A DNA stretch of 64,000 nucleotides, from positions 3,488,050-3,552,049 of the forward strand of contig CP070695.1 in assembly GCA_020353515.1 (NCBI GenBank). The letters are read 5' to 3'. Below, piece after piece: positions 1-64,000 of the stretch. The position numbers and the translations under genes are program-made. Origin of the DNA: Candidatus Heimdallarchaeota archaeon. Lineage in GTDB: Archaea > Asgardarchaeota > Heimdallarchaeia > Hodarchaeales > Hodarchaeaceae. Numbering within the stretch: the stretch's first letter is position 1; the number at the start of each line of letters is the position of its first letter. Under the pieces are notes generated by a model. It saw only the letters and a program-made list of their open reading frames with translations, was not told the DNA's origin and made no database searches.

Positions 1-865
1 CAAACTCACCAACTGAGGTTGTTGTTTCTACAGGTCTATACCATCTTTTTGCTGCTCCAACTTTGGCTCTAGCACGCCAACCACGGTTCTTGGGAATATT
101 TTCAAAGTAATTTAGCATTTCATCTATCTTTGTTCCTATGTCATCTCGTTGCTCATCTGAAAGCTCAGTAAATTCTGGTAAAACATTCTTTATATTAGTT
201 AGATTTGTGGTTGCTGTGTGATAAAAACCCCAGGCATACCCTCCTTTTCGAAAATACTCGTCACCTATATGTTTAATATTTATTGTTTCTGGTGTATCAT
301 CATAACCAATCTTATGCGCCAGTAATAACATTATTGTATCAGCGACATCTTTATAATTCATGAAAACTATCTGAGTTTTTCCTAAGAGAAGCTCTGCTGG
401 AGGAAGAGTTGGGGAGTCTAATTTTAATCGCTTAAGATCTAATTCTATATCATGATTAAATTTTATTTTACCATAGAAACAATCAACAAACCACCAATTT
501 TTTGGATGAAGGTAAATTTTTCGTTGACTAGTAGCCATTGACAATGTTGTCTTTCTTTTGAAATAACCCATTTTCGCCATGAATTTATCCATTTTACCTC
601 TATGTTTCATAGCGATTGCTCCATCAATATCTGTAATTTCGCTCACATTTTCACCCAATCGCTTCAATCGTACATATAAATCTTCCAAATTATGTGGTTG
701 ACAATGAAGACGAATCGCTAAACCACCTACTAATCGAAAATGAACGCCAATCTCTTCAGCCTGTGTGACTAGTTTTGTTGCTTCTTCAATAAATACGTTT
801 AGAGGAATAATTCCTCCCCATTCTTCAGGTAAATCAATAGGGACACCTTCTTTCTCTTGTAACAA
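1..865 (-). CDS. Nucleotidyltransferase-superfamily protein (partial, runs off left edge; absent from ORF track)
   Basis: Manual translation from TTG at 865 (SD AGGAGG at 875-880): MLQEKEGVPIDLPEEWGG...FRLVGGLAIRLH...ITDIDGAI..., open to position 2. GG...DxD is the pol-beta NTase signature. Confidence 0.7.
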   Translation of the reverse strand, partial: MLQEKEGVPIDLPEEWGGIIPLNVFIEEATKLVTQAEEIGVHFRLVGGLAIRLHCQPHNLEDLYVRLKRLGENVSEITDIDGAIAMKHRGKMDKFMAKMGYFKRKTTLSMATSQRKIYLHPKNWWFVDCFYGKIKFNHDIELDLKRLKLDSPTLPPAELLLGKTQIVFMNYKDVADTIMLLLAHKIGYDDTPETINIKHIGDEYFRKGGYAWGFYHTATTNLTNIKNVLPEFTELSDEQRDDIGTKIDEMLNYFENIPKNRGWRARAKVGAAKRWYRPVETTTSVGEF

Positions 866-1021
866 GTTTATTTTCCTCCTAATTCAAATCATCAATAATG
901 AATTCAATCTTGACTTAATAAATTGTTCGAGCTACTTCTCACAATATAAGAATTCTAATGATAAATGTCAAAGTTCTTCGATTTCTATTAAAAACACAAA
1001 TCGTCGTTATATCTTGAAGTA

Positions 1022-2770
1022 TCAAATTATTTCTCCTTGAACAACTTTCTTTTCGTTTGGAGTAATAATATAAAGTGAAAAAACACCCTCATCTATACAT
1101 TTTTTTAATAATTGAATTTCCTTATGAATAGTGATAATTTGATTAAAATATTGAGAAATTTTTGCTTCTGAAGTTGAATCTAGAAGATTTTCACACCAAT
1201 CATTACCTTCTCTTAAATGTCTATAAAACCATCTAAAATTTTGAAATTTCATCTCTCGTGGATATTTAAATTTGATATTGTTATCCAGTAATAATTTGCT
1301 TATTTTATCCTTTAATTCTTCGCTTTTATCCTGAAACCTATGGTAAATCTTCCCCAAGGTAAATAATTTATCTATATCTGATTGAAATTCCATCTCTCTA
1401 ATAATTTTTTCATATTCATTGAATTGAAGAAGTTTGGACAATTTATTACGATATTCTATGCTCCCTGTATCAGAATCAGAGATTAGGGGAATTCGAATTA
1501 AACTAACGTAAGCTTTATCAAAATCCTTACTTGTTACAAATTGTTTTGTATAAACAGCATGACGTAGCCACCATTCAATAAATGACGATTGCAATAGACC
1601 AGCAATAGCATTTAAAGATAAAATTTCCTCTGAATAATTTGGAATGATATTGATTACCGTTTCAAATGTTAGAACGACTCCTTCCCGATCTACCCAAGTT
1701 TTTATGTCTAAAGAATGTTTTGGTTTCGTGTGGTATGAAATTATTCTCTGAGCAATAATTTTGGGGGTTTTCTGTCTCATAAATCTCTTTCTCGGGGTAT
1801 TCAGCTTTAAAAAACTACGAGGGGGTAATAAAAATCCTGGAGCTATATTTACTTTCTCTATTAGAGGATTAAATCCTTTTTCTACTCGATATTTGCTGGT
1901 TAATCCTCGGAAAGCGACCACATCTAAAAATTCATACTTATCACTGTAAAGACGATGAATAATCTTTAATTCTGGATCACTTACTCCCACCAGAAAGTTA
2001 TCTACCATTAAAGCCTCTGAATATGATATGGTACTCATCTGACCAAAATTTTTTTCAATTGGATTCCAAATTCCAGTTTGATATTCTTGATTTTTTGAAT
2101 CTACAATTCCTTTTTTTATAATTATTGCACATTGTTCTTGTAATTGACCAGAGAATTGATTCCCAAGATCAAGAACTTCAACTAACTGATATTCGGTTAA
2201 AAGAATTTTCCTAAACTCACTCCATCTTTTTGAATAAATAATAGGTTTTGGCAAGAGAAAACAGAGGATACCATCTGGTCTTAATAGATTAAGTGATTGT
2301 AATGTAAAAAATACTGAACTTTCAGAATAAATTAGAGAATTATTACCAAAATGGCAGTTTTTTCGAATTCGGATCCATTCGAGTTGTGAATAGAGAGCGT
2401 TATGAGGGGGATTACCAATAATTATATCGAAATTATTCGGTAAGTCTGAAGGAAAATTTAGAAGAAAATCACCCTGAAAAATCTTAATTTTGTAAGAAGC
2501 CTTTTCAACTAATTGAGTTAATTCCTTTTTAGCTATCTTAATCAGAGATGCATCGATGTCAATTCCGTAAAAATTTGTATTTGAAACAAATGAGGAAATC
2601 TGTGGAATCAATGTATAAAAAAAAACTCCCTTACCGATTGCTGGATCTAATACAGATATCTGTCTTGATTTGTTTTGGGGAATTAGATGTATAATTCGTT
2701 CTAAAATTGCTTGTACTAAGGTTTTAGGAGTAAAAAATTGTCCTTTTGATTTCCTTTGTAGATCTTGAAT
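1022..2770 (-). CDS. Gamma-class N6-adenine DNA methyltransferase (Eco57I/TaqI-like); true start lies upstream of the ORF-track call at 2611
   Basis: Frame is open upstream of 2611 and encodes RKSKGQFFTP (motif X) and VLDPAIGKGVF (motif I). Also YGIDID, GDFL, IIGNPPH (motif IV variant) and a TaqI-like C-terminal region. Start codon uncertain. Confidence 0.8.
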   Translation of the reverse strand: MQDLQRKSKGQFFTPKTLVQAILERIIHLIPQNKSRQISVLDPAIGKGVFFYTLIPQISSFVSNTNFYGIDIDASLIKIAKKELTQLVEKASYKIKIFQGDFLLNFPSDLPNNFDIIIGNPPHNALYSQLEWIRIRKNCHFGNNSLIYSESSVFFTLQSLNLLRPDGILCFLLPKPIIYSKRWSEFRKILLTEYQLVEVLDLGNQFSGQLQEQCAIIIKKGIVDSKNQEYQTGIWNPIEKNFGQMSTISYSEALMVDNFLVGVSDPELKIIHRLYSDKYEFLDVVAFRGLTSKYRVEKGFNPLIEKVNIAPGFLLPPRSFLKLNTPRKRFMRQKTPKIIAQRIISYHTKPKHSLDIKTWVDREGVVLTFETVINIIPNYSEEILSLNAIAGLLQSSFIEWWLRHAVYTKQFVTSKDFDKAYVSLIRIPLISDSDTGSIEYRNKLSKLLQFNEYEKIIREMEFQSDIDKLFTLGKIYHRFQDKSEELKDKISKLLLDNNIKFKYPREMKFQNFRWFYRHLREGNDWCENLLDSTSEAKISQYFNQIITIHKEIQLLKKCIDEGVFSLYIITPNEKKVVQGEII

Positions 2771-2784
2771 TTTTTTCCCAACCT

Positions 2785-4743
2785 CTAAATCTCTAGCTCC
2801 TCCAACTGTCTTTGAAGAGCGTAAGCTGTATATGTTTTCCCCGTAAGAACATTCCCACTTATGATTATGAAACGATGATCATTATGACGTATTAAATTTA
2901 CAATATCCTGAATTTTTGTGTTAAAATTCGGTTGACGTGATGAGATTCGAATTAAATCATATTCTTTAGGTGTTGATAGAGCTTTTGGATAAGTCTGAAG
3001 TAAATCCTGATAGCGTCGAAAAATGGAAAGATCAGCATCACTCTTTTTAATAGATGACTTCTCTTGGTCACGAGCGTATAAGTTAAGCTTAACCTCGTCC
3101 TCTGTGGCATTCATATTAATGTATAATGGCCGATATTTTCTAAATTTATCGCCTAATGACTCTCTGTGATTTGGATGAGCAGGCATATTAAAATTTGTAC
3201 CATCAAAAATCACAATGAAATTTTTTCGAAGAAGACAAAGAACAAGCCATTTAGCCAAAGAGTAAGTATGTTCATTCTCCCATCTTATATACTCTGGTGA
3301 ACCATTACGATATAGTTTTCTGATGTGATCTGTTGAAACTACACGTACTTTTCGTGTGATGCGCGTTGTGCATTGAGATAATATTCTTTTTAGATTGTCA
3401 AAGATAGGGAAGAGAGTGCGTTTTTGGTTGATTTGAGGATTAATTTCGACTCTTTCACGAAGAATTTCCAAACAAAATCCAATAAACTCTCTTTGAGAAG
3501 CATACTTCTTATTTATCTCTAGATATTGAATAATATCATCACCATTCACTACAAGAGTGTCTAGTTCGATGGGAGGGTGTATCTTAGCTCTTTCTAGAAT
3601 ATCTGATTTGAGTTCCTTTGTTAATCGTTTTCCTTTACGTACTACTTTTTCTTTAGCTTCATAAAACATTATGTAATCGGATAAATAATCTGGTTTGATT
3701 GAATGTTGAAATTTTCTTATAGAATAATTTCTATCTTCAGTTTTTTCCATTATAGAATAAGGAAGAGGAAGTAAGTGTATTGATAAGATATGTGTTACAT
3801 TTGTTATTTCTTTATTAGAAAATTTCATTCGTTTCATAAGCTCTTGAATGCAGACTTCTTGGAATGGAGGGAAAATTTTCTTTGATGTTTTCTCTAATAT
3901 AGGTAATTGATGAATCAATGTAGCGAAGCGTAATCTAGGTGAGGATTCCTTTGGAAGTTTAGAAATGATTTTCATGGTTAGCTTTATTCTGTTTGTCTTG
4001 AGTTCAGGAAGAATATTTTGGAATTCATCAAAACTGAATTCAGGAATTAGTTGATATAATAACCCACTTTCTTCTAATAGCAAGATAGATTTCTGAAAAA
4101 AAGCTCCGTGTAATAATTTCTGAAATTCTGTGTGTATTCGCTCCTTAGCTACCTTTTCAAACACTTCAAAATGGTGAGGAATTGCATTAAGGGTTTTCTG
4201 CTCAATATCAAATCCTAGTTGGGACACAAATCTAAAAATTCTGAGCAAACGGAGTCCATCTTCCTGTAAACGGTCATGTGGATCGCATACCATTCTAATG
4301 GTTTTTGTTTTTATATCATCAATACCATTAAAGGGGTCTGAAATTACACCACTAATAGGATCATATGCAATAGCATTTATTGTGAGATCACGTCGAGATA
4401 AATCTTCAATGATATCTTTCACAAAATGAACCTCTACAGGTCTTCGGCCATCTATATAATCTCCTTCCTTTCTAAAAGTCGTTACTTCAATTGCTATATC
4501 ATTATATAGGATAGTGACCGTTCCATGTATAATTCCTGTAGGTATAACGCGAAAATTTTTATTAAAAAGATTGGTTACTTCAGAAGGTCTGGCATCCGTT
4601 GCTATATCCCAATCTTCGGGGGTAATATCCCCCTGAATTATGTCACGAATGGATCCACCAACAATAAAAGCTTGGAATCCATGGTTAGTTAGTATTTGGC
4701 AAACGTTGATTATTTCTTTTGGTAAACGATCCTTTACCAACAT
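2785..4743 (-). CDS. cca: Class II CCA-adding enzyme (tRNA nucleotidyltransferase) with C-terminal P-loop kinase domain
   Basis: FIVGGSIRD, DWDIATD, EVTTFR, DLSRRDLTINAIA, EDGLRLLR and ERI class II motifs. The last ~190 aa contain STDHIRK, VIFDGTN and GNVLTGKT. Confidence 0.9.
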   Translation of the reverse strand: MLVKDRLPKEIINVCQILTNHGFQAFIVGGSIRDIIQGDITPEDWDIATDARPSEVTNLFNKNFRVIPTGIIHGTVTILYNDIAIEVTTFRKEGDYIDGRRPVEVHFVKDIIEDLSRRDLTINAIAYDPISGVISDPFNGIDDIKTKTIRMVCDPHDRLQEDGLRLLRIFRFVSQLGFDIEQKTLNAIPHHFEVFEKVAKERIHTEFQKLLHGAFFQKSILLLEESGLLYQLIPEFSFDEFQNILPELKTNRIKLTMKIISKLPKESSPRLRFATLIHQLPILEKTSKKIFPPFQEVCIQELMKRMKFSNKEITNVTHILSIHLLPLPYSIMEKTEDRNYSIRKFQHSIKPDYLSDYIMFYEAKEKVVRKGKRLTKELKSDILERAKIHPPIELDTLVVNGDDIIQYLEINKKYASQREFIGFCLEILRERVEINPQINQKRTLFPIFDNLKRILSQCTTRITRKVRVVSTDHIRKLYRNGSPEYIRWENEHTYSLAKWLVLCLLRKNFIVIFDGTNFNMPAHPNHRESLGDKFRKYRPLYINMNATEDEVKLNLYARDQEKSSIKKSDADLSIFRRYQDLLQTYPKALSTPKEYDLIRISSRQPNFNTKIQDIVNLIRHNDHRFIIISGNVLTGKTYTAYALQRQLEELEI

Positions 4744-4895
4744 TTAAAGAAACCCGACCAGGATTTTTTTTGTAAAAGGTCTTTTTAGATATTTTTAGTA
4801 AAAAGTTTTTAACAATTAGTAAGAAGTACTAATTATCTATAGAGTATATTACGAGTATAAAATCATCTAAAGAAGAATAACTTGAGTCAGCAGGT

Positions 4896-7484
4896 ATGAA
4901 CCAGTTATATTCTAGTTTGAAGCCATATTATGAAAAATTTCTTATCAGGGGTAAATCTTATGGATTATCCTCTCATGAAATTCATGAAATGGCGCTAAAC
5001 CTGTTTATAAAACTTCTGGGTGTTATTATTCTCATATCATGTAATGGTAAGACTGAGGAAAACGGGAACTCTTTGATCAATTTACAAAAAACTAGAAAGT
5101 CAATTCATGAAATCTTATTTCAAAATGATTTACTAACTTCACAACTATTCCCAAATGGAATTCCTCCTATTTTGAATGAATTGCTTGAATTATCTCATCA
5201 AGAGATCCAATTCAAGGATTCTTTATCACCTAAAGAATGGGATACACTCATCGAGCTACTGTTAAAGCAACAATGGACTTTTGCTGAAGATTTTGATGAT
5301 ATTGTGAAAGAAACTCCAAATTCTCCAGGATTTTTATCATATTTTTATGAAAATGTTCTAAATGATTTTGAGAATTTTTTTCGTTTAACTCCTAAAATTT
5401 CTAAAAGGAAACATAAAGGGGTCTTTTATACTCCATGGCGAATAATTCGTGAAATTACTGATAAATGTCTCGATCACCATGTTACAATTAACTCTCATTC
5501 AAAAACAACCAAGAAACTAAGTCTGAAAATATTGGATCCGAGTTGCGGGACTGGTTCTTTTCTTGTCTACACTGCTGAAAGTATTTTTCGACGTCTATGT
5601 AATAGGAAAGAATCGTACAAAATTCATCCACATATGATTGTAAATAGAAATATATATGGTATTGATCTTTCTCAAAGCAGTTTAACTGTTGCCAAATTCC
5701 GACTATTATTTTGGATCCTAAATTTAAATTTAAATTCTATTGATTCACTTCCCACATGGTTGTTTAGAAATATTTGTGTTGGTAACAGTCTATTTGGTCT
5801 TTATAAAGAAAGAATTCAATATCCTTTGGATTATTCAACAGCTTTGAAGCGAATTAATAGATTTCTAGATTTTAAAAAACAACAGGACTTGGTTTTGAAA
5901 GAGAATTGGCTAGAGACAAGTTTTCAGGTAAAAGAGGCAAGAAAAAAGCCTCATTTAAAGAATTCACACCAAAAAGCAATTCAGAGAGCAGAGAAAAATC
6001 TTCTGCGTCTTGTAAATACTTTTTATCAGAATTGGTTGAGAAAACGCCTATATAACTATCCACGTCCAGCACCAATAAAAATGAAAGATTTAGAAATAGT
6101 TACTCCATTCCATTGGAGCATAGCTTTTCCTGAAGTGGTTCTTAAAGGTGGGTTTGATGTAGTAATAGGAAATCCTCCCTATGGAAGGTCAATTCTTAAC
6201 AAAATTGAGAAATCCATGCTTAAATTAATATATAAAGCATGTTCAGGTAAGAATCCAAAAAAATATAGCCTAAATGCCGCTAGTGCTTTCATTGAAAGGT
6301 CAATTACTGTTTTAAAACAAAACGGAACACTTGGTTTGATTGTGCCTTTTTCCATTCTGCGAGTTGAGGAATTCGAAACACTTCGGGAATTCATGTTAGA
6401 AAGAACTATGATCTGGAAAATTAATGATGAATCAGCAGCGTTCGCTGATGTTACTCTGGAAATGTGTTCCATATTCTTGACTAAAAGAGTTGAATCTGAT
6501 TATGAAGTTTCCATAAGTCCTCGACCGAATATTCATGCAGAATCGGCCGTTCCGATTAGTATTTTTAAAAAATATAATCGTTTCATGATCTATTATAACA
6601 AGTTATGGGACAAAACTGTAGGTCAAGGATTAGTCCTAGATGGTGTTGTTAGTGGTGATTACGGAATTGATCATCGAATTCTAAAAAAAGATTTGAGTTC
6701 AGAATTTTCTGATAAATATCCAATATGTTATTTACACTCAGGACGGAGTGTTGCAAAATTCGCATTAAATCCTAAATATTTTCAATGGTCAAAACCTCAT
6801 CCTACAAATGAGAGATTTTCTATTTATTTTCGAGAACCTCGACTTGTTAACACTGCTATTGGTAATCGATTCCGGGTTGCTTATAAACCAGAAAAAATTG
6901 TACCTGGTACTAATGTTTCAATTCTAGAAATTAATCCTTCATACCACTATTTCCCCATGTTAATTTTATTAAACTCTGATCTCATTAATTATCTTTTAAA
7001 GAGATATATTCTCAATTTTAGTCATTTAACGGTTTACCTTCACAAATATTATACTAAATTGATTCCTATCAAGTATCCACATGATTTTGAACAAGAATTT
7101 TCAACACTTGCTAGTTATCTCCTTTTTCTGAATCAGGCATACCTTTGTGGAAAACTAGCTCAGGATAAGCGAACAGATTATTTACTTAATTTAGCGAATT
7201 ATTTAGTTTATGATTTGTATTTTCCAGAAATTTTAGGGATTTCATCAAATTTAGCTGTTAATGTGGGAAAATACTTGAAATCTATAGATATAGAGTCCTT
7301 TCTGGATCTGATACTTTTTCAGGAATCTGAAACCGATCGGGAACGCTTATCATTAGTCATTTCTTCCAATTGGCAGATTATACAAAAGGTTACTAATCAA
7401 TTACGAAGAGATGAAGAAATACGTAAGCACAAAAAGACAATATTTAACCACAAAATTGTAAGACGTATATCTAAAGAGCTCTAA
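4896..7484 (+). CDS. Large gamma-class N6-adenine DNA methyltransferase (Eco57I-like)
   Basis: KRKHKGVFYTP, ILDPSCGTGSFL, IYGIDL, FHW..FPEV..GGFDVVIGNPPY. Confidence 0.85.
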   Translation: MNQLYSSLKPYYEKFLIRGKSYGLSSHEIHEMALNLFIKLLGVIILISCNGKTEENGNSLINLQKTRKSIHEILFQNDLLTSQLFPNGIPPILNELLELSHQEIQFKDSLSPKEWDTLIELLLKQQWTFAEDFDDIVKETPNSPGFLSYFYENVLNDFENFFRLTPKISKRKHKGVFYTPWRIIREITDKCLDHHVTINSHSKTTKKLSLKILDPSCGTGSFLVYTAESIFRRLCNRKESYKIHPHMIVNRNIYGIDLSQSSLTVAKFRLLFWILNLNLNSIDSLPTWLFRNICVGNSLFGLYKERIQYPLDYSTALKRINRFLDFKKQQDLVLKENWLETSFQVKEARKKPHLKNSHQKAIQRAEKNLLRLVNTFYQNWLRKRLYNYPRPAPIKMKDLEIVTPFHWSIAFPEVVLKGGFDVVIGNPPYGRSILNKIEKSMLKLIYKACSGKNPKKYSLNAASAFIERSITVLKQNGTLGLIVPFSILRVEEFETLREFMLERTMIWKINDESAAFADVTLEMCSIFLTKRVESDYEVSISPRPNIHAESAVPISIFKKYNRFMIYYNKLWDKTVGQGLVLDGVVSGDYGIDHRILKKDLSSEFSDKYPICYLHSGRSVAKFALNPKYFQWSKPHPTNERFSIYFREPRLVNTAIGNRFRVAYKPEKIVPGTNVSILEINPSYHYFPMLILLNSDLINYLLKRYILNFSHLTVYLHKYYTKLIPIKYPHDFEQEFSTLASYLLFLNQAYLCGKLAQDKRTDYLLNLANYLVYDLYFPEILGISSNLAVNVGKYLKSIDIESFLDLILFQESETDRERLSLVISSNWQIIQKVTNQLRRDEEIRKHKKTIFNHKIVRRISKEL

Positions 7485-7503
7485 TCAGACAATTACTTAC
7501 TAA

Positions 7504-8496
7504 GTGATCGAAATGGCTGAAGAAATCAAATTAGCATATGAGAGAATCAAAAATTATGTTAATAAAACACCAATTATGACCTCTCGTACCTTGAACAGAA
7601 TGATAGGGGCCAAATTATTCTTTAAATGTGAGAACTTCCAAAGAGGAGGAGCTTTTAAATGTCGTGGAGCATTTAATTCGTTACTCCAACTAGATTCAGA
7701 GATCAAAGAAAGAGGAATTATCGCTCACTCTTCTGGAAACCATGCCCAGGCTGTTGCATTAGCATCAAGAGAGCTAGGATGTAAAGCAACCATTGTTATG
7801 CCTAAAAATGCTCCTCAAATAAAAAAGGGAGCTACTCGTGAGTATGGCGCAACAATTGTGGAATGTGGAAATAATCCAGCTGATAGACAAGAAATGACAG
7901 ACTCCCTAATAGAACAAAATGGATTTTTCTTAATTCATCCATACAATTACTTACCCACAATTTACGGAGCAGGAACCGCAGCTTATGAGCTAATTAATGA
8001 AATTGATAATCTCGACATTGTACTTGCCCCAATTGGAGGGGGAGGACTTATTAGCGGAACTTCAATTGCAATAAAAGGTTTCAGTCCTAAAACAAAAGTT
8101 ATTGGAGTTGAACCAAAAAATGCTGATGATGCATTTCGCTCAGTTACAGATAATAAGTTGTACCCATCAATTAATCCTAATACAATAGCTGATGGTCTTC
8201 GAACTTCACTTGGAGAAATAACATTCAAAATAATAAAGAGTAATGTAACAGAGATAATAACAGTAAGTGAACTTCAAATTTTGAAATCAATGAGATTCAT
8301 ATGGGAACGTATGAAACTGGTGGTAGAACCTTCTGGAGCTGTTCCCCTAGCTGGAATTTTTGAGATGAGAAAAGACGACAGTGATTATCTTGAAGGAAAG
8401 CGAATAGGTATAATACTATCTGGTGGTAATATCGATATAACAGATTTCTTTACTCTTTTAGAAAAGGAAATCAAGATGAATTCGCCTAATAATTGA
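7504..8496 (+). CDS. PLP-dependent serine/threonine dehydratase (serine racemase-like)
   Basis: KCENFQRGGAFKCRGA, SSGNHAQ, PIGGGGL, EPSGA, SGGN. Confidence 0.9.
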   Translation: MIEMAEEIKLAYERIKNYVNKTPIMTSRTLNRMIGAKLFFKCENFQRGGAFKCRGAFNSLLQLDSEIKERGIIAHSSGNHAQAVALASRELGCKATIVMPKNAPQIKKGATREYGATIVECGNNPADRQEMTDSLIEQNGFFLIHPYNYLPTIYGAGTAAYELINEIDNLDIVLAPIGGGGLISGTSIAIKGFSPKTKVIGVEPKNADDAFRSVTDNKLYPSINPNTIADGLRTSLGEITFKIIKSNVTEIITVSELQILKSMRFIWERMKLVVEPSGAVPLAGIFEMRKDDSDYLEGKRIGIILSGGNIDITDFFTLLEKEIKMNSPNN

Positions 8497-8750
8497 AAGG
8501 GAGAGAGATAATTTAACCTTTAACATTTGGAACAAATGATTTAGGGCGGAATGGGGATTATTCGATCCAATTTTCAAAATTCATACATCCAAAATAATTG
8601 CTTCATCTTAGAATTTACAAACCTTAATAGAGAAACATCGTTATTCGATTATCATAATACTTCACAGAGTATGGTTATAGATATTTCATTATGCCTTGAA
8701 AATATGCTATAAAGGTTTTAACATTCCCTCTTTATTGAAAGGAATTTCTA

Positions 8751-9854
8751 ATGATGGAAAATGTAACCAGAGTTTTCTTAATAGATGATTCAGCGATTGT
8801 ACGTCAACAGATCTCACAAATGATCATGAATAGTGAGAAAAATATCATAGTTGTAGGTACCGCAATGAATGGGCGAATAGCACTAGAAAAAATGATACTA
8901 CCAAGAAATAAAGCTGATGTTGTAATAATAGATGTTGTTATGCCTGAGATGGATGGAATAGAGACTATTAATCATATTATGGATCGGTTTCCCACTCCTG
9001 TTATTGTTATCTCTGCTTTGAAAAAGAAAAAGGAGATTGATGTTGCACTATCGGAACTTGGAGTAGCTGCTTTTGAATCTGGCACTGTAGAGTTTGTTAG
9101 AAAACCAGACCCTTGGATTCCTAATGATAAAGAACGATTTAAAAATGAATTAATCCTTAAGATTGAAAACCTAGCAAAAATTGATTTCTTAAAAATTTTC
9201 TCAATTTTCAACATAGAATCCTTAGTAAAAGAAGAAGCGATAGCAAAACCTTTAATAAAGGAACCTTCACAAGTCATTTTAAATAGACATCGTGCTAAGA
9301 TAATCGTTATTGGAGCTTCGACGGGGGGTCCTCGTGCAATTTCGATGATATTTTCTATGTTACCCAATAATTTCCCTCCAATTCTTGTTATTCAACATAT
9401 GCCAATAGGTATGGTTAAACCGTGGGTAACCAGATTGAAAAAGATGTACTCAAATTTAATGATTGAAGTCGCGAATAATGGAGTATTACTAAGACCAAAT
9501 CATATTTATATCGCTCCTTCGGGAAAACACTGTCTAGTTAATCACAATAAAAGAATAAAACTTGAATCTGGAGAAAAAGTGAATTTTGTTATTCCTTCAG
9601 CTGATGTCACCTTTAAATCAGTTGCAGAAGTTTTTGGGAAGGATTCACTTGGGATTATACTTACAGGTATGGGGCAAGATGGCTGTCGAGGAGCACGTAT
9701 TATCAAAGATTCAGGTGGCAAAATAATAGCTGAGGATGAATCCACTAGTATAATTCCTTCAATGCCAAAGGCTGTAATTGAAGGGGAGCTTGCAGATAGA
9801 ATTTCACCTTTGCACAAAATCCCAACATCAATCAGAGGATTAGGTTGGATCTAA
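8751..9854 (+). CDS. cheB: Chemotaxis methylesterase CheB (receiver + esterase), copy 1
   Basis: LIDDS / IDVVMPEMDG receiver; GASTGGP, QHMP and LTGMGQDG catalytic motifs. Confidence 0.93.
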   Translation: MMENVTRVFLIDDSAIVRQQISQMIMNSEKNIIVVGTAMNGRIALEKMILPRNKADVVIIDVVMPEMDGIETINHIMDRFPTPVIVISALKKKKEIDVALSELGVAAFESGTVEFVRKPDPWIPNDKERFKNELILKIENLAKIDFLKIFSIFNIESLVKEEAIAKPLIKEPSQVILNRHRAKIIVIGASTGGPRAISMIFSMLPNNFPPILVIQHMPIGMVKPWVTRLKKMYSNLMIEVANNGVLLRPNHIYIAPSGKHCLVNHNKRIKLESGEKVNFVIPSADVTFKSVAEVFGKDSLGIILTGMGQDGCRGARIIKDSGGKIIAEDESTSIIPSMPKAVIEGELADRISPLHKIPTSIRGLGWI

Positions 9855-9869
9855 GTGGAATTTTTTCTT

Positions 9870-11054
9870 CTAATTTTTTCGTTGGTATATCCTATTGTGA
9901 GCATTAATGACTTCAAACTTATCTTTAACTTCCGAAGGAAGGAGCTCACACTTCCCAAGCACTAGGAATCCACGGGTTTTTAGAACGGAATGAAATCGTT
10001 GAAAAAGTGAAATACTTTGAGGTTTTGAAAAATATATCAGAACATTTCTACACATAATTAAATCGAAATCTTTAGCTGGAGGAGGAGTTCGGAGATCATG
10101 TCTTTTAAAGGTTACTAAGTTTTTAATTTGAGGAGATAGTTCATACTCATCTTGATTTATAAGTCTAAAGAAATTTCGAATTACTGATGGATTCATTTCA
10201 TCGAAATAATCTTTTGTGTACTGTGCTTCTTTAGCTTGCGATAAAAAATCTTGTGAAATATCCGTCGCAAGAATGTGAATATTTTTCTCCTTTGATTTCC
10301 TGTTTTGCTTTTTAATCATGATAGCAATACTATAAGGTTCTGGACCGATAGCACAACCCGCACTCCAAATCCGAACTTTTTTAGTTCTATTCAAAATATG
10401 AGGTAGAATTTCATTCTCTAGAACATCAAAAAGTTCTTTGTCGCGAAAAAATCGAGTTACGTTGACTGATAAACAATCAACAAGTACATTAAGTTCATTT
10501 GGATTATGCTCTAAAAATTTCCGATAATCAAAATAAGATGGTGTTTTTACCTTCCTCATGCGAAAATGCAATCGTCTTAGAAAATAGTTTTCTTTATATG
10601 CTTGATAATTAATTTTCTTCTTTGAAAGGAAATCCATTACCAATGGAAGATGTTGTTGGTCAGTAGGGTCTTTAACCTTAAAAATTACTTGTATTTTTTT
10701 CAGATCTATCCTTTTACGTCTTTTTTTCTTTTTTTCTTTTTCTGAAGTCACATTAACGAAGTTATTAAGGCTTTTTCTTTGTCTTTTAGGATGTAAAGGT
10801 GAAAGGTGGTGTTTATGTTCCCCCTCCAACATTGAAAATAATTTTTCAGAGGATTCCTGATTCTTTTCGACGTGTTCAAGTAGTTCAGTATAGCTCTTAA
10901 AACCCAGTTCTCTTTTCAACCGTAACAGTCTTTTCTTGATTTTTCCCTCATCCCAAAGCGCATCACCAGTGTTTTGCATAACGAATTTGATAAGATCCTC
11001 GAATCCTTCATCTGATTCTAAACTTATCTGGAACTTCTTATAATCGTTTTGCAT
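9870..11054 (-). CDS. cheR: Chemotaxis methyltransferase CheR with extra N-terminal domain
   Basis: VNVTRFFRD, RIWSAGCAIGPEPYSIA, ATDIS, FDLIMCRNVLIYF. Confidence 0.93.
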   Translation of the reverse strand: MQNDYKKFQISLESDEGFEDLIKFVMQNTGDALWDEGKIKKRLLRLKRELGFKSYTELLEHVEKNQESSEKLFSMLEGEHKHHLSPLHPKRQRKSLNNFVNVTSEKEKKKKRRKRIDLKKIQVIFKVKDPTDQQHLPLVMDFLSKKKINYQAYKENYFLRRLHFRMRKVKTPSYFDYRKFLEHNPNELNVLVDCLSVNVTRFFRDKELFDVLENEILPHILNRTKKVRIWSAGCAIGPEPYSIAIMIKKQNRKSKEKNIHILATDISQDFLSQAKEAQYTKDYFDEMNPSVIRNFFRLINQDEYELSPQIKNLVTFKRHDLRTPPPAKDFDLIMCRNVLIYFSKPQSISLFQRFHSVLKTRGFLVLGKCELLPSEVKDKFEVINAHNRIYQRKN

Positions 11055-11210
11055 TATGTCATTTCCTTGGCTTCTTGATTTCTTAGAGATTTACTCTGAA
11101 GTACATCCAAAAACCGGATTTAAACACTACTAAAAAAAAAATTGAAGTAGGAAAAATAATATAATGGCTTAGACCAGTCTTTTTTTTAAATTTCAACTCA
11201 TTTAAGGCCT

Positions 11211-11864
11211 TTATATTATTGAGCTTTCTTCACCAAACAGAGATTTCATGAATTCTTCAAATGTCTCTAAGTGGGGGACAATAGCTAAATCTACAGCGAT
11301 ATTTCTCTCAGAAGTAAATACATCACATTCGATAAACAAGACTGATTTCACATTCTTTCGAATATCATCTAATTCATGTTCGGCACAAGATACCAAGGTA
11401 CCAATACGAAGTTTAGGCGGTGAGGGGAAAGAATTCGCTTTTAGAAAATAATTTAGAGCTTCAATATATTTTAATGAGAGTATAGAACCAGTCTCTTTGA
11501 TTAATGAGCGAAATAATGGAGGTAATCCTCTAATATCGTGAATCTCGTCTGTTTGTTGAGAAGTCATTAGATCTATAATTTTTTTAACGCTTTCCCAGTC
11601 AAAAAAGACTAAGATGGTGTATAATAGATCACTAACAGTAACAGAAGATATTATTGCTAATTCTTGATCGATTGGCATTCCTATAATCCCAGGGATATCT
11701 TGTAATTGTTTTAGAGCTACTTTAGGAATACTCATATATGTTGACCGATTTAGAAATTGAGTCAGGGCAATTGCTGCGTGCCCTGCGCCTATGTTTCCAA
11801 CTTCTTGAAGAGCATCAAGGTGAAAATCTGATAATTTCTCCATTTGAAAATCTGTATCATGCAT
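11211..11864 (-). CDS. cheC: CheY-P phosphatase CheC
   Basis: DALQEVGNIGAGHAAIAL...MSIP; second repeat SLIKETGSIL; overlaps the cheA stop by 8 nt. Confidence 0.9.
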   Translation of the reverse strand: MHDTDFQMEKLSDFHLDALQEVGNIGAGHAAIALTQFLNRSTYMSIPKVALKQLQDIPGIIGMPIDQELAIISSVTVSDLLYTILVFFDWESVKKIIDLMTSQQTDEIHDIRGLPPLFRSLIKETGSILSLKYIEALNYFLKANSFPSPPKLRIGTLVSCAEHELDDIRKNVKSVLFIECDVFTSERNIAVDLAIVPHLETFEEFMKSLFGEESSII

Positions 11865-13746
11865 GTACTTTTGCCTCCAAGAAATTCATTGGATCGATTA
11901 TTAACACTACTTTGCCTCCTTCTAACACGGTTGCACTTGAGAACGCGCCTATTTGGCTGAGGAAGTTTTGAATGGGTTTCATAACTACTTCACGTTCTCC
12001 CAATAATTCATTTACTAGGAATCCTAAACTACGATTCCCTTTTCGCCATAGAACCACTATTTCTTTCTGTACATCTTTATGACCAGTTTCAATTTCAGAC
12101 TCAATTTGTAATGAATGAAACTTCAAACGTTCACGTAAGTCAATGATAGGAACTGATGTGTTATCAACAATAATGGATTTTGAGGTGGTTTCTGGATCAA
12201 TTAGAATTTTACGAACTGGAACAGAAAGGATTTGTTCAATATTGGCCATAGGGATTGCAAATTGATACTTTTTAACTGATAACATCAATACTTTTGTAAT
12301 AGCTACTGATAATGGTATAACGAGTCGGAAGGAGGTAAATTTTCCTGGTTCCGAATCAACCTCAATATTTCCACCAACAGACTCCATAGTGGATTTTACA
12401 ACACTGAGTCCAACTCCTCTACCAGAAATTTCAGTCGTTTCTTCTGCAGTTGTGAAACTACTGTCAAATAATAGTGAATGTAAATCGTTTTTTGTCAATA
12501 TAGCTCCTGGAATAACTAATCCTTTCTTTTCTGCTTTTTCACGAATTTTCTCATAATCAATTCCACGACCATTGTCTCGCACTTCGATGATTATATCAGA
12601 ACGTTCATGAGTCACTGTAAGCTTTATCATTCCCATTGGTTCCTTATTCTTTTTGACTCTTTCTTCAGGTATTTCTATCCCATGACTGAGTGCATTTCTA
12701 AGCAAATGGTTAAGTGGATCAACTAGTTTCTCAATCACTGAGCGATCAACTCCAATATTTCTCCCAGTAACAATGAAATCGACATGTTTTCCTTCTTTTT
12801 GGCTTAAATCACGAATCATTCGTGGGTAGCGTGTGAGTATTGTCTCTAAAGGAACCAAACGCATTCTTATAACGAGGTCTTGGATGTTAGCTATTGTTCT
12901 TTCAAAGTTAGATAAGTTCTCCTTAAATGACCTAGAGTAGGCTTGTTGCTCCCCAATCTCTCTGATGAATTGACCAGAAACCACCAGATCACCTAATAAC
13001 CTTATAATGTGATCCAAGTCTTCAAGATTGACTCTGACAGTTAGTGCTTCTTGAGATTCTTCTATCCCTCCAGATTTTTCAGTAGTTGTAACTGATTCTA
13101 AAATACGTGATACATTGACAGAAACAACATCAGGCGCTTCTTCGACGATCTGATTAATAACCTCTTCATCTTCTTGTGTAGTTATCTCAATAATTAATTC
13201 TTTAAATGAAGCTCCTGCTTCAATTTCTTCAAGGGGAGGTATAGTACTATTTACACTTGACTTTTCCTGGAGCTTTTTGACAAGAACTAGACTCCTAGCA
13301 CTGACTACTTTACAATCTGGACTGTAAAAAACCCTAATTTGAAGTTTACTCCCCAAATTTATCATGAATTCATCAATCGAAGCCATTTGCTGGGTCAATT
13401 CATCAAAGTGGAGAGCTTCGGGAGTTTTCCCACCTTTTAAGGATTTAGAAAATCTCTCTAGTTCATCGACATATGTAAACAACAGTTTTAATACGTTTGA
13501 AATATTTGTTTCCTCTGCATCAGTAACAAGATTTTCCATACTATGAGTAAGCGAACTAATCTTCGGATATCCTGATAAAGAGAAAAGACCCTTAAGATTA
13601 TGAAGCACTCTAAGTATAACTTCATATGCTTCTTTCTTTGTTGGATCCTTTTCAAGAACCAACAAACCTGAATTCAATTCCTCGATTCTTTCTGTTAGTT
13701 CGAGGATCATGACTTTTTTGAATTCTTCTGATTCAAATTCACTCAA
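11857..13746 (-). CDS. cheA: Chemotaxis histidine kinase CheA (P1-P5)
   Basis: Hpt LHNLKG, P2-like segment, TVRV..LD, MRLVP, HLLRNALSHGIE, DNGRG, SGRGVGL, C-terminal CheW-like P5. Confidence 0.95.
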   Translation of the reverse strand: MSEFESEEFKKVMILELTERIEELNSGLLVLEKDPTKKEAYEVILRVLHNLKGLFSLSGYPKISSLTHSMENLVTDAEETNISNVLKLLFTYVDELERFSKSLKGGKTPEALHFDELTQQMASIDEFMINLGSKLQIRVFYSPDCKVVSARSLVLVKKLQEKSSVNSTIPPLEEIEAGASFKELIIEITTQEDEEVINQIVEEAPDVVSVNVSRILESVTTTEKSGGIEESQEALTVRVNLEDLDHIIRLLGDLVVSGQFIREIGEQQAYSRSFKENLSNFERTIANIQDLVIRMRLVPLETILTRYPRMIRDLSQKEGKHVDFIVTGRNIGVDRSVIEKLVDPLNHLLRNALSHGIEIPEERVKKNKEPMGMIKLTVTHERSDIIIEVRDNGRGIDYEKIREKAEKKGLVIPGAILTKNDLHSLLFDSSFTTAEETTEISGRGVGLSVVKSTMESVGGNIEVDSEPGKFTSFRLVIPLSVAITKVLMLSVKKYQFAIPMANIEQILSVPVRKILIDPETTSKSIIVDNTSVPIIDLRERLKFHSLQIESEIETGHKDVQKEIVVLWRKGNRSLGFLVNELLGEREVVMKPIQNFLSQIGAFSSATVLEGGKVVLIIDPMNFLEAKVHA

Positions 13747-13809
13747 TTATTCCACGACCTCATTCAAAAAATCTACTGGTCAATAAATGCTGGGAAATTC
13801 CCAGAATAC

Positions 13810-14169
13810 CTAATTTAGCGCTCCTTCAATTGCTTGGACTAATTGGTCAACTTTGAATGGTTTAATAACAAAGTCCTTTGCACCAATTTTCAAAGCTTGT
13901 CGGACAAGGGGTTCATGTCCTAGCGCAGTTACTATTACGATTCTTGCCTCTGGATCCATTTCCATGATTTCTTTGACAGCCATTAACCCATTCATCTTTG
14001 GCATAACAACGTCCATTGTCACGACATTTGGCATGAATTGCTTGTAATGGTCAATAGCTTCGATCCCTGTTTCTGCCTCTGCAACAACTGTATGACCGTG
14101 CTTTTTCAGTATTTTTCGAATCATCAACCGTAGATATTTCGAATCATCTACAATCAATACTTTTGCCAT
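13810..14169 (-). CDS. cheY: Chemotaxis response regulator CheY
   Basis: VLIVDDS, TMDVVMP, VTA, FVIKPF; single receiver domain adjacent to cheA. Confidence 0.93.
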   Translation of the reverse strand: MAKVLIVDDSKYLRLMIRKILKKHGHTVVAEAETGIEAIDHYKQFMPNVVTMDVVMPKMNGLMAVKEIMEMDPEARIVIVTALGHEPLVRQALKIGAKDFVIKPFKVDQLVQAIEGALN

Positions 14170-14175
14170 AGTTAT

Positions 14176-17100
14176 TCAATCCTTTTCTTTTCTTTGTTCT
14201 TTTTTCATCCTTTTTAGTAGTGTTTTAATATTCTTTTTTGATATTATCTCTTCTAGAAACTCATTTTCAATAACATGTATTGTAGATAAGATTTTTTCGT
14301 AAGAAAATACATGTTTACAAGTTTTTTTACCCTCCAAAAAGATATTTGAGTCCTCACAAGGAATTAACTCTTCTTTGAACTTTGTTATTACACCTTCGAT
14401 ATCATCTGCAGGAACTAAGAATGAGAGATTCTCAAACTCTAGTAAAAAGAGAAAGCTGTTGTCTTGATACTCTGTCTGATTCTGAGAGTTAAAGACTAAC
14501 GCTGATAAATCAATGACAGGAAGTGTGCTATTGTTTTCCTCAGCAATACCGATTATTGGAAAAAACGTAGTATCTATCTTTTTCCAATTTAATGAACTTA
14601 AAACTCTTCTAACGAAAGTAACGTCAATTGAGAGGGTATAATGTTGTAATTTAAAAACAAAATAGTCTAAACGAATACCTTCGTGCCTATAGAATAACAG
14701 TAATTCGAGATCTTTGCGCTTAGATTTAACTTCCTCAAGAAATTTAACCTCTTTAGGAAGAAGGGTTGAAGAAAATTCTTTTGTATCTTTTAATGATAAT
14801 GTATTCTGAAGAACTGCTCTAATTTTCATATATAGAGAATCTGGATTCATTATCATACCAAGTGCACCGTTGTATGAAAAAAATCCAGAAATGATTGGTG
14901 AAAGGGTATTTCTTGAAAGCCCTAAACTGTTTTGGTAGATTTCACAATTTTCAATTGTAATTTTATCCAAAATGTTATCGACTAGGAGAACAGCTTCTGT
15001 ATTACTCTTAGGGTCATTTATTAGAATTCCAACTGATTTTTTCGCATTGTTACCATTCTTTTCTCTTAAAATAGTGTTGAAATCAATAAGTGGAACAATA
15101 TTAGTATGTATAGTTGCCCCTTTGATTGCATCATGGGGAAACTCTTTGAATAAAAAGGAGTTCTCCTCAATGACTTGGATAACATTTTGGGAATTTAGCA
15201 AGAAGATATGTCCTTTATCCTCAAATAAGTATCCTTCTTGTATTATATCATAACTTTGATGGATGGATTCTTGAACAGGATTCTTGAAGTATAGGATCTG
15301 GTCACTTTCTTGTTCTAATAAAATAGGATTATTAGCTATATGGAATAGATATTCAGCATTTAATATCAAAATAATCTGTTCTGATGGAGTAAGCATTAAA
15401 CCTTGTATGATATGGAGTGGAAAATCTCCCTCAGCCGATGAAAGGATAGGTCGAAGAGAATTCTCATCGATTTCGATTATTGATAGAATTTTATCGGTAA
15501 AGAGAGCGATATGTTGATCTTTAACCTCAAGGATCAGAACCTCATTTGAAGTCAGAGGTGTGGGTGTTGAATTCGATTTTAGTACCTCAGCTAAATTCAG
15601 GACAGAGATCACGCTTCCCCTGTAATTTGTTGATCCAATAATTGCTTTAGGCGCGTTAGGTACCTTTGTAGTGCTAGTAATATTGAAGATCTCACTAATA
15701 TATATGTTTGGAACCAAGATGTTTAAATTTCCAACTGAAACCAGTGTTCCTTTGTGTTTAAGATTGTGAGAAGAACTTACAACTTGTTTTGGTTTTAATT
15801 CTATAATTGACCTCTGAACTGGGATATTTTGTTTGAGATTAATATTTAATTCTTCAGAAGTGTCAAGTGACTTAAATGGAACTAAAAGAGTCTGATTTTC
15901 CACAGTAAATTGGGTTTGCATTTGTTCAAGTTCATAAACGATCCGATTGAGAATTTCTTGGTGGTCAAGCTGGACTACTATTTGATCATTGTATAGAAAT
16001 GCACCTGGAAAAAATGAGACTTCATTAGTATTTGTCGAATTGACTAAACTAGTTAATTCTGATTCTTCAGGTTTACTGATGGATCCTAAGACCGACTCAA
16101 CCTGAAAAATTATAAACTTCCCCTTATTCTCCCCTACAATGTAATTTTTCGGCTTTTGGATCTGTTTCGTTGTTGAACTCAATAGTTCACCATAGAAGAA
16201 AGAGTGCAAATCGATAACTGGAACAATTTCGCCACGAAAAGTGGTAGAACCCACGAAATAAGGAGCACTATTAGCGATTGGTGTGATTGTCAATGTTTGT
16301 AGGATCTCGATCACACAAGAGCACTTTATCGCATAAATGATATCCAATAATGTGATTAACACAAGAGCATTTTCATCCAAAGATGATTGCTTAATAGCTC
16401 TCGACTTCAAGATGTCTTCAGCATTGTAGATAGTAAAGAAGATTACTGGTTTTTCATAGTTAATTACAGAAAGATCAGAAATAGCCTGAAAAAAATAGTT
16501 GACATTTAAGACTAATATAATGTTTCCTGAGCGGTCTAACATGACCCCTTGGAAATAATACGTGAGATCCTTCTCTTTCGTAGGCCCAACAGCAGGATGT
16601 AGATCAGTTTCGATCATTTCTACTATTTCATGGAACTCATCAACAATGATGGCAACCTGTTGGTCTATGGATTCAAGAATGATTGCTTGAACATCATCTT
16701 GTTTTCTTACTATTTTCTTCCTTTCACTAGAGGAAGGTACTAATATTTCAGTAAGATCTAAAACACTAATGACTTTACCACGGAAATTAATTGTACCTAC
16801 AACAGCTTTTGGTGCATTTGGTACCTTGGTAACGCTTTGAACATTAAAAATCTCTATTATACGATTGTTTGGGATTAGTATGTCTAGTTCCTGAACCGAA
16901 ACCAATGTTGCAGTATTTGTGGTTTTTTTGGTATCCTTCAAGGCTCTTTGGAAACCTCTATCTGTCGCACTTGGTACTGGTACAGAAAGTTTTTGACGGA
17001 GATCGATATTATATTCTTCAGGAACCCCTAGTAGCTCAATGGGAACTAAGAGAGCTTGGTTTTCAATCACAAACTGAGTTTGTGTATTCTCAAGGTCGTA

Positions 17101-17628
17101 AACAACTCGCTCTAGGATTTGGTTATCGTCTAATAAGACAATAATCTGATCTATATTAGAAAGAAATGCCTTAACAAAATAAGAATTCTCTTCCGGATTA
17201 GCAAAATTCACTAAATTTGTTACTTCTGATTCTTCAGGTTTCTTTATAGAACCTAGAACAGTTTCAACCTGAAAAATAACAATTTTCCCCGTATGTTCTA
17301 GTGCAATGTAATTATTTTGATTTTCGGAACGTCTTGTTGACAAATTTAGTAATCCCCCATAAAAGAAGGACTGTAAATCAATGACTGGAACAATCTCACC
17401 ACGAAAAGTAGTAGAACCAACAAAATAGGGAACACTATTAGCCACTGGTGTGATTGGTAGTGTTTGAAGGATTTGGATTACAGATGAACTAAAAAGTGCA
17501 TAGTTGTTATCAAGTAAGGTGAAAAGGAGGAGATTATCTTCTTGTTGATTCCTTGAAGTTTTCTTGATTTTTTTTGTTTTTAAAATTATCTTCACCCCTT
17601 TGTGATATTTTCCTTCTATACTACTCAT
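14176..17628 (-). CDS. cheW: Multi-domain CheW protein (six CheW-like domains)
   Basis: Repeats of the CheW core: FVGSTTFRGEIVPVIDL (x2), VPNAPKA..G..N(F/Y)RG.VISVL.L (x2), plus two divergent copies (IKGATIHTNIVPLIDF; IIGIAEENNSTLPVIDL). Confidence 0.85.
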   Translation of the reverse strand: MSSIEGKYHKGVKIILKTKKIKKTSRNQQEDNLLLFTLLDNNYALFSSSVIQILQTLPITPVANSVPYFVGSTTFRGEIVPVIDLQSFFYGGLLNLSTRRSENQNNYIALEHTGKIVIFQVETVLGSIKKPEESEVTNLVNFANPEENSYFVKAFLSNIDQIIVLLDDNQILERVVYDLENTQTQFVIENQALLVPIELLGVPEEYNIDLRQKLSVPVPSATDRGFQRALKDTKKTTNTATLVSVQELDILIPNNRIIEIFNVQSVTKVPNAPKAVVGTINFRGKVISVLDLTEILVPSSSERKKIVRKQDDVQAIILESIDQQVAIIVDEFHEIVEMIETDLHPAVGPTKEKDLTYYFQGVMLDRSGNIILVLNVNYFFQAISDLSVINYEKPVIFFTIYNAEDILKSRAIKQSSLDENALVLITLLDIIYAIKCSCVIEILQTLTITPIANSAPYFVGSTTFRGEIVPVIDLHSFFYGELLSSTTKQIQKPKNYIVGENKGKFIIFQVESVLGSISKPEESELTSLVNSTNTNEVSFFPGAFLYNDQIVVQLDHQEILNRIVYELEQMQTQFTVENQTLLVPFKSLDTSEELNINLKQNIPVQRSIIELKPKQVVSSSHNLKHKGTLVSVGNLNILVPNIYISEIFNITSTTKVPNAPKAIIGSTNYRGSVISVLNLAEVLKSNSTPTPLTSNEVLILEVKDQHIALFTDKILSIIEIDENSLRPILSSAEGDFPLHIIQGLMLTPSEQIILILNAEYLFHIANNPILLEQESDQILYFKNPVQESIHQSYDIIQEGYLFEDKGHIFLLNSQNVIQVIEENSFLFKEFPHDAIKGATIHTNIVPLIDFNTILREKNGNNAKKSVGILINDPKSNTEAVLLVDNILDKITIENCEIYQNSLGLSRNTLSPIISGFFSYNGALGMIMNPDSLYMKIRAVLQNTLSLKDTKEFSSTLLPKEVKFLEEVKSKRKDLELLLFYRHEGIRLDYFVFKLQHYTLSIDVTFVRRVLSSLNWKKIDTTFFPIIGIAEENNSTLPVIDLSALVFNSQNQTEYQDNSFLFLLEFENLSFLVPADDIEGVITKFKEELIPCEDSNIFLEGKKTCKHVFSYEKILSTIHVIENEFLEEIISKKNIKTLLKRMKKEQRKEKD

Positions 17629-17646
17629 GGGTTTCTTTATCTATTC

Positions 17647-18549
17647 TTATTCATTCTCTTCGCTTTTGTTTCCTTTTTTGGATTTCTTGGTCACTTTAGC
17701 CTTTTCTGTCCCTTTTGTTTCCTCTTTTCCTTTTGATTTATCCCCTTCTCTGGAATCTTTTTCGATTTTGGCCTCATCTTTCTTTTTAGTTAACTTTTTG
17801 GTCTTTTTTACTTTCTTTGTTTCAGAATTGTCTTTTGATAAGTTTTCATCACCTCCCTTGGTATCAGCATCAACCTTATTAAGAAGCCTTTGATCAAATT
17901 CATCAGTTTGAAGATTATCTGGTAGATTTAGTTGATCCATATCAAAATTGGCTGATTTATCTGATGAGGATTTCTCTGATGCTTCATCGGGATCAGGTAA
18001 GGTGTATTGATCAAAATCAAAATCGAAATCTTCATCACTAGTCATTTTTCTTCCCGAAGTTTTTGAAGTAACAAAATCTCCTAAGAGTCCCTCTAAATCT
18101 AAAATGAAAATAGTCTGCCCATTTTTTAGTAATCCAATTTTAGAAACTAGAGATGGATTTAACAATTCTTTTCCTTGGAAATATGAATTATTTGCTGATT
18201 TAAATTCTGTAATTGTATCTAATTGATGGATCTGATCTACTAAAATACCAATATCTTGGTCTTTAATTGTTACCAATAAAATAACATTAGAATTAGTATT
18301 ACTTGATATTTCATCCTTTTCACGAGAGTCTTTTCCCCAAAGGAGTACAGAGAGGTTAAATATACTAACAATATATCCACGTAGATTAACGATTCCTTCC
18401 AAGACTGAGGAAGTTCTAGGCAGCTTCAAAATATTCCTAGTTTGGAATACTTCCTTAAGATAATGTACTTCAATGCCATAAAGATCATTAGAAATTCGAA
18501 ATATAAGATGTCTATTTTTCACTTTTTCAGCTTGCATTACTGTTGTCAT
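17647..18549 (-). CDS. cheW: CheW with long acidic/Lys-rich low-complexity C-terminal tail
   Basis: LIFRI...YGIEV..LKEV, LEGIVNLRGYIVSIFNL, IGILVD, ILDLE; ~140-aa charged tail. Confidence 0.9.
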   Translation of the reverse strand: MTTVMQAEKVKNRHLIFRISNDLYGIEVHYLKEVFQTRNILKLPRTSSVLEGIVNLRGYIVSIFNLSVLLWGKDSREKDEISSNTNSNVILLVTIKDQDIGILVDQIHQLDTITEFKSANNSYFQGKELLNPSLVSKIGLLKNGQTIFILDLEGLLGDFVTSKTSGRKMTSDEDFDFDFDQYTLPDPDEASEKSSSDKSANFDMDQLNLPDNLQTDEFDQRLLNKVDADTKGGDENLSKDNSETKKVKKTKKLTKKKDEAKIEKDSREGDKSKGKEETKGTEKAKVTKKSKKGNKSEENE

Positions 18550-18557
18550 TCCTTAAA

Positions 18558-19301
18558 TCACCTTTTTGTATCAGTAAATCTTGAAAAGATAGAAAAGAAA
18601 TTCCTTAACTCAGTTGATTTTTCTTTTTTGATCTCCTGAGTAGTTCCTGAATATTCTGACTTGAGATATGTCGAGTCGGTTTCTTCCATGGCAAAAAGCT
18701 CCTTTTCAACCATCGCGTCTAGATCTATATCTTCCTCTTCTTCGTATTCATAAAATTGGGTTGTTGTTTCTAAAACAACGTTATCTATAATCTGGCCTAA
18801 TTCAGGGAAAATTGACATGTTTGGCCCATCCAAAGTTTTGTCACTAACAACGATATTAACCGAATCGAGAGGAGAATTAGACTCATACACAGGTACCGAG
18901 AGCATCATATGAATGGTTTCAAATATACGAGAAGAAAGTTCATTTACAATCTCAACAGATTTCATTGATGTTACACTGTCTAGGGGAAAATTACCAATTG
19001 TCAACAAGCAGGCTAAGTCTTTCTGACTTCTAACGAATATTCTGGTGCCTTCCCGTGTGCCAATATCATTTAACTCCATATTATTTCCTATCATTTCTCC
19101 AAATTGAACAATAGCGGCCATCAAACCAGCAATCAGTGTTGGATCTTTACCAGAAGTCTTTTTATAAACCCTGGAGAAAATAGGAAGACCACTACTCTTA
19201 TTTAGAAGTAAAATTTCATGTACAGATACCTTGACGTCCGCTTCCTCCGTTTGCTTATCATTTACATCCCCAAGTAATTTTTCGGCTGATATTTTTTTCA
19301 C
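18558..19301 (-). CDS. Longin-like domain protein (Asgard type), first gene of the che operon
   Basis: ILLLNKSSGLPIFSRVY...DPTLIAGLMAAIVQFGEMI matches the Asgard longin/profilin-like-fold pattern (beta-SGLP-beta, D..LI.G...AI..F); 8 nt from cheW. Confidence 0.65.
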   Translation of the reverse strand: MKKISAEKLLGDVNDKQTEEADVKVSVHEILLLNKSSGLPIFSRVYKKTSGKDPTLIAGLMAAIVQFGEMIGNNMELNDIGTREGTRIFVRSQKDLACLLTIGNFPLDSVTSMKSVEIVNELSSRIFETIHMMLSVPVYESNSPLDSVNIVVSDKTLDGPNMSIFPELGQIIDNVVLETTTQFYEYEEEEDIDLDAMVEKELFAMEETDSTYLKSEYSGTTQEIKKEKSTELRNFFSIFSRFTDTKR

Positions 19302-19706
19302 CGCGACATTATTTCATCTTGGATTGTAGATATTTATATTTAATCGATTGTAATCTAGATTTAGTGGTTTAATTGTCTAGTTTTATCTATTTATTCAGGA
19401 TAGAAAACACCTATTGTAAATTTTACAACAAAATTTCTTCTCACATAGGTTTTTTATATATATAAACTATAAAGGTATTTGATAATGCTTGTACAATAAT
19501 ATGAATTGTATTACTATATAAAAACATTCACAAATAATCCTTACTCCATTTATTAGAACGAGTCACTAAAAATATCGATAAATACTGAAAATTAAAATTA
19601 AATTGACAATGTTTGAATAATTAAGATTAAAATTCACTCCATATATAACAAAAAGAAACTACATCCTTCTGTGGTTAATTTATAGTTTAGTTAGGAAGTT
19701 TTAAGC

Positions 19707-20801
19707 TTAAATCCAACCATGTTTGTGAATTAATATCGGGATTTTATGTAATGGTATGATTTCATCAGCATATTTTCCTTCGATAATCGCTTTTGGCATG
19801 GATGGAATAACACAGGTAGATTCATGCTCAGCAAATATTTTTCCCCCGACAGACTTAATCTTCTCTGCACCTAAAAATCCATCTTTTCCCATCCCAGTAA
19901 GAACAATACCAAGAACATTTTTTTTATATACCCTAGCAGCATCAACAAAAGTAACATCAATAGCAGGTATGACAAAATTTATCCTTTCATCAATGAATAG
20001 ACGAAAGGTCTTATCTCTATTAATACCACAATGTTTTCCACCAGGGGCTATATAGACACGATTTGGTAAGATTTTTTCTTTATTATTTGGAATTTTGATA
20101 ATAAGATGAGGATATAAACTCTGTAATCTTTTCACCCAAGGATCTACCATTTGTTCTGGCATATGTTGTACTACTATAATTGGTGGAGATTTGACTGGAA
20201 TTTTTGAAAGTATTAACGAAATTGCACGAGGACCCCCCGTCGAAGCTCCTATTACTAATAATAAATCACTAAATTGTTCTGATATTACTTCAGACTTTGC
20301 TTCTACAGTAGGTTTTGTTTCTTCTTCTTGTAAAAAAGTTTTGAAATCAAAACCTGCATAGGCACGAGCTAAATCTATTTGAGAAAGGTTAGAAATTTTG
20401 TAGAATAATTCTCTTTTAAACCGATTAACATCATTTAGAACCATTGGATCTGGTTTTTTAACAAATTCTACTCCACCAGACTCAAAAACTGACATACCTA
20501 TGTTAGAAAGAGAACGATTCACTTCTCTTTTTGATAGGCCAGAAATCATGATTACTGGAGTAGGAAATCGATCCATAATGTGCTTAATGGTCTCGAAACC
20601 GTCCATTTCAGGCATTATAGCATCAACAAGTACAACATCAGGGGAATATTTGGGTAAAGCCATTTTCATTAAAGCTATTTTACCATTTGGAGCTCCCCCG
20701 ATGACTTCTATGTTTCTTTGACTATCAATGATCATTTTGGTTATTTGATGTCTAATAACTGCTGAATCATCGATTAAAAAGACCTTTATTACTCCTTTCA
20801 T
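19707..20801 (-). CDS. cheB: Chemotaxis methylesterase CheB, copy 2
   Basis: LIDDS, VDAIMPEMDG, GASTGGP, QHMP, LTGMGKDG. Confidence 0.93.
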   Translation of the reverse strand: MKGVIKVFLIDDSAVIRHQITKMIIDSQRNIEVIGGAPNGKIALMKMALPKYSPDVVLVDAIMPEMDGFETIKHIMDRFPTPVIMISGLSKREVNRSLSNIGMSVFESGGVEFVKKPDPMVLNDVNRFKRELFYKISNLSQIDLARAYAGFDFKTFLQEEETKPTVEAKSEVISEQFSDLLLVIGASTGGPRAISLILSKIPVKSPPIIVVQHMPEQMVDPWVKRLQSLYPHLIIKIPNNKEKILPNRVYIAPGGKHCGINRDKTFRLFIDERINFVIPAIDVTFVDAARVYKKNVLGIVLTGMGKDGFLGAEKIKSVGGKIFAEHESTCVIPSMPKAIIEGKYADEIIPLHKIPILIHKHGWI

Positions 20802-20944
20802 TAAAAATATCTACCTTTTCATCATCATAATAGGAAAAATCAGCTTTTGTTATCTCGAAAAAATAGTCTCAATCATAGTTTATATCCAGCTCCAAATGTA
20901 ATCATTCTTTCTTTAACCATTGGGATAGCCGATCAAAGTAAAAA

Positions 20945-21700
20945 TTAATAAAAACCGTCAAGAAACGCCCGTACATTTTTTCCGAGAACATAATGATTAT
21001 ATCCTCCCTCTAACACTCCAAATCGCCTACATGAGCCTTGATCTTCAGAATATTCGCGGATAATTTTACCGATTGATTTATAATCTTCCGTCGTTAATAA
21101 TCCCCCCCAATCTTTTTCATGCCTATCAAAACCAGCTGATACTCCAATTATATCAACTTCAGAGAGGTCAGAAAGAAATCTCCTCACATTTTGAACAAAT
21201 TGATCTCGTGACCTCCCTTCTACATGATAATATTCCACATTTTGCGAATTACGAAAAGTATTATGTGTTCCATCTCCAAAATGTAGATCAAAATCAATAA
21301 TTACTGCTTTAGATATTTGATTCTCTGATATAAGTCTTTTGATTGCAATAGCGATGTTATTGAAATAACAAAATCCCCAAAATCCTTCAGGACTGGCATG
21401 ATGTCCTGGTGGTCGTATCAAAGCAAACATTGGTTCATTATGATTACAAGCGTAATCACTAGCTAAGATTGCACCTCCAGCTGCTAGTAATGCTATAGCA
21501 TAAACTCGAGAGTTTTTCACACGTAAAAGATGATTTTCTGTATGAACTAATAAAATATCATTATCTATCGCTGGTTTAGGACTTTTTAAATTATAATCGT
21601 GCAAGTCCTCCACGATAGCTTCCATACGGCCTGAATCCGCAGCTGGATCAGAAGTATAAACCTTATAGTAGTCTTGGTGAAAAATGACATGCTTTTTCAT
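20945..21700 (-). CDS. Zn-dependent histone deacetylase family protein
   Basis: RPPGHHA, GFCYFNN, DFDLHFGDGT, SAGFD, EGGY. Confidence 0.92.
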   Translation of the reverse strand: MKKHVIFHQDYYKVYTSDPAADSGRMEAIVEDLHDYNLKSPKPAIDNDILLVHTENHLLRVKNSRVYAIALLAAGGAILASDYACNHNEPMFALIRPPGHHASPEGFWGFCYFNNIAIAIKRLISENQISKAVIIDFDLHFGDGTHNTFRNSQNVEYYHVEGRSRDQFVQNVRRFLSDLSEVDIIGVSAGFDRHEKDWGGLLTTEDYKSIGKIIREYSEDQGSCRRFGVLEGGYNHYVLGKNVRAFLDGFY

Positions 21701-21717
21701 TGGTAAACTCCTTACTC

Positions 21718-24078
21718 CTATTTTTTTCTAGTTTTTTCTTTTGCAAATCGCCAATATAATTCGAACTGTAAAATTTCGTGAATTTTTGTTACATCTCTAG
21801 AGTTCATTCCTAGACACTCTATAAGAACAAGATGATCAAGTTGGTTCACAAATTTTGAATAATCTGAAATTAATTTTTTTGTTGTAAGGATTGATTCTAT
21901 TTTTGTTTCTTTATGACTAGAAATACAAGCTTGAAATTGATTAATATGGTTTTTAGAAAGTTTTCTGGGATTTAATACCAGTAAATTTTGACATTCTTGC
22001 AGGGAGAGTTTAAGCGACCCAAGTCCGAGGGTTCTTGTACCCTGTATTTCCCTAAGTAATATCCCTAGAGTTGAATTTAAGAAACCAAGAAGAGGAAATA
22101 ACCAATCCTTGTTGTTTGCCCAAAAACCAATCCATTGCTTATCAATATGGAGTTCATCAGAATTATAGATAACAAAAGATCGTTTAAAACTCATATTCGG
22201 TATTAATATCTCTGGTTGTATTAATGGTACCTGATACCAATTCTCCTTTGTTCTATTCTTAAAATATGGACGTTTTAATATGTCATCCTGATTTTTATTG
22301 ATATAATCTTGTAGTTCATTTGGACTATCTTCTGTAAGTTTTCTAGGAATGTGAAGGAAATATCCTAATTCTTTGGATGGAGAGAAGATTGTACCCCATT
22401 CTTTAGGGGATTTTGTCATAAGATATAGGTTCTCTTTTGGAAAGTTAAATTGCTTCTTCAATTTCTTGGTAAAGTAAAAAAACCGATTAGCTCCCGTGGT
22501 TGATCCCATTTCTAGCTTTCCAAGATCTTTTAACAAACAAAATTGATCTTTTTTATCTTTTAGTAGTTTTATAAGATAAGAAGACATTGTAAGATAATCT
22601 AATCTTAAAAAAGGAAAAAGTTTCCTTGAATTCATCATTAAAGGAGTTAAATCAGAAATTAGAGAAATTCTATATAAATCAGTTTCCTTTGTTTGTATCT
22701 CAAATCGGATATTAGCAGGCTTAAAAGAAAGCTTTTCTAAATCCTTTGTGAAATTATGTATCCCAAACTGTAATAAAGACTTTAGAGAGTTTTTCCATAC
22801 AATTATGGTTGTATTTTTAAGTTCAGCTTTTTTATGAATCCTGTGTCCGATAACAATATGAGTTCGAATTTCTGCATTATCCCAAACTTCAAACGGTAAC
22901 TCTAAAATGAGATCTAAACAAAAAGATGTTAGAAAGATTTGTTTAAGTGGATTTGTATATCGAGAAGACAACCAAGCTCGAGATAAGACAAATGCGATTG
23001 TACCTCCTCCAACAACTTGCGTAATAGCTTTTAACCAAAAATAGATATATAAGTCTGCTTTTTTATCCCATTTGAGTGATATTTCTGAAAATAAATATTT
23101 GAAAAACTTTGAAATATCCTTTGTAGTTTTAATAGAAGTATTTTTAATTCCATGATGTCGAACATAAGGAGGATTTCCAATTATAATGTGAAATTTGTGA
23201 TGAGAGGATTTATCATCACTAAGAAAATCAGTTTCGAAGATTTGGAATTTTTTGATTAAAGAATTCAGTTTTTTTTCTGAAAATGTCTCGTTTGGAATAT
23301 ATTTCAGATATTGGTGTAGGAGTATAATCTTAGCACACTTGACAATACGAGAGTCAATATCATATCCATAAAGGCGTGAGAATAAAGTATTCATAATTTC
23401 TATCTTTTCTTCTGGTGATATATTAACATTTATTGGATTAGCAAGTATAATGGATAATAGGAGTCTACTCATTTCTGCAAGAAACATTCCTGTTCCACAG
23501 CTTGGATCTAAAATCCTAATACTCGCTATTCTATCAACAATTTGATAATTATCTATGAACTGATAATTTACAGGATATTTACCTCTAAAACTGAGTTCGT
23601 GAAGAGATTTATCATCTAGAGCAATATCCTTTCTGTTACTGAGAAATGAAAACAAAGCATAACGACATATTACCTTAATTTGATTCAAGGGAGTAAAAAA
23701 TATTCCAGATTTTTTTCGTTCATTTGGTTTTCTCAGATTTTCATGAAAATTTGAAAAGATATAAGGCTCAAGATGGTTCTTGTCGTCCTCAATTCTCTTT
23801 AAAAAAATCCACCACCAATCATCCTGATTTAAATAGCTTAGAAATGATTCATTCATTCGAAACTCAAAATAATGTTTAAGCCATTTTATTTCCCAATAAT
23901 TTGATCTTTTAGCTAACTGGACTAGATAAGTTTCTTTGTCTACGAAAAGGAACTGATTTAAACTTGGAAACAGAAATAAAATACTAAATGTTAGGCTGAA
24001 AAAGTTATATAACTCTGGCCATTTATGAGATTCTTTTGTTATATGCTTTAAACATTTAGTCCACTCATTCACTATCAT
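21718..24078 (-). CDS. Gamma-class N6-adenine DNA methyltransferase (Eco57I-like)
   Basis: RKKSGIFFTP, ILDPSCGTGMFL, YGYDID, IIGNPPYVR, ADLYIYF. Confidence 0.85.
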   Translation of the reverse strand: MIVNEWTKCLKHITKESHKWPELYNFFSLTFSILFLFPSLNQFLFVDKETYLVQLAKRSNYWEIKWLKHYFEFRMNESFLSYLNQDDWWWIFLKRIEDDKNHLEPYIFSNFHENLRKPNERKKSGIFFTPLNQIKVICRYALFSFLSNRKDIALDDKSLHELSFRGKYPVNYQFIDNYQIVDRIASIRILDPSCGTGMFLAEMSRLLLSIILANPINVNISPEEKIEIMNTLFSRLYGYDIDSRIVKCAKIILLHQYLKYIPNETFSEKKLNSLIKKFQIFETDFLSDDKSSHHKFHIIIGNPPYVRHHGIKNTSIKTTKDISKFFKYLFSEISLKWDKKADLYIYFWLKAITQVVGGGTIAFVLSRAWLSSRYTNPLKQIFLTSFCLDLILELPFEVWDNAEIRTHIVIGHRIHKKAELKNTTIIVWKNSLKSLLQFGIHNFTKDLEKLSFKPANIRFEIQTKETDLYRISLISDLTPLMMNSRKLFPFLRLDYLTMSSYLIKLLKDKKDQFCLLKDLGKLEMGSTTGANRFFYFTKKLKKQFNFPKENLYLMTKSPKEWGTIFSPSKELGYFLHIPRKLTEDSPNELQDYINKNQDDILKRPYFKNRTKENWYQVPLIQPEILIPNMSFKRSFVIYNSDELHIDKQWIGFWANNKDWLFPLLGFLNSTLGILLREIQGTRTLGLGSLKLSLQECQNLLVLNPRKLSKNHINQFQACISSHKETKIESILTTKKLISDYSKFVNQLDHLVLIECLGMNSRDVTKIHEILQFELYWRFAKEKTRKK

Positions 24079-24110
24079 TCGCTCTTTTTCCTAATTTAGC
24101 TCGGAGTTTG

Positions 24111-24575
24111 TTAAGTTTGGCTAATAATATCCAAATTAGGTGCCCCATTAGGCAGAAGAATGTCCTTTTTTAACAATTGGATAAGAACTCCGTGAGTAGA
24201 TTTCGGGTGAAAAAAAACTGAAAGAACATCTTGAGTGGGAGTTCTTCCAGCTAGAGGAAATCCTGCTTTTTCAAATTCTTCTATTGTACGTAAAATATCA
24301 GTTGATTCAAAGGCGATATGGAATAAGCCTTCACCTTTTTTCTCTAAATATCTCTTAGTCGGGCCATCAGTCAGAGGAGAGACAAGTTCGATATAGCAGT
24401 TATTTCCAAGGGGAATAAAAGCATATTTGAATTCCTCTACTTCTTTCCCTGTTGCATAATATTGTGTATGGATCTTTATCTTGTCACTATTCTGTCCGAA
24501 TGCATTACAATATTTTGAGATAGCTAATTCTAAATTATGCACAACTACCCCTATATGGTGAAAATTTGTATCCAA
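24111..24575 (-). CDS. VOC/glyoxalase family protein, methylmalonyl-CoA epimerase-like
   Basis: FHHIGVVV, IELVSP, GEGLFHIAF, FFHPKSTHGVLIQL. Confidence 0.8.
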   Translation of the reverse strand: MDTNFHHIGVVVHNLELAISKYCNAFGQNSDKIKIHTQYYATGKEVEEFKYAFIPLGNNCYIELVSPLTDGPTKRYLEKKGEGLFHIAFESTDILRTIEEFEKAGFPLAGRTPTQDVLSVFFHPKSTHGVLIQLLKKDILLPNGAPNLDIISQT

Positions 24576-24689
24576 ATTGAAATCCTCTCACATCTAGTTG
24601 AGTTACTTTTTCGAATTCAGTTTGATCAAAAATATTTGTACCAATTATCAACAAATAATTTAATTAAGAGTTTGGGTGATCAATTGTGT

Positions 24690-25916
24690 ATGAAAGCTCT
24701 TAGGTTTCATGCAAGTATTCCTAGATATATTACTACAAAATTACTTGGAAAAATAACCAAATCTGCCTATTTAAGTTTTTTTCCCCCTACAAAATTAGAT
24801 GATATTCCAGAACCAGTTGTGCGAAAAGATTGGGTGAAAATAGAAACAAAATTTGCTGGAATATGTGGTTCTGATGTTAACACGATTCTATTACAGGAAA
24901 GTCCTCTTTTAGAACCGTTATGTTCTTTCCCTGCAGTTCTTGGTCACGAAAATGTAGGAATAGTTAAAGAGATAGGCTCTAATGTAAAAAATGTAAATAT
25001 TGGAGATCGGGTTGTTATAGATCCCATTCTGTCCTGTATACCAAGGGGTATTAAACCTGTTTGCCAAAATTGTGAAAAAGGAGATACAGTTTGCTGTGAG
25101 AATTTTGATAGAGGGAACCTTAGTCCTGCTTTCGATATAGGTTGGTGTCGAGATACTGGTGGTACTTTTAGTCAATATTACTTGGCACATGGATCTCAAA
25201 TTCACACTGTCCCTGATAATGTCACAGATGAGAATGCAGTCTTAGTTGAACCATTTTCAATCGGAATTCATGCTGTATTACAACATTTTCCTAAGGATAA
25301 TGAAACTGTCATCGTTATTGGAACAGGTGTTATTGGTTTGATGGTTATAATAGCCCTCAGATCATTAGGAAGCAAAGCAAAGATAATAGCAATTGATAAA
25401 AGAGAATATCAAGGAAAATTAGCTTTAGAAAAAGCTGGAGCAAATTCATTTATTTGCGTCAAAAAAGGTTATTATCAAGAATTTGCCAAACATTTCAAAG
25501 CTCGAATTTACAAACCCATATTAGAGAAAAAAGAGCTAATCGTTGGAGGAGGTGCTGATATGGTATTTGAGTGCGTTGGAATACCAAGCACTATTGAAGA
25601 CGCTTTACGCTTTACAAAATCAGGAGGAAAAATGATTTTAATAGGTAATCCTCATCAGATCAACGTAGATTGGTCATTAATTTGGTTTAGAGAACTAAAA
25701 GTTATCGGATCATTTGGGTCAACATTAGAAAGGGAAGATGATAAAGCACACGCTTTCGATATTGCTTTAGAATTAATGTCTTCTGGGGAAGTCGATGTAT
25801 CATGGATGATTACTCACAAATTCGACTTTCCTAAGAATTATAAGAGAGGAATTAAATATTCAATGAATAAGGAACGGTTTAGAGTTATTAAGGCTATTTT
25901 TTCTTTTACTTATTGA
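24690..25916 (+). CDS. Zn-dependent alcohol dehydrogenase (MDR family)
   Basis: GICGSD, GHE, Cys cluster, GTGVIG. Start moved to ATG 24690 (SD GGTGA at 24675), which removes the overlap with the VOC gene. Confidence 0.88.
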   Translation: MKALRFHASIPRYITTKLLGKITKSAYLSFFPPTKLDDIPEPVVRKDWVKIETKFAGICGSDVNTILLQESPLLEPLCSFPAVLGHENVGIVKEIGSNVKNVNIGDRVVIDPILSCIPRGIKPVCQNCEKGDTVCCENFDRGNLSPAFDIGWCRDTGGTFSQYYLAHGSQIHTVPDNVTDENAVLVEPFSIGIHAVLQHFPKDNETVIVIGTGVIGLMVIIALRSLGSKAKIIAIDKREYQGKLALEKAGANSFICVKKGYYQEFAKHFKARIYKPILEKKELIVGGGADMVFECVGIPSTIEDALRFTKSGGKMILIGNPHQINVDWSLIWFRELKVIGSFGSTLEREDDKAHAFDIALELMSSGEVDVSWMITHKFDFPKNYKRGIKYSMNKERFRVIKAIFSFTY

Positions 25917-25918
25917 TA

Positions 25919-26938
25919 TTATTTTTCAAGTTCTACCAAAACTTTCACTGTGATTGAATTAGGATGCAAGATTGCTTCAAAACCCTTGTCTACTATATCT
26001 TCTAATTTGATTATATGGGATATCATTGGTTTAACTTGAACTCGTTTCTTTGCAATGAGTTGCAGAGCTGTTTCAAACTCTGTATAACCACAATAAGCAA
26101 ATAAAAGTTTCAACTCATATTTAACAGCTGTTAAAAAGTCGACTTCTACAGGAAGTTCATAGAAACCTAAAACTAAAAAGTTTCCTCCTTTATTTAGTGA
26201 GGTGAAGGATTCTGATATCGCCTCAGGGGCACCTGTGCACTCAACAACTATATCTATCCCCTTACTGTTTGTAAAGTATTCTAATCTTTCTTGAACATCT
26301 TCTTGAGATGGATCAATTACAAAATCAGCACCCAATAAATCAGCGAGATTTCTTCGTATCTTATTTTTTTCAATTACCCCAACTAAGTTTGCCCCTTGAA
26401 GCTTCCCAACTTGAACAGAATATAGTCCTACTGCTCCTGCTCCTTGAACGATAACATTTGAACCTAGAATCGGTTCCCTGATCCGTTTATATCCATGTAA
26501 AACTGTAGTTAAAGGCTCCACTACAGCTGCTTCTTCATAACTCACTTCTTCAGGAATTCTATATAATGCTGTTTGTGGTAATATAACTAAATCTGCAAAT
26601 CCACCATTTATGGTTATTCCTGGCATCTTTTTATTGTTACATAAATTATGGCGGCCTTGTTTGCACAAACTACACAGATTACAAGGAATAACAGAATTTG
26701 GAACTACTCGATCTCCAATTTCCCATCCCATGACCTTTTGGCCGATATCAACTATTTTCCCAGAAAATTCATGACCTAGTATTATTTCACTTCCGTTCCT
26801 ATATTGATAAAAGCCCAAATCGTTGCTACTTATTCCGCAATATTTTGGACGAATCAACACATCATGTTTACCCATTTCTGGATCAGGTACCTCTTTTACA
26901 ACAATGTCTTTACTTTCCTGTAAGACAGCTGCCCTCAT
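25919..26938 (-). CDS. Zn-dependent dehydrogenase (sorbitol/butanediol dehydrogenase-like MDR)
   Basis: GHEFSG, CNLCSLC..GRHNLC, GAGAVG, VECTG. Confidence 0.88.
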   Translation of the reverse strand: MRAAVLQESKDIVVKEVPDPEMGKHDVLIRPKYCGISSNDLGFYQYRNGSEIILGHEFSGKIVDIGQKVMGWEIGDRVVPNSVIPCNLCSLCKQGRHNLCNNKKMPGITINGGFADLVILPQTALYRIPEEVSYEEAAVVEPLTTVLHGYKRIREPILGSNVIVQGAGAVGLYSVQVGKLQGANLVGVIEKNKIRRNLADLLGADFVIDPSQEDVQERLEYFTNSKGIDIVVECTGAPEAISESFTSLNKGGNFLVLGFYELPVEVDFLTAVKYELKLLFAYCGYTEFETALQLIAKKRVQVKPMISHIIKLEDIVDKGFEAILHPNSITVKVLVELEK

Positions 26939-26961
26939 TTGTAATCATCACTTTTTTTTTT

Positions 26962-28683
26962 TTACTCTGGTAAATTACATCCTTCCAACCAAATACCAGC
27001 TAGTGTTTCAAAATCAGGGGGCTCTAAGTTAATCTCTCTGTCAACAACAATGTCAAGAATTGCTGGGACTTCCGATTTGAACGCTCTTTCTAAAGCGGGT
27101 TGAATATCCTCTGGTTGGGTGACACGGACTCCAAAACACCCCATTGCTTCGGCCAGCTTGTCATATCTAACATCAAAAAAGTCAACACCAATATACCGTT
27201 GTTTGTAAACCATTTTTTGACCTGCTTTAATCATTCCATATGCCTGATCATTCATGACGATAATAACAACAGGAAGTTTTAATCGTCGTGCTGTTTCCAA
27301 TTCTTGGACATTGAACATAAATGACCCATCACCCATTATAGCATAAACTTGTTTATCAGGCTTTGCTAATTGCGCACCAATCGCATAGCCAATTCCTACT
27401 CCAAGGTGTCCTGAATCACTTGGCCATAAGAATGTATTCGGTTCATAAATTCTATTTAAATAATGAGCCCAGACTCCTGTGTTCCCTCCATCGACAATGG
27501 AAATCGCATCACGAGGGAAAAAGTCCCTAACCTCCTTTATAACCCTGAGAGGGTGAATAGGTACTTGGTTAGATTTTCCTTGTTTTAGAAAATCAGCTAA
27601 CCAAGTTTCTTGAGCACCATGACATTCTACAAGCCACTCTGAAGGACTGCGTTTAGAAATTCGCGTTTTTATTGATTTTAAAAGAAAATCGGTTGTACTT
27701 TTTGCATCACCAATAAGACCTAATCCAACTTGCCGATTTAATCCAATTACTTCAGGGTCAATGTCAATCTGAATAACCATTTGTGACTCTGATTCGCCCC
27801 AGAAAGGTGGGCGAGCCCAGAAATCTAAATCACCAAACCGACCCCCTATTAATAGAATTAGATCAGCGCCAGATTGAGCTGCAATCGCACCGTAACCCGC
27901 AGGTAACAATAATAGGGGATGATCATCTGGTAAAACACCACGAGCAAATACTGTATTAGTCACTGGACATTGTAAATATTCTGCAAGTTGTTTAATTTCT
28001 TCGCTAGCATTTGCACGTAGGGCTCCTCCTCCTACATGAATTAATGGATATTCTGCCTTTACTATTAAATCAGCTGCTTTTTCAATTAGCGCAGGTGACG
28101 CTACAGGATTAACTAAGCACCTATAATTTTCAGGTTTACAAACTGGCATCGTTAGTTCGGAGATATCATTTTTTTCAAATAAAACATCAGAGGGAACATC
28201 AAGTAAAACGGGACCAGGTTTCCCAGAAGTCGCTGCACGAAAAGCCCAGTGGACCAAGCTTGGAATTCGCCTCCAAGGGGAAACTACTGCTTGCCACTTT
28301 GTAATAGGTTTGAATAAATTAATTTGATCGAGATCCTGAGTCATTCCATGCCCAGGATAGATATTCCATGTTTGATTTTGAGCAGTAATCACAATCATGG
28401 GAATAGAGTCAGCGAATGCAGTATATACTCCAGGAACTAAATCAGCAGCACCTGGACCAACAGTTCCTAAACACACACTCGGTTCATTTGTAACTCGTGT
28501 CCATGCATCAGCGGCATTAGCGCTTGATTGCTCGTGTCGAAATGTAATGAAATCAATAGAATCCTCTTGATAGATTGCGTCAAGAATTGGATAAAGTTGA
28601 TCACCTGGGATTCCAAATACAAATTTGACCCCTTCTTGTTTAAGACAGTTGATTATTAGCTCCCCACCAGTCATTTGGACCAT
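26962..28683 (-). CDS. Thiamine-diphosphate enzyme, acetolactate synthase / 2-hydroxyacyl-CoA lyase-like
   Basis: FGIPG, FRHEQ, GPG, GKPGPVLLDVP, GDGSFMF...NDQAYG. Confidence 0.88.
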   Translation of the reverse strand: MVQMTGGELIINCLKQEGVKFVFGIPGDQLYPILDAIYQEDSIDFITFRHEQSSANAADAWTRVTNEPSVCLGTVGPGAADLVPGVYTAFADSIPMIVITAQNQTWNIYPGHGMTQDLDQINLFKPITKWQAVVSPWRRIPSLVHWAFRAATSGKPGPVLLDVPSDVLFEKNDISELTMPVCKPENYRCLVNPVASPALIEKAADLIVKAEYPLIHVGGGALRANASEEIKQLAEYLQCPVTNTVFARGVLPDDHPLLLLPAGYGAIAAQSGADLILLIGGRFGDLDFWARPPFWGESESQMVIQIDIDPEVIGLNRQVGLGLIGDAKSTTDFLLKSIKTRISKRSPSEWLVECHGAQETWLADFLKQGKSNQVPIHPLRVIKEVRDFFPRDAISIVDGGNTGVWAHYLNRIYEPNTFLWPSDSGHLGVGIGYAIGAQLAKPDKQVYAIMGDGSFMFNVQELETARRLKLPVVIIVMNDQAYGMIKAGQKMVYKQRYIGVDFFDVRYDKLAEAMGCFGVRVTQPEDIQPALERAFKSEVPAILDIVVDREINLEPPDFETLAGIWLEGCNLPE

Positions 28684-28832
28684 GAATTAAATCACACCTA
28701 TAATGATTTCACAGAAATCTCATTTTCTAAGGAATAGAGTAATTCTCAAAGCGTTAAATTGGATGTTATCTCGAAAATTAAATACCTATCCGAATGGTTA
28801 ATAAATTACTGAACTGAAAAAAGAATGAAAAA

Positions 28833-29396
28833 ATGTCTAAAGGTAATCTTACTATATCTGAAATGAGAGAAGCTGATCACCAATTCCTTCTTGACATTTG
28901 GCATATACCTCAAGTGATGCAATATGCTGACGAATTTCCTCGATTAAGAGGTTGGTCAAAATCCGATGATTTTCATGTAGCTTGGAGTGTTTATCAGCGT
29001 AAACGTGTTAAGTTAGGAAAAAATTACACACAATTGATTTTATGGTTTGATGAAAATACTCCTATTGGTGAATCCTTTTTTGCTCCCCTTAATGAAGGGT
29101 ATAAATTTGGTAAATGGGAAAAACCCGACAATGTGATATCTCTTATGGGTGATATCAAACTTTTACCACAATATTGGGGACGAGGTTTAGGCTCGAAAGG
29201 AATAAAGTTGGTAATACGCTTTGTTTTTACTAAAACAAGTTGTGAACTCTTTGTAGTACCCCCCCATAGATTAAATCCTGCAGCAAGCCGCGTTTATGAT
29301 AAAGTAGGATTTATTCCTTTTACTGGTATGAGATCTTGGCGAAATCATAAAATTATGGAAATGACTAGAAAAAGGTACAATGAAATTTATAAGTAA
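28833..29396 (+). CDS. GNAT (RimJ/RimL-like) acetyltransferase
   Basis: PQYWGRGLG, N.AASRVYDKVGF. Confidence 0.8.
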   Translation: MSKGNLTISEMREADHQFLLDIWHIPQVMQYADEFPRLRGWSKSDDFHVAWSVYQRKRVKLGKNYTQLILWFDENTPIGESFFAPLNEGYKFGKWEKPDNVISLMGDIKLLPQYWGRGLGSKGIKLVIRFVFTKTSCELFVVPPHRLNPAASRVYDKVGFIPFTGMRSWRNHKIMEMTRKRYNEIYK

Positions 29397-29425
29397 AAGG
29401 AATTGTATTTTGGTATAAATTTACG

Positions 29426-29929
29426 CTAAATGGAATAGCCATGGATACTCTCAAGTTCACTGAGAAAATATTTTTTGTCTTCATCTTTCTTGATTTTTTC
29501 GCCTGCTTCCTTTGCTAAGGTAATATATTTCTGGAATTCAGTTTCCTTATCCAGGACTATTGCATAAGCTCTTGCCAGAGCTTCGTATGCAAAAGCGATG
29601 TCAAAATCACCAATATTATTTTCTTCACAGATTTGAAGACACCTCTTGGCATGATATTCAGCAGCATTGGGTCTTTTTAAGATCGAATACACACGTGAGA
29701 TTTGCCAGTCACCCCGTTCAAGATTCATAGGCCCAGTTTTAGGATATTTACCAGAGGAAACCACAATTCCCCAATGATATCGTGATGCATGAGCAGAATG
29801 AATCATTTCGTCATCCTCATCGGGATTTCGATCCTTTTTGTCTAATAAATCCCATGTATGATTAAATAATTGAGCGGCCATTTTTCTATGCCACTCTAAT
29901 TCAGTTAATTTTTCTTTTGTTTCAGACAT
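29426..29929 (-). CDS. Hypothetical helical protein
   Basis: Protein-like 167-aa ORF (FNHTWDLLDK, AHASRYHW, AFAYEALARA); SD GGAG upstream. Confidence 0.7.
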   Translation of the reverse strand: MSETKEKLTELEWHRKMAAQLFNHTWDLLDKKDRNPDEDDEMIHSAHASRYHWGIVVSSGKYPKTGPMNLERGDWQISRVYSILKRPNAAEYHAKRCLQICEENNIGDFDIAFAYEALARAYAIVLDKETEFQKYITLAKEAGEKIKKDEDKKYFLSELESIHGYSI

Positions 29930-30079
29930 ACTTCTATCTCCAGTTGTTCACCCTTCGTATCAGAAAAAGTATCGGGTAATGTTTGAGATACTATAACCAA
30001 TGTTTAACTAAAAATAAATTTATCACGAAATCGAAAATAGTCTGAATATTATTGAAAAAGAATTTTACGTTGATTAAAC

Positions 30080-30838
30080 CTAACTCTCACAAACGAAGAT
30101 CATGTCTACTGAATCAGATGATTGAAAGATATTTTTCTGATAATCCCCAAATACTTTAATATTCGTGAAATCAAATTTTTTTAATAGGGATATCATTTTA
30201 CTTTGATTTATGCGAAGGATATTGGCTTTACCAGTTGAAGTCATCTCCCACTTGGTGGCCTCCTTTGGTCTATAAAGAGTAAGAATCTCAGGGTGAACAA
30301 ATTTCTCTGAAGTTGAAAATCCTCGTAAAAATATGTATTCCCCTTCTGTTGTATTGATAGAACGAGGAGCTGACCATCCTGAACGTTCTTTACTTGTGTT
30401 AAGTAAATGAAAAATTAAAAGGCCTTTTGGTTTTCTTAATAGCTGAGCAAACCGTTTTATTATTCCCTCAAAATCAGATGATGCAGACATTAATCCTACA
30501 GAGTTCCCTAGGCTAATAATAGCATCGAACACTCGTTGGTTAAAAATTTTAAGGTCTAAGAAGTCGTGAACAAGCATCTCGGTTTCTGGTAATCTCGTTT
30601 TGGCCTCTTCTATCATAGTTTTCTCAATGTCAATACCAGTAACTTGATACCCCAATTTTTTGTGTAATATTTCTGCATGACGACCCGTACCACAGCCTAC
30701 TTCTAAAATTGTTCTAATTGGTGGTTGAAAATTAGTAAGAAAATATGATAAGAATGGAATTTCAGTTAATAATCTTTTTTCCCAATCAACTAATAGGTCA
30801 TAATGTTTTCCACCTGATAATAATGATGATTTTTCCAA
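30080..30838 (-). CDS. Class I SAM-dependent methyltransferase
   Basis: ILEVGCGTGRH, VTGIDI, FDAIISLGNS. Confidence 0.85.
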   Translation of the reverse strand: MEKSSLLSGGKHYDLLVDWEKRLLTEIPFLSYFLTNFQPPIRTILEVGCGTGRHAEILHKKLGYQVTGIDIEKTMIEEAKTRLPETEMLVHDFLDLKIFNQRVFDAIISLGNSVGLMSASSDFEGIIKRFAQLLRKPKGLLIFHLLNTSKERSGWSAPRSINTTEGEYIFLRGFSTSEKFVHPEILTLYRPKEATKWEMTSTGKANILRINQSKMISLLKKFDFTNIKVFGDYQKNIFQSSDSVDMIFVCES

Positions 30839-31024
30839 AGTGTAACCGTCCGTTATTTTTAGTCGTGGCCTAAAACAAGCTAGGATTTATAGTAGGACAT
30901 ATTATTTGTATTGGTTTGATTTCTGTAAGTTACAAACACTAATTAAAATTCAAATATTCTGAAGAATCTTCATTATTTACCCTAATTATACTATGAAGTT
31001 ACTTTTTATGTGAGTCTGAGTTAA

Positions 31025-31810
31025 ATGACAAAAAAATTTCTGAATGTTGCAATCGAGGCCTCGCAAAAGGCTGGCAAGTTAATCATTGATCTGTTTTACA
31101 AAGACATAGAGATTACAACTAAACCTGATCAAAGTATTATAACGGAAGCTGACTTAAAAGCTGATACCATAATAAGAAGTATTATTTATGAGAATTTTCC
31201 TTCTCATGACGTTCTCTCAGAGGAAAGTGGAAGAAGTAACCATTCTTCAGAGTATCTATGGATTATTGATCCACTAGATGGCTCAACGAATTTTTCTGTT
31301 CGGAATCCATTTATTGCAGTTTCTATCGGATTACTGAGAAGAGATCACCCTCTTTTAGGAGTAGTGTACTCTCCATTTCAGGATGAACTTTTTAGGGCAG
31401 AAATCAACAGAGGAGCTTTTTTAAATAACAAGCCCATCTCAGTTGATGAGAAAGTAGCATTTGAGAATGCATTTTTGGCGTTTGACAACGGACGAGATTT
31501 ACATTCGCGAAACAAAATGATACAAATATATAAGAGGCTTAAGGCTCGAAATAACAAAGTGCGGCAGGTAGGAGCAGCAGCTCTTGAGTTATGTTATGTT
31601 GCTTCGGGACGTTTTGGCGCTTTTATAGCACCTGGTTTGAACTCTTGGGATATACTTGCGGGGGAGCTTATTGTAAAAGAAGCTAATGGATTAACAACTG
31701 ATTTTCAAAATAACTCATTTACTTTAACATCTTCAAATATCATTGCTTCTTCTCATTCCCTTCATCCAATTTTGTTAGATATTGTAAAAGATCTGCCAAG
31801 AAAAGATTAA
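31025..31810 (+). CDS. suhB: Inositol monophosphatase / FBPase family
   Basis: TEAD, SEE, WIIDPLDGSTNF, GAAALEL, WDILAG. Confidence 0.9.
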   Translation: MTKKFLNVAIEASQKAGKLIIDLFYKDIEITTKPDQSIITEADLKADTIIRSIIYENFPSHDVLSEESGRSNHSSEYLWIIDPLDGSTNFSVRNPFIAVSIGLLRRDHPLLGVVYSPFQDELFRAEINRGAFLNNKPISVDEKVAFENAFLAFDNGRDLHSRNKMIQIYKRLKARNNKVRQVGAAALELCYVASGRFGAFIAPGLNSWDILAGELIVKEANGLTTDFQNNSFTLTSSNIIASSHSLHPILLDIVKDLPRKD

Positions 31811-32088
31811 GTTTTATGAAGAGATGAATATTAATTATCAAAATACTTTAATGATAATTCTGAAACATTTTCAATATACTTGAGTCCTTTACTCATAAAT
31901 TTACTAGAAAAAATCAAAAAAGAGTTTTTTCTAATGCTTTTAGATTAGTAGCAATGCAGGTCTTGGGTAATACGTGGTTAGTACGTTCTCTTATAAGTTC
32001 TCTTAGAAGACGGGAAAAATATAAGCCGACAATATTATTAAAGACCTACTCATTGTAATTTAGCAAAGGCTTTTGGTTAATTACGCTG

Positions 32089-32430
32089 GTGTGTGGCCTT
32101 CTTATGTATTGGGATTCGTTTTTCAGACAATTAAATTCTGAAAATTCGAAAAAGGAAAAATCTTTTCTATGCATTTGTCGTGATCCTGGGAAGGGGGGGT
32201 TAATTCATGAACCAGGCAGAAGATTACGTTTCGTTGGCCAATGTTCTCAAGATAAAGCGTGCTTTAAGATTCGTTTTGATTCTAAGCGAAGCCTTTCCAG
32301 AAAGTTACAGATCGTTTCTAAACCAAAAAAGAGGAAGGAAGAGGAGAGAAAAGACATACGTCTTACATTGGATGCATTTCTAAGTCCTTCTTATAGTCTC
32401 TTAGATCCTAAAGAGGACGCAGCTGAATAG
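32089..32430 (+). CDS. Small basic hypothetical protein
   Basis: Fills an intergenic gap and ends 8 nt from the convergent thiolase; no recognised family. Confidence 0.45.
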   Translation: MCGLLMYWDSFFRQLNSENSKKEKSFLCICRDPGKGGLIHEPGRRLRFVGQCSQDKACFKIRFDSKRSLSRKLQIVSKPKKRKEEERKDIRLTLDAFLSPSYSLLDPKEDAAE

Positions 32431-32438
32431 AAGGATCT

Positions 32439-33635
32439 TCACACATCACGAGATAATAAAAGAGACATACCCAATCCACCCCCTCCACATAATGTGCTAA
32501 GCCCTAGGGAGATTTGACGCTTTTGCATTTCATGGAGTAATGTCACTACTATTCGTGTTCCTGTACACCCTACCGGGTGTCCTAATCCTATACCTGAACC
32601 GTTAACATTCGTGATGCTTCGATCTAAGTTTAGTTCCCTCTCTGCGGCTAAATAAGTTGCAGCGAAAGCTTCGTTAACTTCGATCAGCGAGACATCATCA
32701 AGAGTGTATTCTGTTATCTTAGAAAACAGATTATTTGTTGCAGGTATCGGGCCTAATCCCATTCGATCTGGTTCAACACCACCAATCCCATATCCAACAA
32801 TCTTAGCTAAAGGGATGATCCCAAGCTCATCTGCTTTTGTCTGACTCATAATTATTACTGCAGCTGCTCCATCATTGATACCCGAAGAATTTCCTGCCGT
32901 TACAACTCCACCATTGGGTTTAAAAACTGGTTTCATTTTTGCTAAATCTTCTAGTGAGTATTCACGTGGATGTTCATCAGTGTCAAAGTTATGTAAACCT
33001 GTTCTAGTTTTCAATTCAATAGGGACTATCTCATCCTTAAATCGTCCTGTTTTATTTGCTTTGATAGCATTAGTGTGAGATCGTAAAGCAACTTCATCTA
33101 ATTCTTCACGTTTAAGCTTAAACTCTTCAGCAAGGATTTCAGCAGTCATACCCATTAATTTATCTCCGCCTGCTTTTAATCCTTCCATAACACCATCCAC
33201 CATTTTTTTATCAAAGTATCTAGAACCCCAACGCATATCATAGGAGAGGTACGGTATTGTTGACATGCTTTCAACTCCTCCAGCTAAAATTGTTTCGCAC
33301 TTGTCTTCTGCTTGAATTTGGTGCATACCAGATACAATAGCCTCCATCGCTGATGTACACACACGATTCATCGTGACAGCGGGAACTTCTTTCGGGATAC
33401 TAGCTCTTAAAGCTGCGATCCTTGTCACATTCATGTATCGATTATCCTCAACACAACAACCAAATCGTACATCATTTATTTGATTCACTAAATTTGGGAT
33501 TTCTACACGATCAATTGTTGCTTTCATTGCTACTGCTGCTAAATCAGGTGCATGAAGATCTTTTAATGCTCCCCCAAAGTCGCCAATGGCGGTTCTAACT
33601 GCAGAAACGATTACAACATCATCTAACTGGGTCAT
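32439..33635 (-). CDS. Acetyl-CoA C-acyltransferase (thiolase)
   Basis: NRVCTSAM, GGVESMS, TAGNSSGINDGAAA, NEAFA, GHPVG, LCGGGG. Confidence 0.93.
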   Translation of the reverse strand: MTQLDDVVIVSAVRTAIGDFGGALKDLHAPDLAAVAMKATIDRVEIPNLVNQINDVRFGCCVEDNRYMNVTRIAALRASIPKEVPAVTMNRVCTSAMEAIVSGMHQIQAEDKCETILAGGVESMSTIPYLSYDMRWGSRYFDKKMVDGVMEGLKAGGDKLMGMTAEILAEEFKLKREELDEVALRSHTNAIKANKTGRFKDEIVPIELKTRTGLHNFDTDEHPREYSLEDLAKMKPVFKPNGGVVTAGNSSGINDGAAAVIIMSQTKADELGIIPLAKIVGYGIGGVEPDRMGLGPIPATNNLFSKITEYTLDDVSLIEVNEAFAATYLAAERELNLDRSITNVNGSGIGLGHPVGCTGTRIVVTLLHEMQKRQISLGLSTLCGGGGLGMSLLLSRDV

Positions 33636-33695
33636 TTTAGCATCAAATCCTTTAGATTAAAAAAGGAGGATAGCGATTCTATGTATTGACAATCG

Positions 33696-34136
33696 CTATG
33701 TTCGTGATTTATTAGTAATTGAAAGTAAGACTGCGATCGTTGGAGCTAAAGCCAAGGGTAGAGCAAAAAAGAATTGATCTAACCATTGATCTAAATCGAT
33801 TACTACAGTACCACCTTCAAGTAATGGCTTTATCAGCCAGGCAATGACTATGGCAAAACTTGCAATTATCCATAGAATAAAGAACATCAAACTTAATAAT
33901 CCAACTCTTTCTCCTTCTTCAATCCAGCGGGTAGAACCCCAACCTGACAAAAATGTGACTATAAACCATGCAATAGCAAAAACTAATAATACGGTGCGTG
34001 CTGGTGTTAGTAAATCGATACCTAGCTGGGTAAATACATCTGATAGAATATCAGATATAATTAGCGATAGGAGATATCCAAGAATGACGAAAACAAATGT
34101 TGAAACGTAAACAGCCATTTTTTCTGAACCTTTCAT
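33696..34136 (-). CDS. Hypothetical membrane protein (~4 TM)
   Basis: Four hydrophobic stretches. Confidence 0.7.
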   Translation of the reverse strand: MKGSEKMAVYVSTFVFVILGYLLSLIISDILSDVFTQLGIDLLTPARTVLLVFAIAWFIVTFLSGWGSTRWIEEGERVGLLSLMFFILWIIASFAIVIAWLIKPLLEGGTVVIDLDQWLDQFFFALPLALAPTIAVLLSITNKSRT

Positions 34137-34514
34137 TATAATTCAACCTTCGATGAATTCATTACTACGTTAATTTAATGTAAAACGCTCGTAAGTAATG
34201 GCATTTATTAATATTCCTCCATTTTTCCAAGAAACTATTTTCTAATAGAAATATCTAAATTATTTAGAACTAGAAACATTTCCAAATTAACGGTAAAATT
34301 AGAAATTAATCAAGATGTTGACGAGTTATCTGTTCCATTCTGATTAAACCAAATTAGTTTAAAATTAACAAAGATCAAAAGGGCCTTATAGTCACTGAAT
34401 AATTTTCAGGGCATTGAATAATTATTTCACTATATTAAGGATAATTTTTAAGGAGCAAAAGCTTAAAGTGGAATACAGCGTATTTCATAAGAAGCTAGAA
34501 TTTTGGTGTAAGGA

Positions 34515-34904
34515 ATGCTAGAAGACGACGCTGAGATCATGGATCGTTTGCAGCAAATTGAACGAATACTTCGGGAGGTTCAAAGCAGAATTCCTGATCT
34601 TGAAGGATTAGCAGTAGTTACTAGAGATGGCCTCCCAATTGCTAGTGCACTCTACACCAACACTGATGAAGATCGAATTTCTGCTATGACTGCAGCAAGT
34701 CTTTCTCTTTCTGAACGTGTTGTATTAGAATTAGAGAGGGGAATAATGGAACAACTAATCATAACAGGCTCAAATGGCCTCGTAATAATTCGTGATGCTG
34801 GTGAGCATGCAGTTTTAGTAGGGATTGCACGAGTTGATGCAAAATTAGGATTAGTTTTACTTGACATGAAAAGAGCTGCTAAGAAACTTTCTTCAATGAT
34901 CTAA
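34515..34904 (+). CDS. Roadblock/LC7 (MglB-like) protein
   Basis: AVVTRDGLPIAS, DRISAMTAA.LSL.ER...EL.RG.MEQ.II.G.NG, LGLV.LD. Confidence 0.92.
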   Translation: MLEDDAEIMDRLQQIERILREVQSRIPDLEGLAVVTRDGLPIASALYTNTDEDRISAMTAASLSLSERVVLELERGIMEQLIITGSNGLVIIRDAGEHAVLVGIARVDAKLGLVLLDMKRAAKKLSSMI

Positions 34905-34934
34905 TACCTTAATCTATTCTCCTATTCTGTTTTT

Positions 34935-36101
34935 TCAACTATTTACGTCTAGGCTGTGACTTTCCATGCTAGGATGTTCAGGGATACCTAGGTTTTTTGC
35001 TAACTGTGCAATACAAGATTCAAAAGTAATAGAAGTTGCATATTCAAATTTGGGGAAATACATCTCATATTTAGTTAATTGAAGATTTTCCAGTATTGTT
35101 TTTAGGTTTCTCCCAGATATGACAAGAAATTCATCTGATTTCTTTGCAATTTGGGATTGAGAAGAGGAAGTAATACTAAATACCTTCAGTTGACTCATTT
35201 TTGCATTTTCTATCATTTTTAGCATCATTGAAGAAGTACCACTCCCAGATAATGTTATTAGTAAGTCTCCTTCACGACGGAATCGCCAATCATTTATCGA
35301 AAGAACTTTCATTCCTAATGATTGAAGCCTCAATGAACTCATTGTGGCTACAATGCTATTTATCCCATTACCATAAAAGAAAACTTTGGAATCCGGCTTG
35401 AAGCAATAATCACTTAAAAACTCCATGAGTGTAGTAAGTCTTGGGTTATGTTCTAAATCGTTGAATGTATTTTCTGCTGACCTTAAAATCTCAGTAGTAG
35501 CTTCATTAAAGCCTTTGGTACATGAACCTTTATGGACACCATTAATGACTCCAAAACCTGTTATCATTGCAGTTAATTCAAAAATGGTTCCTAAAGGAGA
35601 TAATGGATCATGTTCTCTTGTGAATAGACTAATATGATCCTGTGGATGATATCCCATAGGACATTGAATTACTCCATCAGATAATTTAGCTGCCTTGGAA
35701 TCTAATGCTCCTGTAAATGTTAAGACTATACTTTTTTTCCGAACGACCTCCTCGAGAACCATAGTTGTAAGTTTAGTCCACCCAGAACCAGTGATAGCGA
35801 TGACGACATCATTTTTCTTAACAGGTTGGATGATATTTTCTCCAAGATAAAATACTCTGCTTGAAAATCCGATATTTTTTAGACATTCACCAAGAATCAT
35901 TCCAATCAATCGTGATCGACCTACTCCTACAATATGAATCAGTTTATCCTTATTTTCAAGAGCATCAGAGAGAGTTTGACAAAAAATCGCGAGGTGATGA
36001 GGATCTTGATTAATTGTATTAACTGAGCGTTGAGCTGTACGCATCAATAATAGATAAGCTGATTTGAAAGCGGAAATATCACTTTTATGAGAACTATTCA
36101 T
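34935..36101 (-). CDS. Tandem double-SIS sugar-phosphate isomerase (6-phospho-3-hexuloisomerase-like)
   Basis: Two Phi-like halves: GVGRS...ITGSG...SPLGTIFE and YGNGINS...LSGSGTS...PKFE. Confidence 0.8.
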   Translation of the reverse strand: MNSSHKSDISAFKSAYLLLMRTAQRSVNTINQDPHHLAIFCQTLSDALENKDKLIHIVGVGRSRLIGMILGECLKNIGFSSRVFYLGENIIQPVKKNDVVIAITGSGWTKLTTMVLEEVVRKKSIVLTFTGALDSKAAKLSDGVIQCPMGYHPQDHISLFTREHDPLSPLGTIFELTAMITGFGVINGVHKGSCTKGFNEATTEILRSAENTFNDLEHNPRLTTLMEFLSDYCFKPDSKVFFYGNGINSIVATMSSLRLQSLGMKVLSINDWRFRREGDLLITLSGSGTSSMMLKMIENAKMSQLKVFSITSSSQSQIAKKSDEFLVISGRNLKTILENLQLTKYEMYFPKFEYATSITFESCIAQLAKNLGIPEHPSMESHSLDVNS

Positions 36102-36146
36102 TTTCTTCTACACACATGAAATATGGTTCAGTTGAAGCACTACTCA

Positions 36147-37445
36147 TCAAACCACACGCTCTAGGAGCACTGATTCAATTATAACTGGTCTCAATTTAGC
36201 AATCAATCCCCTAACTTCATTGAGCGCGGATTCAGAAGATGTATAAACCCGAAAAACTACCTCTCCTTTCCGAACAGATTCTTTCTTAGCTAAAATCTCT
36301 ATCCCTGCACAAGGATCGCTAGGAGCTCCTGCAGCTCTAGCAACTTCCTTCAACGCATAATTCGACCAGGTGTGAGGCCACCCATCACTGGGAGCTTTAT
36401 ATTCTAAAACAGGACGATTTTCTAGTTTTTGGTTAAGGCTTTCTGGGGTTACGCTTGGATCTCCACCTTGAGCTTCAATAATTTCTTGCATTTTAGCTAA
36501 GGCTTTGCCGCCATTCAATAACTCACCTGCATATTGTTTACCAAAACCTCGGGGAGTCATTCCAGCCATTTCAAACACAATACCAGCCAGTTCACAGCTT
36601 TTTTCAATTAAAGATGTTGGACCCTTTCCCTCCAGAGCTTCAAGGGCTTCCCGAGCTTCAAGTAGTGGACCAATAGTGTGACCAACTGGAACCGCTGCAT
36701 ACGTTAATGCCGCTTCTGTTTTGATACCTAAGCGATCTGCAAGATCTACAAATTTTCTAGCTAATACACGCCCTTCCTCTTCTGTAGCTACCTTTTCAGT
36801 TCCAATAGGAACATCTAAAACGAGAAAGTCAACCCCCATTGCTATTTTTTTGGCAAGAATCCCTGCAAAAATAAGACTAATAGGATCAATACCTAGAGGA
36901 AATGCCGCATCTTGAATAATTTTATCAACAACTGGAGCTATACCCATTTCATTCCCAGTTACTATACATCCTTTTGTCTCATTAACAATCTCAATTACCT
37001 TCTCAGCTTTAATTTCAACTGGGGCTAGAACACCCATTGTATCTGCAGTTCCACTAGCAGATGTGATCGCATGTGTGGATGTTTTCGGAATTAATAGACC
37101 AGCTGCTGCTAAGATAGGAACAATTAATAAAGTGATTTTATTGCCCGGAACACCTCCGAGACTATGTTTAGCGAACGTAGGCCCAGTAAAATCGAAGATT
37201 CTTCCTGATTCAGCAAAAGATCTTGCCATAACTTCAATTTCATCAAGAGAGTATTTTGTGAAATGTTGTGATAGTACAAAAGCAGATCCGTGATGACTTG
37301 AAATGTTTGAATCCATAAATCCTTGAGTAATTTGGTCAATGTCCTCTTTATCGAAAATTGTAGTACTATCTTTCACTTTATTGATTATTAGTCTATGAGC
37401 GCTCGAATCATATGACTGCTTTAAATCTTTAACGTTTGAAATCAT
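36147..37445 (-). CDS. deoA: AMP/NMP phosphorylase paralog 2 (lacks N-terminal domain)
   Basis: KHSLGGVPGNK, PKTSTHAITSASGTAD, IGPLLEAREAL, AQGG; ATG 37445 with SD GAGGTG. Confidence 0.85.
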   Translation of the reverse strand: MISNVKDLKQSYDSSAHRLIINKVKDSTTIFDKEDIDQITQGFMDSNISSHHGSAFVLSQHFTKYSLDEIEVMARSFAESGRIFDFTGPTFAKHSLGGVPGNKITLLIVPILAAAGLLIPKTSTHAITSASGTADTMGVLAPVEIKAEKVIEIVNETKGCIVTGNEMGIAPVVDKIIQDAAFPLGIDPISLIFAGILAKKIAMGVDFLVLDVPIGTEKVATEEEGRVLARKFVDLADRLGIKTEAALTYAAVPVGHTIGPLLEAREALEALEGKGPTSLIEKSCELAGIVFEMAGMTPRGFGKQYAGELLNGGKALAKMQEIIEAQGGDPSVTPESLNQKLENRPVLEYKAPSDGWPHTWSNYALKEVARAAGAPSDPCAGIEILAKKESVRKGEVVFRVYTSSESALNEVRGLIAKLRPVIIESVLLERVV

Positions 37446-37735
37446 CTTATGACACCTCTCAATCCTTACAAATAAATTCAATAGCATAATTTCAACATTT
37501 AATTCAAATAATATCTGAAAGGATATTCGTTGGGTTTCAAATAAATCTATTCAGACTGTAGGTTTATTATTAAACCATCCCCACATTTATTTAAATGTAT
37601 ATATACTAAGAAAAATGATTTACAAAAGAATAGACCTTATTTCTGTACGAAATGCTTCGGAAAAACTGTATCGATGTCAACGTGTTTTGCTTAAAGTGAA
37701 GAATAGCTTAAAAAATCCCCAAGTCCTAATCAGGA

Positions 37736-39298
37736 TTAGACGCGACCTATAAGCATCCCTTCAATTGTTATTGGATTTAATTTAGCGAATTTTCCTTCTG
37801 CTGCAGATAAACGAGATTCTGATGAAGAATGAATACGAATAAGCGATTCTCCACGTTTAACTGCGTCTTTTTTCTTCAGAAAATAAATTCCAGCACCTTT
37901 ATCTTTAGGACATCCAGCAGTCCGCGCAATTTCAGCAATTTTCACATTATCTATCTCAACAATCCAACCGGAGCTGGGACTTAAGATCTCACAGAAATGT
38001 TCTCCTACAGGAATATCGTCTGGTTTTAAGTTCTTATCACCACCTTGGGCTTCAAGAATCTCATAGAATTTATCTAGGGCTTGTCCATCATTAAGAATTT
38101 GCTTAGCGTACTCTCGTCCCTGACCCCGAAGTGCCTTACCTGCCATTTCAAGTAAAATCCCTGATAATTCACATGATTTTTCTATAAGTGAGGAAGGGCC
38201 TTCCCGAGGTTTCATCAAAGTCCTGAGCGCTTCCCGTGCTTCTAATCCTGAACCAACGCTATGGCCTACTGGATGCGCACCAAACGTGATACCACTCTCA
38301 ACTCGAATCCCTAATCTACGACCAAGTTCAGCAAAATCACGGCCCAATGCCTGCGCAGTTCCGATATCTGCTATTTTCGTTCCATGCCCTGTTGGCAAAT
38401 CCATCACTAGGAAGTGAATGCCTGTAGCTAACTTCTTTGACATGATAGAGGCAAGCATCATTGATGAAGGGTTAACTCCTAAAGGAAATTCAACATCTCT
38501 GATTAAAATGTCATCTGCAGGTGCTAAATTGAAACCTCCTCCCCATACAATCATACCTCGTGTTTTTTGAGATATCTCAACTAACTCTTCAGCTGAAAAT
38601 ACTACATCGCACCCAAACGCTTCCATTGTATCAGCTGTTCCAGATGGACTTGTTATTGCACGGCTACTTGTTTTAGGTATTAACAATCCCGCAGCTGCGA
38701 TTATAGGAACAATGAGAAGGGAAACTTTGTTTCCAGGGACCCCACCTGTCGAGTGTTTTCCAAAACAAGTCTCCTGTCCGAAATCTATCATCTCTCCTGT
38801 TTGAGCCATGGCTCTAGACAACTCTTCTATTTCATCCATGTTAAAAGGGTCAAAGACTTGGGACAGTACGAATGCGGTTTTTTCTAATTGACTTAAGCGA
38901 TGATGAGCAATATCATTTACTATCATTGCAATTTCATTTTGTTTGAAAGGACGTTTTTGAACCATACGTTTCCTAAGTAACCAATAACTGTCTGGTGGTG
39001 TTCTACTAAGTGGTAGAACTTGGATCTTTGCCCCTTCATCAATTTCCAATTCAACTAACGTTTCACCTGAAACCCAGATCTCTGCAAGTGGAACATGATC
39101 CGATAATACAATATGTTCTGTGAAAATAGTACGTGTTTCACTTATCAATTGTACTTGTGGATTTTTAAAAGCCCCTTTGAATAATCCCGCCTCTGGAGAC
39201 AGGATTACAGTATTTTTAGGGAAGATCTGAGCTTTTTCTACAATAAATTCGCGAATATCTGAAGGCTTTTTTATTGGGGTAAGGGACATTATGAACAC
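37736..39298 (-). CDS. deoA: AMP/NMP phosphorylase paralog 1
   Basis: KHSTGGVPGNK, PKTSSRAITSPSGTAD, WGG..NLAPADD, LEAREAL, AQGG. Confidence 0.9.
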   Translation of the reverse strand: MFIMSLTPIKKPSDIREFIVEKAQIFPKNTVILSPEAGLFKGAFKNPQVQLISETRTIFTEHIVLSDHVPLAEIWVSGETLVELEIDEGAKIQVLPLSRTPPDSYWLLRKRMVQKRPFKQNEIAMIVNDIAHHRLSQLEKTAFVLSQVFDPFNMDEIEELSRAMAQTGEMIDFGQETCFGKHSTGGVPGNKVSLLIVPIIAAAGLLIPKTSSRAITSPSGTADTMEAFGCDVVFSAEELVEISQKTRGMIVWGGGFNLAPADDILIRDVEFPLGVNPSSMMLASIMSKKLATGIHFLVMDLPTGHGTKIADIGTAQALGRDFAELGRRLGIRVESGITFGAHPVGHSVGSGLEAREALRTLMKPREGPSSLIEKSCELSGILLEMAGKALRGQGREYAKQILNDGQALDKFYEILEAQGGDKNLKPDDIPVGEHFCEILSPSSGWIVEIDNVKIAEIARTAGCPKDKGAGIYFLKKKDAVKRGESLIRIHSSSESRLSAAEGKFAKLNPITIEGMLIGRV

Positions 39299-39424
39299 TT
39301 TCTAGATTGATTTGTCTATATCTCAAACATTAGTAGCCCTTTTGCAAAGGCCTAAAAAATTATTTGCAATTGGAAGACAAATGACATTCAAATCGCTTTT
39401 AACATACATATTTGGTGAGAAAAC

Positions 39425-40192
39425 TTGGTAGACCTCTCAGGTATCACCACATTGCTGTTTGACATTGATAACACCCTCTTATTATTTGATGATCATGAAT
39501 TTATTCGGATCTATATTACATCAATCCACAAATATTTCAAAGAAGAACAACCGAATCTTGAGAAGTTTATGAGTATTTTTTTAACTTCTACCAATAAAAT
39601 GACCAGAATAGATAAGTCTAATCTTAACAATCTCTCAAAATTCGGAGTTGATTTTGGATCAAGAATTGGTCTTTCACGATCGGAGATCATTAAACGATTT
39701 CTTAGTTTTTATCAAACTGATTTTAGAGAAGTATGTCAAATAATGACTTTACATCCAATAGCAAAAGATCTACTCAAATTAGCATCAAATCATTTTCAGC
39801 TTGTTGCAGCTACTAATCCTCTCTTTCCAACAATAGCAAATGAGACGCGATTCTCTCAGACAGGTTTAGATACTTTTCCATGGTTGGAAATTACTTCAGC
39901 AGAAGACTATCACTTTGCAAAACCTCACATCGAATTCTATGAAGAACTTTTGGTTAGAATTGATAAAAAACGCTCCGAATGTATGATTATTGGTGATGAT
40001 CCAATAAATGATATGGTAGCAGGGAGACTTGGAATAAGGACGTTTTTAGTCAAAACGGATGGACGTGCTTTTGCTAATATAATTAAGACGGATCCGAAAT
40101 ACGAAAATATTGATTTTCCAATAGATTATATAGGAACCTTGGAGGATCTACATAAATCACTCCAACTAAAATACTCATCTAAGTTTGTGTAG
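39425..40192 (+). CDS. HAD-superfamily hydrolase
   Basis: FDIDNTL, ATNP, KP, IGDD..ND; SD GGTGA. Confidence 0.88.
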   Translation: MVDLSGITTLLFDIDNTLLLFDDHEFIRIYITSIHKYFKEEQPNLEKFMSIFLTSTNKMTRIDKSNLNNLSKFGVDFGSRIGLSRSEIIKRFLSFYQTDFREVCQIMTLHPIAKDLLKLASNHFQLVAATNPLFPTIANETRFSQTGLDTFPWLEITSAEDYHFAKPHIEFYEELLVRIDKKRSECMIIGDDPINDMVAGRLGIRTFLVKTDGRAFANIIKTDPKYENIDFPIDYIGTLEDLHKSLQLKYSSKFV

Positions 40193-40213
40193 ATAAGACT
40201 AAGAGATAAATTT

Positions 40214-40756
40214 CTATTTAGGCTTAGAAATATGGTTATCATTATACTTTAACTCCCATAACACTCCTAACAAGAAATAATACCCACTTGAGTTTCCAAA
40301 TGTTCTAATTTTCCGAACTTCATGTTCAAATTGTAATTTTTCCTGATTATCCAGCTGAGCTTTTAATAGCTTAATGAAAGGAATTATTTCTGGTGGGAAA
40401 TTCTGATTCAAAAAACGACGAATTAGCTGAGCTGATCTCGAATTTGTGAGCTTTTCAAAAGGTAAATTAGTGAGATATCTAAAAATTTCAGATACCTCTT
40501 TGTTTAAACAATATTTTGCCGTTAGAATTCCTAAAAATAGATCATCAGATTGAGGTGTACTTCCTAATCCATAGCCCAAAATTTGGGATAAATTTCTCAT
40601 TAATGAATCAATTTGTTTCTCCCTCAGATTCATAAAATCTTTTTGAAATTCTTTTAAAGGACTATTTATCATCTGTAGCATATTTTGTTCATTGAGAAGA
40701 GGAAATTGGTGATTTAACAATGAATCCAAAGAAGGTTCTTTTCTTACAGGATTCAA
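40214..40756 (-). CDS. DUF2877 / AllH-like protein (C-terminal region only; start uncertain)
   Basis: LGYGLGSTPQSDDLFLG and FGNSSG..FLLG resemble DUF2877 motifs. Confidence 0.6.
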   Translation of the reverse strand: MNPVRKEPSLDSLLNHQFPLLNEQNMLQMINSPLKEFQKDFMNLREKQIDSLMRNLSQILGYGLGSTPQSDDLFLGILTAKYCLNKEVSEIFRYLTNLPFEKLTNSRSAQLIRRFLNQNFPPEIIPFIKLLKAQLDNQEKLQFEHEVRKIRTFGNSSGYYFLLGVLWELKYNDNHISKPK

Positions 40757-40953
40757 AACTTCCTCTAAGCATTGAATATGTTGATCTTTTAATTGAAAAA
40801 CCTCAATTGAAAGTTAATTCTCCTTCTTCTTATTTTTTTCTTTCGTGATTTCTGATATAGATCCTCTTATCTCGAAGTTTATTATTTGTATTAAAAGAAA
40901 TCGAAAAGTAAGAGTTAAATTCATTGTTTTATTGAGAGTTTCAGTGGTTTTCA

Positions 40954-41316
40954 GTGGTTGCAGAGAAAATGTCATCGAGAGTAGTAGAGTACTTTAGCAA
41001 TTTTTCTGACTATTATCAAAAAACGCTCCTTAGGCGCTTGATTGTTGGATTAATCATTGGAAGCATACTCTGGTTAAGTCTATTTTTATTATCAAACATA
41101 TTGGCTATTATTCTAGATAATAATATTTGGTGGGATACATTCTTATACGACCTTCCTCTTGTAGGAGCGATTATAGCGTTAATTGTTACCTTACAAATAT
41201 GGGGAATATTACCTCAACCAGCTAATACTGAAGATGACCATCTATTCAGAGAAAACATAGGAAATGAGGAGCACAACAAAGAAGAAGCAAATTCAGAGGA
41301 ATCAGAACTAGATTAG
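40954..41316 (+). CDS. Small 2-TM membrane protein with acidic tail
   Basis: Two hydrophobic helices, E-rich C-terminus. Confidence 0.65.
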   Translation: MVAEKMSSRVVEYFSNFSDYYQKTLLRRLIVGLIIGSILWLSLFLLSNILAIILDNNIWWDTFLYDLPLVGAIIALIVTLQIWGILPQPANTEDDHLFRENIGNEEHNKEEANSEESELD

Positions 41317-41341
41317 GTTAAGTGAAAACAATTAAATGGGT

Positions 41342-42409
41342 TTAATCCTTTAAATCAACGGAATTCTCCTTCTTTTCCTGTTCGTATTCTTTTGTATTGA
41401 TATAAGAAAGTGTAGTAACAACCCCAAAGAGAATTAGAGCGCCAATAATCTGTGTTAAAGAAAGTGTAAACCCTAAGAAGATAAAATTAATAAAAATAGC
41501 TAATAGAGGAAAAGCTAGCTCAGCTAAACCACTAACAGAAGCTTTTGACCATCTAAGACCAAAGTAGTAAAGAGCCAAAGGAATAATCCCCCCAGTTAAG
41601 ATCGCTGAATAAGTAATACAAATGATTCCAAGCATTGGAATTCCAAAATTGGTTTCAAAAAATCTTGGAAAAGTAGTGAATGATTCGCCAAGAGCATTAA
41701 AATTATCAGGTGTGTATGCCAAGACTATTATATTGAAAAATATTAATATTAGCGCTCCGCCAATGTATCGAAATGTTGTTATATCCCAATAATCAGCTTT
41801 TTCCGTCAATATTCGCCCAAAGACAGTGTTTGATCCCCAAAAAACTGCAGCTATTATTGAACATAAAGCAGCTAGAGCCTCAAAGCTAAATGTAATTCGA
41901 AAAGGATCTTCAAATGCGATTAAAAATATCCCAATAATAGAAAAGAATACTGCAATATAGTAGAACTTTGTAGGTCTTTCTTTCAATAAAATCATTGCTA
42001 CTAGCAAAGTAATTAGAGGTTGAGTTTTTTGAAGTAGGATTGCTACAGTTGGATTCCCTAATGCGAAGGAAATCAGAAAGAAATACAAACCTAATCCAGA
42101 TCCTAGCGAAACAAAAGCAATACTTATCCTTTCTCTGTTTTGAAAATCCTTCAATAAGGAGATAAAATGTGATTTTCCACGACGTATTAAGAGAATAGGA
42201 GTGATAATCAGAACACCAATGATATGTTCAATTGTTACAATAAAAGAAGAAAAACTACTTAATCGTAAAGCACTAGTTATATTCTGCACCCAGGTGTATC
42301 TACTTAACAGTAACGGATAACGGACTGGAGCATCTAATGCTCGCATCGCATTAGCGGTAGCCACAATTGCTGGCCCTATAAAAACTTCTTTTTGTTCGTC
42401 AGGATCCAA
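41342..42409 (-). CDS. DMT/EamA family transporter
   Basis: ~10 TM segments, LQKTQP...LKER, two-repeat architecture. Confidence 0.88.
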   Translation of the reverse strand: MDPDEQKEVFIGPAIVATANAMRALDAPVRYPLLLSRYTWVQNITSALRLSSFSSFIVTIEHIIGVLIITPILLIRRGKSHFISLLKDFQNRERISIAFVSLGSGLGLYFFLISFALGNPTVAILLQKTQPLITLLVAMILLKERPTKFYYIAVFFSIIGIFLIAFEDPFRITFSFEALAALCSIIAAVFWGSNTVFGRILTEKADYWDITTFRYIGGALILIFFNIIVLAYTPDNFNALGESFTTFPRFFETNFGIPMLGIICITYSAILTGGIIPLALYYFGLRWSKASVSGLAELAFPLLAIFINFIFLGFTLSLTQIIGALILFGVVTTLSYINTKEYEQEKKENSVDLKD

Positions 42410-42797
42410 AAAAGTCCCTTCTTACTTTTATATTCGTATAAATAGAGTAGATCGATGATAAATTTATGCAAGGACATTTCAACAAAAAGATCAAGTTCTA
42501 CTATAAATGTTACGATTAAGGAGGAGTTCCTCCAAAAATGAGTATTTATACATTCCTCTCTTAATTATTTCTAATATTAGTTTAAATCGTGAAAATGAAT
42601 CAAAAAAATTGCTGAGAAATCTTGGGTAAATTTGAGTTATGAAGAATCCTTTAATCATAAAATTCACACATAATTAGTAATAACATTAATAAAAACGTAT
42701 AGATTTTCCATCTGAGTGTTGTTTAAAACTAGAATTAAAATAATAGGATGAAGATCAAGAAACGTACTTTATTTTTTTGAGAAAGGTGAGAGATATA

Positions 42798-43400
42798 TTG
42801 GTATCTAAAGAGTTGACATTCAGAGCTCCTTCCTGGGATGATATAGAATCAATAACTGTCGAGCTTTATAATTTAGTAAGAAAAGATGGATATTCTCCTG
42901 ACATCATTGCTGGAATAAGTCGTGGAGGATTAGTTCCAGCGAGAATTATCAGTGATCTTTTTCTATGTCAATCTAAAAAACCTACTTTAGCAATTATGCA
43001 GATTGGGTTTTATTCGGGAGTGGGGAAGACAGAAAAAGAACCCATTATATACCAAGATCTCCCAGGACACATACATGGTAAGAAAATTTTACTTATTGAT
43101 GATGTTGCCGACAGTGGGGTATCGCTCGATTTTGCAATGAAATATTTAAACATGAAAAAACCTCTAGAGGTAAGAATAGGTACTCTATACTACAAACCAT
43201 GGTCAATGATAAAACCCCGATATTATGTAGAGGAAACAGAGAGCTGGATAATTTTCCCTCATGAAAGATATGAATTCATGGCGGAACAGTTAAAAAATAA
43301 AGAGATGGATACGAAAGAAGCGAGAAAATTTTTTATGGAAGAAGCTGGACTTCCTGATTACTCAATTAATCAGTTCCTTAAAATTATAAAAAAGAGATAA
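42798..43400 (+). CDS. Type I phosphoribosyltransferase (purine PRT-like)
   Basis: GISRGGLVPA, LLIDDVADSG, WIIFPHE; TTG 42798 after SD AGGTGA. Confidence 0.88.
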   Translation: MVSKELTFRAPSWDDIESITVELYNLVRKDGYSPDIIAGISRGGLVPARIISDLFLCQSKKPTLAIMQIGFYSGVGKTEKEPIIYQDLPGHIHGKKILLIDDVADSGVSLDFAMKYLNMKKPLEVRIGTLYYKPWSMIKPRYYVEETESWIIFPHERYEFMAEQLKNKEMDTKEARKFFMEEAGLPDYSINQFLKIIKKR

Positions 43401-43408
43401 ATCAAGAA

Positions 43409-44734
43409 TTATCTTTTCTTCATATTTCTCTCAATATTCTCTACTACTCGATCTACAATCTCTGGTGCCAAACCAATATACTTTTTGGGATCTAGGATAT
43501 CATCAATTTCTTTTTCCAAGAATATTGTTTTGATTTGTGGATGATTTTTTACTGCATTGACAAAATCATCTTCTTTTGTAAGATCACGTAAGATTTCATG
43601 AGCTTTTTGCCTGCCTATTGAGCTTGTTAGCTTAACTAGCAAATTTTCACTACACTGGCGTCCCTTTAACAAGTATAGATTTCTCTCAACGTTTTCTTCA
43701 TTAATTATCAATTCGTTGAGGAGTTCTTTCATCTCTAGGAGGGAGAAATCAATCAGAATGATAAGCTGTGGGAGGATTATTCGTTCGTTGCTAGAATTAG
43801 ACATATCTCTTTCATGTTCTAATGAAACATTTTCTATTACTGATGGTATTATGGAACGAAGATATCGTGCAATTCCGCAAATCCGTTCTAGTCTCCAAGG
43901 ATTTTGTTTTTGCGGCATTGTTGAAGACCCAACTTGTTTTTGTGTACTTGTTTCACTTACTTCCCCAATTTCAGTCCGTTGTAAATTTCTTAATTCTCTT
44001 GCTAATTTGTCAAGTACTGCACTAACGGCTATTAAAGAGGAAACAAAGTGAAAATATATAACTCTAGGTACAACTTGAGTTGAAATCATAGATGATTCTA
44101 ATCCTAATTTGCGCATGACATCCTTTTCAATTTCACTTGTGCCATATGCTGCATAAGTACCTACTGCACCGGAGAGCTTACCATAAATAACCGTTTCCAA
44201 TAAATTTTCTCTAGTAATATAAAGCTCATTGAGAAAATTAGCGAATTTAAACCCGTATGTTGTTGGGATTGCATGTTTTCCATGAGTTCGGCCGATACAA
44301 ACAAGGTTACGATATTTCTTCGCCAACTGAATTAAAGTATACAATAAATCATCAATATGTTCAAGGAGAAGATTTTTTGCTTCTTTAAGTTGTAATGCTG
44401 TGACAGTATCTTGAATATCGCTAGAAGTGGCTCCTAGATGAATAAATTGACCATAATTTGGACAAACTTCAGTAGCAGCCATTATAACGCTAAAAAGATC
44501 ATGTCGAGTTTCTTTTTCTATTTCTTTTACTCTTTTTAATGATATATTTTCGAGTTTAACATATTTTTCGATTTCTTCCGCTGCTTCTTGTGGAATTTTA
44601 CCATAAACGGCATTAGCTTCAGCTAATTTTCGTTCAACGAGAAGTTGAAGTTCTAGTTGCTTTTCTTCTTCAAAAATATCAGCAATAGGTGTTTTATAGC
44701 GTTTATAAGCAAAAGATGTCATAACACATGCCAC
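43409..44734 (-). CDS. purB: Adenylosuccinate lyase
   Basis: TRHD, HLGATSSD, GRTHG.HA.PTT, GSSTMPQKQNP. Confidence 0.95.
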   Translation of the reverse strand: MACVMTSFAYKRYKTPIADIFEEEKQLELQLLVERKLAEANAVYGKIPQEAAEEIEKYVKLENISLKRVKEIEKETRHDLFSVIMAATEVCPNYGQFIHLGATSSDIQDTVTALQLKEAKNLLLEHIDDLLYTLIQLAKKYRNLVCIGRTHGKHAIPTTYGFKFANFLNELYITRENLLETVIYGKLSGAVGTYAAYGTSEIEKDVMRKLGLESSMISTQVVPRVIYFHFVSSLIAVSAVLDKLARELRNLQRTEIGEVSETSTQKQVGSSTMPQKQNPWRLERICGIARYLRSIIPSVIENVSLEHERDMSNSSNERIILPQLIILIDFSLLEMKELLNELIINEENVERNLYLLKGRQCSENLLVKLTSSIGRQKAHEILRDLTKEDDFVNAVKNHPQIKTIFLEKEIDDILDPKKYIGLAPEIVDRVVENIERNMKKR

Positions 44735-44937
44735 AGAAATTAATTTTCAGAGATCTCATTAGTAATATCAATTAATTAAATACCATTTGAGATGTGAAGA
44801 AATAACACATAAATTTTTTTTGAAAAAGGAAGGAATACAACATAAAAGTAATAAAATGATATGATTGAATTTGTGAATGTACCTCATTTTATGAATTACA
44901 ATTTTTAATATCTTGAATAAACGGAGTTTAGTCTAAG

Positions 44938-45942
44938 ATGACATGTGATATCGTTTGTGGGGGATTTTGGGGTGATGAAGGAAAGGGAAAGATTATTAGC
45001 TATCTTGTAAACAAGCGTCGAGCAAGAGTTGTAGCTAAAGGAGGCGTAGGACCAAATGCTGGTCATACAATAGTCATAAAAGACAAAGAGTACAAACTTC
45101 GGATGATTCCCTCTGGAATTGGTGGCTCACATGTTGATAAACTTCTTATTGGACCTGGTGTCCTAGTAAACCCAGACATTTTCTTGAAAGAGTTAGAAAT
45201 GACAGAAACTGAGGGGATATCTTATCTTGATCCGCAATGTGGTATAATAACTCCTAAACATATTGAGATTGATACAACCGACAAACACTTAACTCAAATC
45301 GTTGGAACTTCTGGAGCAGGTACTGGACCTGCTAATCAAGATCGGATCCGTCGCGTATTAAATCTGGCACGAGATGTTGATGAATTAAAACCCTATCTTT
45401 TAGATGTTCCTCATGAAGTAAACAAAACTATAGATAATAACTATCCTGTTTTAATAGAGGGAACGCAAGCGACTCATTTATCTCTATTTCACGGAACTTA
45501 CCCATTTGTTACTTCAAAAGACGTGACTGCTTCATCTATTTGTGCTGATGTGGGAATTGGACCTACAAAAATTACTGATGTAGTTCTTGTTTTCAAGGCG
45601 TATGTCACTCGTGTTGGTGAAGGACCATTACCTAACCAACTATCTGAAGAAGAAACTCGAAGAAAAGGATGGGTTGAATATGGTACGGTTACAGGACGCC
45701 TTCGGAGAGCTGCACCTTTTAATATTGATCTTGCAAGAAGAAGTATCATGCTAAATGGCGCTACAAAACTTGCTTTGACAAAATTGGATATTATATACCC
45801 GAATGAAGCAGGTAAACGTCACTTTAATGATTTAGAAACTGAAACTAAGAAGTGGATAAGTGAAATTGAAGAGAAAATAGGTATGAAATTTCATTTTATT
45901 GGAACAGGACCTGCTAATGTTGATATCATAGATCGAGAATAA
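44938..45942 (+). CDS. purA: Adenylosuccinate synthetase (short archaeal type)
   Basis: WGDEGKGK, GPNAGHT, EGTQ, GTYPFVTS, EYGTVTGRLRR, TKLD. Confidence 0.96.
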   Translation: MTCDIVCGGFWGDEGKGKIISYLVNKRRARVVAKGGVGPNAGHTIVIKDKEYKLRMIPSGIGGSHVDKLLIGPGVLVNPDIFLKELEMTETEGISYLDPQCGIITPKHIEIDTTDKHLTQIVGTSGAGTGPANQDRIRRVLNLARDVDELKPYLLDVPHEVNKTIDNNYPVLIEGTQATHLSLFHGTYPFVTSKDVTASSICADVGIGPTKITDVVLVFKAYVTRVGEGPLPNQLSEEETRRKGWVEYGTVTGRLRRAAPFNIDLARRSIMLNGATKLALTKLDIIYPNEAGKRHFNDLETETKKWISEIEEKIGMKFHFIGTGPANVDIIDRE

Positions 45943-46015
45943 TACCATATGTCAATGCCAATTTCGATGGACATTTATTAGAAATTGTAAACACTGATAT
46001 AAAGGTTGAAGTATA

Positions 46016-46780
46016 ATGAATGAAGAACCAGTTGAAGTAGTCGCGGTAGGCCCACATCCTGATGATGTTGAACTAGGTATTGGGGGTACCCTGGCAAAAT
46101 TATCAAAAAAAGGTATCAAGACTGGTATAATCGATTTAACTAACGCAGAACCAACTCCCAAAAACGTAAAATATCGTTCTCCTGATGATTATGACCCAGA
46201 TTATGCTGAACAAAGAATAAACGAGGCTAAAGAAGCAGCTCGTATCCTAGGAGCAGAAAGAATAACATTAGATCTCCCAAATCGACGACTTTTTGATACA
46301 TTCGAAACACGCTGTAAATTGGCTACAATATTTCGGGAATGGCGTCCTAAGGTGGTTATTTCGATGTATGGTAAGACTTTGATGGCTTCGCCTGATCATT
46401 ACCAGGCACAACAAATAGTAGAGGCAGCAATATTCTACTCTAGATTAACGAAATGGGATAAATACTTCGAGAATCTCCCTGTTCATCGCATCAATTCATT
46501 ATTATATTTTCCAGTCCGATTTATTGATTTACATCCAGAAGGTTACACATCATTTTTCATTGATATCACAAATGAAGTTGATCTTAAAGAAAAAGCTATC
46601 CTTGTGTATAAATCTCAGGGATTTGTCCCGAGTAAAACAACTCAAATCTCTCACTTTCCATCAATGCTCCTAACATGGAATAAAACCCTTGGATCACGAA
46701 TTGGAGTGGAATATGCAGAACATCTAGTATCTCCTGTTCCCCTCCGCTGTGATGATTTTGGTTATTTCATGAACAAATAG
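46016..46780 (+). CDS. PIG-L/LmbE family deacetylase (BshB-like)
   Basis: GPHPDDVELGIGGT, R..EA..AA.ILG, PDH, YKSQ. Confidence 0.88.
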   Translation: MNEEPVEVVAVGPHPDDVELGIGGTLAKLSKKGIKTGIIDLTNAEPTPKNVKYRSPDDYDPDYAEQRINEAKEAARILGAERITLDLPNRRLFDTFETRCKLATIFREWRPKVVISMYGKTLMASPDHYQAQQIVEAAIFYSRLTKWDKYFENLPVHRINSLLYFPVRFIDLHPEGYTSFFIDITNEVDLKEKAILVYKSQGFVPSKTTQISHFPSMLLTWNKTLGSRIGVEYAEHLVSPVPLRCDDFGYFMNK

Positions 46781-47729
46781 TATTTTCATTAGCTTCTCGG
46801 GTAGTTATTAACACCCAGAGACTCTCTGCTCTGCTTACTATTTTTTCTTCTACTCTTTCCTTAAAGATAACTACAATCATTGATTGTGAATAAGTAGAAC
46901 CTGTTTGTGTTAGAGATAAACTTCCATTGACGCTGTCTAAATAGTACCATTGGCCATCATCCAATTGAATGAACCCTTTCATTCGTCTTGTTTTTTTTGC
47001 TAATTCAGAGAAGTATTCCCGTACTTTTTGTGAGTCTAATCCATGATTGGCTCTTAACGAAATATCGATAGCGCTTTTTGTAGTTGCAAATGTACCGGGA
47101 AAGTCTTTTTCCACAACCTTTCTTTTTGAATACATTTTTTCTAATTTATCTTGTGATAGATCCCCAAAACTAGTTCTTATAATTTTAATTCTCGAATTAA
47201 TTGAGCGAAGCTTGTGTTTTATTTCCAAGACTCTCTTTGGGGTTACCAAATCAATTTTATTGATTATAGCTACTGATGCATACTGAATTTGCTTTTCAAT
47301 TGTCTGAACTACATCAACAAGACTTATGAAATGAAGTGAATCAATTAAACAAATATTTCCAGAATAAGCATATATTTCCCCAATTTTTTTTCTAACTATC
47401 TGCAAATCTTTATCCATTGTAACGGGGTCTGCAAGTCCAGATGCCTCAATGAATAGAACATCTATCGGAGTTGTGGATAATTGGATTAATTCTTCAACGA
47501 AGGTATCATGTCGACATTGGCAGAAAATTGATCCCCCATTGATTTCTATCAATTCGAGCTCGTTTTGAGGTAATAATAATCCGTCAATCCCGATTTCACC
47601 AAATTCATTCATTAAAACTCCACATTTTTGAGAAGAGAAAAGAGACAGCAACTTTAGTAAAAATGTTGTCTTTCCTGAACCTAAGAAACCATTAATCAAA
47701 AAGAGATGGATTTGTTTCTCTTGCATCAC
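46767..47729 (-). CDS. CobW/COG0523 G3E metallochaperone GTPase
   Basis: GFLGSGKTT, NEFG, CQC, EASGLADP, NKID, RMKG. Confidence 0.9.
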   Translation of the reverse strand: MMQEKQIHLFLINGFLGSGKTTFLLKLLSLFSSQKCGVLMNEFGEIGIDGLLLPQNELELIEINGGSIFCQCRHDTFVEELIQLSTTPIDVLFIEASGLADPVTMDKDLQIVRKKIGEIYAYSGNICLIDSLHFISLVDVVQTIEKQIQYASVAIINKIDLVTPKRVLEIKHKLRSINSRIKIIRTSFGDLSQDKLEKMYSKRKVVEKDFPGTFATTKSAIDISLRANHGLDSQKVREYFSELAKKTRRMKGFIQLDDGQWYYLDSVNGSLSLTQTGSTYSQSMIVVIFKERVEEKIVSRAESLWVLITTREANENTICS

Positions 47730-49117
47730 AGTACTCTCTTTATTTCATTGATTAATTCCTCTTTATTAGGGATAATTGAGGACCATTTTAGCTCACCATT
47801 TATTAAAATACAAGGAAGGTGTTGGATATTCAATTTTTTTGCTCGTGCAACATTCTCTCGTTTGATAAATCTGTATTCTGTCAGTTCTATTTTGTCCCCA
47901 AATTCTTTCTTTGCATCAAGGGCTGTTGCAAGCATATACCCGCAAGCTGCACATGTAGCAGAGTCAATGGTAAAAACTTCAATAATAGGTTTGGTTAAAC
48001 TCTTGTAGTCTGGTAATTCAACCTCGATATCTATTTCCGCGATTTCATAATTTGTTAGTGACTTTTTAATTAGTTCAGGCTCCTTAATTGCTTGAAACGC
48101 TCCAATCACATTATCAGGGGGAACATCATATGGCATGTCGCAACCCGGGGCGATAATCAAATTGTCCTTTCCGACATCATCAATTAATTTGATAACATAT
48201 TTCATATTATCTTGTTGAGAGCCGAATAACATAACGGTTGTAAGAGGAATATTCCCACCTAGTACAATATTTTTCGGTTTAACTATGTTCATTGCTTTTA
48301 TCATATCAATATTTTCATCTACAAACATAGAATCGGGATTTGTCTTTGCAATTAGTGATAAGTTTTTAGTGGCATCTCCACATACAAAAAAGGATGAAAA
48401 ATGGTTTTTTCTCTTAATTTCGTGGAATATCTCCTGAAAATGGTTTGTCAGATATTCCTCAAATGTGTGCGGGGAGATTTGTGATACAACTGGATCTACA
48501 ACAGCAATAACATCCATTCCTGCGTTAATATAATGATCATTCACTTTTTGACAAACTTGGGTCGTATAATCAAGTAATTCGTGCACGAACTCCTTATTTT
48601 GGAATAAATCCAAATATACATTTGTTCCACGGAGATGAGACGCTAGAGTCAAAGGACCTGTTGTTAAACCAAAGAGGGCTGTTCTGTCTCCAATCATTCT
48701 TTTCAATTCATCCATTACCTCAAGAATCATTGGGAGTCTTCCATCAGTAGCTTGGGGTAAATTTGTTGGAACAACTGGATTGTTTTTTAAAGGATGAGAA
48801 ATAACCATTGGAGGGTTCTTATCACTCCATTTTAAACCACAACCCAAAATCTCAGCCTCAACTTGTAAATCAAACAGAACTGGTTGACCATCAGGATGAT
48901 ACAGCTTATTAACTTCAATTAAGCATTCAAATAATCTGTTTTTATTAGTTAGTATATCAGTGGCAGTGTATTTCTTTAGAAAAGCGGAATGTACTCCTGC
49001 AAATGGAACCCAAGGGATTTGATCTACTTTTTGATGTTTAAATACCTTAAAAAGCAGTTCTTTACCCCTTTCTTGATTATGGCTGTGTATATTCACTATC
49101 TTTTGCCTCTCATTCAA
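47726..49117 (-). CDS. Uroporphyrinogen decarboxylase / MtaA-CmuA family protein with C-terminal thioredoxin-like domain
   Basis: DLQVEAEILG, GPLTLA, CGD, GNIP, APGCD; C-terminal CAAC...LPCILING. Confidence 0.85.
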   Translation of the reverse strand: MNERQKIVNIHSHNQERGKELLFKVFKHQKVDQIPWVPFAGVHSAFLKKYTATDILTNKNRLFECLIEVNKLYHPDGQPVLFDLQVEAEILGCGLKWSDKNPPMVISHPLKNNPVVPTNLPQATDGRLPMILEVMDELKRMIGDRTALFGLTTGPLTLASHLRGTNVYLDLFQNKEFVHELLDYTTQVCQKVNDHYINAGMDVIAVVDPVVSQISPHTFEEYLTNHFQEIFHEIKRKNHFSSFFVCGDATKNLSLIAKTNPDSMFVDENIDMIKAMNIVKPKNIVLGGNIPLTTVMLFGSQQDNMKYVIKLIDDVGKDNLIIAPGCDMPYDVPPDNVIGAFQAIKEPELIKKSLTNYEIAEIDIEVELPDYKSLTKPIIEVFTIDSATCAACGYMLATALDAKKEFGDKIELTEYRFIKRENVARAKKLNIQHLPCILINGELKWSSIIPNKEELINEIKRVL

Positions 49118-49200
49118 GGACGCACTAAGTTATAATCATCATAACTTAAAAATTTCTGCTTATTTAGATTGTTATCAAAGGAATAAGTTGGTGAAAATCT

Positions 49201-50655
49201 ATGCCATTAAAAACACCTGAAGAATATCTTGAGAGTATCAAAAGAGAAGTAACTCTGTATATGTTTGGTGAAAAAATTAAAGAATTTTGGAAACACCCAT
49301 ATTTTAAAATAATTGAGCCCTCAATTAACACAGTAAGAAAAATTTATGAACTCGCTCAAATGGATGAATACAAACATCTCATGACTGCTACATCACACCT
49401 GACTGGTGGGACTGTGAATCGTTTTACCCACATTCACCAATCTGTTGAAGATCTAATTCTTAAAATAAAAATGCAAAGACTTGTCGGGCAACAGACAGCA
49501 TGTTGTTTTCAACGATGTGTTGGCTTTGATGCTGCAAATGCCCTCTATAGTGTAACCTGGGAGATAGATAAAAAATGTGGTACAAACTATCATGAACGCT
49601 TTAAGAACTATTGGATTGGGGTTCAAAAAGAAGATCTAATGGTAGCAGGAACAATGACAGATACAAAAGGTGATCGTAGTAAAAGACCAAATCAACAATC
49701 TGACCCAGATCAATACCTACGCGTCGTTGAGGAAGGTGAAGATGGAATTATAGTTCGAGGAGCAAAGATTCATCAGACAGGTTTTCTTAACTCTCATAAG
49801 GCTATTATTATGCCTACTCTATCTTTGAGACCTGGGGAAGAGGACTATGCTGTTAGTTTTGGCATAGATACAAACGAAAAAGGTATAACAATGGTTTACG
49901 GTAGACAGACATGTGATACTCGTAAAATGGAGGAAGGAAAGTATGATATTGGAAATTGGAAATATGGTGGACAAGAGATTTTTGTAATCTTTGATGATGT
50001 GTTTGTCCCTGTCGATCAAATTTTCATGAAAGGAGAAATAAAGTTTTCAGGAGATTTAGTAAATAGATTTGCAGGTTTCCATAGACAATCTTATGGTGGA
50101 TGCAAAGTCGGAGTAGGTGACGTTCTAATCGGTGCAACAGCGTTAATAGCTCAATATAATGGAGTTGAGAGAGTATCACATCTTAGAGATAAGATAGTTG
50201 AAATGCTACATCTAAATGAAACACTTTATTGTTGTGGTATTGCCTGTAGCTCTTTAGGTTTTCAAAGAGAAGCAGGAAATTATGAAATGGACATGCTTCT
50301 AGCAAACATATGTAAACAGAATGTCACGAGATTTCCTTATGAGATCGGTCGCTTAGCAGAAGATGTAGCTGGAGGAATTATTTGTACGATGCCATCTCAG
50401 GCCGATTTTGATTCCAAAGAAGTTGGGGCTTTAGTAAAGAAATACCTCTCAACTTGTGATGATGTACCAGTGGAAGCACGTTATAAGCTTCTTCGATTCA
50501 TAGAAAATCTATCAATGGGTGTTGCCTCTCTAAGTTATAAAACAGAATCATTACATGGCGCTGGTTCTCCACAAGCACAAAGGATTATGATAAGCAGACA
50601 GGGGAATTTAGAAGAGAAAATTCTTCTAGTGAAAGAAATTCTTGATATAGATTAA
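49201..50655 (+). CDS. abfD: 4-hydroxybutyryl-CoA dehydratase
   Basis: CFQRCVG.D, MTD.KGDRS, RGAK.HQTG, FHRQSYGGCK, ESLHGAGSPQAQ. Confidence 0.9.
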   Translation: MPLKTPEEYLESIKREVTLYMFGEKIKEFWKHPYFKIIEPSINTVRKIYELAQMDEYKHLMTATSHLTGGTVNRFTHIHQSVEDLILKIKMQRLVGQQTACCFQRCVGFDAANALYSVTWEIDKKCGTNYHERFKNYWIGVQKEDLMVAGTMTDTKGDRSKRPNQQSDPDQYLRVVEEGEDGIIVRGAKIHQTGFLNSHKAIIMPTLSLRPGEEDYAVSFGIDTNEKGITMVYGRQTCDTRKMEEGKYDIGNWKYGGQEIFVIFDDVFVPVDQIFMKGEIKFSGDLVNRFAGFHRQSYGGCKVGVGDVLIGATALIAQYNGVERVSHLRDKIVEMLHLNETLYCCGIACSSLGFQREAGNYEMDMLLANICKQNVTRFPYEIGRLAEDVAGGIICTMPSQADFDSKEVGALVKKYLSTCDDVPVEARYKLLRFIENLSMGVASLSYKTESLHGAGSPQAQRIMISRQGNLEEKILLVKEILDID

Positions 50656-50662
50656 GATGAAT

Positions 50663-51739
50663 TTATGTTTCTTTGATTTTCTCAAGAAATAATTGAAATT
50701 GGTTTTGAGTCAAAAATGCACCACAGGCTTTTGGATGTCCGCCTCCAAATCCAGAGAACATCGGTATAAAATTTATATCGCTGTCTGATGGTGCTCTTGC
50801 AGATACTCGACAAAATTTTTTACATGAATAAGCTACAACTGGTTTTCCGATCAATTCTGCTATTATTCTTCCAATAACCCCATTTCCTATTAAAGAAGTA
50901 TTATTGATTAACCATATACCAGATTTTGTTGTCTCAGTTGGCTTTTTTGGGACTTGTTGGACAATGTTGAAAAACTCTTGATTATTCTTGCTAAGAATTT
51001 TTCTTACAAGTTCTTGTGCTGTTGATAGATCGGTTATTTCGTTGATAAATCGAAGATATAATTCTTTCCAACCTTCTTCTACACCTTCAAAGCTTAATGC
51101 TTCGATTTTTTCCTTAAAATAGGGATAAATCAGTCCATCGTAATTTTTTTGTTCAAAGAGATAGTCAAACTGGACATGGCTTTCTTCAAAGATATTTTTA
51201 AGTTTCGGATCGTAAAAATATTTAATTTTTCTATCCTGATTCACTGTGAAATTAATACCCGCGTCTGCTAATATCCCTAACAAGTTCAAGTAATCATATA
51301 ATGGTTCAGTTTTAAGTCCTAATTCCATTATAACTTCATAAACTAAAAAAGTAGCTGGGAGGTAACATTTACCGTCCTTACATGGATTGTACATAACGAC
51401 TCGTTGTGGAAATCCTTTTTCGCTTGTTACATGATGATCAATTGCAAAAGATTGCCTTGCTTGGTTTGCTGCTCTACGATAGTTTGGTGTATTGTCATAA
51501 GCTAAATCCACCATGATTAAAATATCGAATTCTTGATCGATTGGAATCTCCCATCGTAATTCATTTCGAAAATATGTTTCTACTTCGATATCAAACAAAT
51601 TAAAGAGTGCAAGATCAAGTAAAATGGCACTAAATACTCCATCAAGATCATTATCAGCTGCTATGGCAACTGAAGGATCATTAGAACTTAAAATTGATTT
51701 TAAAGAAGCAGTGAAATCATTTAGTGTTAAAAACATCAT
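50663..51739 (-). CDS. DHH/DHHA1 phosphoesterase (RecJ/NrnA-like)
   Basis: DNDLDG, MVD, IDHH, SAR, GGGHPKACG. Confidence 0.88.
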   Translation of the reverse strand: MMFLTLNDFTASLKSILSSNDPSVAIAADNDLDGVFSAILLDLALFNLFDIEVETYFRNELRWEIPIDQEFDILIMVDLAYDNTPNYRRAANQARQSFAIDHHVTSEKGFPQRVVMYNPCKDGKCYLPATFLVYEVIMELGLKTEPLYDYLNLLGILADAGINFTVNQDRKIKYFYDPKLKNIFEESHVQFDYLFEQKNYDGLIYPYFKEKIEALSFEGVEEGWKELYLRFINEITDLSTAQELVRKILSKNNQEFFNIVQQVPKKPTETTKSGIWLINNTSLIGNGVIGRIIAELIGKPVVAYSCKKFCRVSARAPSDSDINFIPMFSGFGGGHPKACGAFLTQNQFQLFLEKIKET

Positions 51740-51804
51740 TTCAACCTCAAATAATCACTCAAGTTTTAAGGGGTCTGTGGATTCTCTCAAAGCCTTTAGA
51801 TTTA

Positions 51805-52731
51805 TTATTTCATAAAATCAGTCAATTTTGGAGCATTAAAAGTCTTTTCAAACTCACTAATACGTCTTTCAGCTAATGCTACATAGTTTTCTTCTATCTC
51901 ATAACCAATATAGTAGCGATTTGTTTTAATAGCTGCTATAGCTGTTTGTCCGCTTCCAATGAAAGGATCAAGGATTATATCATTTTCATATGAATTAAGT
52001 TGAATTATTCTATAAGGTAACTCAACTGGAAAAGGTGCTGGATGGCCAATCCTCTTTGCGGATTCTGTTGAAAATTTCCACACACTTTTAGTTAATTCCA
52101 AAAATTCATCCCTAGTAATAGTGCTTTTTCGTTTGTCAGGTGTCTCTCGTTTGTACTGATCTTTGGAAAATATAAGGATGTACTCATGAACATCTCTTAA
52201 TGAGGGATTAGTAGGAGACATCCAACTACCCCAAGCTGTTGAGGTTCCAGCACTAGCAGATTTATCCCAGATGATTTCTCCTCTCATTAAAAAACCTATT
52301 TCTAACATTGTATTAATTATGAAAGAGTGTAAAGGAATGTAAGGTTTTCTTCCTAGATTTGCAACGTTTATACAAGCCCTACCACTAGGAACAAGAACCC
52401 TCTGAACCTCCTTCCAAACGCGTTTAAGAAAAGCTAGATATTCTTTCAGAGTGAGATTATTATCATAGTCTTTACCAACGTTATAGGGGGGTGATGTGAC
52501 CATTAAATGGATGCTATTGTCTGGAAGCTCCTCCATATATTCCGAACTGGAGGTAAAAATTTTATTTAGGTATCTTGAAGGGATTGGATTCTCAATATAT
52601 TGAACGCTCTCTTCATTTGGAAGATTGTTATACAGTCTGCTACTATAAAACATTGTCGAATCATGGCCTTCTCTACCTGGAGATCCGAATGTACTGGTTT
52701 TAGTTCTTTTTCCTCTTTTCTTTTCCTCCAT
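51805..52731 (-). CDS. Beta-class N4-cytosine/N6-adenine DNA methyltransferase
   Basis: VTSPPYN precedes HPAPFP and LDPFIGSGQT. Confidence 0.92.
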   Translation of the reverse strand: MEEKKRGKRTKTSTFGSPGREGHDSTMFYSSRLYNNLPNEESVQYIENPIPSRYLNKIFTSSSEYMEELPDNSIHLMVTSPPYNVGKDYDNNLTLKEYLAFLKRVWKEVQRVLVPSGRACINVANLGRKPYIPLHSFIINTMLEIGFLMRGEIIWDKSASAGTSTAWGSWMSPTNPSLRDVHEYILIFSKDQYKRETPDKRKSTITRDEFLELTKSVWKFSTESAKRIGHPAPFPVELPYRIIQLNSYENDIILDPFIGSGQTAIAAIKTNRYYIGYEIEENYVALAERRISEFEKTFNAPKLTDFMK

Positions 52732-52885
52732 TTAAATCATCCATCTAGTAATCAATCTATTCTATAGAGTTATTCTCAAATTAGTTCATTTGAATAGCGT
52801 ACATTTCCGATAGTGTGGTGAAAGACACCTTTAACTTATGTTACACACACAATTAGGTCTATTAATTTAAGAGCTCTTTTTTATT

Positions 52886-53128
52886 TTGATGAAAATGAAA
52901 GAATTTTTCCATGTGATGCAGATTGGTTCGATATTAGGTAGTGGTATTTTTTTCATTGGGACTATTTTTGCCTATTACTACCAAGAATCATCTCAAGGCA
53001 TGCTACCAGTAATTCATTATCCATTTCGTGAACTTAGTGGAAGTTTCTTAATAATCACTGTATTCTTATTATTTTTATTTTTGTCTATCACAATATACCA
53101 CGAATCTACGAAACAATCAACAGATTAA
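52886..53128 (+). CDS. Small 2-TM hypothetical protein
   Basis: Two hydrophobic segments. Confidence 0.55.
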   Translation: MMKMKEFFHVMQIGSILGSGIFFIGTIFAYYYQESSQGMLPVIHYPFRELSGSFLIITVFLLFLFLSITIYHESTKQSTD

Positions 53129-53137
53129 CATAAGAGA

Positions 53138-53338
53138 TTAGTCTTTTGTTCTCACCTTTTGATTTGACTTAGTAATCGCTTTCAAAATAATATCAAGATT
53201 TGTTTTTGACCACTCTGCAAAGAGATGTAAAGAAAATTCCTTTCGAACATCATTTAAGGTTCCCTTATAAAGATAGGATGCAACTTTATCGAACATTTCT
53301 TCTTCAGGAGATCTTTCAACAGACATAATCTTTAACAC
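53138..53338 (-). CDS. Small hypothetical protein
   Basis: 66-aa ORF fitting an intergenic gap. Confidence 0.45.
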   Translation of the reverse strand: MLKIMSVERSPEEEMFDKVASYLYKGTLNDVRKEFSLHLFAEWSKTNLDIILKAITKSNQKVRTKD

Positions 53339-53450
53339 TCACTTTCATCACAGCGAATCTATCCATTAAATAATATTCTTGATCACAAGTTCAAAAATAG
53401 ACTAATATTCAATTCCTCCCCTATTTCGATTGATAAAAGAAAGTGTGATA

Positions 53451-54275
53451 ATGGAACAGTTTACAAAATTTTTACCTCAGATTCGGGAGGATATTAATCA
53501 TAGCCTTGATATTTGGAAAAATCTCTTAATCAATGAATTCAAAGAGAATATTGAATTTATATATGCTAAAGGATCAGCAGTAAAGCAATGGGATTCACCG
53601 CTAGATTATGTTCCAATCTTAAGTGATCTTGATATTCACTTCAAGCTGGTCGACAATTATGTGATATTTCAAAATATTTCAGATCCAGTAATAAAATCAC
53701 TTGAAATCTCAGAAAAATATGAGCAAATCTTCAGAACAAAGTATACTAAGTCTCTTCATTTACCTCGTACCCAGATAGTTACAATAAATCATCTAAAAAA
53801 AATACCACAATATGTTCCTCCTAGATTAAGTGATGTTCAGGTTATTTATGGCAAACCAATCCTCCCATCAAATCCTGGACCTCAGAGAATTCGTGAAATC
53901 GATTACGATCATCTCATCAAATCCAAGGAGACCCTCGAAAACACTCCGATGAGTCTCATCGATCGAAGTGGCCTTGATTATTGGGTTCTAATTAGAAGAA
54001 TTAACTGGCAAGTATCTCCTACCCCTTTTCGAGTATTAACACAAATATCAAATATTGCTCCTATGGAAATTTGGAGTTGGAACCGTTCAAAGATAATAAC
54101 TGAACTAAGAAATCATGGCCTTGAAGAAATAGTTGAACACTACATACAATTTTATCTAAATGGATGGGAAGCCTTTTTAGCTCAACATCGAAATTCTCAA
54201 CACCTACGGCAAATTATCTTTCATGGGTGTAAGGTTCTTCATTCAGCACTACAAATTCTGCAAGAACTAAAATAA
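53451..54275 (+). CDS. Nucleotidyltransferase-fold protein
   Basis: IYAKGSA...SDLDIH (GS + DxD) followed by a helical region; ATG 53451 or TTG 53430. Confidence 0.65.
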   Translation: MEQFTKFLPQIREDINHSLDIWKNLLINEFKENIEFIYAKGSAVKQWDSPLDYVPILSDLDIHFKLVDNYVIFQNISDPVIKSLEISEKYEQIFRTKYTKSLHLPRTQIVTINHLKKIPQYVPPRLSDVQVIYGKPILPSNPGPQRIREIDYDHLIKSKETLENTPMSLIDRSGLDYWVLIRRINWQVSPTPFRVLTQISNIAPMEIWSWNRSKIITELRNHGLEEIVEHYIQFYLNGWEAFLAQHRNSQHLRQIIFHGCKVLHSALQILQELK

Positions 54276-54316
54276 AACATGATATGTTTCTTCAATTCGC
54301 TTAGGAGATTCATTTT

Positions 54317-54991
54317 ATGGTTACCCAAGCAGAGTTACTCAAGATAGATACAATAATCTTTGACTTTGATGGTACACTACACAAAGGTGACATTTTAAGT
54401 CTCCCCATTTTCCATGAATGCCTTCAAGCACTTTATAATGAATTTCAAATTGATCTAAAATATCCTTCAGACGAAATAATTCTCTCACAGTTCGGAAAAC
54501 AAGCTGATGACATATACCCATCACTTTTAAAGACTACTGACCTGCAAATCATCTCTACATTTGAAAAATGTGTGGAGGAAGCTGAAGTACAGGCGTTCAA
54601 TGACGGAAAAGGTGAACTATATCCTAATGTTGACTCAACTCTAACTACTCTGAAAAATCGTAAATACAGATTAGCACTTTGCACTAACGCCCGTGTTGAT
54701 TACTTCGAAGCAGCTGTAGAAAACTTTAATTTAGGTAAATATTTTGACGAAATGATGGCTGCAGGTCATAATCCAGGGAAAAACAAGACATGGATGGTTT
54801 GCAAGATTGTTGAAAAATTGAAATCAAAGCGTTTCGCAGTTGTAGGTGATAGATTCCACGATATTCAGGCTGCAAAAAACAATGGAGGGATTGCGATAGG
54901 ATGTGAATACGGATTTGGGAAAACAGAAGTAAAAGAAGCTGATCTTCAAATTACACATTTTGAAGAGCTTCTTGCCATTTTTCAAAGGTGA
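54317..54991 (+). CDS. HAD hydrolase (phosphoglycolate phosphatase-like)
   Basis: FDFDGTL, CTN, K, VGDRFHD; SD AGGAG. Confidence 0.88.
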   Translation: MVTQAELLKIDTIIFDFDGTLHKGDILSLPIFHECLQALYNEFQIDLKYPSDEIILSQFGKQADDIYPSLLKTTDLQIISTFEKCVEEAEVQAFNDGKGELYPNVDSTLTTLKNRKYRLALCTNARVDYFEAAVENFNLGKYFDEMMAAGHNPGKNKTWMVCKIVEKLKSKRFAVVGDRFHDIQAAKNNGGIAIGCEYGFGKTEVKEADLQITHFEELLAIFQR

Positions 54992-55163
54992 ATTTCCTAT
55001 ATTAGAGCAGGTTATATTGTAATTCTAATATAAACACAATTTTCTTATATATAATTCTAAGAAGAACGTTTAGTATAAGAAATTGGGTTAAGGCTACAAT
55101 TCTAAGGCTAACCTATTATTCTTATCTTATTAGAAATAAATTAACAAAAATGACGTGATAAAT

Positions 55164-55508
55164 ATGGGCGCTGGAAAAGACGCAGTAGTAGAATTTGTTA
55201 ACGCAATAAACGCAAATGATGAAGTAAAAGGAATGCTAAAAAATTGGGTAAAAAACGCATGTTACAAACTCGAAGGTGAAGATGGACCATTCTGGGTAGA
55301 GCATAAAGCAGATGGTTCCGCAGAATTTCATGATGGAGAACCAGACAAAGCTCACTTCACATTCATTGGACCAACTCAAATCTGGGCAGATATCTCTACT
55401 GGGAAAGAAGATGCACAAAAAGCCTTCTTTGCTAAAAAATATAAGATTGAGGGAGATGTGATGGGAACAATGAAGTTACTGCCCGTTATTAAGAAGCTGC
55501 AAACATAA
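55164..55508 (+). CDS. SCP2 sterol/lipid-binding domain protein
   Basis: W..I..GKEDAQKAFF.KKYKIEGDVM..MKL. Confidence 0.85.
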   Translation: MGAGKDAVVEFVNAINANDEVKGMLKNWVKNACYKLEGEDGPFWVEHKADGSAEFHDGEPDKAHFTFIGPTQIWADISTGKEDAQKAFFAKKYKIEGDVMGTMKLLPVIKKLQT

Positions 55509-55555
55509 TTTCCCTTTCTTCTCTTTCATTTCTCTTTTTCTTTAATTTTTTCTTC
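55509..55555 (+). terminator. Putative archaeal oligo-T terminator after SCP2 gene
   Basis: Pyrimidine/T tract immediately after the stop codon. Confidence 0.4.
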
Positions 55556-55862
55556 ACATAATTCTGTTGGTATTTTTGTTTGTATTTTACAAAATTTTTA
55601 ATTACTTATTAACGAATCCAAATTATTTTTAACAATTTCTCCCAAACTGTAATCACAAAATAGCAGTAATAAAGCCGTAGAGCAAAAAAAAAGCGCAAAT
55701 ATTTTTAATTAAACCCTTATTGTTTGAATCAATTCCAGTTACTATAGCTATAGAAGGAGTACCCTTCAAAATTACCCTCACTCGGAAAAAAAGAGATAAA
55801 TTTTGAAAAACCCTCCTTTTCTGTGGACTTCATAAGGAATTAATCTAAAAGATAAAGAATAA

Positions 55863-57068
55863 ATGGTGAAAAAAGTTATGCATGAAGTTGTAATAGCTGA
55901 TTATCTTCGCACACCGTTTTCACGATCCCGTCCAGCTCAACCCGAAAGAGACAAGTTAAATGACTTTCGTATGGATATTCTAGCAGGAAAACTCATCAAA
56001 ACGATGATTGATAGAAAAGGGATCAATCCAGCAGAAATTGGTGATGTTTTAGTAGGATCCGCTTCGCAAGTAGGTGAACAATGGCTTTATGGTGGTAGGG
56101 GTGTTGTTGCTATGGCAGAGCTGCCTGAAACTGTACCTGCACAAGGTATAGATAGACAATGTGGTTCTTCTATGAATACAATACACACTGGAGCCATGCA
56201 AATTATGACAGGGTATTCAGATATTGTAGTTTCAGCTGGTCTTGAACATATGACACATGTACCAATGGCACCACAAGATAACATTGATCCGCCAATGTTT
56301 CTTGCAGCAGAGGAAAAATACAAGCAATATGATTTTGAAACAGGCTTCAATATGGGGTGGACTGCAGAGAAGCTTTTCAAACAAGCAGCGAAAAAATTTG
56401 GAGTGACACGAGAAGATTTAGATAAGTACAGTCTTGAATCACATGAACTGGCAGCTAAAGGTCAGGATGAAGGATTCTTTAACGATGAATTAATGCCCAT
56501 CGAGCTATCTTCGGGAGACAATTTTGATTCCGACGCATCAGTCCGTCGGGGTAGTACCATGGAAATAATGGGCAGTTTAATGCCATCTTTCGATTTCGAA
56601 GGTGTTTGTACTCCGGGAAACTCAAGTCCATTAAATGCTGGAGCAACAGCAATGATTCTCATGTCAAAGGAAAAGGCTAAAGAATACGGAATTAATCCGA
56701 TAGCAACAATTAAATCATTAGGATGGGCAGCTGTTAACCCTGGAATTATGGGATTTGGGCCAGTCCCAGCCAGTAAAAAAGCTTTGAAGCATGCGGGTTT
56801 AGAAGTGAAAGATATTGATTTCTGGGAAATTAATGAAGCATTTGCGATTGTTGCTTTAAACTGTATTAAAGAACTTGGCATTGATCGAAATAAAGTTAAT
56901 GTTAAAGGTGGAGCAATAGCTATTGGCCACCCACTTGGTGCTACAGGTACTCGACTTGTTGGTACTTTAGCTCGAATTCTTAATTGGGAGGATGGCCAAT
57001 ATGGCTTAGCTAACGCTTGTATTGGAGGAGGCCAAGGAATCGCAACTGTAATTGAAAAAGGAGGATAG
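55863..57068 (+). CDS. Acetyl-CoA C-acyltransferase (thiolase, archaeal degradative type)
   Basis: DRQCGSS, GLEHMT, GNSSPLNAGA, NEAF, GHPLG, CIGGGQG. Confidence 0.93.
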   Translation: MVKKVMHEVVIADYLRTPFSRSRPAQPERDKLNDFRMDILAGKLIKTMIDRKGINPAEIGDVLVGSASQVGEQWLYGGRGVVAMAELPETVPAQGIDRQCGSSMNTIHTGAMQIMTGYSDIVVSAGLEHMTHVPMAPQDNIDPPMFLAAEEKYKQYDFETGFNMGWTAEKLFKQAAKKFGVTREDLDKYSLESHELAAKGQDEGFFNDELMPIELSSGDNFDSDASVRRGSTMEIMGSLMPSFDFEGVCTPGNSSPLNAGATAMILMSKEKAKEYGINPIATIKSLGWAAVNPGIMGFGPVPASKKALKHAGLEVKDIDFWEINEAFAIVALNCIKELGIDRNKVNVKGGAIAIGHPLGATGTRLVGTLARILNWEDGQYGLANACIGGGQGIATVIEKGG

Positions 57069-57121
57069 AACCTCTAATTTTCAAATAATGAAGTATGATA
57101 AAAATAAAAGGTGAATAAATC

Positions 57122-59092
57122 ATGAAAATTGATGATATTAAACACGTAGCAGTCATAGGCGCTGGCGATATGGGACATGGGATCGCTGAAGTAGCTCTCA
57201 TGACTGGATATACAGTAAGTATGTATGATATTGCTGATGAATTTGTTGAAAAAGGAAAAGGTCGGATTGATTGGAGTCTTGCGAAGCTTGCCGAAAAAGC
57301 ACGAATTTCTGAAGCTGACCACAAGAAGTTCATGGCGAATCTTACCACAACGACAAATCTAGAGGAAGCTGTCAAAAATGCAGATCTTTGTATTGAGGCT
57401 GCTCCAGAAATACTGGATTTGAAAAAGGAAATCTTCAGCAATTTAGACAAATATGCTCCAAAACATGCTATTTTGGCATCAAACACTTCAAGTATGAGTA
57501 TTAATGAGATTGGGGCTACTACAAAAAGACCAGAAAAAGTGGCTGGATTACATTACTTTAATCCTCCTGTAATGATGCAGCTGATCGAGATTACGAAAGG
57601 CGAAAAGACCTCCGATGAGACCATAAAAATTCTCGTTGATTTCACTAAAAAAGCTCTTAAAGATCCAGTTGTATGTAAAAAAGACAGTCCAGGTTTTATC
57701 GCAAACCGAATTAATGCTCCTACAATGTTATGGATGTACCTCATGTATGATAACAAAGAATTTAACCCTGCAGAAGTTGATCGAGCTTGTATGAATATGG
57801 GCATGAGAATGGGTATATATGAATTAGCTGACTTCACAGGTTTAGATATATCCTATCATCTCTTAAATTATTTTGGGGATCGTCTTCATAAGGATTATAA
57901 ACCTCCTGCCAGTTTAGAAAAGTTATTCAAGGACAAAAATCTTGGTAAAAAAACAGGTTCTGGGATTTATGAATGGCCAGAGGTAGGAAGACCGGAGATT
58001 GGTGAAAAAGCAGCTGATTTTGATTTAATGAATCTGTTAAGGATCCAGATCAATGAAGCAGCCAAAGTATTAGAAGAAGGTCTTACTACAGCTAAGGAAA
58101 TCGACACTGCCATGAAAAAGGGATTTAATAATCCTTTTGGGCCTATTGAAATGGCTGAAACTACTGACCTAAAAGAATTAACTGAATTCTTAGATGGTCT
58201 TGCAGATAAATATGGCAAAGAAATTTACAAAGCCCACGATTGGATTCGAGATGGATCATTACCGGATCGTGCAAAAGGAGTAGCAAAAGAAGAGAAAAAA
58301 TCGCCTTATGAATTTGAAACCGTTAAAATCATTAAGGATCCAGAAAATTTTGTCACAACACTTCTGATGAATCGTCCCCCTCTAAATCTGATGGATACTC
58401 AACTTTTAACTGATCTCGGAAGCGCGTTAGAACTCCTTGTTGACGACAATGAAACTCGTGTAATTGTATTGAGAGGTGCAGCCAAGTGCTTCTCGGGTGG
58501 ATTTGACATGGCATCAGGTCTTTACGACAGCGCATGGGACGTGAAAAAGGGTGTTGTGAGAGGACAACGAACTTTCAAACGTTTCCGTGATATCCCCAAG
58601 CCTGTTATTGCAGCAATTGAACGATATGCATTTGGTGGGGGATTAGAACTAGCAATGAGTTGTGACTTACGTTTTGCCAAGAAAAGTGCCAAGATGGGGC
58701 TGACTGAAGTGACCCTAGGATTAATTCCAGGTTGGGGTGGTACACAACTAATGGTTCGACATCTAGGTATCGGTAAAACGATGGAACTGATTCTTACTGG
58801 TGAACGGATTGAAGCCAAACGAGCTTTCAAAATGGGATTAATCAATCGTGCAATTGATGATGAAGACTTTGAAGAAGAAGTCTATGAAGTCGCTAAGAAG
58901 ATCGCACTTAGAAGTGCTCCCATCTCAGTAGGTATTGTTAAACAATTAGTTAACTTTGGTAGTCAAATTCCTCTTGATGTGGGCCTCGAATGGGAAAGCT
59001 ATGGTTCTGCTCTTAATTTTACTACAGAAGATCTCCAAGAAGGTGTTATGTCCTTCATGCAGAAAAAGAAACCAGAGTTCAAATACCGATAA
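57122..59092 (+). CDS. 3-hydroxyacyl-CoA dehydrogenase / enoyl-CoA hydratase fusion
   Basis: GAGDMGHGIA, SNTS, HYFNPP, PGFIANR; C-terminal crotonase FSGGFD, AFGGGLE, PGWGGT. Confidence 0.93.
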   Translation: MKIDDIKHVAVIGAGDMGHGIAEVALMTGYTVSMYDIADEFVEKGKGRIDWSLAKLAEKARISEADHKKFMANLTTTTNLEEAVKNADLCIEAAPEILDLKKEIFSNLDKYAPKHAILASNTSSMSINEIGATTKRPEKVAGLHYFNPPVMMQLIEITKGEKTSDETIKILVDFTKKALKDPVVCKKDSPGFIANRINAPTMLWMYLMYDNKEFNPAEVDRACMNMGMRMGIYELADFTGLDISYHLLNYFGDRLHKDYKPPASLEKLFKDKNLGKKTGSGIYEWPEVGRPEIGEKAADFDLMNLLRIQINEAAKVLEEGLTTAKEIDTAMKKGFNNPFGPIEMAETTDLKELTEFLDGLADKYGKEIYKAHDWIRDGSLPDRAKGVAKEEKKSPYEFETVKIIKDPENFVTTLLMNRPPLNLMDTQLLTDLGSALELLVDDNETRVIVLRGAAKCFSGGFDMASGLYDSAWDVKKGVVRGQRTFKRFRDIPKPVIAAIERYAFGGGLELAMSCDLRFAKKSAKMGLTEVTLGLIPGWGGTQLMVRHLGIGKTMELILTGERIEAKRAFKMGLINRAIDDEDFEEEVYEVAKKIALRSAPISVGIVKQLVNFGSQIPLDVGLEWESYGSALNFTTEDLQEGVMSFMQKKKPEFKYR

Positions 59093-59105
59093 AATTCTCA
59101 AATAC

Positions 59106-59130
59106 CCCCCCTTTTTCTCTTTTCTTTCTA
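59106..59130 (+). terminator. Putative oligo-T terminator after the beta-oxidation genes
   Basis: CCCCCCTTTTTCTCTTTTCTTTCT between convergent genes. Confidence 0.4.
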
Positions 59131-59141
59131 AATATGTTATC

Positions 59142-59804
59142 TTATTTTATCTCTTTTGCAAAGATTAATGGTTTAACTTCAGGAGTATCTGGCCACATAC
59201 CGTTACCACTTAGCCCTTCATAAATCACAGAAAAATTAAGCTTTTGATAGAAGTTAACAGCCTTAATATTTCTGTCACTTGTTCCTAGATGAACCCCTGT
59301 TACATTACGATCTTTGAAATGATTTTCAAGTGCTTCCATTAGCTCCGTACCAATACCTTGACGTTGGTAGTTTTGAATGATATCAATGTGGAGATGGGCA
59401 GGATAAGGTTCAAGAAGTGATTCTATATTGGGAATCTTAGGTTCCTCATCCCATCTTTCCTTGAAATGCCAGAAGACCTTAAACGTTCTAGGATATCGCC
59501 AAAGAGTATAAAAGAAAGCCCTTAGTACTATTTTGCGAATCATGTATTTACGAAACTGTTCTTCCTGCTTTTTGGAATCTAAGCTGCTTAAAATATATCC
59601 TATTACTTGCCCAGTTTTTTCGTCTTCAGCAACAAAACAGTTCTCCGGTTCGTAATCAGTGTAGTATAGACAAAACAATAGACCAAAGAGATAAAGATCG
59701 TCAAAACGGCCAGCAGCACTTTTTCCCATATAACCCGTACGCCAACAGACATTTATTACATCTTTTCGATCCTTAGATTGGTAATTGCGAATATAGGTCA
59801 TCAT
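59142..59804 (-). CDS. GNAT acetyltransferase
   Basis: YPAHLHIDI...YQRQGIG, N.KAV.FYQKL.F. Confidence 0.88.
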   Translation of the reverse strand: MMTYIRNYQSKDRKDVINVCWRTGYMGKSAAGRFDDLYLFGLLFCLYYTDYEPENCFVAEDEKTGQVIGYILSSLDSKKQEEQFRKYMIRKIVLRAFFYTLWRYPRTFKVFWHFKERWDEEPKIPNIESLLEPYPAHLHIDIIQNYQRQGIGTELMEALENHFKDRNVTGVHLGTSDRNIKAVNFYQKLNFSVIYEGLSGNGMWPDTPEVKPLIFAKEIK

Positions 59805-59836
59805 AGGTTCTCCGTCTTAAAACGTGTAACAAAACC

Positions 59837-61285
59837 TTAGATTTGATCTAGGTTTGTTAGTATTCCTTTAACAATTCTCCAGATTAAATCCACAGATTTG
59901 ATATAAACCCGTTCTTGAGGGGAATGGACATCTTTAATCTCAGGTCCTATAGATACTAATTGTAATTCCGGATCAATCCCTTTGAATAATCCAGTTTCTA
60001 ATCCTGCATGAATTGCTTTCAGTTGTACTTCAGACCCATATACCTGATTATATTCTTGCTTTACTAAGTTAAGAAACGGTGAGTCTAATTCAGGTTGCCA
60101 ACCTGGGTATAGTGGTCCAAGAGTTACTTCAACAGCTATTCTTTCTCCTATTTCCACTAATTCAGATCTTATTCGATTTAACTCAGAGTCGATCGAACTG
60201 CGTGTACTCGTAACTATTTCAACTGAGTCTGGTAAAGTTTTTACAAGAGCAAGGTTGTTAGAAGTTTCCACAAGCTCTGGAATTATTTTAGAGAAAGTTA
60301 GGGCTCCATGAGGAATTTCATATAATAAGGTTAGAATTGAATTCGTTGACGTCAAACATGTGTTTTGAGACGTTTCATACATTTCAGCTTTAATATTAGA
60401 CTCGTCTTTACGATAGCTCTCAATTTGTTTTCCCCATTCATCAAACATCTGCCTAACAGCTTCATCATTATCCACAAGAAACTCACAATAGGCATCACGG
60501 GGAATAGCATTGTGTGCACTACCTCCATTGATAGTACTAATATGGAAATCATAATCTACTTTCTGCCGAAGATTGATCAATCCTTCTACTAGAACTTTGA
60601 TTGCATTTAATCGTGGTTTATGTATGTCTACACCTGAATGTCCACCTCTTAAACCACCTACAGAAAGCCTGAAACCTGTGAGTGAGGGTTTATTTTCCCA
60701 CTTGGTTGATATTGTGATTTTTGTATCGCCTCCTCCGGCACTTGATACTGTTATTTCTCCTTCTTTTTCAGAATCAAGATTGAGAAGATATTTATATTTA
60801 AAAAAAATTTTTTCTAATCCAAATGCACCTGTTAATCCTGTTTCTTCGTCCACAGTTAATAATACATCAATCGGGCCATGATTTAGGTCTGGATCACTTA
60901 TTGCAGTAAGAGCCATTGCCACCCCAATTCCATTGTCAGCTCCTAGGGTCGTACCTTCCGCTGTAACATAATCATCTTCGATTTTTATAGGAATCGGATC
61001 ATTATCAAAATCATGGGAGCTTTCAGGGATCTTTTGAGCTACCATATCAAGATGACCTTGTAGAATTATTCCAGGATAGTTTTCGTATCCTTTAGAAGCT
61101 GCAACTGATAGTAGAAGATTTCCGATGGAATCTTCTTCCCATGAAATTTGATGTTTGTCTGCCCAAGCTTTTACCCAAGCACGGATTTTTTCCTCTTTTT
61201 TCGACTCACGGGGGATCCTTGAAATATCCTCAAACATTCTCCAAACAATTTGCGGTTCTAACTTCTCTAGTATCCTTTTTTCCAA
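59837..61285 (-). CDS. pepD: Aminoacyl-histidine dipeptidase (M20C)
   Basis: LQGHLDMV, GTTLGADNGIG, DEETGL, NLDSE, GGHSG, IHAGLE, HSPQE. Confidence 0.93.
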   Translation of the reverse strand: MEKRILEKLEPQIVWRMFEDISRIPRESKKEEKIRAWVKAWADKHQISWEEDSIGNLLLSVAASKGYENYPGIILQGHLDMVAQKIPESSHDFDNDPIPIKIEDDYVTAEGTTLGADNGIGVAMALTAISDPDLNHGPIDVLLTVDEETGLTGAFGLEKIFFKYKYLLNLDSEKEGEITVSSAGGGDTKITISTKWENKPSLTGFRLSVGGLRGGHSGVDIHKPRLNAIKVLVEGLINLRQKVDYDFHISTINGGSAHNAIPRDAYCEFLVDNDEAVRQMFDEWGKQIESYRKDESNIKAEMYETSQNTCLTSTNSILTLLYEIPHGALTFSKIIPELVETSNNLALVKTLPDSVEIVTSTRSSIDSELNRIRSELVEIGERIAVEVTLGPLYPGWQPELDSPFLNLVKQEYNQVYGSEVQLKAIHAGLETGLFKGIDPELQLVSIGPEIKDVHSPQERVYIKSVDLIWRIVKGILTNLDQI

Positions 61286-61309
61286 TCTTATTTCCTCTCT
61301 GATAACCGA

Positions 61310-62125
61310 CTAATCATTTAGCCATGAAATTTTAAGCTGATCTTCAGGAGTAAATAATTCCTTGACAAATAAGAACCCAATTAGTATTTCACCAATAAAC
61401 CCTGCTGACAAAATCATCAAGAAGATAATTACTTGATAGATAGCAGCAATCACTGGATTCACCCCTCCTATAATCATGCCACTCATTAATCCTGGAATGG
61501 TCACTATACCGAGTACAGCAACACGGTTAGTAGTAGGAAGAAGACCAGCTCGAAAAGAATCTTTCAATATTGGTTTCACCGAATTCCAGGCACTATCTCC
61601 TAGTGATAATGCAGCTTCGATTGCTCCTCTTGACTTTTTTATATCAGCAATTAATCTTTCCAAGACAATTGTAGTCATAACCATAACGTTAGCTATTACC
61701 ATTCCGCCCATTGGAATTATATACGTTCCCTGTCTCTCAATTATAGAGATAGGTGTTGAATCAATTGTTAGGATGGGAGTTGTAACTATTACCATCACAA
61801 AAATACTAGCTGTTGTTATCGCAATTAATTCTAGCCTGAAAATATTAGGATAAGGAAAGCGATTCTTTGCGGTATAAGCTGCAAATATACACATAAATAG
61901 AAGTACACCATAAAGTATTATTATATCTCTTAATTCAAATATGAATATTAGAATAGAAGCCATTAGAAGAATCTGAACAAATCCACGAGAAAAGCTCCAA
62001 ATGAATGCTTTCTCTAAATTAACTTTCTGCCAATAAGCCAATAACACAATTAATGTTAGAAGAAGAACTGAAAATAAAATTCTAAATACCATTTCTAAAA
62101 GTTCTGTTTCTGTGGGTAAAGCCAT
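61310..62125 (-). CDS. fetB: ABC permease FetB/YbbM (UPF0014)
   Basis: R..VQ, IIPMGGM, E.ALSLG, GIVTIPGLMSGMI.GG..P..A..YQ. Confidence 0.88.
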   Translation of the reverse strand: MALPTETELLEMVFRILFSVLLLTLIVLLAYWQKVNLEKAFIWSFSRGFVQILLMASILIFIFELRDIIILYGVLLFMCIFAAYTAKNRFPYPNIFRLELIAITTASIFVMVIVTTPILTIDSTPISIIERQGTYIIPMGGMVIANVMVMTTIVLERLIADIKKSRGAIEAALSLGDSAWNSVKPILKDSFRAGLLPTTNRVAVLGIVTIPGLMSGMIIGGVNPVIAAIYQVIIFLMILSAGFIGEILIGFLFVKELFTPEDQLKISWLND

Positions 62126-62131
62126 TTAAAT

Positions 62132-62902
62132 CTACTCTCCTTTCTCCTTTTTGAAAAATCCTCTAATCTCCTCCTCGTTGTATTTTTGAAAGAACTCTTT
62201 TGTTGATGTTTTCTCAATGAATTCTCCACCTTTTAAAAATAACAATTGATCCGTTAATCTTTTTGTTTGTTCCAAGGAATGAGTTACAATAATTATCTTT
62301 ATTTCTTCTTGAGATAATTTTCTTAGGGTATCCTCCAATATCTCCTCGGAGACAATATCCAAAGCACTGGTTGGTTCATCTAAAAGCAAAATATCGGGAT
62401 TATTGGATAAACTTCGAGCAACAGAGACACGCTGTTGCTCTCCTCCAGATAAATTTTCGATTTTACGGTCTAGAAATTCATGAGGAAGCGCAACTTTATC
62501 CAGAAGTTCAAAAAGATCTTTTTCTGTAAGATTGATTCCCCATATGCTTGGTCCATAAGTTAAATTATCACGAACTGTTTCAGGAAAGAGGTATGGTCGT
62601 TGTTGTACTAACCCAATTCTTTTTCTTAACTCTCGAACGGGAATCGTGTCGTACCATTCACTATCAAGACTGATTTTACCTGAAGTGGCTGATATTAATC
62701 GGTTCATCAAACGCAAAAGAGTGCTCTTTCCAGAACCTGATGGACCTATTATACCAGTAATTCCTTTTCTATCAATCTTAACAGAAATATCTTTTATGAT
62801 TCGATTAGAATTAATTTCAAAATTTACATTTTGAAAACAAATTGGACAATCTTCATCATTGATACCCTGTGTGTGACCAAGACTTGACTGATATTCATTC
62901 AA
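62132..62902 (-). CDS. fetA: ABC ATP-binding protein FetA/YbbL
   Basis: GPSGSGKS, LSGGEQQR, LLLDEPT, VTH; adjacent to fetB. Confidence 0.88.
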   Translation of the reverse strand: MNEYQSSLGHTQGINDEDCPICFQNVNFEINSNRIIKDISVKIDRKGITGIIGPSGSGKSTLLRLMNRLISATSGKISLDSEWYDTIPVRELRKRIGLVQQRPYLFPETVRDNLTYGPSIWGINLTEKDLFELLDKVALPHEFLDRKIENLSGGEQQRVSVARSLSNNPDILLLDEPTSALDIVSEEILEDTLRKLSQEEIKIIIVTHSLEQTKRLTDQLLFLKGGEFIEKTSTKEFFQKYNEEEIRGFFKKEKGE

Positions 62903-63008
62903 CGAAATCCTTCCATGTATTTCAATTATGTAGAAGTGATTTGCTCTTAGAGAGAGGTCAGAGAAGCAAAATATTTTGATAAATAATTTTGTTTCTAGGG
63001 TTCTTTTT

Positions 63009-63045
63009 TATAGGTTAATCTATATCATATAGGTTGATCTATATC
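63009..63045. repeat. Tandem 18-bp direct repeat of a near-palindrome (TATAGGTTRATCTATATC x2)
   Basis: 63009-63026 TATAGGTTAATCTATATC and 63028-63045 TATAGGTTGATCTATATC. Confidence 0.8.
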
Positions 63046-63124
63046 TAATTTCTACTAAGAATAAAGAATTTAATAAATTCAAAAGTTATATAGAATAATT
63101 TATAAAATAATATTCTAATTTTTA

Positions 63125-63185
63125 CTTTTTTAGTCGGGTTAATTCTCAATAAATAATGGGAGATTCCTTTTTTGTCGGGTTATTC
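63125..63185. repeat. Direct repeat (T)nGTCGGGTTA x2, period 41
   Basis: GTCGGGTTA at 63133-63141 and 63174-63182, each preceded by a T run. Confidence 0.6.
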
Positions 63186-63286
63186 GATCTAGAATCTTTT
63201 ATAGGATAAACTATATAAAACTGTATTCTCTTATAAAAATTAAATCCCATCGTTGAGTAAAATTTTAACTAACGGTGAATCACTAG

Positions 63287-63880
63287 ATGCCAAAGGGTAA
63301 CCGTGATGAGACTGATCGCGAACTGGAGCGAAGGATATCGCTTTTTGATCGACCAGTTGCGTTGAAAGAACTAGCTAAAGTCCTTAACTGGAACCCAGGG
63401 AAAGTTGATGGTGCTGTCAATCGTTTACAGGAAGAAGGGAAGGTTGCTACAGTCAAAGTTGTTCCTCCTAAAGGGCATCGTCAGCGATGGGTCGGATTAC
63501 CATCGAGAAAATACTATTGGAATAATTTCTTCCAGAATAAAATTCTTAAAGACCAAAATATTATTGTAGATGATCCCTTGAAAATTTTTGAAGGCATATC
63601 ACAAACATTAGATACAACGGATATTGAAAGAAAAAACCAAATTGATCTTAATCTTGCACAGGTATTACATGAATTCCAACCAAAAATAACTGAAACAGCG
63701 GAAAAATTAGGAACAAGCAGCAGTGAACTATTACGTACTATACTAACTGATGGATTAAATGAAAACACTCCCTTTTTCAAAGAACTAATAAAAGTCTTCA
63801 CCCAAGTTTATAGAGAAACAGAGAATCCAATCCTTAGGGATATGATTTTCAGGGCTCAACAATCGGTTAAAATGGGATAA
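63287..63880 (+). CDS. Winged-HTH DNA-binding protein
   Basis: ALKELAKVLNWNPGKVDGAVNRLQEEGKV; SD GGTGA. Confidence 0.7.
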   Translation: MPKGNRDETDRELERRISLFDRPVALKELAKVLNWNPGKVDGAVNRLQEEGKVATVKVVPPKGHRQRWVGLPSRKYYWNNFFQNKILKDQNIIVDDPLKIFEGISQTLDTTDIERKNQIDLNLAQVLHEFQPKITETAEKLGTSSSELLRTILTDGLNENTPFFKELIKVFTQVYRETENPILRDMIFRAQQSVKMG

Positions 63881-63883
63881 TAA

Positions 63884-64000
63884 ATGTCAGATGATTTTTC
63901 ATCTTCCATTAGCTTGTTGGCGGATCTTGAGCTTCACGAATGTTCAAAATGTAAGAAACCCACCGAATCAACAAAATTAGACCAAGGACTATGTCCAGAA
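63884..64000 (+). CDS. Partial Zn-ribbon protein (runs off right edge)
   Basis: MSDDFSSSISLLADLELHECSKCKKPTESTKLDQGLCPE; CxxC...CPx, 3 nt after the HTH stop. Confidence 0.55.
   Translation, partial: MSDDFSSSISLLADLELHECSKCKKPTESTKLDQGLCPE

Follow-up and report, generated by a model that had tools for sequence, protein, structure and literature searches.

We find that the gene P0001, which lies in the window (the whole 64,000-nucleotide stretch of DNA that was analysed), encodes a class II CCA-adding enzyme fused to a C-terminal P-loop kinase domain that is circularly permuted. Both the permutation and the fusion are shown computationally, with little room left for doubt. It is also likely, in our judgement, that this one polypeptide carries two enzymes, a complete CCA-adding enzyme and a permuted P-loop phosphotransferase, which may act on the CCA-bound tRNA. 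The original prediction, made from the sequence alone, had claimed a permuted PNK-like module fused to a CCA enzyme, and this is upheld by swapped-order matches, by the predicted fold and by conservation. All four motifs that it had named occur in the 652-residue translation in the order given (DxxR, hhhDGTN, lid and Walker A), and its placing of Walker A at ~2810–2869 was right to within a few bases, as the stretch FIIISGNVLTGKTYTAYAL was measured at nt 2815–2871. The host is an Asgard archaeon of the Hodarchaeales, in agreement with the Asgard origin that the prediction had guessed. In the literature that we searched, no description of a CCA enzyme with a C-terminal rearranged kinase domain was found. 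The features of the locus are collected in Table 1.

Table 1 Coordinates in the window of the CCA-kinase fusion gene, its parts and its neighbours.
Feature	Position	Strand	Remarks
CCA-kinase fusion gene (P0001)	2785..4743	(-)	652 aa; stop TAG at 2785-2787
Class II CCA-adding module, head/neck/body/tail	3367..4743	(-)	residues 1-459
Circularly permuted AAA_33/PNK-like P-loop kinase domain	2788..3366	(-)	residues 460-652
Strand β2 (canonical numbering) and DxxR, VRVVSTDHIRK	3316..3348	(-)	strand at domain-model residues 12-16
Strand β3 (canonical numbering) and Walker B-like DxTN, IVIFDGTN	3193..3216	(-)	strand at domain-model residues 56-60
Lid: N554, R558, E561, KSDAD (567-571)	3031..3084	(-)	invariant N554, R558, E561, S568, A570
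Connector helix, from old C-terminus (β5) to relocated β1	2881..2925	(-)	residues 607-621; full-length model
Relocated β1/Walker A/α1, FIIISGNVLTGKT then helix	2797..2871	(-)	residues 625-649; strand 625-629, helix 636-649, pLDDT ~90
Partner N6-adenine DNA methyltransferase gene (BseCI-like)	1022..2781	(-)	~581 aa; Pfam N6_Mtase and Eco57I; PDB 7qw5 E 3e-13
Divergent upstream methyltransferase gene, Eco57I/TaqI_C-type	4896..7484	(+)	862 aa; Pfam; PADLOC type IIG/PglX-like

The N-terminal part of the protein is in itself a whole class II CCA-adding enzyme of the Bacillota type. Pfam places PF01743 at residues 25–150 (120.2 bits, cut-off 23) and PF12627 at residues 177–236 (55.6 bits, cut-off 22). 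The best NCBIfam model, PRK13299, scores 264.1 bits, which is below its cut-off of 290, and the NCBIfam model for the 'multifunctional CCA addition/repair protein' reaches 90 bits against a cut-off of 451. By phmmer, the class II enzymes 1miv and 6ibp (Planococcus halocryophilus) are matched with E-values of 2e-50 and 3e-47, and Foldseek superimposes the full-length predicted model on 1miv_A, the G. stearothermophilus CCA enzyme (E 1e-20, TM 0.82 normalised to the 395-residue target). The conserved motifs GGSIRD...DWD (A), RRD (B) and EDGLR (D) are present, as is the flexible loop EGDYIDGRRP; in the accessible part of a 2026 preprint on Asgard CCA enzymes, a deleted flexible loop is the mark of CC-adding enzymes (bioRxiv 10.64898/2026.05.29.728689). 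We found no class I CCA enzyme in this genome and its tRNA genes do not encode the CCA, and thus CCA addition is needed; the most likely role that we infer for the module is the synthesis or repair of tRNA 3' ends. The genome also carries a short class II paralogue of 395 residues, which counts against assuming that the fused copy is the housekeeping enzyme. The same part of the preprint describes full CCA addition by recombinant Hodarchaeum CCA2, with the paralogue not specified there, treats the termini as alignment noise and leaves the kinase unmentioned (bioRxiv 10.64898/2026.05.29.728689).

Beyond this module, VRVVSTDHIRK holds D472 and R475 and aligns to TDAIRK of P0043, a canonical-order AAA_33 kinase (Pfam AAA_33 E 4e-23; KTI12 2e-3). 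We regard D472 as a candidate catalytic base and R475 as a candidate phosphate contact, which we take to be equivalent to T4 Pnk D35 and R38. The Walker B-like IVIFDGTN supplies D514, T516 and N517, of which D514 is found in at least 90% of the 36 sequences compared, with Glu in its place in the distant member P0037. The lid shares its SDAD motif with the canonical relatives. It reads NxxxR, with N554 and R558 invariant and only the second Arg of RxxxR present, whereas PSTK and many AAA_33 kinases have the full RxxxR. Walker A follows last, its GxxxxGKT spanning G630–T637 (G630-NVLT-G635-K636-T637), and the C-terminus lies just 15 residues past T637.

These motifs are well conserved. In 36 relatives with domain identities down to 28%, T471, D472, R475, T516, N517, N554 and R558 are invariant, as are the Walker A residues G630, N631, V632, L633, G635 and K636, and thus the motif set is not a product of chance. 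The GKT is retained in these homologues, with GNVLxGK found in 36/36 and T637 in at least 90%, and each protein ends 15–25 residues later, just past α1. In the search for relatives, the match to P0042 was spurious, this protein being repetitive, and P0036 and P0038–P0040 (99–170 aa) are apparent fragments of fused genes. This conservation bears on whether there is a functional permutation at all, as the domain could be a decayed kinase remnant with an N-terminal fragment left over from a second copy behind it, or the 3' end could be an artefact of assembly or of a frameshift. A history of duplication and truncation would give exactly such pieces, and the start region of the next gene is unusual. 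However, the protein end and Walker A do not vary among the 36 sequences, which come from many independent assemblies, the kinase domain is conserved to the same degree as the essential CCA part, and both pieces are packed by AF2 into one domain. We consider a remnant or artefact barely credible, as conservation already disfavours it.

A genuine circular permutation was evident from pairwise alignments, in which BLASTP matched residues 13–148 of the domain to P0043 48–185 and residues 151–189 to P0043 2–41, that is, with the two pieces swapped. The second of these pieces makes the connector helix homologous to the N-terminal helix of P0043. PFKFB3, in the PDB, was also matched in two pieces in the same swapped order, and HMMER likewise gave a swapped-order match to canonical kinases. 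When we compared the unpermuted domain to canonical kinases with hhalign, the swapped pieces aligned at 98.0% and 96.1%. Five AAA_33 relatives served to build a canonical profile, against which the domain, permuted in silico, was scored in Python; the permuted profile gave a single collinear alignment over 176 columns at 99.4% (hhalign, E 6e-22), and the single-domain HMMER score was maximal with the cut at domain residue ~152.

The domain had also been expected to escape ordinary HMMs, and this proved correct, as neither Pfam nor NCBIfam recognised a kinase family in the domain or in its pieces. P0001 did not match Pfam PF13671 (AAA_33) at E-values up to 10, and the distant member P0037 reached only 16.8 bits (cut-off 27), over profile positions 25–138 alone. 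The last 41 residues gave only weak, sub-threshold P-loop matches, to N-terminal positions of AAA_22 and nSTAND3, and a phmmer search of the kinase domain against PDB sequences found nothing. The fused kinase domain thus illustrates a blind spot of profile-based annotation.

The AF2 model of the kinase domain contains five strands (pLDDT 85.9, pTM 0.83), and the full-length fusion was modelled with a pTM of 0.81. In the domain model, the C-terminal unit of strand, P-loop and helix has pLDDT 90–95 and belongs to one compact domain. We infer that the relocated strand is central in the sheet from homology and from this confident, compact model; the sheet order itself was not observed. VIA-align recovered a three-layer α/β kinase fold, with matches over 116–142 residues at rmsd 3.0–3.8 Å to PSTK (3a4l; Z 9.4, rmsd 3.0 Å over 136 residues), Kti12 (6qp0; Z 8.4), the CthPnkp kinase (4gp6; Z 8.4) and T4 Pnk (Z 7.6). 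Chloramphenicol phosphotransferase and the gluconate, APS and NMP kinases also scored Z 6–8. In the alignments to the first four, model residues ~9–168 lie on the target from residue ~24–40 onward, and the β1/P-loop/α1 of the target is left out. A Foldseek search of the PDB with the domain model returned nothing but noise (best E 0.03, TIM barrels), which may be due to the permutation; VIA-align did recover kinases.

The relocated unit is terminal and joined through its own helix, and crystals of some class II CCA enzymes contain dimers. It could therefore be imagined that the C-terminal β1/P-loop/α1 is inserted into the kinase core of another subunit, so that the active site would exist only in the oligomer. 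However, the AF2 monomer is confident, with the unit packed in cis at the pLDDT and pTM values given above, and the β5-helix-β1 link is as long as an ordinary crossover. We consider such a domain-swapped dimer highly improbable and favour a kinase domain completed within one chain.

The likely origin of the domain is a tandem duplication of a canonical ~190-residue kinase behind the CCA gene. Subsequent loss of the start of the first copy and the end of the second would leave the permuted domain, in which the chain runs β2-DxxR, β3-DxTN, β4, lid, β5, connector helix and β1-GxxxxGKT-α1. The relocated unit comprises the N-terminal helix, strand β1, the Walker A loop and helix α1.

T4 polynucleotide kinase needs the P-loop Lys/Thr, an Asp base, an Arg, a Walker B acid and the lid Arg. 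Each of these residue classes has an invariant or near-invariant counterpart in the P0001 domain, and we therefore infer an active ATP-dependent phosphotransferase. In the absence of biochemical data, binding or hydrolysis of ATP by the kinase domain is a probable inference, whereas that RNA or tRNA is the phosphate acceptor is a tentative one, close to evenly balanced. A role in tRNA end healing, or as a tRNA-dependent kinase or ATPase, is plausible, again without biochemical data. In the mechanism that we propose, the CCA module would serve as a tRNA-binding platform for the kinase, which would transfer phosphate to one of the hydroxyls of that tRNA, the simplest target being a 5'-OH RNA end. 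The tail of class II CCA enzymes sits near the tRNA elbow, far from acceptor end and anticodon loop alike. Because the kinase domain follows this elbow-proximal tail, the geometry of a simple 5'-end kinase is not obvious. The fullest version of the proposal is that the permuted kinase phosphorylates the CCA-held tRNA, at the 5'-OH or at a ribose hydroxyl, internal or terminal, close to the elbow or acceptor, and so provides ATP-dependent repair, marking or quality control that is coupled to CCA synthesis and is not known in other lineages. We regard this as possible but on balance unlikely in its specifics. If the kinase does act on tRNA, the reaction would be a new form of repair or quality control linked to CCA addition.

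Two other activities are conceivable. With Kti12 and PSTK among its top structural matches, a tRNA-binding enzyme as its fusion partner and the first Arg of RxxxR absent from its lid, the domain could be a Kti12-like tRNA-dependent ATPase or ATP sensor that gates, proofreads or releases the CCA substrate without phosphorylation. Against this, the Asp-x-x-Arg pair, which serves true kinases as base and as substrate contact, is invariant, the sequence is closest to AAA_33 and not to KTI12 (4e-23 versus 2e-3 for P0043), and the Z-scores of kinases and Kti12 are tied within ~1, so that we think this unlikely. Alternatively, the domain could phosphorylate a small molecule or nucleotide, for example in NMP/NDP supply for CCA synthesis or on an unrelated metabolite, the fusion serving only to co-localise or co-regulate the two activities. 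The gluconate, APS and NMP kinases and chloramphenicol phosphotransferase found by VIA-align are in keeping with this, and the canonical proteins most closely related to it are AAA_33 members that are uncharacterised and encoded beside APH-like or HAD genes. However, the DxxR and DxTN signature fits the polynucleotide-kinase/PSTK group, as in T4 Pnk and PSTK, and the short conserved junction to the tRNA-binding tail, together with the pTM of the full-length model, suggests a fixed, tRNA-centred two-domain unit. We judge a small-molecule substrate to be quite improbable and retain a phosphotransferase acting on CCA-bound tRNA as the preferred reading.

The fusion is confined to one Hodarchaeales family, in which it occurs in 17/21 genomes; it is absent from all 379 other genomes of the phylum (0/379). 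Full-length fused relatives (n=33) are 599–679 residues long. The source annotations of the fused proteins all read only 'CCA tRNA nucleotidyltransferase', and PADLOC returned no defence-system match for the fused protein. No class I CCA enzymes were found in this family, and a second, short class II copy is present. Hodarchaeales are often placed near the origin of eukaryotes, and the permuted kinase is attached to what is most likely the enzyme responsible for all Hodarchaeales tRNA 3' ends.

The BseCI-like methyltransferase gene lies directly downstream of the CCA-kinase gene in 13/13 loci, and the 862-residue methyltransferase gene is in the same place at three loci (L008, L009 and L010). 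The fused enzyme may act together with these two flanking genes. The conserved neighbours are DNA methyltransferases and not RNA ligases or phosphatases, which counts against a reading in terms of RNA end repair. The BseCI-like gene has no canonical in-frame start codon. A homopolymer sequencing error was considered as the cause and is less likely, because locus L013, which has no A-run, also lacks a canonical start. Among canonical relatives, P0043 adjoins a HAD hydrolase gene, and the sister-family kinases lie between a ~1000-residue gene and APH-like/Nfo-like genes (judged from the first 40 residues alone); these operons of unknown function gave no clue to the substrate.

The P0001 domain has the same five-stranded P-loop kinase fold as T4 Pnk (1ly1/1ltq) and Clostridium thermocellum Pnkp (4gp6), and shares with polynucleotide kinases the GxxxxGK[ST] motif, the Asp-x-x-Arg after β2, the hhhD-x-T-N strand and a lid Arg, although its lid reads NxxxR. 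However, in polynucleotide kinases β1 and the P-loop come first and the partner is a phosphatase or ligase, whereas in P0001 β1/P-loop/α1 comes last and the partner is a CCA enzyme. The best structural matches, PSTK and Kti12, are a kinase and an ATPase that act on tRNA bound to another domain of their own chain, although their Z-scores are tied with those of kinases that do not act on tRNA. Both have an N-terminal canonical kinase followed by their own tRNA-binding C-terminal domain. In contrast, P0001 has a whole CCA enzyme at its N-terminus, with no Pfam KTI12 match and no PSTK/Kti12-type C-terminal domain after the kinase.

Compared with the Bacillota class II CCA enzymes (1miv, 6ibp), residues 1–459 of P0001 match the whole enzyme, including motifs A–E and the flexible loop, but P0001 has ~193 extra C-terminal residues that form the kinase, an archaeal host and an NCBIfam score below cut-off. 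In the Hodarchaeales lineage, the archaeal CCA enzyme has been replaced by a bacterial one. The E. coli CCA protein also combines CCA addition with a second activity on one polypeptide, an HD phosphohydrolase that is thought to aid tRNA 3'-end repair. There, however, the HD phosphatase/phosphodiesterase lies inside the enzyme body, whereas in P0001 a P-loop kinase is appended.

Permuted P-loop NTPases can remain active, as in the circularly permuted GTPases YlqF/RbgA, YjeQ/RsgA and Lsg1, which have the order G4-G5-G1-G2-G3. Circular permutation of P-loop GTPases is documented, as far as the accessible part of the source goes (PMC1262696). These GTPases differ from the P0001 domain in P-loop class and cut point, and there is no family-level homology between them. 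As we found no report in the literature of circular permutation in P-loop kinases, the P0001 domain offers a natural example with a mapped cut point and a canonical-order relative.

The permuted kinase feature in the CCA-kinase gene is real. In the translation of P0001, the window's CCA-kinase fusion, the class II CCA tail is followed by a DxxR motif, a DxTN-type motif and a lid, and the Walker A motif comes last, with the C-terminus only 15 residues past T637. This is the motif order that the original prediction had read from the DNA, and its coordinates were likewise accurate.

Coordinates of the CCA-kinase gene, its motifs and the compared loci
Feature	Location	Strand	Description
CCA-kinase ORF	2785..4743	minus	652 aa
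Motif 1, after class II CCA tail	D472, R475		VRVVSTDHIRK
Motif 2	D514, T516, N517		IVIFDGTN
Motif 3, lid			N554...R558...KSDAD571
Motif 4, last, Walker A	G630-T637; nt 2815-2871	minus	FIIISGNVLTGKTYTAYAL
Short class II paralogue	L007 802-1989 = G000:C1 around 987,000	minus	EDGTR present; flexible-loop sequence EIYSSSGPPE not conserved
Three-gene methyltransferase/CCA-kinase/methyltransferase module	window 1022-7484		also L008, L009, L010, L012-L022
Start region of downstream methyltransferase	window 2611-2790	minus	KGQFFTP and DPAIGKG upstream of first in-frame ATG/GTG/TTG
Genes downstream of the methyltransferase	L023 3857-6865		just before/over window start
P0043 and HAD-family hydrolase genes	L024 4430-5753		one base from stop to start
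Canonical-order AAA_33 relative, sister family	L025 3938-4525		~195 aa
Canonical-order AAA_33 relative, sister family	L026 3909-4484		~195 aa
Canonical-order AAA_33 relative, sister family	L027 4151-4744		~195 aa

As had been expected, ordinary profile searches miss the domain. Pfam and NCBIfam have no match to residues 460-620 at any E up to 10; for the last 41 residues there are only matches below threshold, to the first ~30-40 positions of the P-loop models nSTAND3 and AAA_22; and phmmer against PDB sequences found no match for the kinase domain. When HMMER was run exhaustively over 1.84 billion representatives, only ten clusters matched. One of them, the 195-residue P0043, has the canonical order and belongs clearly to Pfam AAA_33 (E 4e-23). 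In BLASTP the domain matches P0043 twice and in swapped order, query 13-148 to residues 48-185 and query 151-189 to residues 2-41, the latter 40% identical and spanning GNV-TGKT. The family profile gave the same swap, weakly (E 0.002), on the PFKFB3 kinase domain among PDB sequences.

We then permuted the domain in silico in Python, placing the alignment columns of the family's C-terminus ahead of all others, and compared both orders with a canonical set comprising P0043, three ~195-aa sister-family proteins and the 185-aa AAA_33 protein encoded in this genome. HMMER matched the native profile to P0043 as two segments in swapped order (15.5 and 27.2 bits), and the permuted profile as a single one (residues 7-177, 36.6 bits). 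Over a scan of 17 cut points, the single-piece score for P0043 was highest with the cut at about domain residue 152 (37.9 bits, match over residues 7-186), with 17-25 bits for cuts within the domain. Similarly, hhalign found two swapped matches in native order (98.0% and 96.1%) and one collinear alignment in permuted order (176 columns, 99.4%, E 6e-22, score 139). Moving the C-terminus to the front, the check that the original prediction had proposed, thus yields one collinear alignment, and together with the swapped-order matches this supports its circularly permuted kinase module on a CCA enzyme. Both the fusion and the permutation are demonstrated computationally.

The predicted fold follows the same pattern. 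An AlphaFold2 model of the domain from a 36-sequence alignment (pLDDT 85.9, pTM 0.83) has five strands (466-470, 510-514, 540-544, 597-600 and 625-629), and once permuted its secondary-structure order is that of a canonical AAA_33 kinase; within the last ~45 residues the block-mean pLDDT is 90-95 to about residue 644. We infer that the relocated strand is central in the sheet, without having read the coordinates. Foldseek with this model returned nothing useful. Among 48,161 chains compared with VIA-align 2, PSTK (3a4l) scored Z 9.4 (rmsd 3.0 Å over 136 aa), Kti12 (6qp0) and the C. thermocellum Pnkp kinase (4gp6) 8.4 each, several putative kinases about 8 and T4 Pnk 7.6. Essentially every row pairs model residues ~7-168 with the target from residue ~24-40 on, leaving unmatched the target's beta1, P-loop and alpha1 and the model's C-terminal strand, P-loop and helix. 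On this predicted model, such complementary gaps are the signature that would be expected of a permutation seen by a sequential aligner.

A word-indexed search with the C-terminal 213 residues retrieved 33 fused proteins of 599-679 aa and one 408-aa entry, an apparent fragment. The source labels are Hodarchaeota/Hodarchaeales, Heimdallarchaeota, Promethearchaeota or Thorarchaeota MAGs, and the precomputed families are limited to PF01743 and PF12627, with PF13735 in rare cases. Across 19 aligned full-length proteins and 36 aligned domains (identity down to 28%), the invariant residues are T471, D472, R475, Y485, E489, H492, T493 and Y494, then T516, N517, N554, R558, E561, S568 and A570 in the DxTN and lid regions, and G630-N-V-L-x-G-K636 in the P-loop. 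D514 and T637 are conserved in at least 90% of the aligned relatives, each of which ends 15-25 residues past GKT. Homologues lacking GKT would have refuted the permuted module, and they do not lack it. Identity to the query is about equal in the kinase domain (84-46%) and the CCA part (78-47%), and with the motifs and the end also kept, the domain is therefore under purifying selection; its conservation across relatives also means that it is no artefact of this assembly's 3' end.

The class II motif set is complete in residues 1-459, flexible loop included, and this part matches the enzymes of Planococcus and Geobacillus (E 2e-50 and 3e-47). It spans the whole of 1miv (TM 0.82) in the full-length model (pLDDT 89.5, pTM 0.81). 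The genome, one 4.94-Mb contig (96% complete, 7% contamination), carries no class I enzyme; its other class II gene encodes 395 aa and differs in the loop sequence. CCA follows the called 3' end in none of its 15 intron-less tRNA genes (ARAGORN); two calls have CCA as their own last bases, and we read this as stem plus discriminator base. Of 400 genomes surveyed in the phylum, 17 match the permuted domain strongly (E <1e-76), all of them among the 21 of the window's family, and it was not found outside that family; the sister family has only canonical-order ~195-aa relatives (E 1e-6 to 1e-4). Class II enzymes occur in 18 of those 21 genomes, usually in two copies, and class I in 2, so that most have both class II copies without class I, and other families of the phylum retain class I. 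The two copies may divide CC- and A-addition between them, or one may be a repair or poly(A)-type enzyme. This agrees with a preprint (bioRxiv 10.64898/2026.05.29.728689), which reports class 2 enzymes only in Hodarchaeales, with A and B paralogues in some, and full CCA addition by a recombinant Hodarchaeum enzyme. It takes the terminal regions of CCA enzymes as an alignment artefact, and the words 'kinase' and 'P-loop' are absent from it. Literature on circularly permuted P-loop kinases, CCA-enzyme/kinase fusions and Asgard CCA enzymes yielded no description of the domain.

Homology links the connector helix (607-621) to the N-terminal helix preceding beta1 in P0043, which is compatible with a duplication-and-truncation route. 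Two tandem copies of a canonical kinase would have arisen behind the CCA gene, of which the first would then have lost the helix, beta1 and alpha1, and the second everything past alpha1.

Counterparts of K15/S16, D35, R38, D85 and R126, which we take to be the residues that T4 Pnk requires, are computationally conserved in the permuted domain. We infer an active ATP-dependent phosphotransferase with the CCA module as its tRNA platform; there are no biochemical data on activity or substrate. With Z-scores no more than about 1 apart, ranking by structure does not tell a PSTK/Kti12-like domain from a Pnk-like one. Three points speak against a simple 5'-end kinase: the domain comes after the tail, which in class II CCA enzymes lies near the tRNA elbow; the lid reads NxxxR; and neither an RNA ligase nor a phosphatase is nearby.

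A ~581-aa methyltransferase gene lies 3' of the CCA-kinase gene on the same strand in 13/13 related loci with enough flank; these copies are 40-66% identical to the window's, a range much like that for the CCA-kinase (47-72%). Divergently upstream, a ~862-aa Eco57I/TaqI_C methyltransferase is present in all three long loci, and the genes outside this trio differ among them. The module is confined to the fused CCA gene: no such methyltransferase occurs beside the short class II paralogue, nor beside unfused class II genes from two other families. The 581-aa protein most resembles the DNA methyltransferase M.BseCI, and both flanking enzymes match type II/IIG models (PADLOC). A third methyltransferase (~545 aa) is found in L009 and L010. 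The first in-frame start codon of the downstream gene, TTG at 2611, would exclude its essential N-terminal motifs. Directly past the CCA stop come TAG AGG TTG GGA AAA AAA TTC, and the out-of-frame TTG and A7 run could give a -1 shift, or an in-frame ATT could serve as the start. An in-frame GTG in locus L018 corresponds to GTT in the window and in L013, and L013 lacks the A-run, which makes a homopolymer error seem less likely than a non-canonical start or reinitiation. Downstream of the methyltransferase come a 302-aa gene without a family, one of 286 aa that matches NTP_transf_5 below threshold (26.9 bits, cut-off 31.2) and a weakly metallophosphoesterase-like gene; in L008, from the P0016 genome, a similar gene of 294 aa and an NTP_transf_5 gene are close by.

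The canonical-order relatives have other neighbours. In L025, L026 and L027, from a sister family within Heimdallarchaeia, a ~1000-aa gene precedes the AAA_33 gene, split into two ORFs in L026, and L025 and L026 carry 329-aa and ~290-aa genes 3' of it, both missing from L027; judged from their first 40 residues only, without a family scan, these looked APH-like and Nfo-like. P0043, the nearest canonical-order relative, is immediately followed by a HAD-family hydrolase gene, and such a kinase/HAD phosphatase pair is reminiscent of T4 Pnkp with its two halves.

Follow-up and report, generated by a model that had tools for sequence, protein, structure and literature searches.

A gene that heads the chemotaxis (che) operon of a Hodarchaeales (Asgard) archaeon encodes a longin-fold protein, which is very probably (at about 85%) a dedicated chemosensory accessory that functions within the pathway. 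It belongs to a class-wide, receptor-linked longin family of Heimdallarchaeia that is new here; the literature searched, most subscription journals being outside its coverage, turned up no longin described from a che operon. The source genome (G000) is a single contig estimated as 96% complete, and the features below are numbered along the 64-kb stretch analyzed (the window).

8751 to 9854, plus strand: cheB1, receiver and methylesterase, convergent with cheR
9870 to 11054, minus strand: cheR, with a duplicated N-terminal helical domain
11211 to 11864, minus strand: cheC, with one D-x3-E-x2-N site intact and the other site altered
11857 to 13746, minus strand: cheA, Hpt-P2-dimer-HATPase-CheW, with H49 and the N and G boxes intact
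13810 to 14169, minus strand: cheY, receiver with phosphoacceptor D53, T81 and K103 all intact
14176 to 17628, minus strand: multi-CheW gene, 1150 aa, six CheW domains
17647 to 18549, minus strand: cheW, 300 aa, CheW domain (aa 14–157) and a long charged low-complexity tail
18558 to 18564 (span approximate), minus strand: Shine-Dalgarno sequence AGGTGAT upstream of cheW, overlapping the longin stop codon
18558 to 19301, minus strand: chemotaxis-associated longin gene, 247 aa, heading the operon
19707 to 20801, minus strand: cheB2, with 55% identity to cheB1, upstream of the longin gene by 405 nt

The first-pass annotation had correctly placed the seven minus-strand ORFs from the longin gene to cheR, with gaps of 8, 18, 6, 63, -8 and 156 nt, but had overlooked both flanking cheB genes; the position of cheB2 is the same in most relatives. 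Pfam assigns CheW, six CheW domains, a receiver, CheA, CheC and CheR to the operon ORFs, and the catalytic residues of the core Che proteins are intact on inspection. The multi-CheW protein has 3 to 6 CheW domains in relatives, and cheA occurs in a single copy genome-wide. The overlap of the Shine-Dalgarno sequence with the longin stop codon was also borne out: AGGTGAT is complementary to the 3' end of the genome's own 16S rRNA, and GGTGA is found upstream of just 5% of the long genes. A scan of the locus for promoters and terminators gave chance-level output, the sigma-70 model used being unsuited to archaea. The operon apparently constitutes the core of a complete, working chemosensory pathway.

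The window contains no MCP, CheD, CheF or archaellin gene, and the earlier remark on a missing receptor gene is true at this scale only, as two full MCPs and cheD (genome positions 1215263–1215808; inside the che operon in relatives) are encoded elsewhere in the genome, together with extra CheR genes. A receptor-less system is thereby ruled out. Nothing can be concluded from the local absence of receptors, given that the genome has normal MCPs and CheD elsewhere and that a relative (G014) has an MCP gene directly upstream of the longin gene. For CheF and the archaellum, profile searches extended the negative result from the window to the whole genome. CheF (PF04283) is absent from this and all 24 genomes of the order in a search that could miss a very divergent CheF, although its positive controls worked; across Asgard archaea it was found in 1 of 400 genomes, compared to 82 with CheA. 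Archaellin (PF01917) was not found in this genome or in any Hodarchaeales searched, nor was ArlCDE (PF04659) in this genome. Its single type IV filament locus, with two short platform genes and an ATPase that scores below the FlaI cut-off (431 vs 550 bits), was rejected as an archaellum; a similar ATPase is present in CheA-positive and CheA-negative relatives alike.

The pathway shares CheA with P2, CheW, CheY, CheB, CheR, CheC and CheD with the euryarchaeal F1-type system (Halobacterium, Haloferax), which has a Bacillus- and Thermotoga-like core and in which CheY-P signals via CheF to ArlCDE. It differs in the operon-encoded longin, the 3- to 6-domain CheW, the two CheB proteins and the lack of detected CheF, ArlCDE and archaellin. 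Among the features of the F1 class, the Hpt-P2-dimer-HATPase-CheW arrangement of CheA and the CheC–CheD pair are present, whereas the receptors are short (103–108 residues from tip to C-terminus, i.e. ~28 heptads by a length estimate without a class HMM) in comparison to the 44 heptads of typical archaeal receptors. Genes for CheA/B/C/D/R/W/Y and MCPs in Asgard archaea have already been published: such genes are described for L. ossiferum, 27 of 97 Loki and Heimdall MAGs carry che genes, and putative arrays were observed (PMC9834061); in the accessible part of that paper no accessory or output protein is named.

The identification of the head protein as a longin is feeble by sequence and is confirmed by structure. 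The Pfam match, Fuz_longin_1 (PF19036), has E=0.059 and 14 bits vs the cut-off of 26.1, NCBIfam has no family for the protein, the family-profile sequence search of the PDB gave no significant match, and the ESM Atlas, queried by features and by shape, gave no clear answer beyond Asgard clusters without a name and one weak cluster of roadblock/longin type. Both AF2 models, with mean pLDDT of 58 and 67 (mostly 66–92 in the core strands and helices of the better one), exhibit the topology β-β-α-β-β-β-α-α, with a five-strand sheet and without the roadblock N-terminal helix. The structure comparison (VIA) retrieved CPLANE (7q3d_C, Z 13.4, rmsd 2.8, 128 aligned), sedlin (2j3w_A, Z 13.1) and TRAPP (3cue_A, Z 12.9); longin complexes score Z 13.4, 12.9 and 11.9, and roadblock proteins at most 8.5. 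Thus, the longin call of the first-pass annotation holds (Z 11–13), and the protein is a member of the longin fold, yet outside the Pfam Fuz_longin_1 family. The same fold and topology are found in eukaryotic longins (sedlin/TRAPPC2, TRAPPC4, CPLANE, Mon1-Ccz1, VAMP7, Sec22, AP sigma/mu), at Z 10–13 and rmsd ~3 Å over 120–135 residues with just 3–17% identity; unlike these, the che longin adds an acidic linker, a conserved motif and an amphipathic tail, and sits among prokaryotic che genes. The longin fold spans residues ~22–186, with an acidic insert ahead of helix 3, and is followed by an acidic motif (~200–220) identified by conservation analysis and by a C-terminal amphipathic helix (~230–242), whose hydrophobic moment of 0.81 places it in the top 2.3% of proteome tails. 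In distant members the amphipathicity of the tail is modest (mean 0.60 vs 0.53 for other longins).

The claim that the protein is dedicated to chemotaxis is carried by its phylogenetic distribution and gene neighborhood. At the level of the genus, the ortholog is present in 11 of 12 CheA-positive and in none of 10 CheA-negative genomes, and in the lone CheA-positive genome without it a contig break falls inside the multi-CheW gene. At the level of the class, the profile search detected the family in 24/30 CheA-positive and 1/53 CheA-negative genomes, counts which represent perhaps four or five independent lineages, because the sampled genomes are kin; the sole CheA-negative carrier is 63% complete and has an MCP gene adjoining the longin gene. 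Membership was defined in part by similarity to the query; members are set off by a clear gap in score (at least 109 bits vs at most 69 in all other genomes), and the subfamily is confined to Heimdallarchaeia, where it spans several families. In genomes outside the genus, 16 of the 17 copies have an MCP, cheR or cheD gene no more than three genes away, as do 0.7% of the genes of G000, so that the linkage implied by the first-pass annotation is conserved beyond chance and beyond the genus. In the three genomes whose copies were held out of the profile (G070, G077 and G078), the longin gene and an MCP gene are immediate neighbors in divergent orientation. A context-blind search of 1.84 billion proteins gave the same picture: the two closest full-length distant matches both abut cheR, while others are flanked by cheA and cheD or diverge from an MCP gene. 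In a tree inferred by a quick method, one clade of low support (SH-aLRT 81) contains 23 of the 24 longins that adjoin che genes and excludes all 37 other longins of G000.

The protein could instead be a passenger, one of many Asgard longins, merely co-regulated with che genes and serving separate membrane or trafficking functions. With ~38 longin-like genes in the genome a single linkage might arise by chance, the gene lies apart from the operon in several relatives (G012, G016 and two other contigs), and a sister Che clade (G033, G036, G037 and G045; CheA 52–62% identical) shares the operon, yet no member of the family could be detected there, so that the family is dispensable. However, the longin is lost wherever CheA is lost, and it keeps che neighbors through at least 5 different arrangements in different families. 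A second longin (genome positions 3295296–3296354) served as a control and behaves differently: it adjoins the ortholog in G012, G016 and L043 and follows cheR in G005–G007, but as it also occurs in CheA-negative genomes (G001, G003 and G021) it was rejected as Che-specific. We therefore give the passenger reading little credence, and regard the che-linked longin as a chemosensory accessory.

As to where in the pathway this accessory acts, gene adjacency alone names no binding partner; CheF is likewise encoded among che genes in euryarchaea. The commonest neighbors of the family are the receptor, CheR, CheD, CheW and CheB, the latter four of which act on receptors. In Kariarchaeaceae, the MCP beside the longin has a conserved acidic-aromatic motif at its N-terminus. 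We tentatively place the longin on the receptor or array side, a proposal that falls a little short of even odds. On this view the C-terminal amphipathic helix would tether the protein to the membrane as a peripheral adaptor, and the longin domain or conserved acidic tail may bind the receptor itself or a protein attached to it (CheW, CheR or CheD), so as to assemble, position or tune the receptor array. Complex prediction for the longin with the MCP cytoplasmic dimer, CheW and CheY yielded scores of 0.15 and 0.11 against a mark of 0.32, which speaks neither for nor against an interaction.

Or perhaps the longin could be a cytoplasmic partner in sensing or adaptation, which provides input to receptors without a ligand-binding domain or regulates CheD and CheR in the manner of CheC? 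The fold is profilin-like, as in PAS and GAF, the second MCP of G000 is of the sensor-less 4-helix type, and in families f5 and f6 the MCPs beside the longin carry two membrane helices so close together that no room is left for an extracellular sensor; at one locus the longin gene is flanked by cheA and cheD, where cheC would usually be found, and in f5 it follows cheD. Longin domains fused to two-component domains are known from Asgard archaea (10.1101/2020.10.19.343400). Nonetheless, the MCP beside the longin in G014 has a full extracellular domain, and the longin family does not conserve an E-x2-N motif of the CheC type, so we consider this role improbable.

The first-pass annotation had offered two options, an input or anchor for the array and an output adaptor to small GTPases, both inferred, and the gene context favors the former. 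According to the latter, the longin would bind CheY-P and relay the signal to a small GTPase, for which it would serve as a GEF/GAP platform and might pair with a second longin, and thereby to actin-driven protrusions, in place of CheF. The Frz pathway of Myxococcus, which acts via MglA (a GTPase) and MglB (a roadblock protein), is a precedent for a Che pathway that uses a roadblock/longin-like protein; the likeness is only an analogy, as the che longin resembles longins more than it does MglB (Z 13 vs 8) and has no linked GTPase. MglB is described in PMC10933270, where longin dimers are presented as small-GTPase platforms, while some longins work without GTPases. TRAPP, Mon1-Ccz1 and CPLANE are among the top fold matches, the lack of CheF, archaellin and ArlCDE reported above fits a different output, and crawling of a cultured Hodarchaeales archaeon is driven by actin-dependent protrusions (PMC13716822). 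The neighborhood of the second longin would also agree with a heterodimer, but its presence in CheA-negative genomes does not, and the resemblance of this second longin to a receiver is weak (hhalign probability 1.4%, E 0.036). In Loki-type che operons an unrelated two-domain longin gene precedes cheW on its 5' side, and one such operon (G273) also ends in a roadblock-Ras gene; this longin was rejected as an ortholog, as it falls outside the family in the tree (with low support) and scores far lower. Small-GTPase coupling found no backing in Hodarchaeales, where no GTPase gene is linked: the nearest of 58 Ras-like genes in G000 is 218 kb from the operon, vs a mean spacing of 85 kb. Moreover, outside the genus the gene keeps to receptors and cheR, not to cheY or cheA, and neither CheF nor the longin is present in the closest sister Che systems, so their output takes another route and the longin is not an obligate substitute for CheF. 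An output role is thus rather unlikely, and a role at the receptor array is preferred to it, given the absence of both the longin and CheF from the sister Che systems and of any GTPase gene linked to the operon. The full proposal, that a Che-dedicated longin physically couples the chemoreceptor/CheY system to small GTPases and actin protrusions and enables chemotactic crawling in Heimdallarchaeia, is less likely still.

CheA is encoded in roughly one in five of the Asgard genomes searched, and CheF in almost none of them. From the dozens of longins in each genome, our analysis singles out one small family inherited with che genes as a concrete candidate for experimental tests. If it is indeed an accessory of the receptor array, it would add to chemotaxis a new component with a eukaryotic-signature fold; if it couples the pathway to GTPases and actin, it would allow the closest relatives of eukaryotes to crawl by chemotaxis.

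The operon headed by the studied longin (247 aa, window 18558–19301, minus strand) was confirmed upon re-checking of the ORFs: all seven, their strand and the gaps of 8, 18, 6, 63, −8 and 156 nt agree with the first-pass annotation, which had, however, overlooked two cheB genes, one convergent with cheR and the other 405 nt upstream of the longin gene. Pfam assigns the remaining products to CheW, a protein with six CheW domains, a receiver, a five-domain CheA, CheC and CheR; the phospho-His, the phosphoacceptor Asp and the CheB catalytic motifs are intact, and CheC keeps one of its two sites. The Shine-Dalgarno sequence does overlap the longin stop codon and pairs with the 16S end of the same genome, which, judging from the sequence, fits translational coupling. 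Among relatives the multi-CheW protein (window 14176–17628) possesses 3, 4, 5 or 6 CheW domains, the six-domain version being present in the window's subclade and also in family f4. The che cluster is flanked by three genes of Eco57I-like N6-adenine DNA methyltransferases (window 1022–2611, 4896–7484 and 21718–24078), two of which occupy the same position in several relatives, and a stand-alone Roadblock/LC7 gene (window 34515–34904) is found 15 kb from the operon.

The proposed longin fold is borne out by two AlphaFold models, which exhibit the strand and helix order of longins. The top structural matches are the longins of CPLANE, TRAPP, Mon1-Ccz1, sedlin and VAMP7 (Z 11–13), against Z of 8.5 or less for roadblock proteins. 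C-terminal to the longin domain there is an acidic segment, then a conserved motif near residues 200–220 and finally a basic amphipathic helix, which may bind the membrane or a partner.

The linkage to che genes holds within the genus, where an ortholog is present in 11 of 12 CheA-positive and 0 of 10 CheA-negative genomes; in the one CheA-positive genome without it, the contig breaks just upstream. At nine loci, spread over eight genomes, the longin gene immediately precedes cheW; in one case cheB intervenes, and in two others the longin gene is detached. The genome carrying the window (G000), which the names of homologs and records assign to Hodarchaeales, encodes about 38 longin-like proteins; besides the studied longin, just one other, adjacent to an MCP fragment, is encoded close to che genes. 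A second longin (L146:1297–2355, G000 3295296–3296354) served as a control; it is 352 aa long, and its C-terminal part weakly resembles a receiver. Its gene comes after cheR in the three relatives G005–G007 and immediately next to the studied longin gene in G012, G016 and at locus L043, which makes it a possible heterodimer partner of the studied longin, though it also occurs in three CheA-negative genomes. One Hodarchaeales bin, G007, carries two full che operons (L028, L031), each with its own longin copy, either by duplication or because the bin is mixed.

A profile search made without regard to gene context reached past the genus, retrieving two distant full-length proteins (E 6e-21 and 4e-17), both encoded next to cheR. 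Six weaker matches were examined. One is encoded between cheA and cheD and two divergently from an MCP gene; the contigs of the remaining three are short and carry no che genes. A wider profile split 400 Asgard genomes cleanly, with 25 at 109 bits or more and the others at 69 or less; all 25 belong to the Heimdallarchaeia, and 24 of them encode CheA, the exception being 63% complete, with an MCP gene beside the longin gene. Of the 17 copies found outside the genus, 16 have an MCP, cheR or cheD gene no more than three genes away; the corresponding base rate in G000 is 0.7%, and may be a few-fold higher in receptor-richer genomes. Owing to kinship, these class-level counts represent some four or five independent lineages. 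Three copies absent from the profile and examined afterwards are all divergent from MCP genes. In a quick tree, one clade (SH-aLRT 81) unites 23 of the 24 che-adjacent longins and none of the other 37 of G000. We estimate a probability of roughly 0.85 that the studied longin belongs to the chemosensory system.

As the neighbors of the family are mostly receptors and receptor-acting proteins, and the receptors beside the longin in two families lack an extracellular sensor, the role of an adaptor at the receptor array is favored, in which the longin would be tethered to the membrane; this assignment is tentative, and a variant in which it serves sensing or adaptation is improbable. Kariarchaeaceae-type MCPs adjoining the longin (loci L112, L114, L133, L134, L136, L139 and L164) share an acidic-aromatic YFW[ED]D-like motif that is a candidate for binding the longin; it is located in a cytoplasmic N-terminal extension, ahead of two neighboring membrane helices.

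The apparent lack of a receptor does not extend to the whole genome (4.94 Mb, single contig, 96% complete), which encodes two MCP fragments and two full MCPs outside the window:

L150:1120–3042, full MCP
L149:5181–6359, full MCP

Both full MCPs have unusually short signaling domains (an estimated 28 heptads) with methylation motifs kept on both arms, and one, with four membrane helices, lacks a sensor domain. A separate cheC-cheD pair (L147:1070–2309, G000 1214569–1215808) encodes a CheC whose two sites have both lost the catalytic Asn and a CheD that looks intact. Two further, orphan cheR genes are present (G000 4197823–4199388 and 3564864–3565880); one orphan CheR carries three N-terminal helical repeats, the other ends in two C2H2-like zinc fingers. 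In one relative the order cheB-MCP-longin-cheW-multiCheW-cheY-cheA-cheC-cheD-cheR forms a single run, thus the missing receptor reflects gene dispersal.

CheF, archaellin and ArlCDE, reported missing from the window, were not found in G000 by genome-wide search either. CheF is almost absent from the Asgard phylum (1 of 400 genomes, versus 82 with CheA). CheF or ArlCDE homologs have been reported in some Asgard genomes (PMC13705601). The only type IV filament locus of G000 (L148, G000 1420603–1428506) resembles a simple pilus and comprises an ATPase gene, two genes for the platform and several for pilin-like proteins. Nearly every genome of the order has such an ATPase, CheA-positive and CheA-negative relatives among them. 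The missing CheF would leave room for the longin on the output side, in line with longin dimers serving as GTPase platforms (PMC10933270) and with actin-dependent crawling of one cultured Hodarchaeales strain (PMC13716822). However, no GTPase is linked to the operon (the nearest is 218 kb away) and Che systems of the sister clade manage without the longin gene, so an output role is rather doubtful, and a route from Che through the longin to a GTPase and actin is unlikely.

In that sister clade of Hodarchaeales CheA, which comprises four genomes of families f3 and f4, the operon is the same, and neither CheF nor a member of the longin family was detected, hence the studied longin is dispensable in close relatives. 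That it is a passenger gene seems distinctly unlikely. One sister-clade genome, G037, has an unrelated longin-winged-helix gene (L054:12168–13409) divergent from the operon's MCP gene. In Loki-type che operons a different longin-domain gene lies 5' of cheW. Together with the sister-clade absence, this indicates that che-adjacent longins either originated at least twice or have diverged too far to be recognized as related. In the Loki-type operons (L069, L071, L083, L084, L086 and L087) the longin gene has two domains; a CheW-CheC fusion is also present, as are several unknown genes, and the operon at L071 ends with a roadblock-Ras GTPase.

Asgard che gene sets and putative arrays have been described (PMC9834061), as have longin fusions to two-component domains (10.1101/2020.10.19.343400); in the literature searched, no report was found of a longin encoded in che operons. 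The feature is real: the chemosensory system very probably has a longin accessory of its own that is specific to this lineage. New here are the class-wide longin family, its bias towards receptors and the observation that the sister clade lacks it.
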